NCBI GenBank assembly: GCA_028286865.1
Contig: JAQBQU010000007.1
Coordinates: 5,888-69,887 of the forward strand
From: Candidatus Kaiserbacteria bacterium
GTDB taxonomy: Bacteria; Patescibacteriota; Minisyncoccia; Phycocordibacterales; UBA2100
Direction: 5' to 3'
DNA length: 64,000 nt
In this document: positions 1 to 64,000 of the stretch, piece after piece
Position numbering within the stretch: position 1 is the first letter of the stretch
How the letters are laid out: each line of letters begins with the position of its first letter
Notes under the pieces: model-generated
What the model saw: only the letters and a program-made list of their open reading frames with translations
What the model was told of the DNA's origin: nothing
The model's database searches: none
Program-made: the position numbers and the translations under genes

Positions 1-57
1 GGATGGGCTTAGTATACTGAATACATATCACTAACAGCGCACCATTTCATAATTAGT

Positions 58-1173
58 ATGGCATTCGGAAAAAAAGAAAAAGCAGCTCCCAAGACCGTCG
101 GCGGCGGAAGCGATAAGGATATCGAACGCGCGCTCTCCGACATCAAGACAAAATTCGGCGACGACTCCATCATGATGCTGGGTGCGCAGCCGAAAGTGGA
201 TGTGAATGCCATTCCGACCGGTTCGATCGGCATCGATTGGGCGCTCGGCATCGGCGGACTCCCCCGCGGACGCATCATCGAAATATACGGACCGGAATCA
301 TCCGGAAAAACGACGCTCTGCTTGCATGCGATCGCTGAAGCCCAGAAGAAAGGCGGTATCTGCGCCTTTATCGACGCTGAACACGCGCTCGACCCGGAAT
401 ACGCCAAGAAGCTCGGAGTGGACACCGCGACACTGCTTGTCTCACAACCGGATACCGGAGAGCAGGCGCTTGAGATCGTGGAATCGCTCGTACGAAGCGG
501 TAAGATCGACGTCATCGTCATCGACTCCGTCGCGGCACTGACCCCCAAAGACGAGATCGAAGGAGATATGGGTGCTCAACACGTCGGCAAACAGGCACGC
601 CTTATGTCGCAAGCGCTGCGCAAACTCACCGCGATCGTAAGCAAGACGAAGACCACGGTGATCTTCATCAACCAGATCCGCATGCAGATCGGCGTCATGT
701 TCGGCAATCCCGAGACGACCCCGGGCGGCAAGGCGCTCAAATTCTATACATCGGTCCGCATCGACATTCGTCGCATCGCCCAGATCAAGAAGGGCGACGA
801 AGTGATGGGCGGCCGCCATCGCGTAAAGATCGTAAAGAATAAAGTGGCAGCTCCCTTCCGTGCGGTCGAGTTCGACATGCTCTACGGCGAAGGCATTTCA
901 AAAGAAGGTGAAGCGCTCGCGCTCGGCGAAAAGCTCGGCTTCGTCGATAAATCGTCCGGTGGTTCATATTCTCTCGCAGCGGCTGTCGCCGGTGTCCCTG
1001 CAAAGGGCAAAAAGGGCGAGGAGGGAGTGAAGCTCGGACGCGGCTACGATGCGGCGCGCACATTCCTCCGCGAGAATAAGCCCATCCTCAATCAGCTCCT
1101 CAAAGACATCAAAAAGAGTCTCAATGACAATGGCATGAGCCCGAAAAGCTCAGGCGGCAGCGCAGATGAATAG
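58..1173 (+). CDS. recA: Recombinase RecA
   Basis: 371 aa; Walker [10 protein letters not shown]; full-length RecA-like sequence ([38 protein letters not shown]). Confidence 0.97.
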
Positions 1174-1179
1174 CAGCTC

Positions 1180-1554
1180 ATGATACGCAAAGCAACGGCG
1201 GCAGACTTCCCCGCCATACAAAGCATCATTGCCCGTTTTCCCGATACGTTGATCCAGGTGCATCTTCCCGAGCCAGAAGAGTTCTTTGTCGCCGAAGAAG
1301 AGGGCACGGTCATCGCCTGCTGTGCGCTTGAAGTATATTCGAAGCGTCTCGCCGAAGTACGTAGCCTCGCGGTCTTGCCCGAGCACCAAGGCAAAGGTAT
1401 CGCCACCGCGCTCGTTGCACGATGCCTTGAGGAAGCGAAGGCGCTCAACGTATATGAAGTGCTTACCATTACGGGCGCAACATCACTCTTCGAAAAGCAG
1501 GGCTTCGGGGCATTCAATAAAGAAAAGTTCGCTCTGATACAAATATTGGGCTAA
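1180..1554 (+). CDS. GNAT family N-acetyltransferase
   Basis: 124 aa; acetyl-CoA binding motif region LAVLPEHQGKGIATALV typical of GNAT fold. Confidence 0.8.
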   Translation: MIRKATAADFPAIQSIIARFPDTLIQVHLPEPEEFFVAEEEGTVIACCALEVYSKRLAEVRSLAVLPEHQGKGIATALVARCLEEAKALNVYEVLTITGATSLFEKQGFGAFNKEKFALIQILG

Positions 1555-1593
1555 TTGGACAATCTGCATTTTTTGGCTAGAATGCTCTCACAT

Positions 1594-2160
1594 ATGGCAA
1601 TGCTTGCATACAACGAGGTCCTCCCGAAGCGGCTTATCATCATCGACGGCGAGCCGTACGAAGTGCTTTCCGCATGGGTATTCCGCAAACAACAGCGCAA
1701 ACCGGTCAACCAGGTCAAGCTCCGTAATCTCAAGACCGGCTCGATGGCCGAACACACGTATCACGTATCCGACAAGATCGAAGAGGCGGAAGTAGAATCT
1801 CGGCCGGCGGTCTTCATCTACGAGCGCAACGGCGAGTGGTTCTTCCACGAGGTCACCGACAAATCAAAACGCTTTACCATCGACCAGGAACGCATCGGCG
1901 ATGCTTCGAAGTACCTCAAGAGCAATGTCGAGGTGGAGGTCCGCTGGTTCGACAACGAGCCGATGCAGGTGAAGATCCCGATCAAAATGGACCTCAAAGT
2001 GACCGAGGCGCCGCCAAACACCCGCGGCAACACTGCCCAGGGCGGCAACAAGGTCGTCACCCTCGAGACCGGTGCCACTCTCAACGTGCCTATGTTCGTC
2101 GAGGCCGGCGACACCGTGCGCATCAATACCGAGACTGGCGATTACGTAGAGCGCGTCTAG
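1594..2160 (+). CDS. efp: Translation elongation factor P
   Basis: IIDGEPYEV..VKLRNLKTG N-terminus and C-terminal TGDYVERV match EF-P. Start taken at ATG 1594 (or 1600) rather than track start 1555. Confidence 0.9.
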   Translation: MAMLAYNEVLPKRLIIIDGEPYEVLSAWVFRKQQRKPVNQVKLRNLKTGSMAEHTYHVSDKIEEAEVESRPAVFIYERNGEWFFHEVTDKSKRFTIDQERIGDASKYLKSNVEVEVRWFDNEPMQVKIPIKMDLKVTEAPPNTRGNTAQGGNKVVTLETGATLNVPMFVEAGDTVRINTETGDYVERV

Positions 2161-2172
2161 CTTCTCTTGAAC

Positions 2173-2207
2173 AAAAAGACCCTTCGTACGAAGGGTCTTT
2201 TTGTTTT
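2173..2207 (+). terminator. Intrinsic terminator after efp
   Basis: Hairpin agacccttcg/cgaagggtct followed by a T-run. Confidence 0.8.
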
Positions 2208-2237
2208 GAGGTCGACTATTTTTGGATGTAAGGCAGA

Positions 2238-2325
2238 AGGGCCACAACTCTCGGTTCGCCGTCGCTCACCTCGGTCGCAGCCCCCGCCTCGCGGTCGCAC
2301 GAGCTCGTGCGACATCGCTCCGGCC
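2238..2325 (+). repeat. Mosaic hairpin repeat, copy A (hairpin 1 degenerate)
   Basis: ...ccgtcg...cccgcctcgcg-gtcgcacgag/ctcgtgcgac-atcgctccggcc. Aligns with copies at 28524, 38683, 42198 (rc) and 50316. Confidence 0.75.
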
Positions 2326-2361
2326 GACTCCTGTCCTTTCGAACGCTATGCGTTCTCGAAA

Positions 2362-2394
2362 TAAACAAAAGCCCGACGAAAGTCGGGCTTTTGT
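2362..2394 (-). terminator. Intrinsic (bidirectional) terminator after rpsR
   Basis: Hairpin aaaagcccgac-gaaa-gtcgggctttt flanked by A and T runs. Confidence 0.8.
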
Positions 2395-2592
2395 TTATTT
2401 CTGAATGTAAGGCAGGAGTCCCATAAAGCGGGCGCGCTTGACCGCAGCCTCTACAGCTCGCTGCTGCTTGGCCGTAAGATCGGTTCGCTTGCGCGACATG
2501 ACACGACCGTGCGGATTGACGAACTGCTTGAGCAGGTCGACATCCTTGTAGTCGATGTGCTGGATATCATTCTGTGTGAGTATATTTGCCAT
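2395..2592 (-). CDS. rpsR: 30S ribosomal protein S18
   Basis: 65 aa; IDYKDVDLLKQF..GRVMSRKRTDLTAKQQR is the S18 signature; rpsF-ssb-rpsR order. Confidence 0.95.
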   Translation of the reverse strand: MANILTQNDIQHIDYKDVDLLKQFVNPHGRVMSRKRTDLTAKQQRAVEAAVKRARFMGLLPYIQK

Positions 2593-2597
2593 AAAAT

Positions 2598-3062
2598 TTA
2601 GAATGGAATGTCGTCTGGGTTAATGTCGTCTTTCGGATAATCGATACCTGCTCCACCGCCTGAAGACATCTCTTCCGGAGCCTGCTGTCCTTCGTCGCTT
2701 CTCGAAACCCCACCGCCTCCTCCACCTCCCGAACCGCGTGGACCGAATTGAACGGAGTCAGCGATGACTTCGGTGCGGTACTTCTTCTCGCCGCTGGCCT
2801 TGTCATCCCAACTGCGCGTCTGCATGCGGCCTTCGATGTATGCTGTGCTTCCCTTCTTCAAATACTGCTGAACGGTGTCAGCCTGACGACCGAAGACGAC
2901 GATATTGTGGAAATCGCTCTGTTCCTGCTTCTTGCCGTCGCGGTCTTTGAAGGTGCGATTCGTTGCGATGGAGAAGTTGCAGACGTTCATCCCTGACGGG
3001 AGCGCACGCAACTCAGGGTCGCGCGTAAGGTTGCCGAAGAGGATCGCCTTGTTGATGTACAT
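2598..3062 (-). CDS. ssb: Single-stranded DNA-binding protein
   Basis: OB-fold N-terminus (ILFGNLTRDPELR), Gly-rich linker, acidic C-terminal tip DDIPF. Confidence 0.95.
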   Translation of the reverse strand: MYINKAILFGNLTRDPELRALPSGMNVCNFSIATNRTFKDRDGKKQEQSDFHNIVVFGRQADTVQQYLKKGSTAYIEGRMQTRSWDDKASGEKKYRTEVIADSVQFGPRGSGGGGGGGVSRSDEGQQAPEEMSSGGGAGIDYPKDDINPDDIPF

Positions 3063-3077
3063 ATCAAAAGTCTAGCA

Positions 3078-3587
3078 CTACTCCGTGATGTCCAAAAGTG
3101 CCTTGTCGAGGTCGACTTCAGAGAGCGGTGCGCTGGTCTCCTCAGGACGGCGGGGGGTCGATTTGATGGTATCGGTGCGCTTTACCTCGCGAAGCGTCGG
3201 AGCCTTGATCTTGGCGCGGGTCTCCTCGCGCACGGTCACAAAGATGATGTGTCGAAGGATAGAAGTATTAGCCTTGAGGAATTCCTCGAGAGCGGCGACG
3301 GAAGCGACCGGAGCCTCATATTTGATCCAGCCGAAGTATGCCTTGTCGAAGTATGAGCGCTTATCGCCCACCTGGGACTCCATCTCATAGGCGAGACGGG
3401 TCATCGCAGGAGCGCCTTCAGCGATGAAGGAACCTCCGGCCTTTTCAATAGCGCTGCGGATATCACCGACGGCCTTCTCGACGTTCTCTTCAACTACCGT
3501 AGGAACGATGTGGTAGCCCACCTCGTATATGCGCAAAACAACCTCGTTGTCGGAGGTGTTAGCGACTGCATTCATTTCCTCTGCCAT
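3078..3587 (-). CDS. rpsF: 30S ribosomal protein S6 with C-terminal extension
   Basis: YEVGYHIVP.. S6-like core; position upstream of ssb-rpsR. Confidence 0.85.
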   Translation of the reverse strand: MAEEMNAVANTSDNEVVLRIYEVGYHIVPTVVEENVEKAVGDIRSAIEKAGGSFIAEGAPAMTRLAYEMESQVGDKRSYFDKAYFGWIKYEAPVASVAALEEFLKANTSILRHIIFVTVREETRAKIKAPTLREVKRTDTIKSTPRRPEETSAPLSEVDLDKALLDITE

Positions 3588-3690
3588 ATGTAGGGGCTAC
3601 TCTACCACGGGGCCCCTGCCCCTGCAAGAAAGACCCCGTAAAATAAGGCTCTATTGACCTCTGCTCATGCAGCTTGTGAAATCCACCGAG

Positions 3691-4509
3691 TTACTGAAGA
3701 TTGATATTAAAGACACGCTCCGCATTGCGAAGCAATTGAGCTGAGACGACCGCCTCAGGCTCTCCTTTGATGCCTGCGATCGATTCCACCACCTTGGTGA
3801 CATGCGCCGGCTCATTGCGCTGCCCACGGAACGGGACCGGTGTGATGTAGGGCGCATCGGTCTCCGAAAGGAGCATGTCGAGCGGCGTATTCTTTACGAC
3901 CTCGTCGTAATCGTGGGTAAACGTGAGTACCCCGGTGAAACTCAGCGTAAACCCCATATCGAGGAACTGTTTTGCGATCTGCCAGTCCCCCGCAAAGAAG
4001 TGCACATCGCCGCGAACCTTGGCGTGCGCCTTCAGGATCTCGATAGAATCTTCATACGCATTGCGGATGTGGAGCATGAGCGGCTTGTTCAATCGATTGG
4101 CGAGTTCGATCTGCTCGATAAATGCCTTGCTCTGGATATCCTTGGTGCTTTCGTCTATACGATAGTAATCGAGACCGCACTCTCCCACTGCTATTACGTT
4201 CGGATCCTTCCCGAGCGCTTCGTATGCGGCCGTGTCAAAGACCTCGCCACGGGAAGTGAATTCCTTCCCGCCCTCTCCAAGCTCCTTTGTGTCGTGATAT
4301 GACTTGGCAGTATGTACGGGATGCAGTCCGATCGTGGCATAAACACCGTCGTATTGCTGCGCCAGGGCCACTGCAGACTTAGAGGTGTCCAACTGGGTGC
4401 CCACGATATTCATTCCGACACCGCTATCGAGCGAGCGCCTTATGACCGCATCACGATCCCCATCGTATGCGACGAAATTCGTATGTGTATGTGCATCAAA
4501 ATATTTCAT
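3691..4509 (-). CDS. TatD family metal-dependent hydrolase
   Basis: MKYFDAHTH.. N-terminal HxH motif, GECGLDYY, HIRNA, ETDAPY. Start at ATG 4509, in an ATGA overlap with the upstream gene. Confidence 0.9.
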   Translation of the reverse strand: MKYFDAHTHTNFVAYDGDRDAVIRRSLDSGVGMNIVGTQLDTSKSAVALAQQYDGVYATIGLHPVHTAKSYHDTKELGEGGKEFTSRGEVFDTAAYEALGKDPNVIAVGECGLDYYRIDESTKDIQSKAFIEQIELANRLNKPLMLHIRNAYEDSIEILKAHAKVRGDVHFFAGDWQIAKQFLDMGFTLSFTGVLTFTHDYDEVVKNTPLDMLLSETDAPYITPVPFRGQRNEPAHVTKVVESIAGIKGEPEAVVSAQLLRNAERVFNINLQ

Positions 4510-5126
4510 ACCTTTCGTGCCCAAATTCGGATCCATTGTATATCACGGCCCAGCGTGTCTGGAACGATCTCTGACGAGATCAGCACAAAGCCCGCAATTC
4601 TCACCAGTTCCTCAAGCTCGCTCTGCCCAAATAATGTGAATCCCCGCTTTATCTCGCCGGAAGCTGCCAGGTCGTCGGACAATTCCTGATATCCCTCGCC
4701 TTCTTTTACCTGTATGTGTAGTTTTCCATCCTGTCTGAGGACGCGATAGAACTCCTTGAGCACATACGGGACCTGCTCCCTATTGATATGGAGCAGCACC
4801 GCCTGCGCCCAGATCGCACCGAACGTACCGTCCGGAAAGTCCATTTTCTGAACATCCATCTTGTAGAACGGCACGCTCGGCAGTCGCCTCTTTGCTTCCG
4901 CAAGAAATACCGCTGACAGATCGATACCTATCGGGCGTAGTCCGTATTTCAAAAATTGCTCCGTATCGCGGCCACCAGCGCACCCGACATCCAATATCGA
5001 GGAATGTGCAGGAAGTGAGCGCACAAACGCCCCTATCTCAGGCGGAAGGGCTTTCTCTATGTCCGAAAGGTACGCAGCGCCGAGCGCGTCGTACATAGCA
5101 CCAATATCAGGATGATCAGATCTCAT
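4506..5126 (-). CDS. Class I SAM-dependent methyltransferase
   Basis: Motif I ILDVGCAGGRD; FDGIWAQAVLLH-like post-I region. Start at 5126, in an ATGA overlap with the SET gene stop. Confidence 0.85.
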   Translation of the reverse strand: MRSDHPDIGAMYDALGAAYLSDIEKALPPEIGAFVRSLPAHSSILDVGCAGGRDTEQFLKYGLRPIGIDLSAVFLAEAKRRLPSVPFYKMDVQKMDFPDGTFGAIWAQAVLLHINREQVPYVLKEFYRVLRQDGKLHIQVKEGEGYQELSDDLAASGEIKRGFTLFGQSELEELVRIAGFVLISSEIVPDTLGRDIQWIRIWARKV

Positions 5127-5524
5127 ATGGCAGTTCCTATAATATATCCCTTGCAGCTTGGTGTGCCACAATGACATTCCATTTTTTCTCCATCCTTCAA
5201 TTCAGATCTATAGTCCGATGTTATTTCTTCACCAGAAGCAATACCTGTAATCACTACGTCCGCTCCATCTATTGGATTCGTATTCGCCTCACACGAATGA
5301 TTGATATAGCGTGCCGGCGGCATCATATACAACCAACCTCCGTTGTAGCGCGCAACATACATTCGTTGATCCAAGGGAAGCCGTTCATATTCTTCGTCCG
5401 TAAGCGGACTCGACACATCTTTCCAGCTAAAAACAACTTCGCCCGGCTCAAAACTGCGCAAAGCAAAAATACCGAGACCGGCGATGCGTGATTTCCTAAC
5501 CTCTATGTCCGAATCTGGGATCAT
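5123..5524 (-). CDS. SET domain protein (putative protein-lysine methyltransferase)
   Basis: 133 aa; RYINHSCEANT (NHSC motif), EEITSDY, post-SET-like CHCGTPSCKG. Confidence 0.85.
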   Translation of the reverse strand: MIPDSDIEVRKSRIAGLGIFALRSFEPGEVVFSWKDVSSPLTDEEYERLPLDQRMYVARYNGGWLYMMPPARYINHSCEANTNPIDGADVVITGIASGEEITSDYRSELKDGEKMECHCGTPSCKGYIIGTAI

Positions 5525-6948
5525 TCTTTTCTCGGAAAAAGATTCTCCGGTTTTTTGTTGGCGAGGATGGCGGCTTTTATCTTTTCATTTGTCTGCGGCA
5601 TAAAGGGATTGAGGAGGCGCACTATCTTATATAGCTCGGTCGCAAGTTCTGCGATAAGCGCTCTTCCCTGCGCCACATCAGTTTTGATGAGCTTAAAGGG
5701 CTCGGTCGTCGTGATCTTTTGGTCGAGTTTTTGGATCTCGCCCCACACGAAGTCGAGCACCTTGTTGTAATCGTATTTTTCTAATGCCTCGGTGTATTCC
5801 TGCGGAAATCCTACGGCTTCAGGGCGAGCGATCGGAGATTCCAAATGGGTTTCAGCCAATTTCATAATACGCGCGGTCACATTGCCGAGACCATTGGCAA
5901 GGTCTGCATTGTAGGATTCCTTGAATTTCTCCATCGTCACATCCGAGTCGTCGAATGGATGTACATGTCGCGCGAGGAAATAGCGCAGTGCATCAGCCCC
6001 GTACTCGTTCACGATCGCATACGGCTCGATCACGTTGCCGAGGGATTTCGACATCTTTTGGCCGCCCGAAGTAATGAAGCCGTGATATATCACCTTATCG
6101 GTCGCCTTGATCCCGGCAGACATGAGCATCCCCTGCCACATGATCGATTGGAAGCGCACCTGGTCCTTCCCGGCAAGCTGTAATGTCTCCCCTTCGGTCC
6201 AGAATGTCTTGAAATTTCCTTCGGTACCCGGCCAGCCGAGAGTAGAGATGTAATTGGTGAGCGCATCGAACCAGACGTACATCACCTGATGCTCGTCGCC
6301 CGGCACCGGCACCCCCCAGCTCATGCGCTTGGTCTCACGCGAGATGCTGAAATCCTCAAGACCCTGTTCCACGAACTTGACCGCTTCTTCGCGGCGCCAT
6401 TCCGGGACGATGACCCCCGGCTGCTTCAAGTATTCCAGGATGCGGTCCTGATAATTGCTGAGCATGAAGAAGTAATTTTCTTCTTCCACCTCGACGGGCT
6501 CCATGGTCGGATGGTTCGGGCATTTTCCGTTGACCAGATCGCTCTCCTTGATGAAGGCTTCGTCGCCGACACAGTAGAGTCCTTTGTATTTTTTCTTATA
6601 GATATCGCCTTTGGCGGCACAGATGCGCCATAGTTCCTGCGCGGCGCGCACATGGTCGTCGTCGGTCGTGCGAATGAACGCATCGTTTGAAAGGTCGAGT
6701 GCCTCTTTCAATTTCCGGAACTCCGCCGCATAGTGATCCACATATTCTTTTACGTCGCGGCCTTCTGAGGCGGCCTTCTGAGCGATCTTCTGGCCATGCT
6801 CGTCGGTGCCGGTATTGAAGAAGACCTTCCCCCCCATGAGGCGACGATAACGCGCAATGATATCGGCGTGCACGATCTCAAGCGCGAATCCGATATGGGG
6901 ATCGGAGTTTACGTACGGGAGCGTGGTGGTGATATACAGCGGCTTCAT
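5521..6948 (-). CDS. metG: Methionyl-tRNA synthetase, short form lacking the C-terminal tRNA-binding domain
   Basis: TTTLPYVNSDPHIGF (HIGH region), KMSKSLGNVI. Start at ATG 6948, in an ATGA overlap with the upstream gene. Confidence 0.95.
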   Translation of the reverse strand: MKPLYITTTLPYVNSDPHIGFALEIVHADIIARYRRLMGGKVFFNTGTDEHGQKIAQKAASEGRDVKEYVDHYAAEFRKLKEALDLSNDAFIRTTDDDHVRAAQELWRICAAKGDIYKKKYKGLYCVGDEAFIKESDLVNGKCPNHPTMEPVEVEEENYFFMLSNYQDRILEYLKQPGVIVPEWRREEAVKFVEQGLEDFSISRETKRMSWGVPVPGDEHQVMYVWFDALTNYISTLGWPGTEGNFKTFWTEGETLQLAGKDQVRFQSIMWQGMLMSAGIKATDKVIYHGFITSGGQKMSKSLGNVIEPYAIVNEYGADALRYFLARHVHPFDDSDVTMEKFKESYNADLANGLGNVTARIMKLAETHLESPIARPEAVGFPQEYTEALEKYDYNKVLDFVWGEIQKLDQKITTTEPFKLIKTDVAQGRALIAELATELYKIVRLLNPFMPQTNEKIKAAILANKKPENLFPRKE

Positions 6949-8009
6949 ACATCCACACTTTGCCATGGAAGCTTCCCGCCCTGCAAATCCTTCACAAGTT
7001 CCTGCAGAGTCGCCGCTGCCGGGACCGAGAGGATGATCCCGAGGAAGCCGGCAAGCTCAGCGCCGACGATGAGGGCCAATATCACCAAAAGCGGCGGCAC
7101 GCCCACGACACGCGTCACCACCTGCGGATAGATGAGGTGATTTTCGAACTGCTGCGCGATCACATAGATAACAACCACAATGATGCCGAGTTTCGGCCCC
7201 CCTGCCGCAAATGCGATAGCCACTGCGGGGACCGCTGCGAGGATCGGACCGAATACCGGAATGATCTCAAAACATCCTGCAATGACCGCGAGCACGAGGG
7301 CGTGCGGTACCTGGAAGATGGTGAGGAGGAGAAATACGAGCACCCCCATGATGACGCCGAGCAGGAGCTGCCCTTGCATCCACAAGCCGATCTTGTGCTG
7401 CGAGCGGCGCCAGAGCCCTGCAACATACGCCTGATGTGATTTGGGCGTGATGATGTTGAGGAAGTCATCCACCCCGGTCTCAATGACAGCAAAATAGAAC
7501 GAGAACACAATGATCAGTACGAATGAGAATACTCCGCCGAAGATATGACTGACGGCGCTGAATGCATTGCCGAAGGCACCCCCGATATTCAGAGACTCAC
7601 GTATGCTTGCCATGATATCGGCCGAGGAGATCGTAGAGACCGACGGAAGTCCAAGAATGCTCGTGTATGAGTCGAATGCGCCGCTGCGGGTCACCGACTC
7701 GAGATATGCCGGGATATTGGACGCGAACGTCGCAAAATCTTCGAGCACCGACGGAAGGAAGAAGTAAAAGATGACGAAGAAAGTACCGAAAAGCAGTGCG
7801 TACACGCTGATGACCCCGAGTATGCGCGGCAGGCCCCGGCGCGTGAGCGCACGCACACCGGGCTCGACCGCCGAGGCGATCACAATGGCAGTGAGGACGA
7901 TCAAAACGACACTTCGGAGATAGTAGAGGAGAGCCGCGAGCACCAGAATGATCACCGTTTTAAGCACCGTTCCCGACGTGATGGAAATAGTGAGGTGCTT
8001 ATCGGACAT
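6945..8009 (-). CDS. AI-2E (PerM/YhhT) family transporter
   Basis: 354 aa polytopic membrane protein; C-terminal pattern FEIIPVFGPILAAVPA..IYPQV typical of the AI-2E family. Confidence 0.85.
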   Translation of the reverse strand: MSDKHLTISITSGTVLKTVIILVLAALLYYLRSVVLIVLTAIVIASAVEPGVRALTRRGLPRILGVISVYALLFGTFFVIFYFFLPSVLEDFATFASNIPAYLESVTRSGAFDSYTSILGLPSVSTISSADIMASIRESLNIGGAFGNAFSAVSHIFGGVFSFVLIIVFSFYFAVIETGVDDFLNIITPKSHQAYVAGLWRRSQHKIGLWMQGQLLLGVIMGVLVFLLLTIFQVPHALVLAVIAGCFEIIPVFGPILAAVPAVAIAFAAGGPKLGIIVVVIYVIAQQFENHLIYPQVVTRVVGVPPLLVILALIVGAELAGFLGIILSVPAAATLQELVKDLQGGKLPWQSVDV

Positions 8010-8047
8010 GTCCGAATCGTATCACACCACGCGTGCGACCACGAAAA

Positions 8048-9361
8048 CTAAGAAATTATTGAAACAAGGTCGACTATCGCGACCCGGCGCTGCTCCCCTG
8101 TATCGCGGTCCCGCACGGTCACCGTATCGAGAAGCTCCGGGTTCTCACCCAGCGTATCGAAGTCGATGGTGATGCAGGAAGGAGTGCCGATCTCATCCTG
8201 ACGGCGGTAGCGCTTGCCGATGTTACCGTTGTCGTCCCACATGATCTGCGGCACCTGCTTCTTGAGCATGGAATATACCTCGCGCGCCTTAGCGACGAGC
8301 TCGGGCTTATTCTTGAGAAGAGGAAATACAGCGGCCTTGATGGGTGCCACCGCCTTATTGAACTTAAGATAGGTGCGAGTTTCTCCACCAAGCTCATCTT
8401 CGGTATACACGGAGGCAAGAATCGCAAGAATGGTGCGGTCGACTCCGAAGGACGGTTCGATCACGTGCGGCACAAACCGTTTCCCTCCCCCCTCTACCGA
8501 ATCGTCCAAGAATGAGAGATCTGCGCCCGATGCGCCAGCGTGAGCAGAAAGATCGAAATCGGTTCGGTATGCGAGTCCGTAGAGTTCTTTGTGGCCGAAC
8601 GGGAATTCAAATTCGAAATCGATCGTGCGCTTTGAGTAATGTGCGCGATCGCCGTCGGCTACTTCCAGCTCCGTCGTCTTTGACGCGTCGATGCCGACGG
8701 CAGCAAGCCATCGATGCACTTCGTTGCGCCAATCCTCGAACGCTTCCTCCCAATTGCCTGGACGGACAAAGTATTCGATCTCCATCTGCTCGAATTCACG
8801 CGAACGGAACACGAAATCCCGCGGTGCAATTTCGTTGCGGAATGCTTTACCGATCTGTGCAATACCAAACGGCAGTTTCGGGTGGAATGAGTCGACGACA
8901 TTCTTGAAATTCACGAAAATGCCTCCGGCAGTTTCCGGCCGAAGATACGAAACCGATTCGGCATCTTCAGTAGCACCGATCTGCGTCTTAAACATCATAT
9001 TGAACTGGCGGACCTCACCAAATGAACCGCCGCATTCGGGGCATTTCTCTCCCACTTGATCGGCGCGGAAACGGCGCTTACACTTTTTGCACTCTACGAG
9101 CGGGTCCGAAAACCCGCTTACATGGCCAGATGCTTCCCAGGCTTTCGGGTTCATCAAAATAGCAGCGTCGAGGCCGCACATATCATCGCGTTCCTGCACG
9201 AACATCCTCCACCACAATTGCTTAACGTTATTTTTAAGTTCAACGCCGAGTGGTCCGTAGTCCCACGTACCCGCGAGGCCGCCGTAGATCTCGGAGCCCT
9301 GGTAGACGAAGCCTCTGCGCTTGCAGAGAGAGATGATCTTTTCCATGCTTGAGTCCGACAT
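8048..9361 (-). CDS. glyQS: Glycyl-tRNA synthetase (class II, dimeric type)
   Basis: CKRRGFVYQGSEIYGGLAGTWDYGPLG, FRNEIAPR, anticodon-binding C-terminus. Start at ATG 9361. Confidence 0.95.
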   Translation of the reverse strand: MSDSSMEKIISLCKRRGFVYQGSEIYGGLAGTWDYGPLGVELKNNVKQLWWRMFVQERDDMCGLDAAILMNPKAWEASGHVSGFSDPLVECKKCKRRFRADQVGEKCPECGGSFGEVRQFNMMFKTQIGATEDAESVSYLRPETAGGIFVNFKNVVDSFHPKLPFGIAQIGKAFRNEIAPRDFVFRSREFEQMEIEYFVRPGNWEEAFEDWRNEVHRWLAAVGIDASKTTELEVADGDRAHYSKRTIDFEFEFPFGHKELYGLAYRTDFDLSAHAGASGADLSFLDDSVEGGGKRFVPHVIEPSFGVDRTILAILASVYTEDELGGETRTYLKFNKAVAPIKAAVFPLLKNKPELVAKAREVYSMLKKQVPQIMWDDNGNIGKRYRRQDEIGTPSCITIDFDTLGENPELLDTVTVRDRDTGEQRRVAIVDLVSIIS

Positions 9362-9456
9362 GAGCCGAAGTTTACCCCGCAAGATTGAACGCGTCGAGTT
9401 GAATGCGAACAAGTAAGGGATATCTTGTGGGGTGTATCACGCAGGCCTTGTGGCCT

Positions 9457-11523
9457 CTACCGTGCGGCCGGAACGACCGTCGCCTTGTCCGACGTGAAGC
9501 CCGGGTCGGTGCCCACGAGCGCATCGGAGGAGGTCTTGGAGACCTGGGAAAGGTTGGTGTTCACTTCGGGGGTGGTCGTCTTTTTGATGACCTTTCCGGT
9601 CGCCGCGTCGGTACCGGTAAGCGTTATGTTCTTGACCAGGCTCGGCTGCTCGCCGATCTGGCTCGTAGACGGGGTGAATCCGATAGAGATCGCCATCTGG
9701 CGCGGAGCAAGACCGTTGGTCCCGACACCGGGGGCGATGTCACCCACGTTCCAGGTGAAGGTACCGTCGGCCTGATTGAATATGAGACTCTCCGTCGAAG
9801 GAGCGTGTGACCCGATCCAGCGCACATACGGCGGAAGCGTTGCGGTGACCTTCGCTCCGGTGAGCGCGTTGGTGGTGTTGGTGATCGTAAAGACGAGCGC
9901 ATACGTGGTCTCGGTACCCGCAGTCGGAGGAAGCGGTCCTGTGGAGACGAACGGATTGGCATAATAGAGCGCCTGCGCATTGAGTTCGAGATCGGTCGCA
10001 AGTTTGAGGCGCTGCTGCGCGACCGATTGAAGATTCTGCGGCACTCCCGTGTCCGAGAGGCGCTTGCCTGCAGCATTCACACTAATATCAAGATGCGGAT
10101 TCGAAACATTCTTCAGGTCCGCCGAAGACGGCACCTTGAAGGTGAACGATACGGTGCCTTTAGCTCCCGGCGCGAGTGTTTTCAAGACACCATTAGTGGT
10201 CGTTTTGTCCCATAAGACCGTATTGTCGGTCGACCGATAGAAACCGTCGGCAGTCCCGACCGTCGAGCCGTCGATCTGAAGGCCCGAGAGGCGCGCCACG
10301 ATGATGGCGTCGTTTATTTCGGTGGCCAGATGATTTGTATATTCGACCGAGATCGAGACCGTATCCCCCGGCGAAATGACGGAACTCGTCCCGAGCGAGG
10401 CCACCGCGGCGGCACTGTTGGGACCACCGTCAAAGCCGGATTGACCCGGTGTCGTGGTCGAAGTCGTATTCTTGTTCACCGAGATAGTGAGTCCCAAGAA
10501 CGGCTGCGAGATCGCAAGCGGATAGGAATTATTCGAAAGCGGCGTATCGATCGCGAGCGCGGTGCTCACGGCGCGGGTCCCTGTCGTGATGTGGAATACA
10601 CGACTGTCCCCCGGTTCACCGGAAAGTATGCCGCGTACCGCGATCTCTTTGTGCTGCCCCGGCGAGAGATCCCCCACGCTCCACAATCCGGTGGCGATCG
10701 GTGCCGGATCAGACGATTTGAATGTGAAGCCGAAGGGATAGTCGATGTGCACGAGCATGTCCTTGATCGGGGCCGATGCATTGGAGCCGACGTCGACAGT
10801 GAAAAACATCTCTTGGCCCGAAACGGTCTCGGTATTGCCGTCGACCGCGACCGTGACCGGAGAAGAGCCGAACGCGACATCATAATCGGAATCCGCCAGG
10901 AAGACCGCGTTGGATCCGGTGATGTGATATTCAAGCTCGACTTTCACCGTGGCATGAGTTCCCTGGGCCCCCGCGAAGACCGCCGAGATCGTTCCTTGTC
11001 GTGTGCCGCCGGGCTCGATCGTACCGAGCGGAATGCGTTGCGACGGAAAATCGGTCTTGAAGTCAGAGGGTGATCGGGTACCCGGCGGGTACGTAATGAC
11101 GAGTTCCGCGAGCTCGAGTGCCACGCTGTTGTGATTGGTCACGACCAGCTGAAGCTTGGTCGCTTCCCCGCCGGCAATTTCCGACGGACCCGAAACGGCA
11201 ATATCGATGTTCGACGCTGAGGCGTGAGAGCTCCCTGCGCCGAAGAGGAAGTAGTATGCGAAAAAGAGAAGTGCGCAGACGAAGAATGTGACCGCGGCGG
11301 CAAGGAACCACCAGAGCAGTTTGCGCGTATACCCGATCATGCGCGGCGCGACCATCATACCCGATGCTTCCGGCTCGGGTTGCGCCCAATCCTCGCCGAC
11401 CGCCTGTCGCGTGAGGTCGAGCGCATGCCGCGGCTTCTCGTGCAGCTTGTCGGAGAGCGAGCGCGAGTACATTGCGCGGCGCAGGCGTTCTATTTTCTCC
11501 TTCTCATGATCCGAAGGGTCCAT
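9457..11523 (-). CDS. Membrane-anchored hypothetical protein with repeated beta-sandwich (CARDB/DUF11-like) modules
   Basis: 688 aa. Charged N-terminus, one TM helix (LLWWFLAAAVTFFVCALLFFAYYFLF), then repetitive Ser/Thr/Gly-rich beta-type sequence. Confidence 0.6.
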   Translation of the reverse strand: MDPSDHEKEKIERLRRAMYSRSLSDKLHEKPRHALDLTRQAVGEDWAQPEPEASGMMVAPRMIGYTRKLLWWFLAAAVTFFVCALLFFAYYFLFGAGSSHASASNIDIAVSGPSEIAGGEATKLQLVVTNHNSVALELAELVITYPPGTRSPSDFKTDFPSQRIPLGTIEPGGTRQGTISAVFAGAQGTHATVKVELEYHITGSNAVFLADSDYDVAFGSSPVTVAVDGNTETVSGQEMFFTVDVGSNASAPIKDMLVHIDYPFGFTFKSSDPAPIATGLWSVGDLSPGQHKEIAVRGILSGEPGDSRVFHITTGTRAVSTALAIDTPLSNNSYPLAISQPFLGLTISVNKNTTSTTTPGQSGFDGGPNSAAAVASLGTSSVISPGDTVSISVEYTNHLATEINDAIIVARLSGLQIDGSTVGTADGFYRSTDNTVLWDKTTTNGVLKTLAPGAKGTVSFTFKVPSSADLKNVSNPHLDISVNAAGKRLSDTGVPQNLQSVAQQRLKLATDLELNAQALYYANPFVSTGPLPPTAGTETTYALVFTITNTTNALTGAKVTATLPPYVRWIGSHAPSTESLIFNQADGTFTWNVGDIAPGVGTNGLAPRQMAISIGFTPSTSQIGEQPSLVKNITLTGTDAATGKVIKKTTTPEVNTNLSQVSKTSSDALVGTDPGFTSDKATVVPAAR

Positions 11524-11547
11524 TCACGCAATATTACCACGCAGTGA

Positions 11548-13338
11548 CTACTCCGCGTCGCGATCTTCGTCTCGTTCGAACAAAAGCTCATCAGGGAGGC
11601 GGAAAAGCCCTTCATCGTTCTTCTTTTGCTCCATGAAGTGCGCAATGAAGCCGACCGAGCGCGGAATTATGAAGAGCGCATTGAAAAATTCCGTATCCAC
11701 AAGCTCGCGCAATGCCGCCGTATCCATCTCCTCCTTCTCAGCAAGAATATCGAGTAAGACCGCCGCCATAACGCCGTCGACATTGAGGATGAGGTTACCG
11801 TTCTTGCCCGTCGTCACCCCTTCGATGGCGCGAGCGAAATCGTAATGAGGGTGTGCACTGAGCAGTTTCGTGAATTCAGCAAGGGCGGCCACGCGTGGAT
11901 CGGGGATACCGACCCGATATTTGCGATGCCCGATCCCGGCGAGGAGCTTCCCTTCTTTCGTCTTGTTCTCGACGAATTCCTTTGCCGATACTTTGGAGGC
12001 GGCCCCTTCGTACCAGGCACGGGCCGCTTCGTTGACCGCGCCGCCAAATCGCGGACCGATCGTAAGAAGCCCTGCGGCAAGCGACGATACCATGTCCTTT
12101 CCGGCTCGCGCCGTGATCATCGTATTGACCGCGCCCGAGACGTGCCCGCCATGATCCATGAGCAGTTCGAAGATATTCTCGACGAATGCGGCAGTGACGT
12201 CGCTCACGTCGCGACCGATGAGTGCCTTGAGGGTCGCGGCCGCAAAGCCGTTCTGTTCCTGCGGCACGAGTGCGCCGTTTTTGACGAACTCGGGGACCGC
12301 ATCGAGGTCTACGATGTGCCGGGTCGAAAGTATACTCGATGCGCGTTGCATATAGACGTTTATATCCGACACTGTATCACCCCGAGGACTCTCCGGAAGC
12401 CCGCGCATTGCGGCAAGGAACTGCGGGAATGTCTCGGGAGCGATGGCTCCGGCAGATGCCAGTGCCTCGCGCTTTTCGCGCGCGCTTTCGCCCAGGTGTG
12501 CAACGAGCGCCTTCGCGTGCCCGAATTGCATATGTTCATCGAACGCTTCATCGATGACGCCCGCGATATAGCAGAGGATCGGCTTGGTGAGTTTTCCTTG
12601 TTTCAAAAGCTCAACGATCTCGTATTCGTCCACCCCGCCGAGTTCACCGAAATAGACTATTCCCTCTGTATTCGCATCGTTCTGCGCCATGAGGAGCACG
12701 TCGGAGAGTGACGTCACCGGGAAGCGGTCGCCGCCGATGCAGAGCGAAAATGAGACCCGCTTTCCGGCACCTGCGACCGCCGTGATGAGCTCATTGGTCA
12801 TGCCGCCGGAAGTCGAAACTACCGCGATATTCCCCGGCGTTGTAAGTTTTCCCTGCACGAGCTGCGCGGCGCCGATCCCGCCGATGGCGCCCAACTTCAT
12901 ATGACCGGGCACCAAAAGCCCCACTCCGGAAGGTCCGGCGATCACATATTTTTGTCCGTGCGTTTTAACGAGTTCGGTGGCATGGATCTCGGGGATATTC
13001 TCCGCAAAAAGGTGTCCGCCGAGCGCCTCGGGGAATCGCTGAAAGAATACAACGGTCGATTCGTACACGCGGCGCCCCGACTGCATATTGAGCATCCATT
13101 TGACGCGCGATGTATCTTTTTGCGGCACATCGGCGACACTTCGATAGCATGGAATGAGTATTTCTTTCGGGCCGAAGAAGAATTTTTGCGCTTTTCGCGT
13201 TGAAGCAATGATGCACACGATAGATGCCGGCTTTCCCGCGAGATGATCGAAATCGAGTATCGATTGCACGATACCGGGATGATTCCCGATCACAAGAATT
13301 CCTGTTTCTCCATTTCTGATGCGTTCGAGTGTTGTCAT
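11548..13338 (-). CDS. aclA: ATP-citrate lyase, alpha (large) subunit
   Basis: 596 aa. CoA-ligase domain (STSGGMTNE, GGDRFP), catalytic His loop QFGHAKA. C-terminal citrate-synthase-like domain collinear with ACLY (TARAGKDMVSSLAAGLLTIGPRFGG, GIGHRKYR, LILNVDG). Confidence 0.9.
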   Translation of the reverse strand: MTTLERIRNGETGILVIGNHPGIVQSILDFDHLAGKPASIVCIIASTRKAQKFFFGPKEILIPCYRSVADVPQKDTSRVKWMLNMQSGRRVYESTVVFFQRFPEALGGHLFAENIPEIHATELVKTHGQKYVIAGPSGVGLLVPGHMKLGAIGGIGAAQLVQGKLTTPGNIAVVSTSGGMTNELITAVAGAGKRVSFSLCIGGDRFPVTSLSDVLLMAQNDANTEGIVYFGELGGVDEYEIVELLKQGKLTKPILCYIAGVIDEAFDEHMQFGHAKALVAHLGESAREKREALASAGAIAPETFPQFLAAMRGLPESPRGDTVSDINVYMQRASSILSTRHIVDLDAVPEFVKNGALVPQEQNGFAAATLKALIGRDVSDVTAAFVENIFELLMDHGGHVSGAVNTMITARAGKDMVSSLAAGLLTIGPRFGGAVNEAARAWYEGAASKVSAKEFVENKTKEGKLLAGIGHRKYRVGIPDPRVAALAEFTKLLSAHPHYDFARAIEGVTTGKNGNLILNVDGVMAAVLLDILAEKEEMDTAALRELVDTEFFNALFIIPRSVGFIAHFMEQKKNDEGLFRLPDELLFERDEDRDAE

Positions 13339-14486
13339 ACATTGATATACGCGATGGCCTCTTCGACGGCGGTCGTGATCACAGCGTCTGATCCGTGGAC
13401 CGAGCCGAGCAGTTGCTCTTTCTCTAGGAACGCTTGCATGAGAGTCAGGCCCTGCGCTTCGTTGGGCCCGCCGCGGCGTACGAATACTTTTACCGAGGCG
13501 CTGCGCAGCGCATCCGCAGATTCCTGTAGAGCATCAATGATGCCCAGGAATGTTTTCTTCACGTCAGTGAAGTTCGCGACACCCCCGGCGATCACTAGCG
13601 CTTTCTTTTGAGACTTTGATGCCTGCATGAGCGAAATGATCTCCTTTGCATACAAATACGTCTCTTCCCGTGTCGGCCCTCCGCTGTATTCGCCATAATT
13701 CGCCATGCGCTTCCCCGCTCCTTCGAGCTCGGCCTCGTCCGCAATGACGATAGAACCACCTCCGCCGGAGAGCAGAAAGAAAAGTGCTCCATTGGGGTCA
13801 ATGACGGAGAGCTTGAGCGAGGCCGGCGTCGTCGCAGCGAGTGCCTCGACCCGCTCTTCGGCAGCATGTTTTGCCTTTGCTTTAATGAAGTCGTCTTCGC
13901 CCCATGAATGCACAAAGAATGAGCCGGCACTATCCACCAAGACCGCAGCATCAAGTAGGTGCACTTCACCGTCCTTGATGACGAGCGGATTTATCTCCAG
14001 AAATGCGAGAAAATTATTGTTGAAAGAATCGACGACAGTGCGGAGGAACGTTTCTGGCAGCCCCGACTGTGCGGCGATAGAAGTGATATCAGCATCACTT
14101 TTGATCACATACGTCTGCACTGCTTCGGGATGCGCTTCGATATCAACACCACCGTCTTTGGTGTGCAGCATCCGTATCCCCTCGCGCACGCGCTCAAGCG
14201 CAAAATACTGCTCTTCGCTTGCATCATGTACCAAGAAAGGTTCGAGTAGGAACTGTGAGAACCCCCGCTCCTCCCACGATCTGATGGCTACAAGCATTTC
14301 ATCGGCGGGCTTGTTGACCGACACCAACCCCTGCTTAAATCGTTTTTTTACTCCCTGATCTACCTTCGCGACCCATTCGCCTTTTGGTATCTGCATACCA
14401 CTGCCCGATCGAAGCTGAATACCTTTATACGCATCACCGACGAGGATCTTCTTCGCGCGATATTCGCTGATCTTTACGCGAGACAT
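13335..14486 (-). CDS. aclB: ATP-citrate lyase, beta (small, ATP-grasp) subunit
   Basis: 383 aa; collinear with the ACLY N-terminal part (LLEPFLVH, LEINPLV, ANYGEYSGGPTREETYLYAKEII, GGVANFTDVKKTF, VFVRRGGPN). ATGA overlap with aclA. Confidence 0.9.
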   Translation of the reverse strand: MSRVKISEYRAKKILVGDAYKGIQLRSGSGMQIPKGEWVAKVDQGVKKRFKQGLVSVNKPADEMLVAIRSWEERGFSQFLLEPFLVHDASEEQYFALERVREGIRMLHTKDGGVDIEAHPEAVQTYVIKSDADITSIAAQSGLPETFLRTVVDSFNNNFLAFLEINPLVIKDGEVHLLDAAVLVDSAGSFFVHSWGEDDFIKAKAKHAAEERVEALAATTPASLKLSVIDPNGALFFLLSGGGGSIVIADEAELEGAGKRMANYGEYSGGPTREETYLYAKEIISLMQASKSQKKALVIAGGVANFTDVKKTFLGIIDALQESADALRSASVKVFVRRGGPNEAQGLTLMQAFLEKEQLLGSVHGSDAVITTAVEEAIAYINV

Positions 14487-14490
14487 ACAT

Positions 14491-14925
14491 TTAGAATGCT
14501 AACTTGAAGACCTCGGTTTCCCGCTTCTTAAAGCCGAGGCGCATGTAAAGCTTCTGTGCCGCAACGCGGTCGGGCCCGCTTGTCAGATAGAGCTGTGTTG
14601 CCCCTGCATTTTTTGCCTCCTGTATCAGCACTTCCATTATCTTCTGACCGAGACCCTGGCCGCGATACGCTTCATCAACAACAACATCTTCAACAAAGCC
14701 TGTTTTTTTACCAAACTTTTGCGCGAGGTAGGCGGTCGCCATTCCGACGATCTTGCCCTCATCTCGCACAGCGATAAAGATAATGTTCTTGTCCGAAATG
14801 ATCGCACTGAGATGCTGCTCTGTTCCAAGTGGCTCACTCGGATCGCGACGCAACTGAAGAAGCAGGTTGTTTATTTCCTTGAGCGCATTATCCGATGATG
14901 ATGTCATTCGTTCGACGGCGATCAT
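14491..14925 (-). CDS. GNAT family N-acetyltransferase
   Basis: 144 aa; VVVDEAYRGQGLGQKIM acetyl-CoA pocket motif. Ends 4 nt upstream of the aclB start. Confidence 0.85.
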   Translation of the reverse strand: MIAVERMTSSSDNALKEINNLLLQLRRDPSEPLGTEQHLSAIISDKNIIFIAVRDEGKIVGMATAYLAQKFGKKTGFVEDVVVDEAYRGQGLGQKIMEVLIQEAKNAGATQLYLTSGPDRVAAQKLYMRLGFKKRETEVFKLAF

Positions 14926-14940
14926 ACGAAGAGCCTAGCG

Positions 14941-15510
14941 TTAGAGGTGGGTTTCGGCAAGGGCGTTATTGATCGACCGAAGCAGCTCCGGCTTAAGCTC
15001 TTCGGCCTCTGTAAGGTGCACGGCCTGATATGCGGTGTGTGAAAAAAGCGTTGATCTGAGCGCTTCGGCGGATATGTAGCCAAGTGAGTATAGGATACGT
15101 GCCACACACATGATCTCGATCGTCGGATACGCGTCCGGCGTCGTGATGAGTGCTTCGTGCGCTTCCATGAGTGTCTGGAAAATGTATTCGTTATTCTCAT
15201 CCACCCCGACGAATCGCATCGCAAGCTCTGCGATGCGGGCGAATGTCGCGAGCACCTGCGGAGAGCCCTGGGCGGTAAGGATCGCGGTCGCTCCGGCGGC
15301 ACGCCAGCCGTTCTTGCCGCGCACCAGCGACACATGGGCATACGTGTAATTCTGGAGCGCGTAGCGCATCTTCGACTTTTCGCTGCGGATCGCAGAAGCG
15401 CGTGCGCGAACGAGCCCAAAGTCGCGGGTAAAGAGCGTGATGGTACGGTCAGACTCGCCCGTTTCGCGGCTTCCGAGTACGAGTGCCTCTGTGTGATACT
15501 TTTGGTACAC
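14941..15510 (-). CDS. recO: DNA repair protein RecO
   Basis: 189 aa; N-terminal OB-fold pattern TEALVLGSRETGESDRTITLFTRDFG. Confidence 0.8.
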   Translation of the reverse strand: MYQKYHTEALVLGSRETGESDRTITLFTRDFGLVRARASAIRSEKSKMRYALQNYTYAHVSLVRGKNGWRAAGATAILTAQGSPQVLATFARIAELAMRFVGVDENNEYIFQTLMEAHEALITTPDAYPTIEIMCVARILYSLGYISAEALRSTLFSHTAYQAVHLTEAEELKPELLRSINNALAETHL

Positions 15511-15514
15511 GTTT

Positions 15515-18382
15515 TTATTTATCGAGCTCGATGGATCGTTTTTCTCCTACAACCCACTTCGTGATTGTTGTATTGGTCGCCTTCTGAAGTTCTTGTGTGC
15601 GCGTTTTAAGAATGTCGATTTCAGCCTGTGGAGCACTTAATATCGACGACACATGTGCCCCCGGCTTTAGGTCCTGTTCTTTACGGAATGCTTGGATTTC
15701 CCGCACCACATCACGCAGCATCCCATCTTCTCTGAGCGCCTCCGTAAGGGTGACATCAAGCACAACGCCTTCCCCATGCGGCACCACGATCTTCACGTTC
15801 ACCTCGTCGGCAATGATCGAGCGGAGCGCTTCAGAGAGCCGCGAGGTGCCCGGGATGGAAAGTGAGGCCAGTGGCTGGCGCACCTTGATCCCGGCCTTGT
15901 CGCGCGCTTCGAGCGCTTGCGTCACGATATCGCGGGCGGATTCCATCATTTCGAGCACTGATCTGCCGTCATCTCCTCCGAAGAGCTTTGCCCACATGCC
16001 GGCCTTTCTTGATACTTCCGGCCACATCGCGAGGTGCACACTTTCCTCGTCCTCTCCTTCCTTTACTGCTTGGAAGAGGTATTCGGCGAAGAACGGTGCC
16101 GATGGCGCCATGACGAGTGCGAGGCGATGGAGCACGAACCGTATCGTCGCGAGTGCGGCTTTCTTGTCGACCCCGTCTTCCTTGAAGCGATCACGCGAAC
16201 GTCGCAGATACCATACCGACAGATCATCGATGAATCCCGATATCGGACGCGTTGCGCTATCGAGCTGGTACTTTTCAAATGCATCAGTCACTTCTTTGAT
16301 GACGCTATCGAGGCGTGCCACGATCCACACATCGAGCACGTGCTCGCTTTGCCAGTCGCGCGGCGTCGAGTCTTCGTAGAGCTTGTAGAACGAGAGCACA
16401 TTGTTGAGTCGTCCGAGATTCTTCTTTGCCATTTCATCCACTCCCCGCTCCGAAAAACTCAGATTCTCAGCCTGCATGACCGGAGAGGAAAGCAGATACA
16501 TACGCAGCGCATCCGCCCCGTGCCGCTCGACGACCTCCATCGGGTCGGGATAGTTCTGGAGCCGCTTCGACATTTTCTTCCCATCTTCGGCAAGCACGAT
16601 GCCGTTGACGATCACATTCTGGAACGCATTTTTGTTGAACAAAGCTCCCCCGAGCACATGCAGGTAGTAGAACCATGCACGCGTCTGGTCCTGGCCCTCG
16701 GCGATGAACTGGGCCGGGAACGCCGCGTCGAACTTCTCCTTGTTCTCAAACGGATAATGCTGCGAGCCGTACGGCATCGAGCCCGAATCGAACCAGGTGT
16801 CGAGCACGTCAGGAACGCGCTTCATCGTGCCGCCGCATGCGCACGGGACAGTCACGAGATCGATCACGTGCTTGTGCAGGTCGTCGATCTTCTTGCCGCT
16901 TGCCTCTTCGAGTTCCGATGCCGAGCCGAATACCTTCTTCTCTTTGCATTTCTCACACACCCAGATCGGGATCACGCTCGCCCAGAATCGCTGGCGCGAT
17001 ATTCCCCAATCGCGCGCTCCCTCGAGCCACTTGCCGAATCGTCCTTCTTTGATGTGTTCGGGCGACCAATTGATAGATTTCGCGTGCGAAAGCAGATCCG
17101 TTTTCAGTTTAGTTACAGAAACAAACCACGACGAGGTCGCGTAATTCAAAAGCGGCGTATCGCAGCGCCAGCAGTGCGGATATGAGTGCGTGATGTTCTC
17201 CTTGGAAAAGAAAGTGCTGTGATCCTGCAGATATTTCAATACCGCGATGTCGGTACCGAGGCGCACCTTATCGTCATCGGATTTCGGCTTGGCTTCGAGG
17301 CCCGCAAAGTCGGTGACCTCCGGCTTCATCGTGCCGTCCATATTCACGTGCTGTACAAAAGGCAGATTCACCTGTTTCAAAAGCTCCCAGTCATCTGCAC
17401 CGAATGCAGGGGCCTCGTGTGCGATACCCGTACCGCTCTCGGCAGTGACGAAATCCGCGGCATACACCTTCCATCCATTCTCGCGATTCTTGAGCGTTGT
17501 GTCGTTGATGTAGTAATCGAACGGCGGCGTGTACTTCTTTCCGACCAGCTCTGATCCTTTCTGAGTTGCGACGATCGTAAACGGCTGCCCATCGAACACG
17601 TGTTCGACACGATCCTTTGCCACGATATACCGAACCCCTTCCCGTTCAGCGGTCACATATTCAACATCCGCGCCTACTGCAATCGCGACATTACCTGGAA
17701 GAGTCCACGGAGTGGTGGTCCAAGCCAACAGATACGTTCCCGGCTCATCGACGAGTTCAAACTTCACCGTGACCGAAATATCTTTTACATCCTTATACCC
17801 TTCCGATACTTCGGTCTGCGAAAGCGTGGTCTCGCAGCGCGGGCAGATGTGCATCGAGCGGTAGTCTTCGTACACGAGGCCCTTGTCGTAGATCTGCTTG
17901 AACACCCACCACACACTCTCCATGAATGGCTTGTCCATCGTGCGGTACGCGTTCTTCATGTCCGCCCAGCGGCCGATACGCGGAATGATCTTCTCCCACT
18001 CGTGCGCATATGTCAGCACCTGCTCGCGGCAGCGCTCGTTGAACTTCGCGATGCCGTATTCTTTGATGTCTTTCTTGTGCTTGAAGCCGAGTTCTTTCTC
18101 GACGATGTTCTCTATCGGGAGGCCGTGGCAGTCCCAACCCCACACCCGTGGTACGCGGTATCCGCGCATCGTCCAATAGCGCGGAACGACGTCTTTGATG
18201 ACAGAGGCGACGATGTGCCCGTAGTGCGGGAGTCCGGTCGCGAACGGCGGGCCGTCATAGAACACATAGTCGCCTTTTGGAGCATCGCGATCCACTGATT
18301 TATTGAAAATATCGTTCTCGTTCCAGAACGCGAGCATCGCCTCTTCGCGCTTATTTGTCTCACTTTTTGGCGCTTCACTCAT
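15515..18382 (-). CDS. ileS: Isoleucyl-tRNA synthetase (type 2-like)
   Basis: 955 aa; PPFATGLPHYGH (HIGH), KMSKRLQN, editing-domain insert. Confidence 0.97.
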   Translation of the reverse strand: MSEAPKSETNKREEAMLAFWNENDIFNKSVDRDAPKGDYVFYDGPPFATGLPHYGHIVASVIKDVVPRYWTMRGYRVPRVWGWDCHGLPIENIVEKELGFKHKKDIKEYGIAKFNERCREQVLTYAHEWEKIIPRIGRWADMKNAYRTMDKPFMESVWWVFKQIYDKGLVYEDYRSMHICPRCETTLSQTEVSEGYKDVKDISVTVKFELVDEPGTYLLAWTTTPWTLPGNVAIAVGADVEYVTAEREGVRYIVAKDRVEHVFDGQPFTIVATQKGSELVGKKYTPPFDYYINDTTLKNRENGWKVYAADFVTAESGTGIAHEAPAFGADDWELLKQVNLPFVQHVNMDGTMKPEVTDFAGLEAKPKSDDDKVRLGTDIAVLKYLQDHSTFFSKENITHSYPHCWRCDTPLLNYATSSWFVSVTKLKTDLLSHAKSINWSPEHIKEGRFGKWLEGARDWGISRQRFWASVIPIWVCEKCKEKKVFGSASELEEASGKKIDDLHKHVIDLVTVPCACGGTMKRVPDVLDTWFDSGSMPYGSQHYPFENKEKFDAAFPAQFIAEGQDQTRAWFYYLHVLGGALFNKNAFQNVIVNGIVLAEDGKKMSKRLQNYPDPMEVVERHGADALRMYLLSSPVMQAENLSFSERGVDEMAKKNLGRLNNVLSFYKLYEDSTPRDWQSEHVLDVWIVARLDSVIKEVTDAFEKYQLDSATRPISGFIDDLSVWYLRRSRDRFKEDGVDKKAALATIRFVLHRLALVMAPSAPFFAEYLFQAVKEGEDEESVHLAMWPEVSRKAGMWAKLFGGDDGRSVLEMMESARDIVTQALEARDKAGIKVRQPLASLSIPGTSRLSEALRSIIADEVNVKIVVPHGEGVVLDVTLTEALREDGMLRDVVREIQAFRKEQDLKPGAHVSSILSAPQAEIDILKTRTQELQKATNTTITKWVVGEKRSIELDK

Positions 18383-18448
18383 TCCCGATATGGTAACAAA
18401 AAACCGAGACCGACGCGACGAATGCCGCTTCGGTCGAACCGGAAAAAA

Positions 18449-20122
18449 TTACATCTTTTTGGGTGCCGGAATGCCCAAAAGCCAGAGTCCGTTCTTGAGT
18501 GTCTGGCGGACAATATCTACAATTGCGACTTTATGAGCTGCGGCCGGAGTGCCATCAAGGATCTGCTCCTGTGCGTACCAGCTATTGAAGGCAGCGGCGA
18601 GATTGATGAGATAGGTAGCCACCAAATGCGGCTCAAGGTCTTCCTGCGCACGGAGCACGATGTCTTGGAATCGAGCGGTCAGCCGCGCGAGATCACTTAC
18701 TGCGGCAGTGGTATCAATACTCACCACCACGTTCGAGGCGACAGCTTTCTCAATGATGGCGCACGTGCGGGCATGCGTGTATTGCAGGTAAGGACCCGAA
18801 TCCCCCTCGAGTGCGAGTGCCCGTTCTCGGTCGAAGATAATATCCTTTCCTGTTCCGCCTTTGAGGATCTGAAATTTCACCGCCGCAACAGCCACATCAC
18901 GCGCGAGCTGTTCGATATCATCCGCACGACTCAGTGCCGCGCGCTCTTTTGCAGCGATCACGAGGTCATTGAGGAGTGACTCTCCGGTTACCACGTTGCC
19001 GGTGCGGGACGACATCTTCCCCTCCGGAAGACGCATCATGCCGTGTGAGACATGTTTTGTTTTCGCTGCAAGTTCGGGGAAGATCTCCCCCATCGCCGCG
19101 AGCAGCACTTTGAAATACTCATTCACCTCGTTGGCGGTGATGATGATCGATGTGTCGTATGCGTATTTCTCGTGCTTGAGCTTTGAAAGTCCGAGCTCTT
19201 TCGCTTCATACGTCGGTAACCCTTCGGAATTGAGGAAAACGCGGGTATGCAGGCCGTGCTTCTCTCCTTCGTACACCACTGCTCCGTCGCTCTTTTTAAA
19301 GATGCCGTCGTCGATGTGCATCTCTACGATCTGTTTGCCGACAGGCCCCGTCTCGCTCTCGAAGAAATAGAAATCGAACTTCGTACCAAGCAACGCATAC
19401 AATTCTTCGAAGTGATCAAGGGACGCTTTTCTTCCCTCGTCATAGAGCTCGTTTATCTTTGTATCGCTTCGGTCGTACACTTTTTTATTAATATCCGTGA
19501 TCTCTTTCTTCGCCGGAGAGTCATCGATGTCCGCCGCTGCCCCTGCCGCATATGCGCGACCGAGCGCTTTCACATCTCCCGCCGATCCGCCGGCCTGCAT
19601 GAGTCCCCAGATAGCACGAGCAACATGACGCCCCACATCGCCCTGATAATTGGCACGTCGCACTTCCGCCCCGGAAAACGTCACGAGCCGCGACAATGAT
19701 TCCCCTATCGAGTTCGTTACGAGATGGCCGATATGGAACTCTTTGAACGGATTGGGATCGGTATATTCAACAACGATCTTCTTTCCAATGAGTGAAGGAT
19801 TTCCTCCCCACATATCGGGCTCGCTTCGTCCGCTTTCAAGATTCGCCCAAATGATCTTCGGGTCGACGGAGAAATTGATGAATCCGGGACCCGCGATATC
19901 GATCGAGGTCACGCCGGCGATCTCCCCCATCATTTCAACAAGCTTCTCCGCGAGCACTCGCGGCGCCATATTGAATTCTTTGGCATATGCGAGCGCCGCG
20001 CTCGTCGCATAGTCGCCATGCGAGAGGTCGCCGGTGAGATCGAGCGACACCTTGGGAGTTTCAACGCCCAAGCGCGTAAGTGCGGCAGAAATACTTTTCT
20101 CTATCGTTGCCCTGACGTTCAT
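18449..20122 (-). CDS. argS: Arginyl-tRNA synthetase
   Basis: DPNPFKEFHIGH (HIGH), C-terminal DALR anticodon-binding region. Start at ATG 20122. Confidence 0.95.
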   Translation of the reverse strand: MNVRATIEKSISAALTRLGVETPKVSLDLTGDLSHGDYATSAALAYAKEFNMAPRVLAEKLVEMMGEIAGVTSIDIAGPGFINFSVDPKIIWANLESGRSEPDMWGGNPSLIGKKIVVEYTDPNPFKEFHIGHLVTNSIGESLSRLVTFSGAEVRRANYQGDVGRHVARAIWGLMQAGGSAGDVKALGRAYAAGAAADIDDSPAKKEITDINKKVYDRSDTKINELYDEGRKASLDHFEELYALLGTKFDFYFFESETGPVGKQIVEMHIDDGIFKKSDGAVVYEGEKHGLHTRVFLNSEGLPTYEAKELGLSKLKHEKYAYDTSIIITANEVNEYFKVLLAAMGEIFPELAAKTKHVSHGMMRLPEGKMSSRTGNVVTGESLLNDLVIAAKERAALSRADDIEQLARDVAVAAVKFQILKGGTGKDIIFDRERALALEGDSGPYLQYTHARTCAIIEKAVASNVVVSIDTTAAVSDLARLTARFQDIVLRAQEDLEPHLVATYLINLAAAFNSWYAQEQILDGTPAAAHKVAIVDIVRQTLKNGLWLLGIPAPKKM

Positions 20123-20144
20123 GCGGGCATTGTACCTTGTGAGG

Positions 20145-20183
20145 CACAAAAGAAAACGACCCCTTGCGGGGCCGTTTTCTTTT
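20145..20183 (-). terminator. Intrinsic terminator after rplK
   Basis: Hairpin aaaacggcccc-gcaa-ggggtcgtttt, then a T-run on the minus strand. Confidence 0.7.
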
Positions 20184-20189
20184 GAAGAA

Positions 20190-20618
20190 TTATTTAAGGT
20201 CGGTCGTGATGCCCATTGAGCGAGCAGTTCCGGCGATGATCTTCTTTGCGTGTTCGAGGTCGTTGGCGTTGAGGTCCTCCATTTTCTCCTTGGCGATGTC
20301 CTCTACCTGCTGATTCGAGAGCTTCGCTACCTTATCAGCATGAGGACGCTGAGAACCCTTTTCGATGCCTGCAGCTTTGAGGATGAGGCGAGAAGCCGGC
20401 GGCTTCTTGACGATAAAGGTGAATGATCGGTCCTTGTAGACGGTCATGAGGACCGGTACGACGGAGCCCATCATCGGACGCGTGAGGGTGTTGAACTGGT
20501 TGACGAAATCGCCGATGTTCACGCCGGCCGGACCGAGCGCAGTACCCACCGGTGGAGCTGGGGTAGCCTTACCGGCCTCGATCTGGAGCTTAATGATTTT
20601 TGTTATTTCTTTTGCCAT
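20190..20618 (-). CDS. rplK: 50S ribosomal protein L11
   Basis: [25 protein letters not shown] is the L11 signature. Confidence 0.97.
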
Positions 20619-20627
20619 AAATATTGA

Positions 20628-21173
20628 TTAGACACGCTGCACCTGGTCCGCCTCGAGCTCCACCGGAGTCTCTCGACCGAACATCGGTACGAGCACTTTA
20701 ACTTTTCCGCGCTCTTCGTCAATCTCTCCGACTTTTCCTTCGAGATCCTTGAAAGGCCCGTCGATAATAATAACTGCATCCCCTGCTGCAAGATCGATCG
20801 CGTGGCGCACGGTGTCTCCCTCTGATCGCTTGAGAATTTTGTCCACCTCTTCCTGAGAGAGCGGTACGGCCTGGTTCGCGGTGCCCACGAATCCGGTGAC
20901 CTGCGGAGTGTTGCGGACAACGCTCCATGCATCATCGGTCGCGACCATGTCCACGAGCACATAGCCGGGGAAGATCTTCTCTTTGGTCTCGGTGCGGCGA
21001 CCGTTCTTGATCTTGATCTTCTTTTCGATCGGAACGACGACATTGAATATCTGTTCTCCCATACCGAAACTGTCGATACGCTGCTTCAAATTGCGCGCGA
21101 CCGCATCCTCGTAGCCGGAGTAAGTGTGGACCGCGTACCACTTTCTTTCTGTCCCGTGAGTTTGTTTGGCCAT
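20628..21173 (-). CDS. nusG: Transcription termination/antitermination factor NusG
   Basis: KWYAVHTYSGYE NGN domain, C-terminal KOW (GDAVIIIDGPFKDLEGKV). Start at ATG 21173. Confidence 0.95.
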   Translation of the reverse strand: MAKQTHGTERKWYAVHTYSGYEDAVARNLKQRIDSFGMGEQIFNVVVPIEKKIKIKNGRRTETKEKIFPGYVLVDMVATDDAWSVVRNTPQVTGFVGTANQAVPLSQEEVDKILKRSEGDTVRHAIDLAAGDAVIIIDGPFKDLEGKVGEIDEERGKVKVLVPMFGRETPVELEADQVQRV

Positions 21174-21174
21174 A

Positions 21175-21459
21175 TTATTGATTTGTTGTAGGAGCAAGCG
21201 GATTGGTGTTGACCGGGGTGGTGTTCACCTGTGTCACCTGGATCGGGCTCGTCGTTGCAGTGGTCGGTGTCGGGGTGCGGTCGATCACCTGCTTGATACC
21301 GCTCGTGAAAAGGTAGTCGAAGACACCGAGGTACAGCGCGATACCGACAGAGATCGCGGCGACGAGTATCGTGTACACGATCGTCTGCAGCTGCGTCGGC
21401 CAGGCCACGTGCCTGAGCTCGCCCTGTGTCTCTTTCAAGTATTGTCCGAATCCGGCCAT
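21175..21459 (-). CDS. secE: Preprotein translocase subunit SecE with Thr/Pro-rich tail
   Basis: ELRHVAWPT motif plus a single TM helix; position upstream of nusG-rplK. Confidence 0.85.
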   Translation of the reverse strand: MAGFGQYLKETQGELRHVAWPTQLQTIVYTILVAAISVGIALYLGVFDYLFTSGIKQVIDRTPTPTTATTSPIQVTQVNTTPVNTNPLAPTTNQ

Positions 21460-21547
21460 ATATCGAAGTGTTTAAGCGCTCCTAATCAAAAACCCCTTGC
21501 GGGGCCTTTGAAATACAGTATACCGCCGTCCGGCCGAAAGTCAATCC

Positions 21548-21850
21548 TTAGCCGAGGAGCGTGGTGAGGAAGCGCGACAGCGCCTTGGCCTCCGTGGAGG
21601 GAGCGACAGAATAATGAGTGTTTCTGCCGTCTTTTGCCGCCTTGACGATCTTGGCCCGTGAGAGCAGCGCGAGCTGGTGACTGACAGCGGAATGCGTCAT
21701 ATCGATCTCGGAAGCGAGCTCCTGCACGGAGCATGTCTTGCGTGAAGTGAGGGTCGAGAGGATGAGGGCGCGCGTCGGACTTGCGACCAATCTAAAGAGC
21801 TTCGCGGCGCGTGTTACGCGCTGGCGGTATATCTTGGAGACCATGAACAC
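21548..21850 (-). CDS. ArsR/SmtB family transcriptional regulator
   Basis: 100 aa; winged HTH LFRLVASPTRALIL...VQELASEIDMTHSAVSHQL. Confidence 0.85.
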   Translation of the reverse strand: MFMVSKIYRQRVTRAAKLFRLVASPTRALILSTLTSRKTCSVQELASEIDMTHSAVSHQLALLSRAKIVKAAKDGRNTHYSVAPSTEAKALSRFLTTLLG

Positions 21851-21852
21851 GC

Positions 21853-22668
21853 TTATCGGATCTCGTACGTCACGCTCACCTCTGAGGTGATCTTATTCTG
21901 TCCGACCGCTACTTCCGGAGCCGGAGCGGCAGCGACCGAGTCCATGGCCATGCCGGCGCTCGCCTTGGTGGCGTAGTAGTACGGCTGATTGTTGTTCTCA
22001 TTGAACCCGACGACACGAACGACGGAGACGCCGAGCGACTTCGCGAGCGCGTCGGCCTTTCCCTTTGCTTCGGTGATCGCCTTATCGCGCGCCTGAGCTT
22101 CGAGTCCCTTCTGGTCGTCGATCGTGAATGAAAGCGATGAGACCGATGACGCGCCCTTGGAGCCTACGCCGGAGAGCAATGCTCCCGCCTTCTGCGTGTC
22201 GCGGACCTTCACGGTAAGGGTGTCGGATACCTGGAAACCGACGAGCGTCTGCTTGCCCGGACCGCAGTACGTTCCTGAAGGACACACTGTGTTGGAATAA
22301 TCATATTGCGGATTCACACTGTAGTCGGTCGTCTGAATGTCTTTTGCATCAATGCCCTGTGATTTGAGGTACGCGATGATCGCATTGCCTTTGGTATTAG
22401 CGGCGGTCTGGGCCGTCGTCACATCCTTACCGGTCTCGATGACCGACACGGTGAATGTCGCGGTGTCGGGTACTGCGAATACTTGGCCTTCCCCGGTGAC
22501 AGTAATGGTATTGGTCGCGGCGACCCCCGAGCCGATATAGTGATACCCCTTGAGCTCGGCAAATGATGCAATAAGAAGGAACAGTGCCAACATCGCGAGC
22601 GCGATCGAGGCGAACATGCGCGGATAATGAGTCGCTACGATGATCTCTTGAGCTGTTCGTTCTTCCAT
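21853..22668 (-). CDS. SIMPL (DUF541) domain protein, membrane anchored
   Basis: N-terminal TM helix, then ITVTGEG..AVPDTATF..V and a C-terminal ..ITSEVSVTYEI pattern typical of SIMPL. Confidence 0.75.
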   Translation of the reverse strand: MEERTAQEIIVATHYPRMFASIALAMLALFLLIASFAELKGYHYIGSGVAATNTITVTGEGQVFAVPDTATFTVSVIETGKDVTTAQTAANTKGNAIIAYLKSQGIDAKDIQTTDYSVNPQYDYSNTVCPSGTYCGPGKQTLVGFQVSDTLTVKVRDTQKAGALLSGVGSKGASSVSSLSFTIDDQKGLEAQARDKAITEAKGKADALAKSLGVSVVRVVGFNENNNQPYYYATKASAGMAMDSVAAAPAPEVAVGQNKITSEVSVTYEIR

Positions 22669-22767
22669 AGTATGAAAATTATGTATTAAATAACCCCTGG
22701 TACGTTTGTATGACGTTGGGATGAAGACATCCTTACCGGATATATTCGCACCCGTCTTTATATTATA

Positions 22768-23526
22768 TCAGTTGCCGGCGACTTCGATCGGATGACGGGC
22801 CTCATCTTTGAGAAACGCGGCGTGCTCCTGCGGGAACAGCCACAGTGCGATGTGATAGATCGTGAACGTTATGAAGAATGCAGATGCGACGTCGATGGAA
22901 TAATGGATGTGACCCAGCAGCACGACGCCCGCAAGGAATACTGACCATGCCAGAAATATGTACCGCAGCCAGTGCTCCCTCCAGTATACGAGCGCCATCA
23001 GGAAGGGTGCCCCGGTGTGTCCCGAAAAGAAGAGGTCATCACCGAAGAATACTTTGCTCAAAAAGATCCCGATGCTCGACGTGAACTGGATCGCGGTATG
23101 GACCGGATACGGACCGATGTGGGTCAGTGTGATGAATCCCGCGCGGATGAAGAAGAACAGTGCGAGGCTGTGAAGTGTAAAGGTGATCCGCTTGGGGCGA
23201 AGCAGGAGAAGCAGGAGAATGAACGCAATGAGCGCGACCGCACCGTATACGAAATACCCGTCGACATCAAAGACCGCGGTGTGATCGAGAATGAGATCGG
23301 TGACCGAGTTACTTGCCGCCACGGTGGCATATGCGCTCGCCATGTAATTGGCATAGATGCTCGCGGCAAAGACAAGGATCGCCGCGGCCGCGGAGAACCA
23401 GTGGTCAGTGAGCCCGAAGAACTCAGCGTAGCGACGCGAGACAATATCAAGCTTCCAGGGCCTTTGTGACGGCTTTGCCATAAGTTCGTATAGAGCGAGT
23501 ATACTATGGGCATGGATATTGCCCAT
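22768..23526 (-). CDS. PAP2_C / sphingomyelin-synthase-like phosphotransferase family membrane protein
   Basis: GDDLFFSGHT and HYSIDVASAFFITFTIYH match the SMS/PAP2_C D3 and D4 motifs; polytopic. Start uncertain (23526 or 23481). Confidence 0.65.
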   Translation of the reverse strand: MGNIHAHSILALYELMAKPSQRPWKLDIVSRRYAEFFGLTDHWFSAAAAILVFAASIYANYMASAYATVAASNSVTDLILDHTAVFDVDGYFVYGAVALIAFILLLLLLRPKRITFTLHSLALFFFIRAGFITLTHIGPYPVHTAIQFTSSIGIFLSKVFFGDDLFFSGHTGAPFLMALVYWREHWLRYIFLAWSVFLAGVVLLGHIHYSIDVASAFFITFTIYHIALWLFPQEHAAFLKDEARHPIEVAGN

Positions 23527-24102
23527 GCGACAGCGCTGCTGTTGGAATATAAGTACCTGATCATGCTCCCGCTTGCCGTGATCGAAGGCCCCATCCTCAG
23601 CATGGTCGCGGGATTCTTTATCCGCGCCGGAGAGCTCTCGCTCATCCCTGTCTTCATAACGCTTGCGGCGGGAGACCTCATCGGAGACACCCTGTGGTAC
23701 TGGCTCGGCAGGTCATACGGTCACCGCTTTGTATCGCGTTTCGGTAAGTATGTTTCGATAAGCGAGGATAACATCGCAACGCTCCAGCGGGTGTTCCAGC
23801 GGTATCACACGCCGATACTCCTCTTCTCGAAGCTCACCATGGGACTCGGCTTCCCGGGAGCGACCCTCTTCACCGCCGGACTCTCGCGCGTCCCCTTCTG
23901 GAGATACATGGCGCTCAACACCATCGGCCAGGTGATATGGACCGCGTTTCTGATCGCTATCGGCTACTACCTCGGTCAGCTCTATCAGCAATTCAATAAT
24001 ATTCTCGGCATTCTCTCGGCCATGGGTATTATGCTTGTCATATTCGCGCTTCTGGTCGGATTCGGTAAATACGTCCGTTCCCGACTCACCGAAATAGTAT
24101 GA
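23506..24102 (+). CDS. DedA family membrane protein
   Basis: LPLAVIEGP..AGDLIGDTLWYWLGRSYG is the DedA/SNARE-associated signature. Confidence 0.85.
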   Translation: MGMDIAHATALLLEYKYLIMLPLAVIEGPILSMVAGFFIRAGELSLIPVFITLAAGDLIGDTLWYWLGRSYGHRFVSRFGKYVSISEDNIATLQRVFQRYHTPILLFSKLTMGLGFPGATLFTAGLSRVPFWRYMALNTIGQVIWTAFLIAIGYYLGQLYQQFNNILGILSAMGIMLVIFALLVGFGKYVRSRLTEIV

Positions 24103-24794
24103 TCTCGATCGTTATACCCACCCGCGAAGAAGAGCGCTCGATCGAAAAGACCATCCGGCAATTCGAGTCACTCTCTATCCCCCACGAAGTGATCGTCTCC
24201 GACGGCAAGAGTGCGGACCGGACCGTCGGGATCGCCCGCGCTACCGGGGCGCGCGTTGTCGTGAACGAATCCGGCGTGCGCTCGCCGTCGAAGCAGCGCA
24301 ACGACGGCGCACACGTGGCGGAGGGAGAATTTATTCTCTTTATAGACGCGACCGTCATCATGCCGGATATACAGATGTACCTCACCAAAGCGCTCAAGCA
24401 TTTCGAAGACCCGAAGGTTGTCGCCCTTGCGGTCCCGCAATGGATCTATCCGGAGAGCGCCACACGGACCGACCGCATCATGCTTACCATCACCAACTGG
24501 ATGCTTAAAGTGCAGAAAATGGGCTCGGGTAAATTCGTTCTCACCCGCAGAAGTGCATTTGAGAAGCTCGGAGGCTACCGCGAGGATCTTATGACACGCG
24601 AGGACGGAGACTTTTTCATCAGATCGAAGACCATCGGCACGGTCGTGTTCGATACCGATCTCCCCATTTATTATGCCGGGCGCCGCGAACACGCCTGGGG
24701 GTGGCCGAAACTACTCTATGTATGGGTCCGGGATACGATATCCGTCATTCTTTTTGATAAATCGGCGTCCGAAGATTGGGCTCCGGTACGGTGA
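24099..24794 (+). CDS. Family 2 glycosyltransferase
   Basis: ISIVIPTREEE...VSDGKSADRT...IDAT (DXD-like) GT-A fold motifs. Confidence 0.85.
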   Translation: MISIVIPTREEERSIEKTIRQFESLSIPHEVIVSDGKSADRTVGIARATGARVVVNESGVRSPSKQRNDGAHVAEGEFILFIDATVIMPDIQMYLTKALKHFEDPKVVALAVPQWIYPESATRTDRIMLTITNWMLKVQKMGSGKFVLTRRSAFEKLGGYREDLMTREDGDFFIRSKTIGTVVFDTDLPIYYAGRREHAWGWPKLLYVWVRDTISVILFDKSASEDWAPVR

Positions 24795-24795
24795 T

Positions 24796-25848
24796 ATGGG
24801 TATTGAGGGCAAGAAAATAAATCGCCGCGACCTGCTCAAGGGCGCCAGCGCACTTGCCATTACCGCCTCACTCGGCGGCGATACTCTTACCGGCATGAAT
24901 GAGGGCCTCGCGAATGACGCCGAAAAAAGAAGCAAGACGCCGCTCGAGAGAGCATTCGGCGATGAGCTCGTTATCGGCGGCGAGACAACCGAGGTGATAG
25001 ACATTCAACCCGAGAGCCCCTCGACAAGACCTCTGACGCTTGTTGCCCCCGGGTTCAACGCATCGATCCATACCAATTCGCCCATGCTTGAGATGCTCGC
25101 AGATAATGATCGGCGCGTTCTTTCGCTTAATCAGCCGCGTGAAGCAAGCGAGATAGGCAACCTCTCACTCAACGAGTGGGAGAAGATCGCATCCTTCCCG
25201 AGGTCAGAGCTGCAGAAGGCATCAAATCTTCTTGAGTTGCTGGACAAGAAAGATGTCTCTGAAAAAGTAAACGTACTTGCCTTTTCTGAAGGCGCATTGA
25301 ACACACTTCTTGCCGCCTACCTGAGGCCCGAAAAATTCAACAGCATCGTGCTCTCCGCTCCTGCAGGGCTCATAGGTTCAGACAATTTGATCAGTCTTGC
25401 ATTGCGCTATCGATCGCAAGCGCAGACTGATAATTCGATCGGCATTCCGTCACGAAAAGATTTTGTGTCTCAATTTCCTGAGCTTGCAGCTCAGGAGCAG
25501 GCGATGATCGATCATATTGCAGCCGCTTGGAAAGACGATGAGGTAGAAGCGGGCAAACATAAGCTGGCCAGCATAAAAGACCTCCTCGCGCTTTCCACTA
25601 TGCAGATAGATGATCTCGTCGCATTCGCCCGAACAGCCGGTATCAAAGTCGCTGTTATCGCGGGGGTGGACGATCAGGCATTCCCTGCTGAAACGATGGC
25701 AAAGCGACTTCCGAAAGATTCGCTGGACGGATTCCTCTCAGTAAGAGCAGCGCACGGTCCGCAATACTCCGCCCGGATCGTGAATTATCTGTTTGACCTG
25801 CTGAATGCAAAGCGCGAGAAAGAAGCACGTGCCAACACGTCCCATTAA
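24796..25848 (+). CDS. Secreted alpha/beta-hydrolase-like protein with Tat signal
   Basis: Start at ATG 24796, giving MGIEGKKINRRDLLKGASALAITAS (twin-arginine signal). Nucleophile-elbow-like AFSEGA. Confidence 0.6.
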   Translation: MGIEGKKINRRDLLKGASALAITASLGGDTLTGMNEGLANDAEKRSKTPLERAFGDELVIGGETTEVIDIQPESPSTRPLTLVAPGFNASIHTNSPMLEMLADNDRRVLSLNQPREASEIGNLSLNEWEKIASFPRSELQKASNLLELLDKKDVSEKVNVLAFSEGALNTLLAAYLRPEKFNSIVLSAPAGLIGSDNLISLALRYRSQAQTDNSIGIPSRKDFVSQFPELAAQEQAMIDHIAAAWKDDEVEAGKHKLASIKDLLALSTMQIDDLVAFARTAGIKVAVIAGVDDQAFPAETMAKRLPKDSLDGFLSVRAAHGPQYSARIVNYLFDLLNAKREKEARANTSH

Positions 25849-25869
25849 CTACGCACATCCATGTACGTG

Positions 25870-26583
25870 CTATGCGCGCTGATCGGTGTAGGTCTTGGTG
25901 AATGATCGCTTGAAAAATACGTGCCAGAGCAAATTGACCGTATAGCGCGTATAGGTGCGCATGATCCCCTCTTTCAGGAGTCGGCGTGCTGATGTCTCGA
26001 TCGGAAAATCCATTCTCAGTAGGGTCGGTCCGCTCTTCGATAGTCGTCGCGCAATGTCGGCATCCTCTCCGTAAAATACGATGCCGCGATCAAAGCCGCC
26101 GATCTCTTGCAATGCGCTACGGCGAGCAATGAAATTGCCCCCGATGATAAGAAATCCCGCCGTGAAATACGGTATCGGTAACGTGATCCACTGGAGCGGA
26201 ATGACGAGCGCCTTGAGATACGCAGGTCCATCGTAATACCGGACGGGGCCCGTGAGCGATACCGCCTCGGGATGTTTCGTGAGATGTCGCTCGGCCGTCT
26301 CGAACCAGTTCGGCGTGAGGCGGCAATCGGCATCCATATAGGCGACGTACTCTCCGCTTGTCTGTTCAAAGCCGCTCTGGCGCGCATGAGTGAGCCCCTT
26401 GCGGTCCTCGCGGACCACGCGAGCACCTTTTGCTCGCGCGACCTCTGCCGTCTTGTCGGTCGATGCATTATCAACAACGACGACCTCCTTGAACTTCCCG
26501 GGCGCGTATCGATTGATCGAATCCAAGCATCCTCCGAGATATGCCTCTTCGTTGTACGCAGGTATGATCAGTGTGATTTCCAT
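25870..26583 (-). CDS. Family 2 glycosyltransferase
   Basis: ITLIIPAYNEE..VVVVDNASTDKT..YMDADC GT-A motifs. Confidence 0.85.
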   Translation of the reverse strand: MEITLIIPAYNEEAYLGGCLDSINRYAPGKFKEVVVVDNASTDKTAEVARAKGARVVREDRKGLTHARQSGFEQTSGEYVAYMDADCRLTPNWFETAERHLTKHPEAVSLTGPVRYYDGPAYLKALVIPLQWITLPIPYFTAGFLIIGGNFIARRSALQEIGGFDRGIVFYGEDADIARRLSKSGPTLLRMDFPIETSARRLLKEGIMRTYTRYTVNLLWHVFFKRSFTKTYTDQRA

Positions 26584-26585
26584 AT

Positions 26586-26661
26586 TGGGGCGATCGCAGG
26601 GAATCGAACCCTGATTGAGAGCTCCACAAGCTCCAGTGTTAACCGTTACACCACGACCGCC
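26586..26661 (-). tRNA. tRNA-His (GTG), G-1 and CCA encoded
   Basis: Manual fold: acceptor GCGGTCG/CGATCGC with an extra 5' G, anticodon loop TTGTGGA, T-loop GGTTCGATTCC. Confidence 0.9.
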
Positions 26662-26713
26662 ATCTCGGTGCCCCTACTATATACCAAAATAACTGCTCCG
26701 ACGCGAGACGTGG

Positions 26714-27814
26714 TCAGTGCGTGATCGTAACGGTCGGCTCCGCCGCGGGCACTTCGACCGCGACAAAGGTGATGCGGCCGATGATCTGCCCGTACTGCGT
26801 TTTCACATTCACGCGCCACTTGCCCGGCGTGATGCCGCTTTTGATCGAATATCCGCGATACCCGCCGTCGCGGCCTCCGTTGATCTGAAAGCGAAGTGTA
26901 TCGGTCGTGATCCAGTTCTTGCTCGCGATGTCGTAGCGCTGCCACTCGTGGATGAGTGCCGTCGAGAGACCGGTGGGCGCGAAGACGGCGCTGTATATCC
27001 ACGCGCTCTCTCCCTTTGTGTAATGAAATTCGATGCTCCGGAACAGAAACGGTTGATACCACGCTTGCTGCTCGGCTGCGAGCTGATACTCGGTCCCGAT
27101 GCGGGTCACTTTGTGATACACGCCGGATTCTTTCAGAGCAAGCGGGAGCGGCGGTATCGCATTAGAGAAATAGAGAATATTGAACACCACGTAGATGATA
27201 GCGATGGCGCGCATGATGCGCAGGCGTTGCGGCCGCGCCAATTCCGGCACCAGGTATTCAATACAAAAGAAGAGCGCTGTGATGACAAGGAGTGCGGATA
27301 TTCCGCTGACTACGAACATCCATGGCCCGATCGCGCGGAAGATGACCGGCAAGAAAAAGGCGAAAAAGGCGAAGAGCACGGTGAAGTACAGCGGCATCTG
27401 GAACGAGAGACGTACATAGAGCTTACGAAAACGCTCGTTGCCCAGGAGCAGGAATGCAAGCACCACCACAAATATCCAACTGAGCGCAAAGGATGCGCTT
27501 CTGCTGTAGAGGCTCAAGAATCCGCTGAAGAGGCCTCCGAAGGCGAATTGGATCACGATTGGAATGAAGGGGGCAACGGCGAGTACCCATCGGCGCTTCC
27601 ACTTCCCCGCCTCGATGAGATTGATCAAGATGATGCCCGTCATTGAGAGAACGAGATAGAAGATGAGGAGCAGGTTGCTCCGAAGCAGGTCGACGCGGCG
27701 GAGCAAAACAAGATTGTCCGCGAAGAATCCGGCGATGAGGGAAAGCGGCGAAATGTACCGCTCATACCAATGGATCAATTCCTCAGTGCTTTTCGGGAGG
27801 TACCGGCGGATCAT
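26714..27814 (-). CDS. Polytopic membrane protein with C-terminal DUF2914-like domain
   Basis: 366 aa. Multiple TM helices, then a soluble C-terminus (HEWQRYD..GGYRGYS..PGKWRVNV) resembling DUF2914. Confidence 0.6.
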   Translation of the reverse strand: MIRRYLPKSTEELIHWYERYISPLSLIAGFFADNLVLLRRVDLLRSNLLLIFYLVLSMTGIILINLIEAGKWKRRWVLAVAPFIPIVIQFAFGGLFSGFLSLYSRSASFALSWIFVVVLAFLLLGNERFRKLYVRLSFQMPLYFTVLFAFFAFFLPVIFRAIGPWMFVVSGISALLVITALFFCIEYLVPELARPQRLRIMRAIAIIYVVFNILYFSNAIPPLPLALKESGVYHKVTRIGTEYQLAAEQQAWYQPFLFRSIEFHYTKGESAWIYSAVFAPTGLSTALIHEWQRYDIASKNWITTDTLRFQINGGRDGGYRGYSIKSGITPGKWRVNVKTQYGQIIGRITFVAVEVPAAEPTVTITH

Positions 27815-27872
27815 GCGGTCATGATAGCAAAAGGTCCGACAATTGTCGGACCTTTTGCGCTTCTGTCTTTTG

Positions 27873-27954
27873 TGCCCAGGGGGGGACTCGAACCCCCATG
27901 CCTTTCGGCGCTACCACCTCAAGGTAGTAAGTCTACCAATTTCTCCACCTGGGC
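27873..27954 (-). tRNA. tRNA-Leu (GAG)
   Basis: Manual fold: acceptor GCCCAGG/CCTGGGC, anticodon stem-loop CTACC-TTGAGGT-GGTAG, long variable arm. Confidence 0.9.
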
Positions 27955-27999
27955 TTCGCGGGCCATTCTAACAGAGAGAGGGAAAATCGCGAGCACTTC

Positions 28000-28037
28000 A
28001 ACAAAAAAGACCCGTGATCGGGTCTTTTTTTGTTTTG
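28000..28037 (-). terminator. Intrinsic (bidirectional) terminator after rplS
   Basis: Hairpin agacccg-tgat-cgggtct flanked by A6 and T7 runs. Confidence 0.8.
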
Positions 28038-28048
28038 ATTCTTGAGAG

Positions 28049-28471
28049 TTATTCGGTGGCTGCAGCTTCGGCTGCCGGCTCTTCTGCCTCGACTTCCGCC
28101 TTCGCGACATTCGCTGCGGTCATGAGCTTGGTGCGGCGGAGCTGGCGGCGAGCTTCACGGGCGACCTTGTCGCGGATGAAGTAGAGTTTCGCGCGGCGGA
28201 CGCGGGCACGCTTGAGGAGTTCGATCTTGTCGATCATAGGAGAGTAGAGCGGGAAGATCTTCTCGACTCCCACGCCTGATGCGACGCGGCGGACCGTAAA
28301 GGTGCCTCCCGCCTCAGTACCGTGCTTGCGGGCGAGAACGAGCCCTTCGAAGGCCTGGAGGCGGGTCTTGCCCTTTTCCTCGATCTTCTGGAATACACGC
28401 ACTGTGTCCCCGGGACGGAGGTCCAGGTTCTTGCGCTCTTCCATGTTTACCGGCGATATTGTGATGGCCAT
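28049..28471 (-). CDS. rplS: 50S ribosomal protein L19
   Basis: LRPGDTVRVFQKIEEKGKTRLQAFEGLVLARKHG is the L19 signature. Start at ATG 28471; the track ORF extension runs into tRNA-Val. Confidence 0.93.
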   Translation of the reverse strand: MAITISPVNMEERKNLDLRPGDTVRVFQKIEEKGKTRLQAFEGLVLARKHGTEAGGTFTVRRVASGVGVEKIFPLYSPMIDKIELLKRARVRRAKLYFIRDKVAREARRQLRRTKLMTAANVAKAEVEAEEPAAEAAATE

Positions 28472-28481
28472 ATGTCGCGGC

Positions 28482-28510
28482 ACTATACCACCCCTCCCCT
28501 TCCGGGGCAA
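28482..28510 (-). promoter_or_regulatory. Putative rplS promoter (TTGCCC-N17-TATAGT), leaderless-type spacing
   Basis: The -10 box ends 10 nt upstream of the ATG; no Shine-Dalgarno sequence. Confidence 0.5.
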
Positions 28511-28523
28511 ATATTGGTCTTTG

Positions 28524-28610
28524 TGGTCACGAATATTTGATTCGCCGCCGCTCATCAAATTTCTCGACCCCGCCTCGCGGTCGCTCAAGCTTGAGCGACA
28601 TCGCTCCGAC
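28524..28610 (+). repeat. Mosaic hairpin repeat, copy B
   Basis: tggtcacgaata-tttgat..ccgccg..atcaaa-tttctcgaccccgcctcgcg-gtcgctcaag/cttgagcgac-atcgctccgac. Confidence 0.8.
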
Positions 28611-28624
28611 TTGCTCACGTAAAG

Positions 28625-28650
28625 AAAAGCAGCACTCAAGTGCTGCTTTT
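28625..28650 (-). terminator. Hairpin terminator downstream of tRNA-Val
   Basis: aaaagcagcac-tcaa-gtgctgctttt with flanking A and T runs. Confidence 0.7.
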
Positions 28651-28658
28651 CTATCGTG

Positions 28659-28731
28659 TGCACCCTGCAGGACTCGAACCTGCGACCTTTTCAGTGTAAA
28701 TGAATTGCTCTACCAACTGAGCTAAGGGTGC
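28659..28731 (-). tRNA. tRNA-Val (TAC)
   Basis: Manual fold: acceptor GCACCCT/AGGGTGC, anticodon loop TTTACAC, T-loop GGTTCGAGTCC. Confidence 0.9.
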
Positions 28732-28795
28732 GTATGTGCCGACGGGTCTTCTTCGCGCTCAGAAATTCAACAATGAATCTTTGCATTTCTCTCGC

Positions 28796-28870
28796 TGGTG
28801 CTCTCGGTAGGAATCGAACCTACATCAAGACCTTAGAAGAGTCCTGTTCTATCCATTGAACTACGAGAGC
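28796..28870 (-). tRNA. tRNA-Arg (TCT), CCA encoded
   Basis: Manual fold: acceptor GCTCTCG/CGAGAGC, anticodon loop CTTCTAA, T-loop GGTTCGATTCC. Confidence 0.9.
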
Positions 28871-29001
28871 GAGTGAGCGGGCAAAGTAAGAATATACGAT
28901 ATTCTTACTTTCTCCGAACGATGCTCTCGAAAGCTTGCTTACGAGCGAATTGGCTGCCCCGAGAACTTCACTAGCGTACCTTTGCGAGAGCCAACGGTCA
29001 A

Positions 29002-29319
29002 TTATCTCGATGGATCGGATACGGCGGCGCTTGGCGCAGCGTCAAATCGCGCACGGCGTGCGTCCAATACCTCAAGCGTATTCTGCAGACTGTTGCGATC
29101 GAGCGTCGCAGCGTGGGTCGCACTCGAGCCGTCCGCCGAACTGAGATTGTTGATGACCCCGAAGAATTCCCCTGTCCCGTACGCGAGGACGCCGAATACC
29201 ATCAGAAAACCGATCATGAGCAGCATCCGCCAGTACACTTCGGCGAGCGGCCGCATGCTCTCCGGCTCGTGTCGAGCCGCGTAATAGGCCTGCAGATCTT
29301 TGAACATTGAAGTGAACAT
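29002..29319 (-). CDS. Small single-TM protein, last gene of the pilM/N/O cluster
   Basis: 105 aa from ATG 29319; one TM helix (VYWRMLLMIGFLMVFGVLAY). No recognisable family. Confidence 0.5.
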   Translation of the reverse strand: MFTSMFKDLQAYYAARHEPESMRPLAEVYWRMLLMIGFLMVFGVLAYGTGEFFGVINNLSSADGSSATHAATLDRNSLQNTLEVLDARRARFDAAPSAAVSDPSR

Positions 29320-29326
29320 ATAAATA

Positions 29327-29863
29327 TTATGAGGACGCCGAGGTGAACGCACTGAGGCGGATATTGAGGTGCCATCCGTGATCCGCTCCGCCTGCGCCGC
29401 CGTTCTGCATGATCTCGATCTGATCGACCGTAGAAGGCAGCGGGAGCGATTCGAGCTCCTGCAGGGTACGGATGATCTGGGCGAAGCTTCCGTCTGCTTC
29501 TGCAACGACCGCGAAATCGTTCAGCGTACCGGCGGCGGCGGAACTCCCTTGCGACTGCGCGCTGTCCACCTTCACGACGATACCCGTCTTTGTGCCGACG
29601 CTCTCGATCAAGGTCGCGATCGACACGATGCTCATACCGGATGCTCCCTCGAGTGCGGCGCGGTCATTCGTAGTGTCTGCGACGAGGGCTCCGATGCGCT
29701 TTGTATACGCGACGCGGTCACTCTGGGCCTGTGCCGAAGATGCAGTGCTTGCTCGCGCGAGCGCTTGATCGAGCAGATCATTGCCGATGTACCAGATCCC
29801 GTACCACGCGAAGCAGGCGATGAGTACACATGCTGCTGCGATAATGTGAATATTGATCTTCAT
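29327..29863 (-). CDS. PilO-like type IV pilus assembly protein
   Basis: 178 aa; N-terminal TM helix plus periplasmic-type domain; position after the pilM and pilN-like genes. Confidence 0.5.
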   Translation of the reverse strand: MKINIHIIAAACVLIACFAWYGIWYIGNDLLDQALARASTASSAQAQSDRVAYTKRIGALVADTTNDRAALEGASGMSIVSIATLIESVGTKTGIVVKVDSAQSQGSSAAAGTLNDFAVVAEADGSFAQIIRTLQELESLPLPSTVDQIEIMQNGGAGGADHGWHLNIRLSAFTSASS

Positions 29864-29864
29864 A

Positions 29865-30377
29865 TCAGAAATTGCCCTTCAGGGAGACCGTGAAGCTTTC
29901 ACTGTTGCCGATAAGCGCATCCACCGGGATCGAAACGTTCGTGAAATGCACATCGTGCGCGAGCGCATCTCGGTATGCATTGATAGTCGTGCGCGAGGCA
30001 GCCCCGCCGAGGGTGATGAGCGAAGGCTTCGCCGTATAGGTGATGTGCGTCACGGTGACCCCTTGCGGGCGCAGACCGAGTGCCACGAGAATGCTCTCCG
30101 ACGGAGTGGTCGTTGCCGATATTATCGGGGTGAGCGCGGTGATAAGCGCCTGCGTGCGTGTGACCGTCGCGATATCATCGGGAACATTACCGGCGGAGTG
30201 CGCGACGGCTTCAGCTGCCGGCGGAGCCGCCAACTGAAGGGCCAAATAGCTCGGCACCAGTGCCAGCCCGGCAAGCGCGGAAAGCGTGAGCGACACGAGA
30301 CTTGCCGCGATCAGAAAGCGGGCACGGTACATGCCCCAGATCTTTTTTTGCGTTTCAAACGGAAGAATATTCGCCAT
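29865..30377 (-). CDS. PilN-like type IV pilus assembly protein
   Basis: 170 aa; short cytoplasmic N-terminus (NILPFE), a TM helix; immediately downstream of pilM. Confidence 0.55.
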   Translation of the reverse strand: MANILPFETQKKIWGMYRARFLIAASLVSLTLSALAGLALVPSYLALQLAAPPAAEAVAHSAGNVPDDIATVTRTQALITALTPIISATTTPSESILVALGLRPQGVTVTHITYTAKPSLITLGGAASRTTINAYRDALAHDVHFTNVSIPVDALIGNSESFTVSLKGNF

Positions 30378-30380
30378 ACG

Positions 30381-31520
30381 TTACATGCTCGGTTCCTCTG
30401 CAAGACCCCGGAGTGCGAGGCCGACGGCGGTGGCATATTGCAGCGAATGCCGTTTGTCGACCGGGGGGATGTATTCGTCATAATTCGTTACGTGCTGCCA
30501 GACGTCCCCGACCGAAGTACGGGCCTGGATGCGCCCCGCAATGAACTCGTCGAGTCCCTTGAGATTTGAACTGCCGCCGACGAGCAGCACTCGTCCGACC
30601 GGGGTCATACGGTCGCCGTGTTCATTGCGTCGCGTATCCCAATAATGATAGTGCTTCGCTACTTCATCCGCGATCGCTGCGGCAGTGCTGCTCACCGCCT
30701 CCAGCTCGGGAGAGGCGCCTGCTGCGGTGAGGCCGATCTCGTTCTTAAAATCCTCCGCCTGCTGAGGCGTCATGCCCATCTTTTCGATCAGGGACCGCGT
30801 CATCTGCTCGCCTCCCACCTGAACGGTCGACGTAAATATCGGAAAGCCGTGCTTGAGGACGGCAAAGCCGGTACGCTCGCGACCGAAATCCACCAGAAGC
30901 GTGATCGGCTCATTGAGCGAGTCCGACGAGACAGCGCGCGCGATAGAACGCGCCTCTATCTCAAGGGAGAGGAGCGTGATGCCTCCCATATCGAATGCTT
31001 TCACGTAGGCCTCGGCAATATCGCGCGGAAATACTACGACACTGATCTCTTCGCTCGACCCCGCGATACGATTGAAATCATAGACGGCGGCGTCGGGCGG
31101 TATCGGCACACGATCTTCGAATCCGAATTCGATCATGCGTAAGACCTGGATACGCGGCGTCTCATTCGGGACCTGCATGCTAAAGACATACGCCGCCTCT
31201 TCGGGAAGCGCTGCGTGTGCGCATGAAATGCCGTGGAGTTCACGCCTAACGCTCTTAAGCACTTCGCCGAGTGCCACAACATCGCGGATGATGCCGTTCT
31301 CCACGATCCCGGGAGCAAGCGGCATTTCCCCGTATGTGTGTACGCGAAAAATGTCTCCATGTTGCTCCAAAGAGAGCCACTTGACGGAGCCGTCAGAAAT
31401 ATCGATGCCGGCGGCCGGCGGCATAAGAAGTTTCGGCGTCGGAAATGCGCGTGCGAGCGCGTGAGAAATAGTTTGCGAGCGCGAAACGTGCGCGTGGGAG
31501 CCTGGTACTGACGGCCTCAT
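30381..31520 (-). CDS. pilM: Type IV pilus assembly ATPase-like protein PilM
   Basis: Actin-like fold motifs AGIDISDGSVKWL, LLVDFGRERT, LLVGGSSNLKGLDEFI. Confidence 0.8.
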   Translation of the reverse strand: MRPSVPGSHAHVSRSQTISHALARAFPTPKLLMPPAAGIDISDGSVKWLSLEQHGDIFRVHTYGEMPLAPGIVENGIIRDVVALGEVLKSVRRELHGISCAHAALPEEAAYVFSMQVPNETPRIQVLRMIEFGFEDRVPIPPDAAVYDFNRIAGSSEEISVVVFPRDIAEAYVKAFDMGGITLLSLEIEARSIARAVSSDSLNEPITLLVDFGRERTGFAVLKHGFPIFTSTVQVGGEQMTRSLIEKMGMTPQQAEDFKNEIGLTAAGASPELEAVSSTAAAIADEVAKHYHYWDTRRNEHGDRMTPVGRVLLVGGSSNLKGLDEFIAGRIQARTSVGDVWQHVTNYDEYIPPVDKRHSLQYATAVGLALRGLAEEPSM

Positions 31521-31568
31521 GTGCTCAGTATATCAAACAGTTGCGAGCAATCGGTCGCGCCCGTGTAC

Positions 31569-31901
31569 TTATTTTGCGCGCGTTCCTTTTTCTACGAGCC
31601 TTTCCGGTGCAAGCAGCGCAAGTCCGTCGGCGTCGCTGAGTGCGAGCAACATTCCCTGACTCTCGACACCGCGTATCACGCGAGGAGCTAAGTTCACAAT
31701 GTACGGAAGCTGTCGCCCCACGAGCTCTTCTGGCTTTTTCCACTGTGCAACGCCGGAAACGATCGTGCGTGTTCCGAATTCACCAAAATCCACGGTGCAT
31801 TTAATGAGCTTGTCGGTATCGGGGACGAGTTCGGCCGCCGTTACGAGCCCGATGCGGATATCGAGCTTTGCAAAATCGTCGTAGGTTATCTCGGGATTCA
31901 T
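31569..31901 (-). CDS. tRNA-binding domain protein (CsaA/Trbp111-like)
   Basis: 110 aa; FAKLDIRIGLV..AELVPDTDKLIKCTVDFGE..RTIVSG...SQGMLL matches the OB-fold found at the C-terminus of long MetRS. Confidence 0.85.
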   Translation of the reverse strand: MNPEITYDDFAKLDIRIGLVTAAELVPDTDKLIKCTVDFGEFGTRTIVSGVAQWKKPEELVGRQLPYIVNLAPRVIRGVESQGMLLALSDADGLALLAPERLVEKGTRAK

Positions 31902-31911
31902 ACGTATGAGT

Positions 31912-32328
31912 CTACATTAAATTCGTCTCTTCAGAACTCCGGGGATGTGACGGATGCATATCCATATATCGCTGCAAGATGATCGCTGCCGCAGCACCGT
32001 CTTCATGAGCATCGTCGGGCGAGTATCGTGATGCTTCGACTGAGGAACCCGCTTCCCACGCGGAAACGACCGAGACCAGCGCGCTCATGCGCAGCTTTTC
32101 CATGAAACTCTCCGCTTCGCGTGTTACCGGATTCTCGAACCCGGAAAATGCGCGGGTGTCCCCCACGACAACGGCCGCGATCTTTTCATCCTTGACCATT
32201 TGTATGAGGCGCTCGAAGAGCTTGGCGTCGTTGTGCACTGTCGGACGCGGGAATGCGATCGTCCCTGCCGCGTCCGAAACCGCGAGTCCTACGCGCTTTA
32301 CACCGTAATCGATCCCGAGATATCGCAT
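31912..32328 (-). CDS. ruvX: Holliday junction resolvase-like RuvX (YqgF)
   Basis: MRYLGIDYGVKRVGLAVSD is the YqgF signature. Confidence 0.9.
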   Translation of the reverse strand: MRYLGIDYGVKRVGLAVSDAAGTIAFPRPTVHNDAKLFERLIQMVKDEKIAAVVVGDTRAFSGFENPVTREAESFMEKLRMSALVSVVSAWEAGSSVEASRYSPDDAHEDGAAAAIILQRYMDMHPSHPRSSEETNLM

Positions 32329-32455
32329 AGTGTGGGCAGTATATCAAATAACGCTCCGCCGCCTGCATCGGGGTCATGATGCAGGCGGCGGACCGGGAAA
32401 CGAATGTTTCCGTTGACGTGCCTGCTCCTATTACAACGAGCACGCCGGATCTATT

Positions 32456-33181
32456 TCATCGGCCGTGTCCGGACAGATCATCTTCTCCTTCAGGCTCGAC
32501 CGAGCGTATGCCAAAAGCGCGGATCGTGTCGGTGGACACGAAATCTCCTATCACGATGACGAGATTGCCGGCCGTGAATTCGTTCCCGTACGGGAGACGT
32601 GTGTGCGTATCTATAAAGACCGTCGTCGTACTCTCGCCATTGGAGACGACTATATGATCCGGCGCGATCGCCACGATCATGCCACGATAGAGGTCCGATG
32701 TCTGGAAATGCGGCGGCTGCCGGTAGAGGCCGTTCAGCGGCGGCGGAAGCATGCCGTCGTGGTCGAAGTGCGCCATGCTTTTGTGCAAAGGGGTAAGCGT
32801 CACCAGAAACCCGCCGGCCACGATCACCGCCACGATACCAAGGACCGAGGTCAGAAGCGGCTTTTTGTATACGAAGGTGTAGCGTCGGACGAGTATCTCG
32901 AGGATGACGACGAAGACAAGGAGCAAAAGGAGCAGCAGCCACGGCAATGAATACAAGAAAGCGAACCAGCCGCGCAGACCGAATGAGGGCGCGAACCACG
33001 CCCCGCTTGAGTGCAAGAGATATACCACGAGGCTCACGGCGTAGATCAGCGTGAGACACACCACGAGCGCCCCCACCAACATGAGTGCCGAGAGCAGCAT
33101 GAAATGCCAACGCGGGCGCATCTGCACCTTCCCGTCGTGGATGCCCTTCATTATGATGTCTTTGAGTGATTCCTGGTTCAT
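32456..33181 (-). CDS. Membrane protein, putative anti-sigma factor
   Basis: 241 aa, multi-TM. ATGA overlap with the upstream ECF sigma gene; no family recognised. Confidence 0.45.
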   Translation of the reverse strand: MNQESLKDIIMKGIHDGKVQMRPRWHFMLLSALMLVGALVVCLTLIYAVSLVVYLLHSSGAWFAPSFGLRGWFAFLYSLPWLLLLLLLVFVVILEILVRRYTFVYKKPLLTSVLGIVAVIVAGGFLVTLTPLHKSMAHFDHDGMLPPPLNGLYRQPPHFQTSDLYRGMIVAIAPDHIVVSNGESTTTVFIDTHTRLPYGNEFTAGNLVIVIGDFVSTDTIRAFGIRSVEPEGEDDLSGHGR

Positions 33182-33732
33182 ATAATAGTATCTCCCGCGA
33201 TCTTCTTGAGCTGTGCCCTTGCTCTGCCGAGGCGCACCCCTACCGTCGAGACCGGTATCTGTAGAATGTCAGAAATTTCTTTGTAGTCCATGCTCTCAAG
33301 GTAATACAAGATGAGGGGCTCCCGGTATTTCGCATCGAGCTTGTCGAGGTGCGTCTCGAGCGACGCCCGCAGGTCGCGCTCCATCGCCGCACTGTCCGCC
33401 GTCTCATTTGCCGAGAGATGCGGGAGTATCGTATCGATATCAAACGTAAAGATCGTCCGCTGGGAAGCGCGCTTCTTCAGCGCATTCACGAATTCATTGT
33501 GGGCGATCCGATAGATCCACGGAGAGAATTTCCGCGCCGGATCGAAGCTCTGGATGTTCTGATACGTCTTGATGAAGATATCCTGCACGATATCCTTCGA
33601 GTCATCGGAGTCCGAAAGGAACTTGCGCGCATAGCGCATGAGCTTGTTCTGATAGCGCTCGACAAGTTCGCCGAACAGCTCGCTCTCCCCTTTTTGAATG
33701 CGCTGTGCTATCTGCTCGTCGGTCGGCTCCAT
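33178..33732 (-). CDS. ECF-type RNA polymerase sigma factor
   Basis: Region 2 (DIVQDIFIKTYQNI..F..WIYRIAHN) and region 4 HTH (YKEISDILQIPVSTVGVRLGRAR). Confidence 0.9.
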   Translation of the reverse strand: MEPTDEQIAQRIQKGESELFGELVERYQNKLMRYARKFLSDSDDSKDIVQDIFIKTYQNIQSFDPARKFSPWIYRIAHNEFVNALKKRASQRTIFTFDIDTILPHLSANETADSAAMERDLRASLETHLDKLDAKYREPLILYYLESMDYKEISDILQIPVSTVGVRLGRARAQLKKIAGDTII

Positions 33733-33769
33733 TACTAGCCATCATACCCGATGCCGGTAGTGCGCGGTA

Positions 33770-34189
33770 TCACTGCCGCAATTTTGATGTTTTGAACGTT
33801 TCCGGCTTGTACGCTTCGAGGCGGACGATCTTGGGAGAGAGTCCCGCCGAAAGCAGGTCTTTTTCGAGGCGTGACACGTACTCACCCTCCTGGTCGTAGC
33901 CAAGCGCAATGATATCGGGATGCGCCTCCACGATGTGCTCTATGTATCCCTCTTCCTGACCGAGCACGACCTCGTCGACGAGCGTGTTGCGCTTTAGAAG
34001 CGATGTTCGCTCGGCTTCAGTGCGCTGCGGTGCAGCCCCCTTCAGACGAGCAACGATATTCTTTCGTGCGAGCGACACGATGAGGTACGGCTCGGGTGCC
34101 AATGCGCGTGCCTGACGGAAAAGATCGGCATGGCCCTCGTGGACCATATCGAACGTACCGAAGATCATGATCCGGGTCATATTATTCAA
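33770..34189 (-). CDS. Cytidylyltransferase-fold nucleotidyltransferase (possible RibL-like FMN adenylyltransferase)
   Basis: [12 protein letters not shown] (the (H/T)xGH motif). About 136-139 aa; start at 34189 or 34180. Confidence 0.6.
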
Positions 34190-34919
34190 ATTCTATATAC
34201 ATCGCCGAATGATCCGATACCTCATCCGGCAGGACCTTAAAATCGAGCACCTTGATCCCGGGAGACACGAATGTGTAATCGGCAAACCGCTCTGACTTGG
34301 TATAGAAAGACGTTCGAGTACCGGTGATACCGTTTTCTTTTATTAAATTGCGAAGGCCCGCCCCTTCTTCGAGGATGCGCAGACTTTCAGTATTCGGCGA
34401 GAGATTAAAATCGCCGGCAAGAACATACTCTCCATTGATACTCTGGAGAAGCTCGAGTATTTTTCTCGATTGCTCAAGTCGCGCCGCGGTGTCGTTCTTA
34501 TCGATCCCCGTCCACAGACCGTGAAAGTTAAGAAGTGAATAGGATCTCTCTGCTGCCTTGACCCGCAGCCACTGAATGCTTCGTCCGAGAGTAGCGGCAT
34601 CTCTGCCGATCATTGAGTCCTTGTGCAAGTGAACATAGACCTCTCCGCTCTCTTCGATACTGACCGATCGCTTGATGAATGCGGCATTCCCCCACTCACC
34701 GGCATGGACGGGGGCGAGCACGCCCACATGGTCGGGTAAAAAATCGCTGATATCCTCGAACAGGTGCGGATTTTCCGCTTCCTCAAAGCGGGTCTGATCC
34801 GATGCATCGCGAAACACCTCTTGAAATAGGAATGCATCAATGTCCGCGTGCGCGGTAATGAAATTCTTGAGCGGCTCTGCCACTCGCCCTCCCCAAGTGT
34901 TGAGACTTATCAACTTCAT
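34182..34919 (-). CDS. Endonuclease/exonuclease/phosphatase (EEP) family protein
   Basis: 245 aa from ATG 34919 ([31 protein letters not shown]). The track ORF's longer N-terminus overlaps the EamA gene. Confidence 0.8.
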
Positions 34920-35872
34920 GCGACCGAGCCTATTGTTTCTTCGACATTCACCCGACTGAGCATATACATCGCCGCGAGGAGCAGAAGAGTGCCGATCCAC
35001 TGACCCGCATAGAGTCCGAAGTACGCACCGGCGGCCTGATTGCCGGGGATGAAATATGCGTTTACGAAGACCGCCGCGAGTGGAAAGCCGAGCTCCGCGA
35101 TGGTCGCGATCGAGGCGCGAGTGAATTGCAGGCCGTAGTAATACAAAAAGAGCGAGAAGACACCGGAAGCGAGCGCGATGATAATAATGAACAGAATGTC
35201 GGTCGTCGTCACGTCCGCGCGCGCCGGGAAGGTCCCCTGTACCGTATTGAGAAGTGTGAGGAAGATAAGTCCAACGACGAAGCGGAGCGAGGTCAGCGTC
35301 TGGAATGCCGCAGTGCGTAGGACGTATTTGCCGAATACCGTTGATGCGCCCCACAAGACCGCCGCAAGAAGTGCAAGGCTCGCTCCGATCAGATTCGGAT
35401 TGAAGGTCTCCCCCGCGTAGGAGTGCGGCACAAGCCCGGGAAAGCTCACGAGGTACGCTCCGAATATCGCTATCATCGCCCATACCCAGAAGTTGCGGTG
35501 CATCGTCTCTCTGAGGAGCCATGCCGCCAAAAGGATCGCTATCAATGGCTGGACCTTTTGCAGTACGATCGAGACCGACGGATTTACGTAGTGAAAGCTC
35601 TCGGTGAAGGCGACGGCGGCGAGTGCCGAGCCGCAGACGCCGATGAAAACGATCGCAACCCACTCACGACGTGAGATGTTCTTGAGCTGTCCCCAATTGA
35701 AGAGGAGTATCGGTACCGCGATAAGGCACGACATAAGGTGCTCGCCGAACACGATGAAATTCGATGAAAGACCTTGCGTCAAATGGGTGCGGAACGGCGC
35801 ATCGGTCGCCCACAACATGGCCGCAAAGAAGACGAGTAACGGCCCCCAGATGATCATGCGTCGGGTATTCAT
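34916..35872 (-). CDS. EamA/DMT family transporter
   Basis: 318 aa, about 10 TM helices, duplicated EamA pattern. Confidence 0.8.
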   Translation of the reverse strand: MNTRRMIIWGPLLVFFAAMLWATDAPFRTHLTQGLSSNFIVFGEHLMSCLIAVPILLFNWGQLKNISRREWVAIVFIGVCGSALAAVAFTESFHYVNPSVSIVLQKVQPLIAILLAAWLLRETMHRNFWVWAMIAIFGAYLVSFPGLVPHSYAGETFNPNLIGASLALLAAVLWGASTVFGKYVLRTAAFQTLTSLRFVVGLIFLTLLNTVQGTFPARADVTTTDILFIIIIALASGVFSLFLYYYGLQFTRASIATIAELGFPLAAVFVNAYFIPGNQAAGAYFGLYAGQWIGTLLLLAAMYMLSRVNVEETIGSVA

Positions 35873-36210
35873 ACGTGGAAGTATTCTCGCACAGCGAGGA
35901 CATCAGCGCGAATCGCCTCCTTCAGGAGCTCATCTCTCTCATACCGGACAGAATCTCGTATCTTTTGCTTAAGCTCGATCGACACTGTGCGTCCGTAGAC
36001 CTCTTCAGTCAGCCCGAACACGTTCGCCTCAAGAAGTGAACGCGACGGATCCGCGAAAGCGGCGCCGTGATAGATCGTTTTATCGATGCGCACGATCGCC
36101 GCATAGACGCCGCTGATCCCCGCTTCTTTGAGTACGATATTCACCGTCGGATACCCGAGCGCGCGTGCCCGCTTGGAACCTTCGATGACGATGCCGCTGA
36201 AAGTTCCCAT
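35869..36210 (-). CDS. Riboflavin kinase (stand-alone RibF C-terminal-type domain)
   Basis: FSGIVIEGSKRARALGYPTVNI..GVYA..LEANVFG..EVYGRTVSIELKQKIRD matches the RFK domain. Confidence 0.8.
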   Translation of the reverse strand: MGTFSGIVIEGSKRARALGYPTVNIVLKEAGISGVYAAIVRIDKTIYHGAAFADPSRSLLEANVFGLTEEVYGRTVSIELKQKIRDSVRYERDELLKEAIRADVLAVREYFHV

Positions 36211-36211
36211 A

Positions 36212-37267
36212 CTAATTGATCTCAATATCGATATATCGCACATGCGGAAAGTGTGCCTTGAGCCGTGCTTCTATCTCATCGATGCGGCGCCCCATCATCC
36301 GCGGAATGCGATCCGAGAAATCGACGCAGAATTTCTTGAACTCCTCGAAATCATCTTTCACATTGTCATATTCATCGCGCAGATTCTCCTGCTGATACGC
36401 GTCGTTCATGAGTGCCGGTCCGTTGAACTCGATCTCGCATTTGATGCGGTACACGCCGATATCAAGAATAGTCGACTTGAAGTCGATAACGCGCTCGATA
36501 GCAGGATCCGCCTGAAGCAGCTCTATGATCTCGTCGCGCTCATCAAGCGGTATCGAGCGACCGATGAGGTAGCTTCGATTCTTCGTGATCAGCACGATGG
36601 CGGCCATCGCGAGCATGACACCGATCACGATCGAGCCGATACCGTCCCATACGAAATTGCCGGTCAAATAGGAGAGCGCGATCGCGATCGCTGCGACGAT
36701 GACGCCCAAGACCGCGATCCCGTCTTCGATGCACACTGCCAAGGTCGAAGGGTCGGCCTCATGGTAGCGCTCAAGCCAGGTGGAATCCGGATGCGTTCTC
36801 ACGAGATTCCGTGCCGCTACCCAAAAGGTCGCAAACTCGATAACGAACGAGATCCCCAGGACCACAAATGCTCCGCCGGTAATATGCGCTCCGGTCCCCT
36901 CGGCGAGCGAGGTCACACCGTGATAGATCGTGACGCCGGCGCCGATAAAGAAGATCCCGCATGCGGATATGAGCGCCCAGAAGAAGCGTTCGTTGCCGTA
37001 TCCGTACACAAATTCACCGCTCGGCTTCTTGCGCGAGCGCACGACCCCGACAAGTAGGAGCAGCTGATTGAGCGTGTCTGCCACCGAGTGCACGGCCTCG
37101 GAGAACATCGCACTCGAGCCCGAGGAGAGTGCCACGACCGTCTTGATCGTCGTTACCAGTATGTTGCCGATGAGAGCCAAAAGCACCGGAACGAATCCGT
37201 GTGCCCCTTTGGAGCCCCCAGGGCCCCCGCTACCTGAGTTCATGCGAGAACTGTAGCACATGGCCAC
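36212..37267 (-). CDS. Cation diffusion facilitator (CDF) family transporter
   Basis: SAMFSEAVHSVADTLNQ and the C-terminal cytoplasmic domain are typical of CDF. Start ambiguous (GTG 37267, ATG 37261 or 37243). Confidence 0.85.
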   Translation of the reverse strand: MAMCYSSRMNSGSGGPGGSKGAHGFVPVLLALIGNILVTTIKTVVALSSGSSAMFSEAVHSVADTLNQLLLLVGVVRSRKKPSGEFVYGYGNERFFWALISACGIFFIGAGVTIYHGVTSLAEGTGAHITGGAFVVLGISFVIEFATFWVAARNLVRTHPDSTWLERYHEADPSTLAVCIEDGIAVLGVIVAAIAIALSYLTGNFVWDGIGSIVIGVMLAMAAIVLITKNRSYLIGRSIPLDERDEIIELLQADPAIERVIDFKSTILDIGVYRIKCEIEFNGPALMNDAYQQENLRDEYDNVKDDFEEFKKFCVDFSDRIPRMMGRRIDEIEARLKAHFPHVRYIDIEIN

Positions 37268-37340
37268 TTAGTTGCCCTTTTGTGGGCTTTTCTATACTGT
37301 GGCCGTAGCTTTGTTCCCCCAACGACGAAGGATGTCTGTC

Positions 37341-38606
37341 ATGAAAGATACTGACCTGAGGGTACTGACGGTCGACGGCGGTGCCCGTGGACATGGGCTC
37401 CACTGTTCGATCCGGAAGAGTCCACGTGTTTCGCGCGCATTCTGCACTCCCGGCAACGGCGGCATTCCGGACCCTGATCGTCGCTCAGTGAAAGACACCG
37501 ATATCGACGGCATTGTCCGGCTTGCACAAGACCTGCAGATCGACCTCGTCGTCGTAGGTCCTGAGGCTCCGCTGGTGGCAGGGATCGTCAATCGGCTGCG
37601 GGCCGTCGGCATAGCGGCGTTCGGGCCCACGGCAGACGCTGCGGTACTTGAAGGCAGCAAGATCTTCACGAAGGCCTTCTGTCGGCGGCATAAGATCCCG
37701 ACTGCTGCGTTCCGCATCATCCGGAACTTCGAGCAGGCCGAAACGGCCATCAAGGAAAGCGGATTCCTCGTCGTCAAAGCCGACGGACTCTGCGCTGGCA
37801 AGGGCGTCACTGTCGCAAAAACCGAGGCGGGAGCGATCGAGGCGGCGCGCGCACTGCTCGTCGATAACATTCACGGCCCCGCCGGCTCGAGCATTCTCAT
37901 CGAAGAGTGTCTTACGGGTCGCGAATGTTCGATCATGGCATTCTGTGACGGACACAATGCGGTCCTCCTGCCGCCGGCCCGTGATTTCAAGCGTGCCGAG
38001 GAAGGCGACCGTGGACCGAATACCGGCGGTATGGGCTGCTATGCGCCCTTGCCGGACGTCGACGATGCACTGCTCGCTCGCATCAAGGACGAGATCATCA
38101 TGCCGACACTGCGCGGCATGGCTGAAGCAGGAACTCCGTATCATGGACTTCTGTACGCCGGCATCATGCTGACCAAGCAGGGGCCCATGCTCATCGAGTA
38201 CAACGCACGGTTCGGCGACCCGGAAACACAGACAGTCTTGCCGCTGATCGAATCCGACATAGTCGAATACATGCTCGGCACTTTGGAACTGTCGGGGCTT
38301 ACGAAGCTGCCGCCGCTGAAGCTGAAGCCGCTCGTGGCGGTCTGCACGGTACTGGCGTCAAACGGTTATCCCGGGAAGTACGAGACCGGGTTCCCCATCA
38401 CCGGCATCGAAGAGACGTCGTCGATGAAGTTCTTTCATGCGGGGACGGTTCGTTCACCGGCCCTCGTGACCTCCGGCGGGCGCGTACTGAGTTGTGTCGG
38501 ACTCGGCGAGAACTTCTCGATTGCCCGTGAACGGTCCCAACGTGGCGCCGACTTCGCCACCTTCTCGAACAAGTTCTATCGCAGCGACATCGCCGCGAAC
38601 GCGTAA
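37341..38606 (+). CDS. purD: Phosphoribosylamine-glycine ligase
   Basis: ATP-grasp PurD pattern (VVGPEAPLVAGI, VKADGLCAGKGV, GPNTGGMGCYAP, IEYNARFGDPETQ, SGGRVL). Start at ATG 37341, 9 nt after AAGGA. Confidence 0.92.
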   Translation: MKDTDLRVLTVDGGARGHGLHCSIRKSPRVSRAFCTPGNGGIPDPDRRSVKDTDIDGIVRLAQDLQIDLVVVGPEAPLVAGIVNRLRAVGIAAFGPTADAAVLEGSKIFTKAFCRRHKIPTAAFRIIRNFEQAETAIKESGFLVVKADGLCAGKGVTVAKTEAGAIEAARALLVDNIHGPAGSSILIEECLTGRECSIMAFCDGHNAVLLPPARDFKRAEEGDRGPNTGGMGCYAPLPDVDDALLARIKDEIIMPTLRGMAEAGTPYHGLLYAGIMLTKQGPMLIEYNARFGDPETQTVLPLIESDIVEYMLGTLELSGLTKLPPLKLKPLVAVCTVLASNGYPGKYETGFPITGIEETSSMKFFHAGTVRSPALVTSGGRVLSCVGLGENFSIARERSQRGADFATFSNKFYRSDIAANA

Positions 38607-38629
38607 TAGAAGATGTTCTCGTACGACTT

Positions 38630-38664
38630 AGTCCCGGCTCTTCTCGGCCGGGACTTTCTTTTTT
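38630..38664 (+). terminator. Intrinsic terminator after purD
   Basis: agtcccggc-tcttctc-gccgggact followed by a T-run. Confidence 0.8.
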
Positions 38665-38682
38665 GGCGGAGGGGGTGAGATT

Positions 38683-38770
38683 CGGTCAGGAATATCTCTT
38701 CGGCCGTCGCCGAAGAGATTTCACGACCCTGGCTCGCGAATCGCTTCTACTGAAGCGATGACGCTCCGCC
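38683..38770 (+). repeat. Mosaic hairpin repeat, copy D
   Basis: cggtcaggaata-tctcttcgg-ccgtcg-ccgaagaga-tttcacgaccctggctcgcg-aatcgcttc-tac-tgaagcgatg-acgctccgcc. Confidence 0.85.
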
Positions 38771-38821
38771 TTTCGAATCTCACACGAAGCATGCACCGCA
38801 TACTTCTCCCCTCCGCCTATG

Positions 38822-38848
38822 AAAAAGGCGCCTTACGGCGCTTTTTCT
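38822..38848 (-). terminator. Bidirectional hairpin terminator downstream of tRNA-Ser
   Basis: aaaaaggcgcc-ttac-ggcgcttttt. Confidence 0.75.
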
Positions 38849-38853
38849 ATCGG

Positions 38854-38940
38854 CGGAGGGGGTGAGATTCGAACTCACGGTCCCGTTTCCGAGACGACAG
38901 TTTTCAAGACTGTTCCATTAGACCACTCTGGCACCCCTCC
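38854..38940 (-). tRNA. tRNA-Ser (TGA)
   Basis: Manual fold: acceptor GGAGGGG/CCCCTCC, anticodon stem-loop ACAGT-CTTGAAA-ACTGT, long variable arm, T-loop GAGTTCGAATCTC. Confidence 0.9.
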
Positions 38941-39027
38941 CTATGTACTTCTGTACCACTGTTGTACCACGGCGCGCATTCTTTCGCATGTCTCGATTTA
39001 TCTCGGTGATACAATGTGTGAAAAGAT

Positions 39028-39501
39028 ATGCCCGAAAAAAATATCTCTTTGCGCTGGACCGCATACGAGCACGAGCATATCGAGCGCGGCTCGGATTGGT
39101 TCTGGGCGCTCGGCATCGTCGCGGTATCACTTGCGATCGTGAGCATTCTCTTCCACGATACGCTCTTTGCGCTCGTGGTCCTCGTGGGCGCATTCGCCCT
39201 CGGACTTCTCGCCAACACGCCGCCGGACATCGCACACTTCGAGCTCTCGGATAAGGGCATCCGCGTCAACGACCAGCTCCATCGCTACAGCGAGATCATC
39301 TCGTTCTGGGTGGAAGACGAGCACAACGAACATCGACCGCTCCTGCTCGTCGATACCACCAAGGTGATGGCTCCAAATCTCATCATTCCGATCGAGCACA
39401 TCGACCCGGCGGTAGTGCGCGCATACCTGCAGGAGCGAAGCGAAGAGGTCCATATGAAAGAACCCTTCGCCCACAAGATCCTCGAATTCTTCGGCCTCTA
39501 A
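39028..39501 (+). CDS. Hypothetical two-TM membrane protein
   Basis: 157 aa; two adjacent TM helices, then a soluble domain; no family recognised. Confidence 0.55.
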   Translation: MPEKNISLRWTAYEHEHIERGSDWFWALGIVAVSLAIVSILFHDTLFALVVLVGAFALGLLANTPPDIAHFELSDKGIRVNDQLHRYSEIISFWVEDEHNEHRPLLLVDTTKVMAPNLIIPIEHIDPAVVRAYLQERSEEVHMKEPFAHKILEFFGL

Positions 39502-39504
39502 AAA

Positions 39505-41880
39505 TTACTGAGTGATGGTGAACACATCGGGAGTGTACGCCTGCCCGTTATATACCGGACTCGACAGACTGCCCGTATACAGATCCGCTTCAATGCCATA
39601 CGTCCTGCCCGGAACGAGGTCGGTACCGCATACAGTGTCGGAAGTCACATCGCAGGTGTCGGTAGCGCCGGGCAATGTCCATGCATACGAGCCGCTTGCG
39701 GCCAGTTCAGCACTGATCAATCCGGTGACAGAGCCCAGGTGTACGTCATAAAGCCAGAGTGACATTTTTGAGCCGCTCGGAGTGCCGGTGGCGGTCCACT
39801 GGATCGTGTTGACTGCCCCACGCGCGATCGACTTACCGTCAGACGATGAGGTCACGGTCAGGCCCCCGCCGGTGCCGGCCCCCGCACCGCCGACAGTGAT
39901 CGTCGTCGTCGCATCACGAGTCCCGCCCCCGAGCGTGACGCAGTGGAGCAGGATGTCGGTCGTTTGTGTGACCGGCGAGGTCGTCGCCATACCGTTGACG
40001 CTCTTGTTCGCGGCATTCGCTGCCGTGAAGTCCGCTTGCTGCGGGCTCGATACCACGCAGGAGCTCATGCCGCTCGTTACCCAGCCCACGGTCGAGAGTG
40101 TACTGGTCGCAACTACTTTCGGATTGGCAAGAAGCACGATCGAGGGTTTCGATATCTGTACCGAGCATGATGCTTGGCCGGTGAGGTTCTGATTCGTGCA
40201 CGTGAGGCCGAACGTCGCGGTATTCGAACCGGCCGGAGGTGCCGCGATCACGGTCGTCGTCGAGCCGGAGGTGGCACCGAGTGTTGCAAATCCGCTGCCC
40301 GAGCTTCCGGTCGCATTCGTGCATCCGTACGAAAGTGAGACCGACATGCCCACATCAGCCACCTGCGGCTGGCACGAGAGCTGTGCGGTCGGAGTGACCG
40401 CGGTCGTTCCATCCGGTGCGCACTGCCATCCGGTGGTACACGCAGCGCCATTGGATTGATTCGTAGTGACGGGCTTGATCGTATAGCCGGCACCGCATCC
40501 CGTCGCAGGCTGCGGAGGTGCGGCGGCGCAGGTGTTGGACGTCGCACCCGGAGTACACGCCACCGGAGCGATAGGAGGCGTCGGCTGTGAGACCGGAACA
40601 TAGCCGTTCACTTGGTACTGATACTGCATCTGCTGCTGTTGATACTGGTACTGCTGCATCTGGTATTGATACTGCTGCAACTGCGACTGATATTGCTGCT
40701 GCTGCGCGGCGTAGGCGCTCGGATCCGAAGGGCACGCGGCGCCGGTTGCAGGAGTTCCCGCCCCCGTGAGGCCCTTGGCTAGCCCGCCAAGAAACCCTTG
40801 GAGCGCTTTTCCAATGTCACCAAGTCCGCCCCCGGTATTTGGTTTTTCCGGAGTTTGAGGTGCCGGAGTTCCGCCGCTCGGTGGCGTGAAGGTGGATTTC
40901 GGTATCTCTTTCCCGTTGGGATCTACGCAGGTTCCGCTCTTAGCGCACACGGATGCGACACCCGGCTGATCTCCTCCCGGATCAATGCCGCCTGGGTTTT
41001 GTGAAATGTCCTGTTTAATATTCGCGGCAAAATCTGTCTTTTGTTTTTCGAGCGCAGCAAGTTGTTGTTGTTGTTTTTCAAGATCCTGCTGAGCCGCCCG
41101 CGTTTCATTGATGCGACTGGAATCGTCCGATGCTTGCAGTTCGTTCAACTTCGCTTGAGCAGAGTCCACCTGAGCCTTCTGCGCTGCTATTTGCGGATCA
41201 ATCTGGCTGGCAAACGCCTCATTAAGAGAAGCCTGGGTTTGAGCATCAGCCGCGCCGAGACTCACAGTGCCCTTTAGCAGGTCTGGACTGAGCGTTGATA
41301 CGGTCTGAGATTCAGTGGCCCACGTCTGAATGCTTTGGCCTCCAGTTTTATTTTGTACCGGACCGCACTTCCCTGCCGAATCACAGAACGTGGTCTTACA
41401 AACTCCCTCCTCTGAGTTGGTATCTCCCGGCGTAGACTGAATGTCACCCTGACCCTTGGCATTCATTGTCACTTTTGTCACCTCTCCGACACATTTATAA
41501 GATTCAGGGGCTGTGCGCGGATCAGTATTAGGACTTTTAGCTTTCACTGCATTGCCTAATGCCTCATCGTAGATCGCTGCGATACATTTATTATTTTCTG
41601 TCACGTTCGCCGTGAATGGCTGATTGAGTGCCGGCGGCTGACCATATGCAGCGGCAGCATCTTTCTTTGCTTTTGTACATTGAGCGGTCACCTCATTTGC
41701 ACTGGATCCGGCAGCTGCAGGGCGTGCGGTTGGTAGTGGTGTTGATGCTTGAGCAGATTGCGAACTCGGATTCGTATTCGGCAGAAGGATCTGGGTGAAA
41801 ACGAGAAGGATACTGAGAATGCCCACTAATGTGAGTGCGGCCACTATAGAAGAGCCGCGACTGAGTGAGCGCTTGAACAT
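39505..41880 (-). CDS. Large secreted/anchored protein: coiled-coil, Gln/Tyr-rich tract, C-terminal Cys-bracketed Ig-like modules
   Basis: 791 aa from ATG 41880 (MFKRSLSRGSSIVAALTLVGILSILLV signal anchor). The track ORF's 61-codon N-terminal extension reaches 42063 (14 nt short of tRNA-Arg) and precedes the signal anchor, so it is unlikely to be real. Confidence 0.7.
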   Translation of the reverse strand: MFKRSLSRGSSIVAALTLVGILSILLVFTQILLPNTNPSSQSAQASTPLPTARPAAAGSSANEVTAQCTKAKKDAAAAYGQPPALNQPFTANVTENNKCIAAIYDEALGNAVKAKSPNTDPRTAPESYKCVGEVTKVTMNAKGQGDIQSTPGDTNSEEGVCKTTFCDSAGKCGPVQNKTGGQSIQTWATESQTVSTLSPDLLKGTVSLGAADAQTQASLNEAFASQIDPQIAAQKAQVDSAQAKLNELQASDDSSRINETRAAQQDLEKQQQQLAALEKQKTDFAANIKQDISQNPGGIDPGGDQPGVASVCAKSGTCVDPNGKEIPKSTFTPPSGGTPAPQTPEKPNTGGGLGDIGKALQGFLGGLAKGLTGAGTPATGAACPSDPSAYAAQQQQYQSQLQQYQYQMQQYQYQQQQMQYQYQVNGYVPVSQPTPPIAPVACTPGATSNTCAAAPPQPATGCGAGYTIKPVTTNQSNGAACTTGWQCAPDGTTAVTPTAQLSCQPQVADVGMSVSLSYGCTNATGSSGSGFATLGATSGSTTTVIAAPPAGSNTATFGLTCTNQNLTGQASCSVQISKPSIVLLANPKVVATSTLSTVGWVTSGMSSCVVSSPQQADFTAANAANKSVNGMATTSPVTQTTDILLHCVTLGGGTRDATTTITVGGAGAGTGGGLTVTSSSDGKSIARGAVNTIQWTATGTPSGSKMSLWLYDVHLGSVTGLISAELAASGSYAWTLPGATDTCDVTSDTVCGTDLVPGRTYGIEADLYTGSLSSPVYNGQAYTPDVFTITQ

Positions 41881-42076
41881 GCCTGAATCATGCGCCCCAA
41901 TAGAGACATGCGCAATGCATAAATGGCGCCACATGTGGAAAAAAGCGAAATAAATGCTACATTTCTGGCAACGGTCCGATTGCCATGCTTTCGAGAACGT
42001 GAACGCTCCCGTAAGCAAAGCTTTCGGAAACGTCATTCGGGTGGAATGAAAGTAAACTTTCATCCCTCCCTCAATA

Positions 42077-42151
42077 GCTCCCGTCGTTCAACGGATAGGA
42101 TGCATCCTTGCGGAGGATGTGATGTAGGTTCGATTCCTGCCGGGAGCACCA
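42077..42151 (+). tRNA. tRNA-Arg (GCG), CCA encoded
   Basis: Manual fold: acceptor GCTCCCG/CGGGAGC, perfect anticodon stem CATCC/GGATG, loop TTGCGGA, T-loop GGTTCGATTCC. Confidence 0.85.
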
Positions 42152-42155
42152 AAGG

Positions 42156-42190
42156 CACAAACACCCACCCTTCGGTGGGTTTTGTGTTTT
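42156..42190 (+). terminator. Intrinsic terminator after tRNA-Arg(GCG)
   Basis: cacaaa(c)acccacc-cttc-ggtgggttttgtg followed by TTTT. Confidence 0.75.
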
Positions 42191-42197
42191 GGTGCTG

Positions 42198-42281
42198 GGC
42201 GCAGCGATGTTTTGCGAGTACGCAAAACCGCGAGCCGGGGTCGCGAGGCATTTGCGCGACGGCGCAAATGAACTTGTGACC
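42198..42281 (-). repeat. Mosaic hairpin repeat, copy E (inverted orientation)
   Basis: Reverse complement reads ggtcacaagtt-catttgcg-ccgtcg-cgcaaatg-cctcgcgaccccggctcgcg-gttttgcg-tact-cgcaaaac-atcgctgcgcc. An extra ggtcacgaata lies at 42297-42307. Confidence 0.85.
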
Positions 42282-42307
42282 GCAAAAGCTCCCCCGTATT
42301 CGTGACC

Positions 42308-42337
42308 GCAAAAAGCCCCGATACGGGGCTTTTTGCA
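42308..42337 (-). terminator. Bidirectional terminator after the 725-aa gene
   Basis: aaaaagccccg-ata-cggggcttttt. Confidence 0.8.
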
Positions 42338-42363
42338 TGAGCAAGCTTATTTCGTCAGCGCTA

Positions 42364-44541
42364 TTACTGCGTTTCTACTTCGCAGATGGCCATTTGCAAG
42401 GGCGCCAACGTCTTGGTGGTACCGATCCATATATTGTTTGCACCTTTGGTCATCGTACATGAATTCGATACTGTCCCTGATTCGTCGTACGAGGTAAAAG
42501 TATACGAAGCACCAGCACTGGGCTTGATCCACAAACCCAACTCCGATTTAAAGGTTACGGATCGTGCGACAGTGTCATTATTGAGGACGAATATAAGCAG
42601 TTTCTTCACGCTCCCCGTCTGGAGTTGATAGGCCTTGATGAATACCTTTTGATATTCAAATGGTCCGAGATCGAAGATTGATCCTCCTATCCAGCTTGTC
42701 TTGGATGTCCTTATGAAAGGAGTGACCGGCTCAGAGAGCACCGATTCGCCGATAAATGTGCCGTTACTGAAGTAGTCATCAAACTCCTTGTGCAGCGATG
42801 AGAGTTGTTTAAGCGTCTTCGACATAACCGGATTTTCAGACACCAAGGCAGACCCGTTTGACTTATTGGGTTTTGACAGCATGACATTCATGTACAAGCC
42901 GTCGATGAAAGCCATTTTCGCGACGCGCGGGGAGCTCACGTCGGCGTTGATCCGGGGGTAGCGGACCGCGTTTAGGAATGGGCCGGCTTCGATGTAGTCA
43001 TTCCACGCCCATGTGTAATCGAGCACGGCCGCGGCCCGTTCGAGATTCATGACCGGCTCTCCGGAGATGGTCGCTTGAGCGTAGTTCGGTACGGGTTTCT
43101 TATTTCGCAGTTGTTGCATGGTCGATACAAGGCCGCCGCTCATGAAGCCTGCGTCTTGGAATTCATCCATGGTAAATGAAGGAGCGCCTTTGTTAGCCCA
43201 CGTGAGCATCGAGTTGATGATGGCGGTCCTGTTGGGAAATTGGTCCTCAAAGAGCACCGGTGACTGAGAGGTCGGGTACGTTTCGGAAATGATCAGCGGC
43301 GACCCCATGGCGGGTAGCAGCTCCGAGTGGTAGGTCCAGAATGTGGAAGCAGAAGTCGGATCATACGCATAGGGCGCAGCTGCTGATACGGGCGGCCTGG
43401 CTCCAGGAACCGGCGGAGGTGTCGCCGGCACGCAGGCCGACTCCGTGCACGGGGTACCAATGTCCAGGGAGAAGCTTGCAAAAGCTGAGACGTTGACGCC
43501 TATGCTGCGAGCTTTTTGTACTCCGGCAAGAAACTGGGCTTCCGTCCCGGCGCGTGGATCGAGCACGATCGGCAGGTGACCAACGATGTTCGAGCCAAAC
43601 AGTACGAGCTCATCGAGCCCGTTGGCTTTTGCGTCCTGGGCGATACGGCCAATATCGGAAAAAGTAAAATTAGGTTTGGGCGCCCATGATGATTCAAGGC
43701 CTTCCACCATCCAGACGGTTTGAAATCCGAGGCCATGTACCACATGCGAAGGCACCGGCGTCTGACGTCCTAATGCGCCCACCTGCATCTTGCGGACAAA
43801 CTGCGCAAATGGCTCGATACCCTTTGCCCAGCCGCCACGATGGAAGGTGAAAACAAAGTCATCGCTCTGCCACTTTTCTCCCGGCTTCAGTGTGATGTTG
43901 TTCTGCCATGCTATCCGTACTACATTTTGTCCGGCTGCGCGCGATACCACGAGCGGCGCATGCAGTATCGGCGAGCCATTGAACATATCTTCGTCTCCCC
44001 ATTTCTTTTGATAGATACTGATGCCGCCCTGGTATCCCCCGAAGTCGATCCACCGGAGGGCATACCGTTCGTAAATGTCGGTGCCGCCATACACTTGCGA
44101 AAACGGCGCCCCTGCAAACGGATTGATGACACCGAGTGCCGTACGAAGCTCTGTTTGATCACCTGAGATCGGTTGCATGCCCTGCAAGTCGGGAAAGTAG
44201 ACCGGCCCGATGTCGGATCCGCTCACGTTTTCCACCGATGCGTTAAGACACACAGACTTTCTATCAGCAGTGTCTGTAACACCAGTGTCGCAGGTCGACC
44301 AGGTGACCTTGAGTCCGTTGGGTTGTGAGTTCGAGTTTATTAGAAAGGACGAGTCCGGAGTGACCAACGAGTGTCCGAGCTCCTCGATCTGGCCGGTTGC
44401 ATCGTCGGCCTTGAAATAGAGGCCGTTGATATTTTCGGTAGCGGCCGAGGCGATCATCGGCACCGCGAGCTGAAGTATGGCCGCCAATAACAAGAGCCGA
44501 TACTGCGCTGCTGGTTTGCTGAGAAGAGTAGTGGGATTCAT
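42364..44541 (-). CDS. Secreted hypothetical protein (N-terminal beta-rich domain plus possible TIM-barrel-like region)
   Basis: 725 aa; signal peptide (LLLLAAILQLAVPMIASA). The N-terminal part is paralogous to the C-terminal part of the upstream 602-aa protein. Confidence 0.65.
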   Translation of the reverse strand: MNPTTLLSKPAAQYRLLLLAAILQLAVPMIASAATENINGLYFKADDATGQIEELGHSLVTPDSSFLINSNSQPNGLKVTWSTCDTGVTDTADRKSVCLNASVENVSGSDIGPVYFPDLQGMQPISGDQTELRTALGVINPFAGAPFSQVYGGTDIYERYALRWIDFGGYQGGISIYQKKWGDEDMFNGSPILHAPLVVSRAAGQNVVRIAWQNNITLKPGEKWQSDDFVFTFHRGGWAKGIEPFAQFVRKMQVGALGRQTPVPSHVVHGLGFQTVWMVEGLESSWAPKPNFTFSDIGRIAQDAKANGLDELVLFGSNIVGHLPIVLDPRAGTEAQFLAGVQKARSIGVNVSAFASFSLDIGTPCTESACVPATPPPVPGARPPVSAAAPYAYDPTSASTFWTYHSELLPAMGSPLIISETYPTSQSPVLFEDQFPNRTAIINSMLTWANKGAPSFTMDEFQDAGFMSGGLVSTMQQLRNKKPVPNYAQATISGEPVMNLERAAAVLDYTWAWNDYIEAGPFLNAVRYPRINADVSSPRVAKMAFIDGLYMNVMLSKPNKSNGSALVSENPVMSKTLKQLSSLHKEFDDYFSNGTFIGESVLSEPVTPFIRTSKTSWIGGSIFDLGPFEYQKVFIKAYQLQTGSVKKLLIFVLNNDTVARSVTFKSELGLWIKPSAGASYTFTSYDESGTVSNSCTMTKGANNIWIGTTKTLAPLQMAICEVETQ

Positions 44542-44546
44542 AAGAA

Positions 44547-46355
44547 TTAATTACATGAGTTTGAGTTAATTGAGGCCGACAGTACGACACCCGGGATAAC
44601 CGTTTCAACTCCTACGGGTATGGGCGTCGTGCGGCGGAAGGCGAGGCGCAGCGCATCGCCTGTTTCCTGATCCAGCTGCAGCATCAGCTCCGATGCGGAG
44701 AAATTGCTGCCTTCTCCTGCGGCTTCAGTCAGATGCAACTGTTTTCCGGGGCACGTCTCGAAGTAAGCCCACTGCTTGGTCGCGTCTGGCGATCCATACG
44801 TGTTTCTAAGCGATATGCGCGTCCAGAGCGTTGACGCATAAAACGGCGTGCGATCCTCCTGCAGGGACGATACACGGAAGGGATATGAGACTGCTTGCGG
44901 TGTATGCAGCGATACTTCAGGCGACCATGTGCGAGACGAACTCGTAAATGTAAACTGTCGAATACCGGAAAGGTCGGGGAAGAGCATCTGATATAACGGG
45001 CCACCTGCGTTATTGATAACCCATGCCTTAAATAAAATCCCGTAGGGGTTCCCCGGAGCCTCCGTTATCTCTACTACGACTTTGATGTCAGCGCTTTTGA
45101 GGGACAGGTCATCACGATTGGGCTTGAGGCTATTCCACACCAATTTGAAACCGGGCAAACCATTGCTTGTCTCCTCCTGAATAAGCGTCAATGTGCTGAA
45201 CTGTGGCTCGAACTGTAGAGGAATAAATTCTTTGATGGGATATGAGAGCGTGAAGAGGCCTGCTTTATCTTTCGTGGAGTCGAGTATGACACCAAAATTC
45301 GGGTGTGTGATCCGAAGCAAGGCGCCTGTTTCGGTATCGACTGAGATCGTAAAGTTATTCAGCGTACGGGTATAGGTGGTGGTCGGGGTGACTGTGAGTG
45401 TCGCCGCGCACGTCGCCGTGCCGCCGGGACCTGTCACGGTATCAGTGCGGGTGTACGTGTCGGGTTGAAGATCCGTGAATGCGGGGTTTTGGATCAAGCC
45501 GCTCGTTGTGGTGCTGTACGGGCCAAATATCTGCTTGCCGGCAGAATTCGTCATGACAGAGGAAAGAGAGGTTGCGTTGGTTGATTGCCAACTTACCTTG
45601 AGCGGTTGGCCGTATTTGAGCGTAGTGGGAGCGTATTGCAAAGAACATGCCGGAGCAGTTTGATCAGTTTTCTGAACCGTAATCGTTGCTGCGCACGTCG
45701 CCGTGCCGCCGGGACCAGTCACGGTGTTGGTGCGGGTGTAGGTACCGGGTTGAAGATCCGTGAATGCGGGGTTTTGGATCAAGCCGCTTGTTGTCGTGCT
45801 ATAGGGACCAAATATCTGCTTGCCGGCAGAATTCGTGATGACATAGGAAAGAGAGGTTGCGTTGGTTGATTGCCAGCTTGCGGTGAGTGGTTGACCGTAT
45901 TTGAGCGTGGGCGTAGCGTACTGCAAAGAACATGCAGGAGTATTCTGGTCGGCTTGCTGCACCGTAATAGTCGCCGCGCACGTCGCCGTGCCGCCGGGAC
46001 CTGTCACGGTATCAGTGCGGGTGTACGTGTCGGGCGGAAGGTCAGTGAATGCGGGATATTGGATCAGGCCGCTCGTTGTGGTGCTGTACGGGCCAAATAT
46101 CTGCTTGCCGGCAGAATTCGTGATGACATAGGAAAGAGAGGTTGCGTTAGTTGATTGCCAGCTTGACGTTATCGATTGGCCATATTTGAGCGTGGAGGGA
46201 ACGAAGGTGATAGAGCAGGCGGGAGTTCCTGATTCACCCACCGCAGCGGTGGCTGCATGTGGATCGATATGCGCTCCCGCACCGGATAGGAATAGAACTA
46301 TGCTGGCGAGTATTGCTACGGTCGTTGCGCCAATCGCATGCAAAATATCTCCCAT
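44547..46355 (-). CDS. Secreted protein with three tandem 95-aa Cys-bracketed Ig-like repeats
   Basis: 602 aa. Signal anchor, then 3 x (CS..LKYGQ..SWQSTNATSLS..TNSAGKQIFGPYSTTTSGLIQ.PAFTDL..TYTRT.TVTGPGGTATCAAT.TV). Confidence 0.7.
   Translation of the reverse strand: MGDILHAIGATTVAILASIVLFLSGAGAHIDPHAATAAVGESGTPACSITFVPSTLKYGQSITSSWQSTNATSLSYVITNSAGKQIFGPYSTTTSGLIQYPAFTDLPPDTYTRTDTVTGPGGTATCAATITVQQADQNTPACSLQYATPTLKYGQPLTASWQSTNATSLSYVITNSAGKQIFGPYSTTTSGLIQNPAFTDLQPGTYTRTNTVTGPGGTATCAATITVQKTDQTAPACSLQYAPTTLKYGQPLKVSWQSTNATSLSSVMTNSAGKQIFGPYSTTTSGLIQNPAFTDLQPDTYTRTDTVTGPGGTATCAATLTVTPTTTYTRTLNNFTISVDTETGALLRITHPNFGVILDSTKDKAGLFTLSYPIKEFIPLQFEPQFSTLTLIQEETSNGLPGFKLVWNSLKPNRDDLSLKSADIKVVVEITEAPGNPYGILFKAWVINNAGGPLYQMLFPDLSGIRQFTFTSSSRTWSPEVSLHTPQAVSYPFRVSSLQEDRTPFYASTLWTRISLRNTYGSPDATKQWAYFETCPGKQLHLTEAAGEGSNFSASELMLQLDQETGDALRLAFRRTTPIPVGVETVIPGVVLSASINSNSCN
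45375..46226 (-). repeat. Three tandem 285-bp coding repeats
   Basis: Long identical DNA stretches recur about 285 bp apart, e.g. gtcgccgcgcacgtcgccgtgccgccgggacc and ctgtacgggccaaatatctgcttgccggcagaattcgt. Confidence 0.9.
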
Positions 46356-46469
46356 AACCTATATTGAGTAACCATACCTCAGCACCGGGACTATTCATTG
46401 ATGCCCTGTGGATAAAATAATTGAGGGTACCGTAATCACCATATGAATATGGCACACAAGCAGGGCACC

Positions 46470-46503
46470 AAAAACAAAAAGTCCCGTAAGGGGCCTTTTG
46501 ATT
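46470..46503 (-). terminator. Intrinsic terminator after rpsT
   Basis: GC hairpin (ggcccc-ttac-ggggac on the minus strand) followed by a T-run. Confidence 0.65.
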
Positions 46504-46513
46504 TAATCGATCT

Positions 46514-46780
46514 TTACTTAGTGAGCGCGTCTATCTGCTTGGAGATGCGGGACTTCATGCGAGCGGCAGTGTTCTTCTTGATGGTGCCGTTCTTCGCAGC
46601 CTTATCGATCGCCTGGAAGACACCCGGGAGAGCCGCCGATGCCTCTTTCGCAGACTTGCCCTTCACGAGCTTGCTCGTTTCCTTGACCGAATCTTTCATC
46701 GCCTTCTTGCGGCGCGCGTTGAAAACGCGGCGTCGAAGTGACACTCGATGAGCTTTCTTGGCGGAACTCGTATTTGCCAT
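46514..46780 (-). CDS. rpsT: 30S ribosomal protein S20
   Basis: MANTSSAKKAHRVSLRRRVFNARRK is the S20 signature. Confidence 0.95.
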   Translation of the reverse strand: MANTSSAKKAHRVSLRRRVFNARRKKAMKDSVKETSKLVKGKSAKEASAALPGVFQAIDKAAKNGTIKKNTAARMKSRISKQIDALTK

Positions 46781-46855
46781 ATCGGCCGATGCTACACGAT
46801 TATGGCCTTAAGTGCAAGAAATCAGGGCTATTTCGCCAAGTGGTATGATTCGCGC

Positions 46856-47428
46856 ATGATCGGCTATATAGAAGGAACAGTAAAAGCTGCCCGCGAGGCA
46901 CACCTCATCGTACAGGCCGGGGCGATCGGGTACAAAGTAGGGGTACTCAAAGAAACGGTCCTTCGCACTCAGGTCGGCTCCCCTGTCTCGTTCTGGATAT
47001 ACACCGCGGTGCGCGAAGACGCGCTCGACCTCTATGGATTCGCCGACGAAGCGGAGCTTCGTTTCTTTGAACTCCTCCTCACCGTCTCCGGCATCGGACC
47101 GAAATCCGCACTCGGCATTCTTGATATTGCATCGGTCGAGACGCTCCGTAGCGCCATCTCGACGGCCAATGCGAGCTACCTCACCAACGTCTCCGGCATC
47201 GGAAAGAAGACCGCGGAAAAGATCGTGCTCGAACTCAAAGACAAGATGAAAGCCGGCGACAAGATGCAATCGGGGGTCCTGCGCGGCGACCAGGAAGCGC
47301 TCGAAGCGATGCGTGCACTCGGCTACACCGCGGCCGAAGCGCGCGATGCACTACGCGAGATCCCCCATGATATCGAATCCGGCAGCGACCGGCTGCGTGC
47401 CGCACTCAAGCTTGTCGGCAAAAAATAA
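46856..47428 (+). CDS. ruvA: Holliday junction DNA helicase subunit RuvA
   Basis: MIGYIEGTV..GYKV.., helix-hairpin-helix motifs VSGIGPKSALGIL and VSGIGKKTAEKIV. Start at ATG 46856. Confidence 0.93.
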   Translation: MIGYIEGTVKAAREAHLIVQAGAIGYKVGVLKETVLRTQVGSPVSFWIYTAVREDALDLYGFADEAELRFFELLLTVSGIGPKSALGILDIASVETLRSAISTANASYLTNVSGIGKKTAEKIVLELKDKMKAGDKMQSGVLRGDQEALEAMRALGYTAAEARDALREIPHDIESGSDRLRAALKLVGKK

Positions 47429-47429
47429 T

Positions 47430-48689
47430 ATGAGCGGTATCAAAAAAGCTATCCGCGCGATCGTCCCGGCTCCCCTTCTCTCCGCCTATCACTTCTTGCT
47501 CGCGTATATCGGCTCGGCGCTCTACGGTTTTCCGTCGAGAAAAATGATCGTCATCGGCGTCACCGGTACCGACGGCAAATCGTCGACCACGGAATATATC
47601 AATGCGATCTTCGAAGCGGCCGGTCACCACACCGCTGTCTCGAATTCCATACGGATCAAAGTGAATAACGAAACGGGAGTCGCGACCGGACGTTCAATGC
47701 CCGGGCGCTTCTTTATCCAGCGGTTCATGCGCCGAGCACTGCGCGCCGGCTGCACGGTCGCCATTATCGAGATGACATCCGAGGGCGTGCGCCAGCATCG
47801 GCACCGGGCGATAGCGCTCGACGCACTCGTGTTCACCAATCTCTCTCCGGAGCACATCGAATCCCACGGTTCGTTCGAGGCCTATGCCGACGCCAAATAT
47901 CAGATCGGGCAGGTACTCGCCCGCTCGCCCAAGCGCCCGCGTGCCATCATCGCGAATGCCGACGATGCACAAGGACCGCGCTATCTGGCACTTCCGGTCG
48001 AAAAGAAATACGGCTTTTCACTTTCGAACAATGCTCCGTATTCCACCGACACTCACGGCGGATACTTCACCTATGGCGAGCGGATAGACGTTGCGCTTCC
48101 GGGCGAGTTCTCGCTCAAGAACGCGCTCGCCGCTGCATGTGTCGCCTCTGCGTTTAATATCGATCGGGCAGCGATACGGGCAGGAGTCGCTGCCGTAAAG
48201 CATATTCCCGGCCGTCTCCAGGAGATCAAGGCGGGACAAGATTTCGCGGTCGTCGTCGACTACGCACTCACGCCGGACGCGCTTGAGGCACTCTATACAA
48301 CATACGGCACGCAAAAGAAGATCTGCGTCTTCGGCTCCGCCGGCGGCGGTCGCGACATATGGAAACGCCCCGTCCTCGGCAAAATTGCTGAGAAATACTG
48401 CGACTCCGTCATTCTCACCAATGACATCGCATACGATGAGGACCCCGCGAAGATCATCAACGATATCGCAGGCGGCATGAGCACCACCCCCGAGATCATC
48501 CCCGACCGTCGCGCGGCCATCCGACGCTCTCTTGAAATTGCGCGCACGAACAACGATCCGAACACCGTGGTGCTTATCTCGGGTATGGGCATCGACTCCG
48601 AGATCACTTCGGCAGAGGGAGCAAAAATATCCTGGAGCGATGTGGATGTGACACAGGAAGAACTCTCACGGCTCCTGAAGCGGGTATAA
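47430..48689 (+). CDS. Mur ligase family protein (MurE-like)
   Basis: GVTGTDGKSSTT P-loop, EMTSEG, FTNLSPEHIESHG, C-terminal Mur ligase domain. Start at ATG 47430. Confidence 0.8.
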   Translation: MSGIKKAIRAIVPAPLLSAYHFLLAYIGSALYGFPSRKMIVIGVTGTDGKSSTTEYINAIFEAAGHHTAVSNSIRIKVNNETGVATGRSMPGRFFIQRFMRRALRAGCTVAIIEMTSEGVRQHRHRAIALDALVFTNLSPEHIESHGSFEAYADAKYQIGQVLARSPKRPRAIIANADDAQGPRYLALPVEKKYGFSLSNNAPYSTDTHGGYFTYGERIDVALPGEFSLKNALAAACVASAFNIDRAAIRAGVAAVKHIPGRLQEIKAGQDFAVVVDYALTPDALEALYTTYGTQKKICVFGSAGGGRDIWKRPVLGKIAEKYCDSVILTNDIAYDEDPAKIINDIAGGMSTTPEIIPDRRAAIRRSLEIARTNNDPNTVVLISGMGIDSEITSAEGAKISWSDVDVTQEELSRLLKRV

Positions 48690-48696
48690 TACGCGC

Positions 48697-49404
48697 ATGA
48701 TAAAAACGATACTCACGTATGTGATAGCCGGGATGATCATCGTGCTCGTATGCATGTGGCTCTGGACCGGTGGGTGGGCGCTCATCAAGCAGAGCGTGAG
48801 GAATATGCCGAATCCCATCGACATCATCTGGGGCAACAGCAGCTCGACCTACGCGATCGTGCTCCCCGGCCAGCCTCCGATCCCCCAGGGTCCGGACATC
48901 TCGAATCTGACCGATCAGTATGCCGATTCCGGCACATCAAATACGCAGGATATTTCGCCCGAAGAGCGTCAGGCGCAACAGCAGGCACAAAACAACGCGA
49001 TCCGCGCTCAAGCCCAGGCCGCGCAGCATGTGAACGACTCACCGTATGCGGGAGTCGTGTCGCTCTCGAGCGGTACCGCCTCTGACAAGACGCAGACCGA
49101 ATACCTCACCCTCGACGCCAACCAGCAGATACCCGTCGGCGGATGGTCGCTCGTAAGCACGATGACCGGCATGCGTGCGACGATCCCGGCATATTCAAAA
49201 GGCCCGCAGGGGTCGCTCGTGCCGACCGTGATGCGATCCGGCGATACCGCCATCGTCGTCTCTGCGACCTCCCCTGCGGCATCGGCCATCTCGGCGAGCT
49301 GGCATGTGTACCTCAATGCGGGGACTAATATCTGGAGCGATTCGCACGACACCATCCAATTGCTTGATGCATCCGGACGTATCGTAGACACGATCTCCTA
49401 CTAG
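48697..49404 (+). CDS. Membrane-anchored protein with C-terminal lamin-tail-domain (LTD)-like fold
   Basis: N-terminal TM helix; C-terminal pattern EYLTLDAN..IPVGGWSLVS..DTIQLLDASGRIVDTISY. Confidence 0.6.
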   Translation: MIKTILTYVIAGMIIVLVCMWLWTGGWALIKQSVRNMPNPIDIIWGNSSSTYAIVLPGQPPIPQGPDISNLTDQYADSGTSNTQDISPEERQAQQQAQNNAIRAQAQAAQHVNDSPYAGVVSLSSGTASDKTQTEYLTLDANQQIPVGGWSLVSTMTGMRATIPAYSKGPQGSLVPTVMRSGDTAIVVSATSPAASAISASWHVYLNAGTNIWSDSHDTIQLLDASGRIVDTISY

Positions 49405-49868
49405 TCGCGTGCAGCGAAGAGAATGATCCCGGCAGCGACCGACACGTTGAGTGATTCTTTCGTGCCGTGCATCGGAATCTCAAGCAGCACATCACACTGA
49501 TCCCGCAAAGACTTCGAAATGCCCTTCACCTCATTGCCCAAGACAAAAAGCGTCGGACCTTTCACGGCGAACGTACGATAGTCTTGCGCTCGTTCGTCCT
49601 GCTCGACGCCGACCACGGTCCATCCGGCGTCTTTCAACCTTTTTATAAGACCCGCAGGAGTCGCCTGATATTCCCACGCGACCGAATGCTCGGCGCCAAG
49701 TGCTGTTTTTGCTATATCTTTCTGCGGTCGACCGAACCGATCAACGGGGATCGGCGTGTAGCCCGAGAGATATATGCGCGCGACACCTGCGGCATCCGCG
49801 GTGCGAAATATCGAACCCACATTATGGGCACTGCGGATATTATGCAGAAGTACCGCCGCTTGATTCAT
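49401..49868 (-). CDS. SpoU/TrmH family RNA 2'-O-methyltransferase
   Basis: HNVGSIFRTADAAG, LVLGNEVKGIS, IPMHGTKESLNVSVAAGI SPOUT motifs. Confidence 0.9.
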   Translation of the reverse strand: MNQAAVLLHNIRSAHNVGSIFRTADAAGVARIYLSGYTPIPVDRFGRPQKDIAKTALGAEHSVAWEYQATPAGLIKRLKDAGWTVVGVEQDERAQDYRTFAVKGPTLFVLGNEVKGISKSLRDQCDVLLEIPMHGTKESLNVSVAAGIILFAARD

Positions 49869-49901
49869 GGAAAGAGCCTAGCATAGGTGTATAATTCCGG
49901 C

Positions 49902-50246
49902 ATGCTTTCACTTTTTCCCCAGATACTTTTCTTGGCTCCATTCTCCGCATTCTTGATACGCCTCGCACTCTTCTCTTTGCTCGGGTACGCCTCGTGGCAG
50001 CATCTTGCGCGACCGGCCCTGCTTCCCCGTACGTTCGGTACCCTCGAAGCGATCGCGGCTATTCTTTTGCTTGCGGGCGCTTGGACACAGGCCGTCGCGC
50101 TGCTTGTTTTTGTTGGGGTGGCCTGCGGATTCTTCATCACCTGGATGCGCATCTACCCGAAGAGCACTATGCTGCTTGCGCTCGTTATGTGCGCATCCTT
50201 GGTCGTCACCGGAGCAGGTGCCATCGCCTTTGATCTGCCGCTCTAA
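49902..50246 (+). CDS. Small DoxX-like membrane protein
   Basis: About 114 aa, 4 TM helices. ATG 49902 lies 6 nt downstream of a perfect TATAAT (49890-49895). Confidence 0.55.
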   Translation: MLSLFPQILFLAPFSAFLIRLALFSLLGYASWQHLARPALLPRTFGTLEAIAAILLLAGAWTQAVALLVFVGVACGFFITWMRIYPKSTMLLALVMCASLVVTGAGAIAFDLPL

Positions 50247-50260
50247 GTAAGACAGCTTAG

Positions 50261-50303
50261 TGGTCACACATACTTTTCTGCTGAAAAGTTGCGCGACTCC
50301 GCC
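50261..50303 (+). repeat. Type-2 hairpin module, copy 1
   Basis: tggtcacacata-cttttc-tgctg-aaaag-ttgcgcgactccgcc. Same frame as 50413-50455, with compensatory stem changes. Confidence 0.75.
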
Positions 50304-50315
50304 GGTTCGCACAAG

Positions 50316-50402
50316 TGGTCAGGAATAATTATTGAGCCGTCGCTCAATAATTTTCACGACCCTGGCTCGCGGTTCGGCGAGCTCGCCTCACATCGCTCCG
50401 CC
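50316..50402 (+). repeat. Mosaic hairpin repeat, copy C
   Basis: tggtcaggaata-attattgag-ccgtcg-ctcaataat-tttcacgaccctggctcgcg-gttcggcgag/ctcgcctcac-atcgctccgcc. Confidence 0.85.
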
Positions 50403-50412
50403 TCGCGCCTTG

Positions 50413-50455
50413 TGGCTACACATAATTCTCTGCTGAGAATTTGCGCAGCCCCGCC
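50413..50455 (+). repeat. Type-2 hairpin module, copy 2
   Basis: tggctacacata-attctc-tgctg-agaat-ttgcgcagccccgcc. Confidence 0.75.
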
Positions 50456-50480
50456 TCGACCCCGCCCGGGTCTGCGGCCC

Positions 50481-50528
50481 GCACACGAATGAAAAACAGC
50501 ACCACAGTGCTGTTTTTCATTCGTGTGC
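50481..50528. other. 22-bp perfect hairpin abutting and overlapping the tRNA-Lys 3' end
   Basis: gcacacgaatgaaaaacagcac-caca-gtgctgtttttcattcgtgtgc. The inner part resembles a bidirectional terminator (A5/T5 flanks). Confidence 0.8.
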
Positions 50529-50598
50529 GCCCACCAGGATTCGAACCTGGGACCGTCTCCTTAAAAGGGAGCTGCTCTACCAACTGAGCTATGAGCGC
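50526..50598 (-). tRNA. tRNA-Lys (TTT)
   Basis: Manual fold: acceptor GCGCTCA/TGGGCGC, anticodon loop CTTTTAA, T-loop GGTTCGAATCC. Confidence 0.9.
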
Positions 50599-50680
50599 AA
50601 TGAAAGGAATATACCACTCACTTTGAACGAGGGCGAATCTATCGACACAAGAAGAATCGGCAACGTGCTACAGTACATTT

Positions 50681-51139
50681 ATGGACCTCCTCATCATCTT
50701 CGCCGCAAAATATCTTATTATTCTTCCCGTTCTCGTCGCACTCTATCTCATATACAAATTGCCCGCCGAAGACCGGTTGAGCTACGGCATTCATGTTATC
50801 GCCACCGGAATACTCGCCTATGTCCTGGCAAAAGTCCTCGGCCATTTTTATTTTGACGCACGCCCGTTCGTCAGCGACGGCATCGTTCCCTTGATCCCCC
50901 ACGCCGCAGACAACGGCTTCCCATCCGACCATACGCTCCTTGCAAGTGTGCTTGCGGCGGTCGTCTTTATATTCAACAAAAACATCGGTGTCGCACTCTG
51001 GATCATCGCACTCTTAATAGGTGCTGCGCGCGTAGCCGCCGGCATTCATCACCCGCTCGATATCGCGGGGAGTATCGTCATCTCGATCATCGCCGCGATC
51101 ATTGTCGCGCTCTCGCTCAAGAAAAAGACGACCTTCTAG
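50681..51139 (+). CDS. PAP2 family phosphatase (BcrC/undecaprenyl-diphosphatase-like)
   Basis: FPSDHT and AARVAAGIHHPLD match PAP2 motifs; 4 or more TM helices. Confidence 0.8.
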   Translation: MDLLIIFAAKYLIILPVLVALYLIYKLPAEDRLSYGIHVIATGILAYVLAKVLGHFYFDARPFVSDGIVPLIPHAADNGFPSDHTLLASVLAAVVFIFNKNIGVALWIIALLIGAARVAAGIHHPLDIAGSIVISIIAAIIVALSLKKKTTF

Positions 51140-51142
51140 AGA

Positions 51143-52561
51143 TCAGATCGCTATCTGGACCGTCACATCTTTGGTGGCATGCGCTCCGTCCACGCTGACG
51201 CACGAGATCGTAAAGACCGTCGCGCTCGTGATAGCGACCGTGGAAGCTCCGCCGGTGAGGGTGTGCTGAGAGAAACTGCCGTCGGGAGAAGTCACGGCGC
51301 AGCTTTGAGCGCCGGATGACGTCCAGAAGATGGAGGTGCGTGCGCCGAGGGAGACCGTTTTCGGCGATGCCCAGATATCTACCGTCGGTGGAACGCTGCC
51401 GACCGCTGCAGATGAGGAGGCGATCGTCGTGTTCGCCTTCACCGGCTGAGTCGGGCTCTGCGTGATAGTGACCGTGGTCTGACCACCGGTCGCGGGAGCA
51501 GAGACCGCTGTGTCGCCCACCTTGTAACCACGGAGCGTGCAGAGCCCGTCGAAGAATGACGGAGTGATTATCTTTGAAAGGAAGTTCGTAGACCACGGAC
51601 GCGACTGGCACCACGACGCTACAAGGCCGGTCGGCTGCGCGCCGAGCGTGGTATCGCCTCCGTAGAATCCCGCGACCTCGGTATTGTTCGCCTGATCGCG
51701 ATTGCCGATGACGAAGGTTGCACCGCTGCTGAGGACCGCAATGTCGCCGCGAACGCCCGGAGCGATATTGGCGGACTGGGCGAACACATTGTTCCCTACC
51801 GGATTGATGGTCGAAGAGCTCGACTGGCCGGTGACGACCGCGGTACCGGTGTTGTTCGAATACTGATTCAGGATGTCCGTGGAAGAACTGCCGGTCACGG
51901 TCGTGTCGTTTCCGAGACCAGTTGTTACAGACGTGCCGCCGTTGAGCGCGTTAAGAAGATCGCTGGTGACATTATTAGAATTCGTGAGTCCTGATGTATC
52001 ACCGGAGAGTGCCGTGGGCACGTAAATGGCGCACGGGTCGCTCGATACCACATGGACGATGTAAGTTGATGTACACGAGCCGGATCCGGTCGCGGCGGGT
52101 GTCGCTGCCGTCGGAGCGGGTGCGCTCGACCCCTGCATAAGCTGACCCATCAATTGCCCGAGAATTCCCGCGATCTTATCGAGGCCGAGCCCGGAGCTGG
52201 CTCCCCCGCCTGCACCTGAGGTCGAGACACCTTTGCACTTATTTTGCGCGGTGCAGGTACCCAGCGTCTTGCTTCCGTTCGTCGTATCGAAACAAACGCC
52301 GGGCTGGCAGTTTGCAGTATTCTTTCCGCCGACACATCCCTTTGGACCCGGCACCATATTGCACGGACACTGCTGAAAGTACGGAGTACACATGAGGTCC
52401 GCGGCGGTGGTCATACTGCTCGTAAGCGAATTGATGATCGTCGGCGCAGCAAGACCGAGCCCGAGACCAAGTCCGAGCGATTGGGCGTTGATCTGTGCGG
52501 AAGCGGAAAGCGGGACGATGGAGGCGATGATAAACGCGAGCGTGACCAGTTTTGATCTCAT
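51143..52561 (-). CDS. Secreted Cys-rich hypothetical protein with C-terminal Ig-like module
   Basis: 472 aa from ATG 52561 (MRSKLVTLAFIIASIVPLSASA signal). The C-terminus (W.SPKTVSLGARTSIFWTSSGAQSC..ISC) shares the module seen in the 39505 and 44547 proteins. Confidence 0.65.
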   Translation of the reverse strand: MRSKLVTLAFIIASIVPLSASAQINAQSLGLGLGLGLAAPTIINSLTSSMTTAADLMCTPYFQQCPCNMVPGPKGCVGGKNTANCQPGVCFDTTNGSKTLGTCTAQNKCKGVSTSGAGGGASSGLGLDKIAGILGQLMGQLMQGSSAPAPTAATPAATGSGSCTSTYIVHVVSSDPCAIYVPTALSGDTSGLTNSNNVTSDLLNALNGGTSVTTGLGNDTTVTGSSSTDILNQYSNNTGTAVVTGQSSSSTINPVGNNVFAQSANIAPGVRGDIAVLSSGATFVIGNRDQANNTEVAGFYGGDTTLGAQPTGLVASWCQSRPWSTNFLSKIITPSFFDGLCTLRGYKVGDTAVSAPATGGQTTVTITQSPTQPVKANTTIASSSAAVGSVPPTVDIWASPKTVSLGARTSIFWTSSGAQSCAVTSPDGSFSQHTLTGGASTVAITSATVFTISCVSVDGAHATKDVTVQIAI

Positions 52562-52574
52562 GCCAAATATGATA

Positions 52575-53204
52575 TCACGCCACACTGAGCACAAAGTGTT
52601 CAAGTGCATATTCGAATTCAAATCCCCGGCGGCGCGCCTCGTGAGGCAGCTCAGCTAAGGCGGCTACGAGTCCGCGGGCGCGTGCCGAATTCTCGCGTAA
52701 GAGCATCTGTTTCGCCCCCCAGAAGAGCGCTCCGTGTATGGCTTCCGGAGCCTTTCCCGCTGCTATCTCGCGCTGATACCCGACCCACAGGTCCTTCTTT
52801 TTGCCGCGCTGGAGTGCCGCGGCGAGTTCGAAGATACTATTGTCCTTTTTGACGGTCTTCGCGACTTCGAACTTCTCGCTCTTTTCGGCATATTTCTCCA
52901 CCTGCTTGCGGGTCGCCGCATCAAGCGCGGATTCATATACATAGAAGGTGTCGACGCTGTCTCGCATGGCCTTCACCTGATCGAGCGCGTATTCGCGCAT
53001 CTCGACATTGAGCATCACATTGTCGAGCATGATAGTCCGCGCACCTCCGAAGAGTCCGCCGCCGGAGAGCGCGGCGATAAGGTCGTTGCGCGTGTGCGCA
53101 TCGGTGATGCGGAGCACCTCCGTCTTCTGCGCCGCTTTCTCAAGGATCGCGGAGAGTTTCCCGCGGATCGTTTCAGTATCGGTACCGGTATAGAAGTACA
53201 GCAT
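52575..53204 (-). CDS. Short DNA polymerase III delta (HolA)-like protein
   Basis: 209 aa. N-terminus LYFYTGTD...GGGLFGGARTIML resembles HolA domain I; lies downstream of polA. Weak assignment. Confidence 0.45.
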   Translation of the reverse strand: MLYFYTGTDTETIRGKLSAILEKAAQKTEVLRITDAHTRNDLIAALSGGGLFGGARTIMLDNVMLNVEMREYALDQVKAMRDSVDTFYVYESALDAATRKQVEKYAEKSEKFEVAKTVKKDNSIFELAAALQRGKKKDLWVGYQREIAAGKAPEAIHGALFWGAKQMLLRENSARARGLVAALAELPHEARRRGFEFEYALEHFVLSVA

Positions 53205-53205
53205 G

Positions 53206-55632
53206 TTATCGTGCGATCTTTTTCAATTCCCCCCAATTATCCCCTATCGACGCTTCCGCCGCGATCGGGACCCCGCTGAGCCGCGCCGTGTCTACCACTC
53301 CTTCCATGACCGAACGAAGTTCCCGCGCGATCTCTTCGGCATTCGCCGCCTTCACTTCGAAGACGAGTTCGTCGTGCACCTGCATGAGCAGCCGCACATC
53401 CCCTCTCCATCCCTTTTCTTCGACGAGCGCATCCGCTGCGATCATCGCGAGCTTGATGATGTCGGCCTGCGTGCCCTGGATCGGCGCATTCACCGCCATG
53501 CGCTCCGCTTGTGCGCGAAGCCCGGGCAGCGACGACTGGAAGCCGGGGAAATAGCGGCGGCGTCCGAAGAGTGTTTCGGTGAAGCCTTGCCGCGCCGCAT
53601 CGGCCTTCGTTTTTTCTACAAAGCGGGAGACGCCGGAGAAGTTCTTAAAATATTCCTCGATGTATGTCCCCGCTTCGTCGCGAGAAACGGAATCACCCAA
53701 GTTCGCCCGCAACGCGTTTACTCCCATGCCGTAGAGAATACCGAAGTTGATGATCTTGGCGCGGCGGCGCATCTCGCGGTCCACTGCCTCCGGCGGCACA
53801 TTGAACACCTGCGCCGCGACCTCGGTATGGACATCGCGTCCGTCGCGGAAGACCTGGACGAGCTTCTCGTCGCCCGAGAGTCCGGCGGCGATGCGCAGCT
53901 CGATCTGGGAATAATCGATAGCGACGATGGCATTGCCCTTCTCTGCGGAGAAGGCATTGCGGATGCGGCGGCCGTAATCGGTACGTATCGGGATGTTCTG
54001 GAGATTCGGATTGGCACTTGCCATGCGTCCGGTCGTCGTCCCCGCCGAGAGGAAGTTGGCATGGAGCCTCCCGTCTTTTGCTACCAGCTCCGGGATCTTG
54101 TCGATGTAGGTCCCGAGGAGCTTCTGCAGTTCGCGGTATGCGAGCACGTCGTCGATGATCGGATGCAGGTGCGACATCTTCGCGAGCTCTTCCTCGCGAG
54201 TGGTGCGCGCGCCGGTGGCGGTCTTCTTTTGTTTTGCCGGGGTGATCTTCAGCTCGTCGTAGAGCACAACGCCGAGCTGTTTGGGAGAACTGATGTTGAA
54301 CTCATGGCCCGCATGGCCGTAGATACGCGCCGCGATCTTCGCCAGCTCTTCGGTGTATTCCTTCGAGAGCTTCTGCATGTACTTCACATCGACGCGCACG
54401 CCGTCGACGTTCATGCGCCGGATGATCGGGATGAGCGGACGCTCGATCGTTTCGTATACTTTCATCAGCTCCCCCGTCTCGCGCAGCTTCGTGAAGATGA
54501 ATTCACGCGCGCGTTCAAAATCCTCGGTATGTGCGTACTGCAAAATATCGTCTATCGAGGGAGTGGTGGTGTCGCTGCGCAAAAGCCAGAGTGCGACCGC
54601 TGTTTCTTCGAGTGAATTCGGGTCGACCTCCTGCACCTTTTGTATGAGCGTTTCTTCATCCTTCGTTTCCGAGTGAAGTGTCGGGCGCAAGCGCTCTTTG
54701 AGCGCGCGGAACTCGAGATCATCAAGGAGTGCCTCGATCGTGGTCGTATATTCTTCCATGTGCCAGTAGCGCTTCGGGAGTTCGAATTTGATCGGCACAT
54801 CGCAGTGGATCGTCGCGAGTGTTTTCGAGAACTGGGCATTCGATTTGCCGTCGAGAAGCAGCTGTATCACGCGTGGCTTTACGCCTTTCTTTTCGAGCGC
54901 CTCGGGGCCTTTCGCGAGCTCCTTATATATATTCTCTATCGAACCGAACAACTTTATGAGCTCCGTTGCGGTCTTTTCTCCAATGCCCTTCACTCCGGGA
55001 ATGTTGTCCGACGGATCGCCGCGGAGTGCTTTGTAATCCACTACGTGCTCCGGGCCGAACTCGTATCGCGCGCGCACCGCATCCGGATCATAGATGACGG
55101 TGTCTGATATGCCTTTGCGCATGGTGAAAACGCGCACGCGGTCATTCACGAGCTGGAGCGTATCCATATCTCCCGACGCGATGATCGTCTCGATATCGCT
55201 GCGCCCGCCGAGATTCTTGACGATGGTACCGAGCACATCATCGGCTTCGTACCCGGCGAGCGAATACTGCGGAATACCGAATGCGTCGAACACTTTTGGC
55301 GCGCTCTTGAGCTGCGCTATCAGCGCATCATCGGCCTGCACGCGGTGCGCTTTATACGCCTCGAATATCTCGTGGCGATGCGTGGCCCCCGGCAGGTCGC
55401 GCGCCGAGATTATGTAATCAGGCTTGAGCTCGTCTTTGATCTTCAGCAGCATGAGGATCAGTCCGTACAGTGCCCCCGTAGGCTCGCCGTCGCCTTTCGT
55501 GAAATCGGGCAACGCGTGATACGCGCGGTGGAGTATCGCGTGGGAATCAAGAAGCACGAGCCGCGCCGGTTTACCCGGAACATCGTGGGGCTTCTCCTTC
55601 GCCTCTTTCTTACTGTCGGTTTTCTTGGCCAT
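53206..55632 (-). CDS. polA: DNA polymerase I
   Basis: 808 aa. 5'-nuclease domain (LLDSHAILHRAYHAL, GDPSDNIPGV) and family A palm motifs (DYSQIELRI, RRRAKIINFGILYGMG, QVHDELVFE). Confidence 0.97.
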   Translation of the reverse strand: MAKKTDSKKEAKEKPHDVPGKPARLVLLDSHAILHRAYHALPDFTKGDGEPTGALYGLILMLLKIKDELKPDYIISARDLPGATHRHEIFEAYKAHRVQADDALIAQLKSAPKVFDAFGIPQYSLAGYEADDVLGTIVKNLGGRSDIETIIASGDMDTLQLVNDRVRVFTMRKGISDTVIYDPDAVRARYEFGPEHVVDYKALRGDPSDNIPGVKGIGEKTATELIKLFGSIENIYKELAKGPEALEKKGVKPRVIQLLLDGKSNAQFSKTLATIHCDVPIKFELPKRYWHMEEYTTTIEALLDDLEFRALKERLRPTLHSETKDEETLIQKVQEVDPNSLEETAVALWLLRSDTTTPSIDDILQYAHTEDFERAREFIFTKLRETGELMKVYETIERPLIPIIRRMNVDGVRVDVKYMQKLSKEYTEELAKIAARIYGHAGHEFNISSPKQLGVVLYDELKITPAKQKKTATGARTTREEELAKMSHLHPIIDDVLAYRELQKLLGTYIDKIPELVAKDGRLHANFLSAGTTTGRMASANPNLQNIPIRTDYGRRIRNAFSAEKGNAIVAIDYSQIELRIAAGLSGDEKLVQVFRDGRDVHTEVAAQVFNVPPEAVDREMRRRAKIINFGILYGMGVNALRANLGDSVSRDEAGTYIEEYFKNFSGVSRFVEKTKADAARQGFTETLFGRRRYFPGFQSSLPGLRAQAERMAVNAPIQGTQADIIKLAMIAADALVEEKGWRGDVRLLMQVHDELVFEVKAANAEEIARELRSVMEGVVDTARLSGVPIAAEASIGDNWGELKKIAR

Positions 55633-56068
55633 TTATGGTGATGATACGCTCTTCATTTTCGATGTCGAACCGGAGCGCATGAGCGCCCGGCGGGATGATA
55701 TCCGCGACCCGTTCGGGCCACTCGAGCACGATCAGGTTCTGCTCATCCGCCAGAAGCTCCTTCCAGCCCAAGACCTCTAGCTCATGTGAGGAATTGAGCC
55801 GATATGCATCGATATGTACGAGTCGCTCCCATCCGCCAGCCGGCGGACTGTCCCGCAAATCGTATACCTTTTCAATGACGAACGTCGGGCTCGTGACCGT
55901 TTCGGTCACGCCGAGCACCCGGGCGATTCCCTGCGCGAAGGTCGTTTTTCCCGCGCCGAGTTCGCCGGAAAGGGTGATGAGTGTCGCCTGAGTCCCGGGC
56001 ATGAGCGATGCGATAAAACTGCCGGCGAGCGACTGAAGTTCCTCACCGGTTTGAGAGCGCATCTGCAT
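55610..56068 (-). CDS. tsaE: tRNA t6A37 biosynthesis protein TsaE
   Basis: LSGELGAGKTTFAQGI P-loop and TSPTFVI motif. Start at ATG 56068 (or 56062). Confidence 0.9.
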   Translation of the reverse strand: MQMRSQTGEELQSLAGSFIASLMPGTQATLITLSGELGAGKTTFAQGIARVLGVTETVTSPTFVIEKVYDLRDSPPAGGWERLVHIDAYRLNSSHELEVLGWKELLADEQNLIVLEWPERVADIIPPGAHALRFDIENEERIITINGQENRQ

Positions 56069-56092
56069 GGCTTCAGTGTACAATATATGTGT

Positions 56093-57787
56093 ATGACGAC
56101 GCAGTTCAATGAGAAAAAGCAGGATGAGCGCCTGCACGAGCTGCGCGCTCGCGAAGAAGAGGCGCTCGCCGAAATGCTCTCACGGAAATACGGCGTCGAG
56201 TACGTCGATCTCACCAATAAATCCATCGATACCGATGCGCTTCGCTTAGTTACCGAGGTCGAAGCACGCGCCACTGAGATTGCGCCCTTTCATAAAGTGA
56301 ACAAGGCGCTCTTCGTCGGTATGCGCTCCCCCGAGCGGCCCGATGCGCTCGTCGCACTGAAAAAACTCGAAACCCTTGGCTACACGGTGCGTCGCTTCAT
56401 CGTCTCCTCGGCGTCGCTCGCACACGCATGGGATCGCTATCACGACATCTCATACGCGACCGAGACCGAAGCGGGCATTCTCACGCTCTCCAGTGAGACC
56501 ATTCAGCAGATGCTCGCCAAAGTGAAAACATTGGCAGACGTAAAGAACGAGATCATGGGATACGCGGGCAGCAAAGATGCGCACCGCATCTCTCGCGTGC
56601 TTGAGATCATCATGGCCGGAGCGTTAGCACTCGGAGCTTCCGACGTGCACCTCGAGCCGGAAGACCAGGGCGTGCGTATGCGATACCGACTCGACGGCGT
56701 CTTGGTGGAAGTGCTGATATTCGACGCGCCCACCTACGCGCTCGTGTCGTCGCGCTTGAAACTGCTCTCGGGACTCAAGCTCAACGTAAAGAACGCCGCA
56801 CAAGACGGCCGCTTCTCCATCGTGATCGGCGGTAAAGAAGTGGAGATCCGCGCGAGCGTGCTCCCGGGCTCATATGCGGAGACGATCGTGATGCGTCTTC
56901 TCGATCCTTCCACCATCGCGCTGCCCATCGAAGCCCTCGGCTTCGACAAATACCTCATGGACATCTTCGACCGCGAGATCGAAAAGCCCAACGGCATGAT
57001 CCTCAACACAGGTCCGACCGGATCCGGTAAGACCACTACACTCTACGCATTCTTGCGACGCGTGCAAAAGCCGGAGATCAAGATCGTCACGATCGAAGAC
57101 CCAGTGGAATATCACCTTCCCGGTCTCGTGCAAACACAGGTATCAAAAGACTATTCATTCGCACAAGGATTGCGTAGCACACTGCGCCAAGACCCCGACG
57201 TGATCATGGTCGGTGAAATCCGAGACGCTGAAGTGGCCGCGACCGCGGTGCAGGCGTCGCTCACGGGTCACTTGGTATTTTCTACTCTCCACACCAACGA
57301 CGCTGCCGGTACCTTCCCCCGCCTTATCGACATGGGCGTCGCTCCCGATGTGCTCGGTGCTGCGGTCACCACCGCGATGGCACAGCGCCTCGTGCGCAAG
57401 CTCTGCTCGGCGTGCCGCGTGCCCGCGCCTATCGAAGGAGCCGTGCTCGAGAAGATGAATTTCATATTGAAAAATGTTCCGCATTCCGAAGAACTTCCGC
57501 CGGATCGCACGCACATGTTCTTGCCAAAAGGCTGCGAGAAGTGCGGTGGCCTCGGATACAAGGGCCGCGTCGCGGTGGTGGAGGTGATTCTCATGGACCG
57601 CGAGATCGAAGACTGCGTGCGCCACACCTCATCGGAACGCGACATCTGGCAGGCCGCAAAGCATCAGAACATCCGCCGTATGGCACAGGATGGCGCGGTG
57701 AAGATCCTCCAGGGAGTCACCTCATACGAAGAACTCGCCCGTGTCGTCGACCTCAACGACGAGGTCATGCTCGAAACGATCGCCTAG
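56093..57787 (+). CDS. pilB: Type II/IV secretion ATPase (PilB/GspE family)
   Basis: 564 aa from ATG 56093. Walker A GPTGSGKTTT, Asp box, Walker B VIMVGEIRD, His box LVFSTLHTND, tetracysteine CSAC..CEKC. Confidence 0.92.
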   Translation: MTTQFNEKKQDERLHELRAREEEALAEMLSRKYGVEYVDLTNKSIDTDALRLVTEVEARATEIAPFHKVNKALFVGMRSPERPDALVALKKLETLGYTVRRFIVSSASLAHAWDRYHDISYATETEAGILTLSSETIQQMLAKVKTLADVKNEIMGYAGSKDAHRISRVLEIIMAGALALGASDVHLEPEDQGVRMRYRLDGVLVEVLIFDAPTYALVSSRLKLLSGLKLNVKNAAQDGRFSIVIGGKEVEIRASVLPGSYAETIVMRLLDPSTIALPIEALGFDKYLMDIFDREIEKPNGMILNTGPTGSGKTTTLYAFLRRVQKPEIKIVTIEDPVEYHLPGLVQTQVSKDYSFAQGLRSTLRQDPDVIMVGEIRDAEVAATAVQASLTGHLVFSTLHTNDAAGTFPRLIDMGVAPDVLGAAVTTAMAQRLVRKLCSACRVPAPIEGAVLEKMNFILKNVPHSEELPPDRTHMFLPKGCEKCGGLGYKGRVAVVEVILMDREIEDCVRHTSSERDIWQAAKHQNIRRMAQDGAVKILQGVTSYEELARVVDLNDEVMLETIA

Positions 57788-57789
57788 GT

Positions 57790-58458
57790 ATGGAGAGGAT
57801 CCCTGATCGAACGCCCTTCAAACAACCCCTTTACCCTCATGAAAATATAACGCCGGATGCGGCGAACCTTTTGCAGAGCGAAACCAAGTTTTCCCAAATA
57901 GGTTCCGATACAGAGACGGTTGTCCGCGCACTCTCCCAAGGAGAACTCACCTGGCTCTATGACGTCGGAGTTTCTCTTCAGGAAAGAGCTGCCATCGCCA
58001 AGAGACTTTTTGAAGACCTCAGACTACGCGGCGTCCGCGCATCCGTGCAGATGCTCATCGGCGAAAAAGATGGAGAGCCCGTGCTCTTTTCAATAACCCC
58101 GAGCGTTCGGCGCGCCGAAGAGGCCGAGAAAACGGCGCGCGCGATCGACGAGAAGATCGAACAGTACAATATCCTTTTTGACTACTTCGAAGACAAGTTC
58201 AGGTCAAAGGACTATTACCTGTATGACATCCTGGGAGAACATCAATATGTTTACGGGAACACGAAAGATGAGTCAGAGGATCACTGGCATCTTGTGGATG
58301 TGGATCCGTATATAAAGAAAGATCTGGACATCGAAGGGCTTCGGGGACAGCTCAGCGGGATCAAGACCGACATCGAAGCGTATGCAAAGTATCCCGCCGC
58401 TGCCGCTCTCATTGCGAAGGTGGATGCGCGGCTGGCCGAACTCGAGGCAATCGCTTAA
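57790..58458 (+). CDS. Hypothetical protein (downstream of pilB)
   Basis: 222 aa from ATG 57790, 2 nt after the pilB stop. Acidic, predicted helical; no family recognised. Confidence 0.55.
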   Translation: MERIPDRTPFKQPLYPHENITPDAANLLQSETKFSQIGSDTETVVRALSQGELTWLYDVGVSLQERAAIAKRLFEDLRLRGVRASVQMLIGEKDGEPVLFSITPSVRRAEEAEKTARAIDEKIEQYNILFDYFEDKFRSKDYYLYDILGEHQYVYGNTKDESEDHWHLVDVDPYIKKDLDIEGLRGQLSGIKTDIEAYAKYPAAAALIAKVDARLAELEAIA

Positions 58459-58510
58459 TTGACTTCTATTGCCTGCGGCAGTATCACTCTGGAAGCAGAG
58501 AGGTACTGAA

Positions 58511-59176
58511 ATGGCACAAGAGCAGAAGAAGTCCAGTCGTCCGAGTAATCGACGGCGCGTGTATTTGTATGGAGCGCGATTCGCGGAACAGCATTTCGAT
58601 CAGGATTGGTTGGAGTCGATCGATGTGGCAAAGCTGCACGCCGCGGACAAAGACTTCTGCCTGATGGCGCAAGCGGGCGGGAAAAGTTTTGCCGATATGT
58701 GCACCGGCAAATTCGCAGATATACCGAGCGGCGAACTCAAGCGGGCAGGCATGATGCTGTATCACCCCGGGAAGATCACGTTCGCTTCGGTCCGCGAGAA
58801 GAAATTGCACGAACACGAAGCGGCGTCACTCACCGCGCACTGGAAAGCATTCCTCATCGGCAAAAAACTCGAGTCGGGCAACATCACGGCCAAGATCGAG
58901 GTGGACGGCGCACATGCAGCCGCGGTCGCGCTTTTCGATAAGAAACGCGGGGCATCGCGATGGCGTCAGCGGATCGGCGACCTGGAGACGTTCGATGTGA
59001 ATTCCTTCTCGAACGGTCCGCTCGGGCGCCTTCTCAAGCACGGCTTCGTTGAACTGGAAACACTCGGTGTGCTCCCGGATCAATTGCCGGGATTGAATCT
59101 CTTGCCGCATCCCCTGCCCCTCGCGCGCGAATATCAGAACGCGTTGTGGGTCGCCGAATCTCGGTTCTTCGTGTGA
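58511..59176 (+). CDS. Hypothetical protein
   Basis: 221 aa from ATG 58511 (MAQEQKKSSRPSNRRR..). No family recognised; followed by a strong terminator. Confidence 0.55.
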   Translation: MAQEQKKSSRPSNRRRVYLYGARFAEQHFDQDWLESIDVAKLHAADKDFCLMAQAGGKSFADMCTGKFADIPSGELKRAGMMLYHPGKITFASVREKKLHEHEAASLTAHWKAFLIGKKLESGNITAKIEVDGAHAAAVALFDKKRGASRWRQRIGDLETFDVNSFSNGPLGRLLKHGFVELETLGVLPDQLPGLNLLPHPLPLAREYQNALWVAESRFFV

Positions 59177-59180
59177 TCAC

Positions 59181-59219
59181 TCGGGCGTCGGCATTTTGTG
59201 CCGACGCCCGAAACTTTTT
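59181..59219 (+). terminator. Intrinsic terminator
   Basis: 13-bp hairpin tcgggcgtcggca/tgccgacgcccga followed by a T-run. Confidence 0.85.
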
Positions 59220-59220
59220 A

Positions 59221-59255
59221 CAACACAAAACCCGATTGCGCGGACGCAATCGGGT
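59221..59255 (-). terminator. Intrinsic terminator for a minus-strand transcript
   Basis: acccgattgcg-tccg-cgcaatcgggt, then tttgtgttg on the minus strand. Confidence 0.7.
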
Positions 59256-59440
59256 GTTATGTTTCGGGGAGGAAGAGATGCACAAGTTCGGGCAATGCAT
59301 TCGGGAGAATGTTGCAACTGGGATCTAAGGATGATGGCAGCGGCGCCGCCACGTCCTCGATAATGTCACTCATTGCCCGAAGCTGCGCGTCTCTTCAGGA
59401 TAGGCATGGAAAAAGCGGATGTTTTCCGCTTCTGAAATAC

Positions 59441-59468
59441 AGTATAGCATATTAGAAGCGTTTGTCAA
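59441..59468 (-). promoter_or_regulatory. Near-consensus sigma70-type promoter (TTGACA-N16-TATACT), no annotated gene downstream
   Basis: On the minus strand: cTTGACAaacgcttctaatatgcTATACTg. Confidence 0.5.
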
Positions 59469-59513
59469 GCAGCCTGCACCCTCCCCTTTTAGGGCTTGGT
59501 ACAGCCTCATTTT

Positions 59514-60521
59514 ATGACCACTGATCCCGCACATATCGAAAAAGCACCGCGGAGCCTCGACCAGGCGCTCCGCCCCGAGTCGTGGAAGGAATACGTAGGT
59601 CAGGAGGCCATCAAGGAGAACCTCCGCATCCTCCTTACGGCCGCCCAGGGCCGTAATCATCAGCCTGAGCACGTCCTTTTATATGGTCCGCCGGGCTTAG
59701 GCAAGACGACGCTGGCACATCTCATGGCCAAGGAGATCGGGGCCAACATGCGCACCACCTCGGGCCCGGCCATCGAGCGCGTCGGCGACCTCGCATCCAT
59801 CCTCACCAATCTTTCGCCCGGTGATGTGCTTTTCATCGACGAGATACACCGCCTGAATCATTCGATAGAGGAGGTGCTCTACCCTGCCATGGAAGCGGGA
59901 GTGCTTGATATCGTGATCGGTAAAGGTCCCGCGGCGCGCACGGTACAGCTCGAGCTTCCCGCATTCACACTCATCGCCGCGACGACGCGCATCTCAATGC
60001 TTTCCGCTCCGCTGCGCTCACGATTCTCCGGCGGCACATTCAGATTGCAGTACTACACCGACCACGAGATCGCCGAGATATTGCGTCGTTCCGCGAAGAT
60101 CCTCGGTATCGAGGCCGATGCAGAATCATTTATGGAGATCGCCAAGCGTTCACGCGCCACACCGCGTACGGCGAATTACCTGCTTAAGCGCGCCCGCGAC
60201 TTCGCCGCCGTCAACGAACAAGCCCTTGATATCAAAACAGTGAAAAAATCCCTCTCCCTTCTGGAGATCGATGAGGGCGGCCTCAACCAGACCGACCGCG
60301 ACATCCTCAATCTGGTTATCGAAAAATTCCAAGGCGGCCCGGTGGGACTCAAGACCATCGCCGCTGCGCTCTCCGAAGAGGAAGCGACCATCGAAGAAGT
60401 GAACGAGCCGTACCTTATGCAGTGCGGTCTCATCGAGCGCACCCCGCGCGGACGCATCGTCACTGACAAGGGCTATCAGCACGTGGGCCACAACAAACCG
60501 GGCCAGCCGAAGCTACTTTGA
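59514..60521 (+). CDS. ruvB: Holliday junction DNA helicase RuvB
   Basis: LLYGPPGLGKTTLA Walker A, DVLFIDEIHRL, TLIAATTR. Start at ATG 59514. Confidence 0.97.
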   Translation: MTTDPAHIEKAPRSLDQALRPESWKEYVGQEAIKENLRILLTAAQGRNHQPEHVLLYGPPGLGKTTLAHLMAKEIGANMRTTSGPAIERVGDLASILTNLSPGDVLFIDEIHRLNHSIEEVLYPAMEAGVLDIVIGKGPAARTVQLELPAFTLIAATTRISMLSAPLRSRFSGGTFRLQYYTDHEIAEILRRSAKILGIEADAESFMEIAKRSRATPRTANYLLKRARDFAAVNEQALDIKTVKKSLSLLEIDEGGLNQTDRDILNLVIEKFQGGPVGLKTIAAALSEEEATIEEVNEPYLMQCGLIERTPRGRIVTDKGYQHVGHNKPGQPKLL

Positions 60522-60594
60522 TTGACTCGCTCACTTGAGGTAGGCACAATGCCGCGAGCATGTGTTCACCCATAGACATGAAGGAGGCCGGCCC

Positions 60595-61482
60595 ATGACC
60601 GACTTACTCCCGCTCGAACAACGACCCGTGGCAAAATTTGCCAGGAAAGTCGACGGCGGTCAGCTCTTAGCCGCCATGGGTACCCTGAAGCTGAAGTACG
60701 CCATCCCCCAAACCGGTCTGGATGTGCGAGGTCTTCCTACCCACGACGTGAGCTCGGAAGCACTGTTCAACAGTACGACCAAGATGCTTATGTGCGGAGG
60801 AACGCATCCGAACAGAACGTTCACATTGTTCGAACCGGGCCTGCACGCACGAGCACGGCGCGGATTCAGTCTGAGACTTTCGGTCCTCGAGACGACGCTG
60901 CACGAGACCTTTCACACCGCCAACGGCGAGAAGCATTACCCCGGGACATACACTGACGAGATGTCGACCGAAGAGTGCGGCCGGACCATTGGAGGTTTCC
61001 GTGAAGTGTTCTACATGGACGGCGAAGCGACCAAGGTTCACAACAACCTCTTCAACGAGGGCGTGACGCAGCTCCTTACGCTCGAGCTGATGCGCGAATA
61101 TCTGATACTCGGACCGTATCTGAATGTGACGCCACGTGAATGGAAAAAACACTTTTTCCGCATCCATACGCGCAAGCGCGGTAGTTTTTATCCGGATGCC
61201 ACATCATTCGTACAGGCGTTCGTATCGAGAGTCGCCGTGGTTATCGGAAGTGAGAAAGTCGTATGGGACAAGCTCTACCAAGACTATTTTCTCGGCACCT
61301 CACTGCTCAACGATACGTTCTGGGCAGCGCTTATCCGGGAAGCAGGCATCGAGCGGATCATGCGTGCAACACGGACGGCGCATTACAATAGCCTGCCGAC
61401 CTATGAAGCCCAGATCCGCAAGAACCGCGGCGCCTGGGAAAAGCTCGAGGCTGTCCCTGCTCTTCGTCCGGCATATGAATAA
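60595..61482 (+). CDS. Hypothetical protein with HExxH...NEGxT zincin-like motifs
   Basis: 295 aa from ATG 60595, 7 nt after AAGGAGG. LHETFH, and 46 residues later LFNEGVTQ, reminiscent of gluzincin third-ligand motifs. Confidence 0.5.
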   Translation: MTDLLPLEQRPVAKFARKVDGGQLLAAMGTLKLKYAIPQTGLDVRGLPTHDVSSEALFNSTTKMLMCGGTHPNRTFTLFEPGLHARARRGFSLRLSVLETTLHETFHTANGEKHYPGTYTDEMSTEECGRTIGGFREVFYMDGEATKVHNNLFNEGVTQLLTLELMREYLILGPYLNVTPREWKKHFFRIHTRKRGSFYPDATSFVQAFVSRVAVVIGSEKVVWDKLYQDYFLGTSLLNDTFWAALIREAGIERIMRATRTAHYNSLPTYEAQIRKNRGAWEKLEAVPALRPAYE

Positions 61483-61491
61483 GCCTTGCCT

Positions 61492-61527
61492 GCGGCCGCT
61501 CCCCCTGGGAGCGGCCGCGATTCTTTT
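61492..61527 (+). terminator. Cassette terminator T1 (hairpin containing GCGGCCGC)
   Basis: gcggccgctcc-ccctg-ggagcggccgc, then gattctttt. Confidence 0.8.
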
Positions 61528-61532
61528 GAAAG

Positions 61533-61561
61533 TTGCGGGTAAGAGCGTAGAGGCATAGGAT
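61533..61561 (+). promoter_or_regulatory. Cassette promoter P1 (TTGCGG-N17-TAGGAT)
   Basis: The same hexamers and spacing recur at 62352-62380, in the same position relative to the hairpin terminator. Confidence 0.55.
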
Positions 61562-61600
61562 GCCGGAAGAATATCCCTGCCATGTGTACGGAGTCGCTCC

Positions 61601-62302
61601 ATGGATACCGCTCTCAAGGGTACCTACGGGAAAAAAGTAGCCCAGGCAAAAGGCATCATCGACGCCTGGTGTCGGGTCCAGAAATGCACCGCCGACGATA
61701 TTCCGGTCCTCGCCGAAGATACGACCTGCGGGATCAGTGTCGGTGTTCTGGCATTCACTATCGCAACACATGTCGACATGGGCGTCATGCCGACCGCGGA
61801 TCTCCTCGGTATCAACGCGGGACACATGACGGAATTGCGAAACCTCGCTTACGACCGGATCAAAAAAAGGGTCGGACACGCCCGCAAGATACAGAGAGGC
61901 CTTTTGGGCGAAGCGCGCCGTGCATCTCGTGCCAAAGCGTTGGCACGAGCAAAGCAACGTGCAGACAGTCTTTCACGTCTTGAGCTCGAGAGCGACGCGA
62001 TCATCACCGCGACCCTCATGTTGTTGGATGACGCTCCTCACCATATGGTCATGGGCGGCAGCTTGCTCATCGAGCATGTGGAGATGCGACAGATCGTCGT
62101 CGCCGTTCTCTTCCATCATGTCGCCAACCGTCACAACAAGTCGATCCTCGCGCGCCACCTGAGGTGCAGCGTACACATGATCACGTATGCGCTCGATGCG
62201 GTGAGCTACGCGCTCCGCTCCGACCGCAGGCCCGTGATGAAGCGGAAGGCGCTGGCGGTCTGTGACGGACTGCGTATCGATCCCGAAAAGTTGAAGCTGT
62301 AG
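61601..62302 (+). CDS. DnaA-domain-IV-like HTH protein, paralog 1
   Basis: 233 aa. The C-terminus EMRQIVVAVLFHHVANRHNKSILARHLRCSVHMITYALDAV aligns by eye to the DnaA C-terminal DNA-binding domain pattern (R.IAMYL...S...IG..F..RDHTTV.HA..KI). GGAG lies 7 nt upstream. Confidence 0.55.
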   Translation: MDTALKGTYGKKVAQAKGIIDAWCRVQKCTADDIPVLAEDTTCGISVGVLAFTIATHVDMGVMPTADLLGINAGHMTELRNLAYDRIKKRVGHARKIQRGLLGEARRASRAKALARAKQRADSLSRLELESDAIITATLMLLDDAPHHMVMGGSLLIEHVEMRQIVVAVLFHHVANRHNKSILARHLRCSVHMITYALDAVSYALRSDRRPVMKRKALAVCDGLRIDPEKLKL

Positions 62303-62310
62303 ACATTGAA

Positions 62311-62347
62311 GCGGCCGCTCCTCCTGGGGGCGGCCGCGATTCTTGTA
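62311..62347 (+). terminator. Cassette terminator T2
   Basis: gcggccgctcc-tcctg-ggggcggccgc, then gattcttgt. Confidence 0.8.
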
Positions 62348-62351
62348 TAGG

Positions 62352-62380
62352 TTGCGGTCGACGGCGCAGAGGAATAGGAT
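62352..62380 (+). promoter_or_regulatory. Cassette promoter P2 (TTGCGG-N17-TAGGAT)
   Basis: See P1; conserved ..agagg(c/a)ataggatgc.. block. Confidence 0.55.
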
Positions 62381-62418
62381 GCAAAAAGGATCGAAACAAA
62401 CCATGAGGGAGTTGCCGC

Positions 62419-63177
62419 ATGGACATCGCTATCGATAAAAAGCTCGAAGCTGCGAGACTTGCGATCGCACGAGATATCATCTCGGCATGGTGTCGCCTGC
62501 GCCAAAAGACGGTCGAAGATATCGCCGCCATGGCGGACGATACGGCGACCGAAGTGGATGTCGCGCTCTTGGCCCACGTGGTCAGGACATATGCCGAGGT
62601 CGATGTGGTCGTGACCGGTCGTGAAATGGGTATCAGCGGCAGACTCGTGCTGAGCCTGCGCAAGCATACTCACAACAAGGTCACGGGGCAGACAGCACTC
62701 GGTAAGAAGCTGCACAACATCCTGGTCGAAGCCGGCTTGCGTACTGCCCCGCCAAAGCCCGTTCCCGATTCGGATCTAACTCCGAAGTCTCCCAAGCTCC
62801 CGAGGAAAAAACGGGAGGACCACGCCAAGCGTCGTGCGGAGCACGATGCTCTTCTCAAGACCGAGGGTGAAGAGCTCATCAAAAAGATCTTGGCGCAGTT
62901 CCAGAACGCGGAACGTGACCGGGTGTTCAGCACGATGCAGCTACCGCATCTGCGGGATATCAGGTACATATCCTACGCAGTTCTCTATCACCGAGTGTTG
63001 GGGAAAAGCGACTACGTCGCGATCGCGCGCTATTTCGACAAACAGAATACCTCGGTCAGTCACGGCATCGAACTGGTGAGCGACGCCATCGCTGACGGGC
63101 GCCCCTCACCGCTTATGGATAAGATCGTGCGCGTGTGCAACGCTCTACAGATCACACCCGAACAGCTCAAGTACTGA
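62419..63177 (+). CDS. DnaA-domain-IV-like HTH protein, paralog 2
   Basis: 252 aa. LIKKILAQFQ..VFS..LRDIRYISYAVLYHRVLGKSDYVAIARYFDKQNTSVSHGIELVSDAI is collinear with E. coli DnaA domain IV. The N-terminus is homologous to paralog 1 (IISAWCRLRQKTVEDI vs IIDAWCRVQKCTADDI). Confidence 0.6.
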   Translation: MDIAIDKKLEAARLAIARDIISAWCRLRQKTVEDIAAMADDTATEVDVALLAHVVRTYAEVDVVVTGREMGISGRLVLSLRKHTHNKVTGQTALGKKLHNILVEAGLRTAPPKPVPDSDLTPKSPKLPRKKREDHAKRRAEHDALLKTEGEELIKKILAQFQNAERDRVFSTMQLPHLRDIRYISYAVLYHRVLGKSDYVAIARYFDKQNTSVSHGIELVSDAIADGRPSPLMDKIVRVCNALQITPEQLKY

Positions 63178-63183
63178 TGCGAA

Positions 63184-63218
63184 GCGGTCGCTCCTCCTGG
63201 GAGCGACCGCAATTCTTT
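63184..63218 (+). terminator. Cassette terminator T3
   Basis: gcggtcgctcc-tcctg-ggagcgaccgc, then aattcttt. It carries a compensatory c/g to t/a change relative to T1 and T2. Confidence 0.8.
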
Positions 63219-63225
63219 ATCCACA
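63217..63225 (+). promoter_or_regulatory. Perfect consensus DnaA box TTATCCACA
   Basis: Exact 9-mer immediately after terminator T3, 40 nt downstream of the paralog 2 stop. Confidence 0.4.
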
Positions 63226-63293
63226 CCGCTCCCGTTTGACCAATACCGCTCACAGGCGTCTACTTCTAGAGGACACGTTCTCGTCCTGCTGGA

Positions 63294-63584
63294 ATGGGGG
63301 TTTCAATGACTGTCTCGGCAGACTTTCGAAAACAAGTTGAAGGCTTCGGGCTCACGACGGCACAGATCTGGTACACAAAGCCCGGATATCCGTGGCTGAT
63401 CAATTCCAACTGGCTTCTGTGGCAGCAATATGATCTGGCACCGAAGTTTCCAAAACTCCTCGACTACCTGAACTTCTGGCAGACCAACCTCGACGGCAAG
63501 CCCGTCATCGTCCGCGTGATGCACTCACATCTCATCAAGGCGACCGAGATCAAGACTATCGATGGCGAGTTCCGGCTCAACTGA
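63294..63584 (+). CDS. Usg-like family protein
   Basis: 96 aa (or start at 63306). GLTTAQIWY..P..L....WQQYDLAPKFPKLLDYLNFW...LDG....VRVMHSHLIK..EIKTIDGEFRLN matches my recollection of the Usg-like family pattern. Confidence 0.7.
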   Translation: MGVSMTVSADFRKQVEGFGLTTAQIWYTKPGYPWLINSNWLLWQQYDLAPKFPKLLDYLNFWQTNLDGKPVIVRVMHSHLIKATEIKTIDGEFRLN

Positions 63585-63603
63585 TCCTCCGCTCATTCAA
63601 GCA

Positions 63604-63634
63604 AAAGAAATGGCGGCTCATGGCCGCCATTTTC
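63604..63634. terminator. Bidirectional terminator between the usg-like and yggT-like genes
   Basis: aaatggcggc-tcatg-gccgccattt. Confidence 0.8.
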
Positions 63635-64000
63635 TATGCAACGTCCTGCTGCTGCAACTTCACTTCGGCCTCGGTGCGGGAAACCGGTTTGCCCATGACG
63701 AACAAGCGTACTATCCCCCAGGCGACTACCCAATACACGAGCATTGCGAGGAGTGTCGTCCATTCAAAGACACTGCCGGACACCTGCGTGGAACGTACGA
63801 CGTACAAGAACGGTGCGGCGAACGGATAGCTTGCGCCGTAAATGATCTCGGTAAAAACAGCGCCGGTATTCGCCCCGATGAGTTTCAATAAGAAGCGGAA
63901 GAGAAGTATCGTTTCGATGACATAAAAAATGTACCAGACTATCTGGGTTCCCCGATAAAGCGGACGGACCTTGCTGCGGTCTTCGGGCGCGACATATATT
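63634..64000 (-). CDS. YggT family membrane protein (5' end beyond window)
   Basis: The frame is open to the window edge. FRFLLKLIGANTGAVFTEIIYGASYPFAAPF...FEWTTLLAMLVYWVV matches the YggT pattern. Confidence 0.7.
   Translation of the reverse strand, partial: IYVAPEDRSKVRPLYRGTQIVWYIFYVIETILLFRFLLKLIGANTGAVFTEIIYGASYPFAAPFLYVVRSTQVSGSVFEWTTLLAMLVYWVVAWGIVRLFVMGKPVSRTEAEVKLQQQDVA

Follow-up and report, generated by a model that had tools for sequence, protein, structure and literature searches.

ATP-citrate lyase (ACL) genes outside a reductive TCA (rTCA) cycle have already been published for Patescibacteria (Sieber 2019, PMC6851277; PMC12577380), and PMC9671151, citing Probst 2017, likewise places aclAB in Patescibacteria MAGs. 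The gene is therefore not new, and its presence without rTCA is less surprising than a sequence-only reading of this DNA had assumed. The two-subunit ACL of a Gracilibacterium is, like the one described here, an orphan heteromeric enzyme in a reduced CPR genome lacking the rTCA cycle, and offers a published precedent for citrate scavenging via ACL; it differs in its GHAGA loop and archaeal-like sequence, and its report describes neither a GNAT or amino-sugar linkage nor a Lys variant (PMC6851277). Among solved structures, those closest to the subunits described here are of human ACLY and of Methanothrix (Methanosaeta) ACLY-A/B (PDB 6HXH, 6HXI; Verschueren et al. 2019). They share with our pair the catalytic and binding residues and the order of ATP-grasp, citrate-binding, CoA-binding, CoA-ligase and citryl-CoA lyase domains. 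Identity to them is, however, only ~30-39%; our AclB is ~40 residues shorter, with deletions in ATP-grasp loops, AclA has a shorter linker before the lyase module and reads GHAKA for GHAGA and GIGHRKYR for GIGHRVKS, and human ACLY consists of one fused polypeptide rather than two subunits. The rTCA-type AclBA of Chlorobium limicola (PDB 6HXJ) resembles our locus in its two subunits, adjacent aclB/aclA and chemistry, but works within a complete rTCA cycle and is far more distant in sequence (190/119 bits versus 336/180 for human ACLY). In Hydrogenobacter thermophilus, citryl-CoA synthetase (CCS) and citryl-CoA lyase (CCL) (PDB 6HXQ, 6HXP) carry out the same two half-reactions with homologous domains; there they are separate enzymes, whereas our AclA contains the lyase as a fused module, and CCS/CCL score only 44-65 bits.

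The locus studied here lies in a 64-kb stretch (the window) of a contig from Candidatus Kaiserbacteria (Patescibacteria/CPR), a tiny-genome soil bacterium. It comprises three open reading frames, all on the minus strand, whose positions had been read correctly from the letters alone:

14491..14925, minus strand: GNAT-family N-acetyltransferase, 144 aa, first of the GNAT-aclB-aclA trio (ORF, Pfam)
13335..14486, minus strand: aclB, ACL small (beta) subunit with ATP-grasp and citrate-binding domains, 383 aa (Pfam, PDB, Foldseek)
11548..13338, minus strand: aclA, ACL large (alpha) subunit with CoA-binding/CoA-ligase part and C-terminal citryl-CoA lyase (citrate-synthase-like) module, 596 aa (Pfam, PDB)
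12505..12528, minus strand: phospho-histidine loop QFGHAKAL, with His274 at 12517-12519 and Lys276 at 12511-12513 (translation)
11551..12270, minus strand: citryl-CoA lyase module of AclA, residues ~357-596 (Pfam Citrate_synt 357-580)
13335..13338, minus strand: ATGA overlap of aclB stop and aclA start, consistent with translational coupling (sequence read)

The sequence blocks on which that reading had relied, ANYGEYSGGPTREETY, VFVRRGGPN, QFGHAKA, TARAGKDMVSSLAAGLLTIGPRFGG and GIGHRKYR, all occur in the translations, and the sequence likewise shows the ATGA overlap and the GNAT stop 4 nt before the aclB ATG.

Family assignment and catalytic residues

Both subunits carry ACL-specific Pfam domains: Ligase_CoA, Succ_CoA_lig and a C-terminal Citrate_synt domain in AclA, and Citrate_bind (6e-50) and Citrate_synth_N (85 bits) in AclB (by accession, 85.4 bits for PF24948, cut-off 83, and 169.7 bits for PF16114). 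Against solved structures AclA scores 336 bits with human ACLY (E 4e-99), 282 with M. concilii and 190 with C. limicola, versus ~69 bits for SCS-alpha and ~60-65 for CCS/CCL. AclB scores 180 bits with human ACLY and 119 with C. limicola ACL, its E-values being 7e-52 for human ACLY and 1e-48 for Methanosaeta ACLY-A versus 3e-10 for CCS, and its AF2 model (pLDDT 87) finds ACLY N-terminal regions as top Foldseek matches (E ~1e-35). An identity as SCS or as citryl-CoA synthetase/lyase was rejected, since ACLs reach 190-336 bits (AclA) and 119-180 bits (AclB) and SCS and CCS/CCL stay at or below 69 and 65 bits. The NCBIfam models for SCS and citryl-CoA lyase score the pair far under their cut-offs, and in a distance (NJ) tree it groups with ACL rather than with either alternative. 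Homology of both subunits to human ACLY is, by these scores, far above chance.

We take E599 and H760 to be defining residues of human ACLY, and H900, H975, R986, D1026, R1065 and R1085 to be those of its lyase. The corresponding AclA columns are all invariant: Glu113 (equivalent of E599) and the phospho-histidine His274, although the motif around the latter deviates to GHAKA clade-wide, and, in the lyase module, which aligns with human ACLY 825-1029, His396, His471, Arg482, Asp521, Arg560 and Arg580. In AclB, alignment to human ACLY places K41, E82-P83-F84, N166 and D179 at what are presumably the ATP/Mg residues (human K58, E108-P109-F110, N203, D216), invariant in 30 homologues, and G269, N305, T307 and R338, again all invariant, at the presumed citrate site (human G309, N346, T348, R379). 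The ATP, citrate, phospho-His and citryl-CoA-lyase residues that we regard as defining are thus all kept, and the lyase is apparently intact. The earlier identification as a two-subunit ACL holds, with no catalytic residue lost: AclB and AclA very probably form a heteromeric ATP-citrate lyase (EC 2.3.3.8), and we infer that it is active.

The GHAKA loop and its clade

The departure of the His loop from the usual GHAGA had been read correctly and is no error; it is not, however, peculiar to one genome but a clade-wide trait. All 120 closest homologues (66-100% identity) carry the Lys, 119 as FGHAKA and one as FGHAKS, and Lys is found in 100% of the patescibacterial clade versus Gly in 100% of 20 other ACLs compared. 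The GHAKA clade contains Patescibacteria only and is monophyletic in 100/100 NJ bootstraps; sequences with GHAGA, those of Gracilibacteria type included, branch outside it. GHAKA-type ACL occurs in at least 59 GTDB species, its loci lying amid housekeeping genes on contigs that reach 1.16 Mb. Strong purifying selection on the ACL is visible across the 120 homologues and the loci of these species. Our literature search turned up no previous description of the Lys loop variant.

The substitution raises the question of a changed function, in which Gly-to-Lys and GIGHRKYR would mark a different substrate, such as another hydroxy-acid/acyl-CoA pair, or a non-catalytic or regulatory protein. Lys276 replaces an otherwise nearly universal Gly in the catalytic loop, and its fixation in the clade is accompanied by ~20 further clade-specific AclA positions, among them a change of E to F at residue 197 and KYR in place of VKS following the catalytic His471. 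Against such a change, no variation is seen in 4/4 AclB citrate-site residues or in 6/6 lyase-module residues that bind citrate/citryl-CoA or act in catalysis, and the ATP-grasp residues are intact. Moreover, P0125, a member nested within the clade, has regained Gly at 276 while keeping every other clade signature, so the Lys does not go hand in hand with a remodelled site. We therefore consider a changed function very unlikely. The natural Gly-to-Lys replacement beside the catalytic His offers a ready probe of how far the SCS/ACL superfamily tolerates side chains in its swinging phospho-His loop.

Conserved neighbours and the adjacent acetyltransferase

The genes around the locus all run in one direction with little space between them, and an operon can therefore not be delimited from spacing alone; we found no promoter or terminator signals above chance at the locus, and its GC content is not atypical. 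The aclB and aclA genes are adjacent in 84/84 loci examined, and the GNAT-aclB-aclA order is kept in 23/27 loci of the window's sub-branch, down to ~47% AclA identity and with differing flanking genes, counts that are phylogenetically non-independent. The proposal of a self-contained unit thereby gains support. Over the wider set, a GNAT stands upstream of aclB in 24/58 patescibacterial loci. In other branches of the ACL, amino-sugar genes recur as neighbours: murB follows aclBA in nine loci, glmS in three (L046, L048, L060) and glmM-GNAT in two (L041, L055), this type-B GNAT lying directly after glmM, and one locus (L045) reads aclBA-tdh-kbl-glmM. Next to a sister ACL of GHAGA type (L087) the order is sugar aminotransferase/dehydrogenase, NeuD/PglB-like sugar acetyltransferase, aclBA and GDP-mannose dehydratase, with a non-homologous (LbH) sugar acetyltransferase occupying the position of the GNAT. 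No earlier report linking patescibacterial ACL to amino-sugar genes was found in the literature.

The GNAT itself (Pfam Acetyltransf_1, 1.3e-21; AF2 pLDDT 95, GNAT fold) is matched best in the PDB, in sequence as well as in fold, by three GlcN-6-P N-acetyltransferases (GNA1), those of T. brucei (3FB3), C. parvum (6YUG) and A. thaliana (3T90). At 24-28% identity, it shares with them the catalytic Tyr127, the E79-D80 beta-bulge and Thr115, and the match to C. parvum GNA1 (CpGNA1) runs over the whole length, the C-terminal TEVxxxxF included (PMC7587441). The margins are small, however, AAC(3)-Ia, Naa30 and uncharacterised GNATs scoring nearly equally, and the assignment to GNA1 is accordingly weak. 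Of the sugar-phosphate-binding residues of CpGNA1 (R73, R113, R141, T117, H81), the GNAT keeps the Thr as T115 and has K73 for R73, D80 for H81 and Q111 for R113, the R141 position being variable; two of the three Arg essential in C. parvum GNA1, Arg113 and Arg141, are thus not conserved (PMC7587441). Other invariant Arg of the GNAT, R88 and R120, might substitute for them.

Alternatively, the GNAT may be no metabolic sink at all, but either a RimI-like housekeeping acetyltransferase placed by chance or a regulator acetylating the ACL, for instance at Lys276, much as Pat/AcuA controls acetyl-CoA synthetase. Genes in CPR genomes lie close together, JGI calls the orthologues "RimI-like" and RimI is the best NCBIfam match, but at 51 bits versus a cut-off of 86; chance placement also fits poorly with an adjacency kept in 23 of 27 loci at such divergence while the flanks change. 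GNAT regulators encoded beside acetyl-CoA-forming enzymes are an established theme, and the clade-specific Lys lies two residues from the catalytic His; Lys276 is nonetheless present in 59/59 loci, only 24 of which have an adjacent GNAT. The glmM-linked GNATs and the unrelated sugar acetyltransferase of L087 speak for a sink as well. We regard a GNAT that is no sink as unlikely.

Direction of the reaction and proposed role

Pfam scans of ~55 further ORFs in the window identified housekeeping, envelope and pilus genes only (RecA, EF-P, TatD, Met/Gly/Ile/Arg-tRNA synthetases, NusG, PurD, a Mur ligase, RuvAB, PolA, PilB/PilM, glycosyltransferases, a sigma factor), in agreement with the earlier statement that the 64 kb hold no other TCA or rTCA gene. 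A citrate transporter, malate dehydrogenase or another oxaloacetate-using gene was found neither within the window nor among the recurrent neighbours. Elsewhere in the genome, GlmU and further sources of acetyl-CoA may occur. ACL is the classical marker of the rTCA cycle, and KEGG-based pipelines list it under "Arnon-Buchanan cycle" (PMC12577380 Table S6), which would make it the key enzyme of CO2 fixation in this organism. However, OGOR, fumarate reductase, PFOR, aconitase and IDH are absent from the 64 kb and from ~58 related neighbourhoods, eukaryotic and archaeal ACLY resemble the protein more closely than Chlorobium ACL does, and PMC9671151 describes aclAB-bearing Patescibacteria MAGs without other rTCA genes. 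The rTCA reading is close to refuted. Given the lack of TCA/rTCA genes nearby, we therefore read the ACL as an anabolic acetyl-CoA supply rather than as part of CO2 fixation.

The ACL reaction is close to equilibrium, and the sequence features fix no direction, so that the enzyme could also work in the opposite direction, as a citrate synthase that gains ATP (acetyl-CoA + oxaloacetate + ADP + Pi to citrate + CoA + ATP), providing substrate-level phosphorylation in a fermentative symbiont. Related ADP-forming acyl-CoA synthetases run in this way, and Moller and colleagues reportedly described the ATP-yielding reverse reaction in Desulfobacter postgatei in 1987. The sole hint from context is L045, where tdh-kbl, an acetyl-CoA producer, lies beside aclBA. 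CPR bacteria do depend on substrate-level phosphorylation (PMC6851277, discussion), but the conserved neighbours of the ACL are acetyl-CoA consumers (GNAT, LbH sugar acetyltransferase) and amino-sugar genes rather than producers of acetyl-CoA or oxaloacetate such as PFOR or PEP carboxylase, and the 64-kb window has no aconitase or IDH to use the citrate. The reverse reaction thus seems quite unlikely, and the acetyl-CoA-supplying direction probable.

In the acetyl-CoA-supplying direction, ATP bound in the ATP-grasp domain of AclB would phosphorylate His274 of AclA, and the phospho-His loop would swing to the citrate/CoA site, yielding citryl-phosphate and then citryl-CoA, which the citrate-synthase-like C-terminal module of AclA would split into acetyl-CoA and oxaloacetate. 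Citrate would be taken from the host or the environment, giving an anabolic acetyl-CoA supply as in the eukaryotic cytosol, and the acetyl-CoA would pass to the adjacent acetyltransferase. The likeliest sink would be N-acetylation of amino sugars, from GlcN-phosphate to GlcNAc-phosphate and UDP-GlcNAc, for peptidoglycan and envelope precursors; we propose this sink tentatively, at somewhat less than even chances. Taken as a whole, a functional heteromeric ACL that cleaves scavenged citrate and provides acetyltransferases, the neighbouring GNAT among them, with acetyl-CoA, plausibly to build amino-sugar and cell-wall precursors, is the explanation we favour, with moderate confidence. Its most specific form appears doubtful, namely that an ancient, Lys-marked ACL lineage of the Patescibacteria's own feeds amino-sugar N-acetylation with acetyl-CoA from scavenged citrate, and that a GNA1-like GNAT, kin of the "Apicomplexa-specific" GNA1, makes the GlcNAc-phosphate. 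A rarer variant of this form would have the neighbouring GNAT acetylate Lys276 and thereby exert feedback control on the lyase.

Metagenomic aclAB matches are routinely scored as rTCA carbon fixation, and the GHAKA clade would give false calls of autotrophy. CPR/Patescibacteria make peptidoglycan without most of central metabolism, and the source of their acetyl-CoA is poorly understood. If our explanation is true, the linkage of a conserved ACL to acetyltransferase, glmS, glmM and murB genes would identify one concrete dependency, on host or environmental citrate, and would allow the connection between metabolites supplied by the host and the making of the cell wall to be tested. Were its most specific form also true, peptidoglycan and envelope synthesis in these symbionts would rely on host citrate through a eukaryote-like route from citrate via acetyl-CoA to GlcNAc.

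Identity and setting of the citrate lyase pair

The sequence-only reading had placed a two-subunit ATP-citrate lyase (ACL) and an adjacent GNAT acetyltransferase in the window. The three ORFs occupy exactly the coordinates it had given:

11548-13338, minus strand, aclA, ORF of 596 aa
13335-14486, minus strand, aclB, ORF of 383 aa
14491-14925, minus strand, GNAT, ORF of 144 aa

All the peptide blocks quoted for them occur in the translations, and the sequence contains both the ATGA overlap of aclB with aclA and the 4-nt gap between the GNAT stop and aclB. The two ACL proteins are 100% identical to JWM46_213 and JWM46_214, annotated as "hypothetical proteins" on a 69.9-kb contig of a Candidatus Kaiserbacteria MAG.

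In AclB, Pfam finds the two domains specific to ACL, Citrate_synth_N (PF24948) and Citrate_bind (PF16114); AclA combines Ligase_CoA/Succ_CoA_lig with a C-terminal citrate-synthase domain. NCBIfam has no ACL model, and the matches of the pair there (to succinyl-CoA synthetase, SCS; citryl-CoA lyase, CCL; and citrate synthase) are all sub-threshold. We weighed SCS and citryl-CoA synthetase (CCS) as alternative identities and rejected them, because ACL structures score far higher for both subunits. AclA reaches 336 bits with human ACLY, 282 with Methanosaeta ACLY-B and 190 with Chlorobium AclA, versus about 69 with SCS-alpha and 65/59 with Hydrogenobacter CCS/CCL; AclB scores best with the human protein (180 bits), followed by those of Methanosaeta (169) and Chlorobium (119) and by CCS (44). 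The first structural matches of the AclB AlphaFold model (pLDDT 87) are ACLY N-terminal halves, over the whole length and with E of about 1e-35. Loop deletions make AclB some 40 residues shorter than its human and archaeal counterparts but spare the N-terminus and the strands.

The residues that we take to define ACL, from the literature on ACLY, SCS and citrate synthase, were located in HMMER alignments using native human numbering (h). AclB retains K41 (hK58), E82-P83-F84 (hE108-P109-F110), N166 (hN203), D179 (hD216), G269 (hG309), N305 (hN346), T307 (hT348) and R338 (hR379), all invariant across 30 homologues. AclA retains E113 (hE599), H274 (hH760), H396 (hH900), H471 (hH975), D521 (hD1026), R482, R560 and R580, invariant in an alignment covering CPR, DPANN and Chlorobiaceae. 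With ACL ranking ahead of SCS and CCS and every catalytic residue kept, the two findings that would have spoken against the proposed identity, affiliation with those synthetases and loss of catalytic residues, are therefore both absent. The pair is thus a real ACL, intact as judged by all sequence criteria, and it belongs to a lineage specific to Patescibacteria.

Elsewhere the window encodes RecA, EF-P, four aminoacyl-tRNA synthetases, NusG, PurD, a Mur ligase, RuvAB and PolA, together with pilus genes, glycosyltransferases and seven tRNAs. One of these, tRNA-Leu(GAG) at 27872-27954, was called by ARAGORN and not reported by the Rfam tRNA model at its gathering threshold (7 versus 6 tRNAs). 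No other gene of the TCA or reductive TCA (rTCA) cycle was seen in the 64 kb, as had been noted earlier, and we rejected rTCA autotrophy on this ground. Recent horizontal transfer into this genome was likewise rejected, since the locus has the same GC content (0.57) as the window on average and the gene lies among syntenic housekeeping genes in relatives. Scanned for promoters and terminators, the region 9000-20500 showed no signal exceeding shuffled expectation. Downstream of aclA, a 688-aa ORF (9457-11523), which keeps its synteny with aclA in Kaiserbacteria relatives, has no features beyond weak DUF11/CLIPPER-like repeats; Pfam matches none of three large ORFs in series on the minus strand (39505-46355; 852, 725 and 602 aa).

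A clade with lysine in the phosphohistidine loop

The loop around the AclA phosphohistidine, His274, reads GHAKA in place of the usual GHAGA. Lysine occupies position 276 in all 120 closest AclA homologues (FGHAKA in 119, FGHAKS in one), which are 66-100% identical and come from Kaiserbacteria, Paceibacterota and Parcubacteria. Among representatives of clusters at 50% identity, only seven carry it, one of them a Dojkabacteria protein; the other ACL-like representatives have GHAG[AS], with GHAAA (P0163) and GHAWA (P0181) as rare exceptions. These two belong with P0158, P0171, P0173 and P0179 to a set of divergent ACL-like proteins, several of them fusions of about 1000 aa, with unusual catalytic motifs: their His loop reads GHAWA or GHAAA, and in the lyase module GIGHR is replaced by GIGHLFH, GIGHLYN or GIGHALH.

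Scanning one genome per GTDB species, which yielded more than 533 relatives, we found at least 59 Lys-bearing loci, labelled Paceibacterota, Saccharimonadales, Levybacteria, Magasanikbacteria or "Patescibacteria group", besides some evidently mislabelled MAGs. Relatives at 33-37% identity come from Asgard, Thermoplasmatota, DPANN, Chlamydiia and others. Thirteen contigs with patescibacterial-type ACL (L014, L017, L018, L021, L030, L034, L035, L040, L043, L044, L047, L055 and L056) bear titles such as "uncultured Gammaproteobacteria", "Gemmatimonadetes", "Dormiibacterota" or "Pseudomonadales", yet have CPR-like neighbours, and are probably mislabelled or mis-binned MAGs. On the 742-kb contig L001, the public AclB call (344 aa, start 8970) probably has a mis-called start, as the ORF at 8859-10004 gives 381 aa, like clade members.

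Neighbour-joining recovered the Lys clade as monophyletic in all 100 bootstrap replicates; its commonest sister, a GHAGA group with a Saccharibacteria protein, appears in just 25%. The clade is also set apart at about 20 other positions, among them F197 versus Glu, K473-Y474-R475 versus V-K-S, Q159, A172, D221 and Y257 in AclA and V42, K47 and E251 in AclB. We considered whether Lys276 forms a compensating pair with AclB Glu251 or AclA Phe197, and rejected this for want of tight coupling: P0125, a nested clade member encoded at L085, has Gly276 and nevertheless keeps both partners and all other clade signatures. Lys276 is thus not obligatorily coupled to them. The glycine of P0125 is either a true Lys-to-Gly reversion, for which two nucleotide changes are needed, or the retained ancestral state. 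L085, a single 3.7-kb metagenome contig, is the sole source of a clade member with GHAGA and GIGHRKYS.

Acetyltransferases and amino-sugar genes beside aclBA

aclB and aclA are adjacent at every locus examined. Because neighbourhood contexts are partly inherited across loci, counts of them are not independent. Immediately upstream of aclB stands a GNAT gene in 24 of the 58 patescibacterial loci (22 co-directional and at most 13 nt away), and in 23 of the 27 loci of the sub-branch that includes the window. Within this sub-branch the flanks vary (RecO...DUF11-GlyRS, UvrB...UvrA or ...PilB-PilC-PilM), and the GNAT comes in two subtypes, a short one of about 145 aa, to which the window's GNAT belongs, and a long one of about 200 aa (L007, 6257-6865). 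In the other sub-branch the upstream genes are unrelated (GreA, sortase, KhpB, Band 7, LexA), but downstream murB (NCBIfam equivalog) abuts aclA at four loci (L024, L034, L037 and L043) and lies within 1.6 kb at five more. The glmS gene is next to aclA in L046 and L048 and next but one downstream in L060, and L041 and L055 have glmM (equivalog) followed, with a 4-nt overlap, by the long GNAT. At L045 (5982-9323), three genes come after aclBA: one resembling Zn-dependent alcohol/threonine dehydrogenases, then kbl (encoding glycine C-acetyltransferase; NCBIfam equivalog, 561 bits), then one resembling glmM. With them, a second acetyl-CoA-linked module stands beside ACL. The sister GHAGA-type ACL P0136 (L087, 4040-10839) sits within a nucleotide-sugar/polysaccharide cluster rich in glycosyl- and methyltransferases, directly preceded by a fused DegT-type sugar aminotransferase and GFO/IDH/MocA protein (UDP-GlcNAc-3-dehydrogenase-like) and then a hexapeptide sugar acetyltransferase resembling NeuD/PglB/VioB, with GDP-mannose 4,6-dehydratase immediately after it. 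Even with inherited contexts, several amino-sugar and peptidoglycan-precursor genes and two non-homologous acetyltransferase families recur beside ACL.

The best PDB sequence matches of the window's GNAT are glucosamine-6-phosphate N-acetyltransferases (GNA1): that of C. parvum (CpGNA1, 6yug; full length, E 1e-9; checked through the residues listed in PMC7587441 and the Foldseek description), a T. brucei GNA1-like protein (3fb3) and A. thaliana GNA1 (3t90). A family-profile search ranked the uncharacterised 1z4e first, CpGNA1 second (2.6e-17) and 3fb3 fifth, and Foldseek with the AF2 model (pLDDT 95) placed 3fb3, 6yug and 3t90 on top, with AAC(3)-Ia close behind. Tyr127, Thr115 and the Glu-Asp motif are conserved, whereas the counterparts of CpGNA1 Arg113 and Arg141 are not. 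Given these two arginines, the rank of 1z4e and the close AAC(3)-Ia score, we treat GNA1 as a lead rather than a result. Neither GNAT subtype matched an NCBIfam model above cut-off, and a word-indexed homologue search returned 29 close relatives with uninformative names. The short patescibacterial family aligns end to end with CpGNA1, including the C-terminal TEVxxxxF (profile E 2.6e-17). GNA1 of this type has been reported as restricted to Apicomplexa (PMC7587441); the alignment therefore suggests that bacterial relatives of the family may exist.

Novelty and proposed function

Neither the gene family nor its odd host range is new. In a closed Gracilibacterium genome, Sieber et al. (2019) reported a two-subunit, archaeal-like ACL with GHAGA, called it "rarely detected in CPR" and suggested that citrate is scavenged from outside (PMC6851277). 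Patescibacteria MAGs with aclAB that lack the remaining rTCA genes are also on record (PMC9671151, which cites Probst et al. 2017). In groundwater, a 2025 study observed enrichment of aclAB in Saccharimonadia (3 of 11 MAGs) versus at most 3.5% in other CPR classes (PMC12577380). Among eukaryotic sequences, ACLA/B group with DPANN and ACLY groups with Thermoplasmatota (PMC11976288). Our literature search found no mention of the Lys (GHAKA) variant or of a linkage to GNAT or amino-sugar genes, and the Lys-loop clade and its neighbourhood pattern, both of which we infer from sequence, appear to be undescribed so far. In these bacteria, ACL would most likely serve in citrate cleavage, providing the neighbouring acetyltransferases with acetyl-CoA, and the sink for this acetyl-CoA would plausibly be the N-acetylation of amino sugars.

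Follow-up and report, generated by a model that had tools for sequence, protein, structure and literature searches.

The window, a stretch of 64,000 nt from a Candidatus Kaiserbacteria bacterium (GCA_028286865.1, contig JAQBQU010000007.1, positions 5,888 to 69,887, forward strand), includes five copies, A to E, of a unit made up of two hairpins, hp2 and hp1. A covariance model (CM R1) was built from 33 units of other genomes together with copies B and C of the window, leaving copies A, D and E outside the training set, and was run across the entire window with filters off. It recovered exactly five full units of 85–86 nt (E 1e-17 to 4e-12), with matches at 50318–50402, 28526–28610, 38685–38770 and 2240–2324 on the minus strand and at 42198–42280 on the plus strand, though the matches of B and C are partly by construction because both are in the training alignment. 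All five align and lie where the original prediction had placed them. The model additionally detected two truncated units next to copy C, and no other convincing match was found in the whole window. The truncated units had been described as ‘type-2’ modules, but they are no second design; in the CM R1 alignment they are units that have suffered internal deletions or lost hp2. The 20 nt linker occurs four times in the window (≤3 mismatches), with none expected in 100 shuffles.

The features of the five loci are listed below; the left part of cassette D, the palindrome after tRNA-Lys, the remnant at locus E and the left-hand truncated unit were read from the sequence.

Locus A
2395–2592, minus strand: rpsR, target of cassette A (S18 Pfam match)
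2362–2394, minus strand: palindromic terminator that includes the rpsR stop codon
2341–2355, minus strand: small hairpin
2325–2336, minus strand: inverted copy of the target
2239–2324, minus strand: unit A, whose hp1 allele is rich in G·A; its cassette adjoins the rpsR 3′ end (CM R1 67.1 bits, E 4e-12)
2216–2238, minus strand: relic of the last rpsR codons and stop (LLPYIQK*)

Locus B
28658–28731, minus strand: tRNA-Val(tac)
28525–28610, minus strand: unit B, class 2 (CM R1 91.2 bits; in the training alignment)

Locus D
38852–38940, minus strand: tRNA-Ser(tga), functional target gene of cassette D (ARAGORN and Rfam)
about 38821–38851, minus strand: tRNA-Ser terminator (called at 38841–38828, minus strand)
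38808–38817, minus strand: inverted copy of the acceptor 3′ strand
38787–38805, minus strand: hairpin hp3
38771–38783, minus strand: inverted copy of the T-loop and T-stem
38684–38770, minus strand: unit D, class 1, within a T-loop-like context (CM R1 84.7 bits; fold z -6.8)
38665–38683, minus strand: direct copy (relic) of the 3′ end of tRNA-Ser, starting at T-loop C56/G57 and running to the terminus, adjoining unit D on its 3′ side

Locus E
42198–42281, plus strand: unit E, class 2 (CM R1 84.7 bits)
42296–42307, plus strand: solo 3′ end left from another unit (GTATTCGTGACC), with the same flank CGCAAAAAG after it

Locus C
50525–50598, minus strand: tRNA-Lys(ttt), target gene of the C array (ARAGORN and Rfam)
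50479–50524, minus strand: long palindromic terminator after tRNA-Lys(ttt), also seen as a hairpin
50415–50478, minus strand: truncated unit (right ‘type-2’), with hp2 and hp1 both shortened (CM R1 34.2 bits, E 3e-5)
50317–50402, minus strand: unit C, full two-hairpin core, class 2 context (CM R1 93.5 bits, E 1e-17; in training)
50263–50310, minus strand: truncated unit (left ‘type-2’), with hp2 deleted and the hp1 loop AGCA (CM R1 21.4 bits, E 0.013)

The 86 positions of unit C divide into an hp2 module (1–39) and an hp1 module (40–86), and its fold as single-stranded DNA matches the consensus (z -4.1). The right-hand truncated unit spans model positions 1–85 with internal deletions. Unit B is found 47 nt downstream of tRNA-Val(tac) and upstream of the start of rplS, which was identified by an L19 Pfam match; we read a putative rplS promoter as lying downstream of the unit. 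Unit E is 46 nt downstream of tRNA-Arg(gcg) (42077–42151, plus strand), with a called terminator (42163–42180) and an inverted copy of the tRNA end (42191–42197) in between. The relic next to unit D repeats the sequence at 38852–38871 over 19–26 nt, while the rpsR relic has four differences from the functional copy, every one at a third codon position. Copy A, which had been considered degenerate, carries an hp1 allele found in eight other loci (L008, L034, L051, L062, L076, L083, L105 and L118).

Fold, folding strand and alleles

In an ungapped alignment of 33 units that was made without reference to structure, 92.5% of cells were paired, compared with 27–41% when the partners were slid out of register. 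Double changes were present in 23 of the 33 pairs (217 cells), and none of 500 shuffles attained the observed values for pairing or double changes. A model-fitted alignment of 126 units gave 92.6% of cells paired and double changes in 31 of the 33 pairs (984 cells). The stem arms had thus been assigned correctly, and both hairpins covary strongly. The arms are not free-running, as had been supposed, but are taken from a pool of recurrent alleles; identical hairpin alleles of 20–33 nt are common to different loci and to distant MAGs, in new combinations. The mosaic, modular nature of the family is borne out, with recurrent alleles recombined across genomes and loci.

The paired cells included 57 G·T pairs against no A·C pairs, and G46·T82 is invariant. 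The 57:0 ratio identifies a single folding strand, the sense strand of the upstream gene, which is the reverse complement of the strand on which the original prediction had written the unit. Single-strand DNA folding of this strand gives back the consensus structure. The unit begins with GNCGSAGCG and ends with GTGACC, and includes tandem G·A pairs and conserved tetraloops (AGYA and GACG). Two subfamilies differ in this end, an A-type with CCTGACC and a G-type with YGTGACC. The two hairpins are unlike each other and always follow in the direct order hp2–hp1.

Cassettes at gene ends and their turnover

The unit is present at more than 100 loci in Patescibacteria, and the family is not specific to one genome. 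Nor are the units simply dispersed in intergenic regions; they follow tRNA, tmRNA and essential genes at the 3′ end, in one orientation only, which is that of the upstream gene. A total of 79 units were found less than 260 nt 3′ of a tRNA gene on the same strand, representing about 20 isoacceptor types, and the other targets were tmRNA, topA, rpsI, rpsR and one further ORF. Roughly half of the tRNA genes sampled adjoin a unit and about half do not, a fraction that is biased upward because the sample was chosen by the presence of units.

Units are positioned beyond called intrinsic terminators or between convergent terminators. The terminators upstream of them are strong and bidirectional, with a loop that reads CTGC in 36 of 98 cases. 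A terminator scan of 38500–42450, which covers units D and E, called separate hairpins upstream of the units. A role for the unit itself as an intrinsic terminator was rejected on this finding and on the missing T-run after hp1. No conserved promoter-like motif was found at the units. Within the unit, a weak -10-like GATAAT is present on the antisense strand only, with no -35, and a sigma-70 promoter was also rejected.

The original prediction missed that every unit is part of a larger cassette, in which the target end is copied both directly and in inverted form. The cassettes are about 130–220 bp long, contain no ORF and have an invariable order: the functional gene end, a terminator hairpin, an inverted copy spanning the insertion point, the unit and a relic direct copy of the gene end. 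The direct repeats range between 3 nt and about 60 nt or more in length, and every one reaches the gene end. At tRNA and tmRNA genes they are 17–28 nt in about 30 loci, including copy D; at topA they are about 60 nt or more and diverged; in class 2 the repeat is CAC(AA) only. In the topA loci, the functional and relic copies of one genome are mutual closest relatives.

On the same strand, a short G..C motif lies 5′ of each cassette boundary. At the left boundary, ahead of the functional copy, it is GGTTC in T-loops and GGGAC or GGTC in protein genes, with position 72 of tRNAs as a further left boundary; at the right boundary the relic in every case comes after GACC, the end of the unit. The motif has a low information content, which is inflated by tRNA conservation. 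The segment preceding the unit on its 5′ side complements the target on both sides of the cut, and in the topA loci and L115 it fits the functional copy better than the relic. Flanks of the same unit pair at 7.6 of 10 positions, compared with 6.2 of 10 for mismatched flanks. A simple 4 bp target duplication (CGCA) was considered for the tRNA-Arg site and rejected, because the GNC at the 5′ end of the unit covaries with its pairing partner; other loci are without such a repeat. The palindrome has its centre at the terminator loop and extends without a break across the arbitrary trailer. The outer ‘minihelix’ stems have decayed in many loci.

Orthologous sites in close relatives have 0, 1, 2 or 3 units, and tandem, nested and truncated copies exist. 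At tRNA loci, breaks in synteny and small inversions are found where cassettes lie. A single ‘empty’ site was found, L126, where the triplication of the gene end is kept without the unit. A virgin target was not seen, as L126 looks like a microhomology deletion in which the first 6 nt of the unit remain. A metagenome scan based on PurD found one locus only, which was non-syntenic. The phylogenetic span over which the linker sequences are conserved is very wide and atypical of selfish repeats.

Searches for known families and a partner enzyme

A scan of the window at the Rfam gathering thresholds found tRNAs only, and E-value scans of the D and C regions found only spurious matches to hairpin (miRNA/sRNA) families, far below threshold. 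The family is absent from Rfam, in agreement with its description as one not recognised. The motif had no matches in IMG/VR viral contigs, blastn against plasmid and phage collections found nothing, and nothing relevant was found in the literature on Patescibacteria tRNA-linked repeats, miniature integrative elements, RAYT or the linker sequence. Group I introns are described in the tRNA anticodon loop in Patescibacteria (PMC13011429).

Clustering of the ORFs around 100 loci produced housekeeping families only, apart from a serine recombinase in three loci that was not adjacent to the unit. No recombinase recurred near units, and no integrase was found within or beside about 100 cassettes. A PHROG scan of 55 window proteins included no integrase or transposase among the 25 most-matched families listed. 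Neither the window nor about 0.8 Mb of sequence surrounding units (~1% of each genome) showed a RAYT (Y1 HUH) gene. A tblastn search with an IS608 TnpA sequence, a nearly uninformative test, found nothing in about 1 Mb.

Several other candidates were rejected. Hammerhead and hairpin ribozyme cores misfit in their motifs and Rfam was silent. A tRNA-like gene was dismissed because ARAGORN made no call, the discriminator and CC are paired within the acceptor-like stem, and the stems are subject to decay. Template and variable repeats of a DGR were discounted, the differences not being adenine-specific. On inspection of the sequence, the RYYYAAC and GTTRRRY boxes of integron attC sites are missing from the unit and its flanks, which are in a housekeeping context, and CRISPR, a T-box and a peptide ORF were likewise set aside.

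Interpretation and comparison with known systems

The unit is an undescribed two-hairpin DNA module, with no match in the Rfam, phage, plasmid or literature searches. The original prediction offered either a structured RNA or a REP/BIME/MITE-like element. A REP/BIME-like DNA element, with conserved single strands and covarying hairpins, is favoured over an RNA gene because the units lie past terminators, vary in copy number and occur as tandem and truncated copies. The MITE features are absent; the unit ends are not inverted repeats and there is no target duplication of fixed length. Our preferred reading, in which we place about even confidence, is that the units are the core of non-autonomous single-strand DNA mobile cassettes, similar in kind to REP/BIME and IS200/IS605 elements and moved in trans. 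What the data show directly is the fold with its strand specificity, the gene context, the repeats and boundaries, the polymorphism and the mosaicism; DNA as the folding molecule in place of RNA, the enzyme and a guide role for the inverted copy are inferred.

Under this mobile-cassette reading, the sense strand would carry, in order, a replacement 3′ end, a terminator hairpin (often with a CTGC loop), the inverted copy, hp2, hp1 (ending YGTGACC) and the relic, which would be the displaced original 3′ end of the target gene. The core may fold as single-stranded DNA on the lagging-strand template and be recognised by a trans-encoded HUH-type or other hairpin-binding transposase or recombinase. 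The inverted copy beside the hp2 foot would pair with the target and so pick the site. An essential gene would stay intact on insertion because the cassette supplies a new gene end and terminator, and excision would restore the gene from the relic. The hp2 and hp1 modules would recombine at the central linker, giving rise to the mosaics. More tentatively, the cassettes may represent a new class of ‘seamless’ guide-bearing single-strand DNA transposons that combine a replacement gene end and terminator, a DNA guide of 5–22 nt matching the target on either side of the cut (for example, the tRNA T-loop) by complementarity and a conserved two-hairpin core acted on by an enzyme in trans, that are retargeted by a change of guide and gene end, and whose excision restores the gene.

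Some observations count against the mobile-cassette reading. A transposase or recombinase was not found in the sampled sequence, and the 57:0 ratio is also a classic signature of RNA structure. The dissimilarity of hp2 and hp1, the low-information target motif, the broad conservation of the linkers and the lack of a virgin target belong here too. Long palindromes centred on a terminator could stem from template switching during replication, which counts against a designed guide.

A structured RNA appears unlikely; it would be a 3′ extension acting in cis or a small RNA, produced by read-through from tRNA, tmRNA or ribosomal-protein genes with high expression. Its possible roles include 3′-end protection or processing, tRNA-minihelix mimicry in class 1, or an RNA intermediate or scaffold of a mobile element. 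The constant orientation relative to the upstream gene is what such an RNA predicts, as are the excess of G·U over A·C, the invariant G·U, the tandem G·A pairs and the conserved tetraloops; sequence and structure are conserved across Patescibacteria, and the class 1 context lends itself to drawing as an acceptor stem with a hairpin and a T-arm. However, the units follow strong bidirectional terminators or lie between convergent ones, unit B is upstream of the putative promoter of the next gene, and there is neither a conserved promoter-like motif nor an Rfam match. The same tRNA may have from 0 to 3 copies among close relatives, truncated copies are tolerated, the outer ‘minihelix’ stems decay in many loci and about half of the tRNAs have no unit. 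It is quite unlikely that the cassettes are miniature integrative elements, or their scars, moved by a tyrosine recombinase (Xer-like or an integrase), with the inverted copy and relic forming a hairpin att site that has the unit at its apex, as in the folded single-strand attP of CTXphi or integron attC. The targets (the T-loop and 3′ end of tRNA genes, tmRNA, rpsI and other gene ends) and the direct repeats of the gene end are, in a Williams-type classification, the hallmark of integrase attB/attP sites. Here too the element brings a replacement 3′ end and terminator, and the succession of inverted copy, about 85 nt and direct copy resembles the CTXphi layout of attP2, 90 nt and attP1. Against this, about 100 cassettes have no integrase in or beside them, a single core serves more than 25 targets although integrases are usually site-specific, the repeats are anywhere between 3 nt and about 60 nt or more in length, with only CAC(AA) in class 2, and viral contigs, phages and plasmids gave no matches. 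The close kinship of functional and relic topA copies within a genome fits local duplication better than an imported attP.

Dedicated mobility might also be dispensed with. The direct–inverted–direct triplications of gene ends would then arise by template switching during replication at strong palindromes, namely the terminator and the unit hairpins, and the unit would be a DNA structure that serves the host, lies downstream of genes with heavy transcription and is spread by homologous recombination following natural transformation; examples are a site for gyrase or topoisomerase, a signal for priming, and a barrier to forks or transcription. The palindrome that continues through an arbitrary trailer with the terminator loop at its centre, the CTGC loop in 36 of 98 terminators and the triplication without a unit at L126 are consistent with this, as is the position of units at the 3′ ends of genes with high expression, where they often lie between convergent genes, as BIMEs do. 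We consider it very unlikely, as it leaves unexplained the same core at more than 25 unrelated targets, the consistent boundary motifs, the strict strand asymmetry of the fold and the identical hairpin alleles at non-homologous loci of distant genomes.

Patescibacteria make up a large share of bacterial diversity, and their genomes of about 1 Mb are generally regarded as containing little mobile DNA. Were the cassettes shown to move, selfish DNA could live harmlessly inside the ends of essential genes, and there would be a hint of base-pair-guided target choice by a hairpin-binding enzyme that could be exploited for programmable insertion. The cassettes generate tRNA-fragment pseudogenes and could be a lineage marker, and MAG pipelines should mask or annotate them.

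Among known systems, the REP/BIME/REPIN elements of Proteobacteria and their RAYT (TnpA_REP) are alike in being short, non-coding extragenic palindromic modules at gene 3′ ends and between convergent genes, with mosaic module types, conserved linkers and presumed action in trans on folded single-stranded DNA. They differ in several respects. The unit begins with GNCGSAGCG and is without a GTAG-type head, and its two dissimilar modules are always in direct order, whereas REPs alternate in orientation in BIMEs. REP/BIME linkers are conserved within species but the unit linkers across a superphylum. The units occur specifically at tRNA, tmRNA and essential-gene ends with direct and inverted duplication of the target end, and the roughly 0.8 Mb sampled around them (~1% of each genome) included no RAYT, a gene that REPs typically flank.

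IS200/IS605 elements move by strand-specific peel-and-paste, inserting 3′ of a short target with a guide located 5′ of the hairpin foot. These elements and their miniature derivatives, the PATEs, share with the cassettes strand-specific subterminal hairpins with conserved irregularities (G·T, bulged A), boundaries that are both 3′ of short motifs on one strand (here of low information and confounded by tRNA conservation), a target-complementary segment at the hairpin foot and the lack of a fixed-length target duplication. However, the left and right hairpins are dissimilar here, unlike the two ends of IS608, the putative ‘guide’ is 5–22 nt rather than 4 nt, and the cassette carries a replacement gene end and terminator, with no tnpA or tnpB seen.

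The integrative elements of tRNA and tmRNA genes, including the gene-less cis-mobilisable elements (CIMEs), also insert at the T-loop or 3′ end of these genes and at conserved protein-gene ends, restore the gene end and leave a relic copy downstream, but here the total is about 130–220 bp with no integrase, and one core has many targets. As in hairpin att sites (CTXphi attP and integron attC), the site is set by structure rather than sequence and one strand folds, but there are no R/L boxes or dif-like arms and no cassette arrays with ORFs. Small mobile two-hairpin modules are also known from mitochondria as double-hairpin elements, GC clusters and repetitive hairpin elements (e.g. PMC2800124, PMC4478555). 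They resemble the units in having a conserved structure and in being scattered in compact genomes, sometimes adjacent to tRNA genes, but their sequences are unrelated, their hosts are organelles, and the architecture of target-end duplication with an inverted copy is not described for them.

Detection and fold of the repeated unit

A covariance model was trained on 33 equal-length units, 31 from other genomes together with window copies B and C. A search over the window with the filters off recovered exactly the five copies already described (E 1e-17 to 4e-12), including D, E and A, which were outside the training set. In the alignment of all five the frame is conserved, while the arms vary and stay complementary. 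Four occurrences of the 20-nt linker were counted in the window at up to three mismatches, where none is expected by chance. The same model also picked up both of the 'type-2' modules flanking copy C (E 3e-5 and 0.013), and no other convincing score was seen in this search. The model alignments show these modules to be truncated units, with hairpin 2 shortened in one and deleted in the other, and not a separate type.

Units in the window and the genes they follow
2239-2324 (-), unit A, target rpsR
28525-28610 (-), unit B, target tRNA-Val
38684-38770 (-), unit D, target tRNA-Ser
42198-42281 (+), unit E, target tRNA-Arg
50263-50310 (-), truncated unit in the C array, target tRNA-Lys
50317-50402 (-), unit C, in the same array
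50415-50478 (-), truncated unit, in the same array

The 33-unit alignment contains no gaps and therefore cannot be biased towards a structure. With the two-hairpin fold imposed on it, 92.5% of cells are paired, compared with 27-41% when the partners are slid by 1-3 columns. Both sides change in 23 of the 33 pairs (217 double-change cells) and none of 500 shuffles matched any covariation measure, bearing out the claim of covarying stems. In a larger set, 126 units that the model found in 100 loci and that were aligned by fitting to it, 92.6% of cells are paired and 31/33 pairs include double changes (984 cells). Position 2, inside the 'conserved linker', pairs with position 38 as G:C, C:G or U:G.

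Amongst paired cells there were 57 G·T and no A·C. The G46·T82 wobble and a bulged A never vary, and many units have tandem G·A pairs. Loop sequences are conserved too (AGYA in hairpin 2; GACG in hairpin 1 in 26/33 units). The G·T bias together with the conserved irregularities indicates that only a single strand folds, namely the one opposite to that originally written. Folded as single-stranded DNA, the window copies adopt the consensus structure (z -3.2 to -6.8; -1.4 for copy A).

The hairpin arms, previously described as unrelated between copies, are not free-running, as identical 20-33-nt hairpin 1 or hairpin 2 sequences recur across genomes and targets in different combinations. One hairpin 1 allele was found exactly at a tmRNA (L038) and a tRNA-Arg (L047), and, allowing one mismatch, also at a tRNA-His (L108) and in L125, all loci from other genomes. 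Hairpin 1 of window D is that of the tRNA-Lys unit in L126, apart from one compensatory double change. Shared alleles in new combinations indicate that modules 1-39 and 40-86 reassort.

Cassettes at gene 3' ends

A species-level genome collection was searched using a degenerate version of the linkers. Among the matches listed, a lower bound, almost all were in Patescibacteria (Paceibacterota, Kaiser-, Adler-, Nomura-, Taylor-, Zambryskii-, Lloyd-, Giovannoni- and Falkowbacteria, and some Saccharibacteria), and the few in high-GC bacteria were in-gene chance matches. A unit lies <260 nt downstream of a same-strand tRNA gene in 79 cases, covering about 20 isoacceptor types. Units also follow tmRNA, rpsI (S9 Pfam match), another small ORF, and a 738-aa ORF read from its Cys-rich C-terminus, without Pfam confirmation, as putative topA. 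Variant units in the tRNA 3' flanks of seven loci (L024, L039, L076, L087, L100, L108, L111) have the 5' linker GAGCCATG rather than GAGCGATG and were missed by the regular expressions, so the counts understate the family. In the window and related loci a complete CCA end is missing from most tRNA genes, many finishing ..AC then A. A LOOT RNA (RF03000) was found above the gathering threshold in a contig labelled Patescibacteria (L043:6513-6628).

Read along the sense strand, a cassette has an invariable order: functional gene 3' end, terminator hairpin (loop CTGC in 36/98 cases, CTTC in 7), inverted copy of gene sequence, unit, and a relic direct copy of the gene end. The contexts fall into two main classes. 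In class 1 (window D) the relic runs from the T-loop (C56/G57) through the 3' terminus and beyond, the direct repeats are 17-28 nt, and a small third hairpin interrupts the inverted copy. In class 2 (window B, C and E) the cut falls after tRNA position 72 and the repeat is short (CAC..). Protein-gene cassettes carry the last codons and stop. The functional and relic copies of rpsR differ at four positions, all of them third codon positions, and the putative topA repeat takes in at least roughly the final 60 coding nucleotides.

The functional repeat copy is preceded by GGTTC, GGGAC or GGTC, and the relic always immediately by GACC, the unit end. The stretch directly 5' of the unit has a sequence complementary to that of the target on both sides of the cut, and in three putative topA loci and L115 fits the functional copy better than the relic. 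Unit flanks pair at 7.6/10 positions, compared with 6.2/10 for mismatched flanks. An inverted copy of the gene's own 3' end is present in 58/78 tRNAs with a unit and absent in 68/100 without one; many of the exceptions carry variant units.

An unrelated two-hairpin insert, GGGGTCG-hairpin-CGTGGAGGAAGGA-hairpin, lies 3' of tRNA-Ser (L123:8165-8440) and tRNA-Arg(ccg) (L060). It has the same inverted copy, insert and relic layout and was not detected by the model; modules of this sort may thus form a superfamily. The end of a tRNA is duplicated in another way 3' of tRNA-Val(gac) in L093, where a 33-nt unit ending with the tRNA 3' end is repeated in tandem in at least two copies (GTAGCTTTATGCAGAGGTTGGGTATCGCCCACC). 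Between tRNA-Lys and the C array, a 46-nt near-perfect palindrome (window 50479-50524) forms a bidirectional terminator with arms reaching into the tRNA 3' end.

Turnover among relatives

Syntenic loci were fetched via homologues of an 852-aa window protein (39508-42063, -), which is 100% identical to JWM46_246. Neither it nor a 725-aa protein (42367-44541, -) has a Pfam domain; homologues of the former were found only in related Patescibacteria, one named PilV-like by a source. Unit number differs at orthologous sites.

Units at orthologous tRNA sites
tRNA-Arg(gcg): none in L126 and L127; one in the window and L122; two in L123 and L125
tRNA-Lys(ttt): one in relatives; three modules in the window
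tRNA-Ser(tga): class 1 cassette in the window; L123 has the unrelated two-hairpin insert in that layout; L122, L125 and L126 have nothing

At the 'empty' tRNA-Arg site of L126 the terminator and inverted copy are still present, as are six bases from the start of the unit (AGCGCA), and a microhomology deletion is the best reading. In nested arrays (L095, L110) a class 1 cassette lies in a tRNA, and the relic of that tRNA retains its own terminator and a class 2 unit.

Blocks of tRNA, terminator and unit are inverted relative to neighbouring genes between close relatives at tRNA-Arg and tRNA-Lys (window 42077-42281 versus L122, L123 and L126; L123:618-822 versus L126:657-863). Synteny breaks exactly at the tRNA-Ser 3' end, with PurD or flavokinase downstream. 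Downstream of the same tRNA-Ser, L125:4003-8161 encodes a 1167-aa LexA-domain protein and a large serine recombinase, with no unit involved, and is possibly a conventional island.

Nature of the element and known systems

The original prediction left open a structured RNA or a mobile-DNA-like repeat. We favour the latter, with single-stranded DNA as the folded molecule. Called intrinsic terminators precede units D and E, and D is flanked by a convergent pair. Unit A has the EF-P terminator on one side and that of rpsR on the other. Unit B lies between the tRNA-Val terminator and TTGCCC-17-TATAGT, read as a putative rplS promoter. No conserved promoter-like motif was found in or before the unit and no Rfam family matches it. 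Close relatives differ in copy number, and truncated copies are retained. However, an RNA would show the same G·U pattern, and a structured RNA therefore retains appreciable weight. Ribosomal protein L19 (window 28052-28471, -) has an Ala/Glu-rich C-terminal extension of about 30 aa.

IS200/IS605-type elements are peel-and-paste elements, with REP/RAYT as relatives. Several features of the cassettes are compatible with the logic of such elements: the fold is strictly specific to one strand, the hairpins are irregular yet conserved, both boundaries lie 3' of short motifs on a single strand, a segment complementary to the target adjoins a hairpin foot, and there is no fixed target duplication. 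From these likenesses we infer a similar mechanism, in which the mobile entity would be the entire cassette. Insertion 3' of GGTTC in the T-loop would be harmless because the cassette begins with a new copy of the remaining tRNA and a terminator, and excision would rejoin GGTTC to the relic, restoring the gene. Alternatives are a hairpin att site served by a tyrosine recombinase, or template switching during replication at palindromes. The search for a partner enzyme in cis found none by ORF clustering around units, in the list of the 25 most-matched PHROG families for 55 window proteins, or with a tblastn probe, and the unit motif was absent from the viral contigs, phages and plasmids searched.

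No description of the element was found in the searchable literature, and we rate it as a putative structured extragenic mobile repeat, undescribed there but of a known kind. There is a smaller but real chance that the element is a new type of single-strand DNA transposon, one that bears a guide and restores the gene end. Defining features of each family tested are missing. The GTAG head and alternating orientation of REP/BIME are absent, as are an integrase and the attC boxes of integrons, and, against the MITE part of the prediction, the unit has neither terminal inverted repeats nor a fixed target duplication. Integrative elements targeting tRNA and tmRNA genes have similar targets, and REP/BIME/REPIN and IS200/IS605-derived miniature elements are closest in how the element works.
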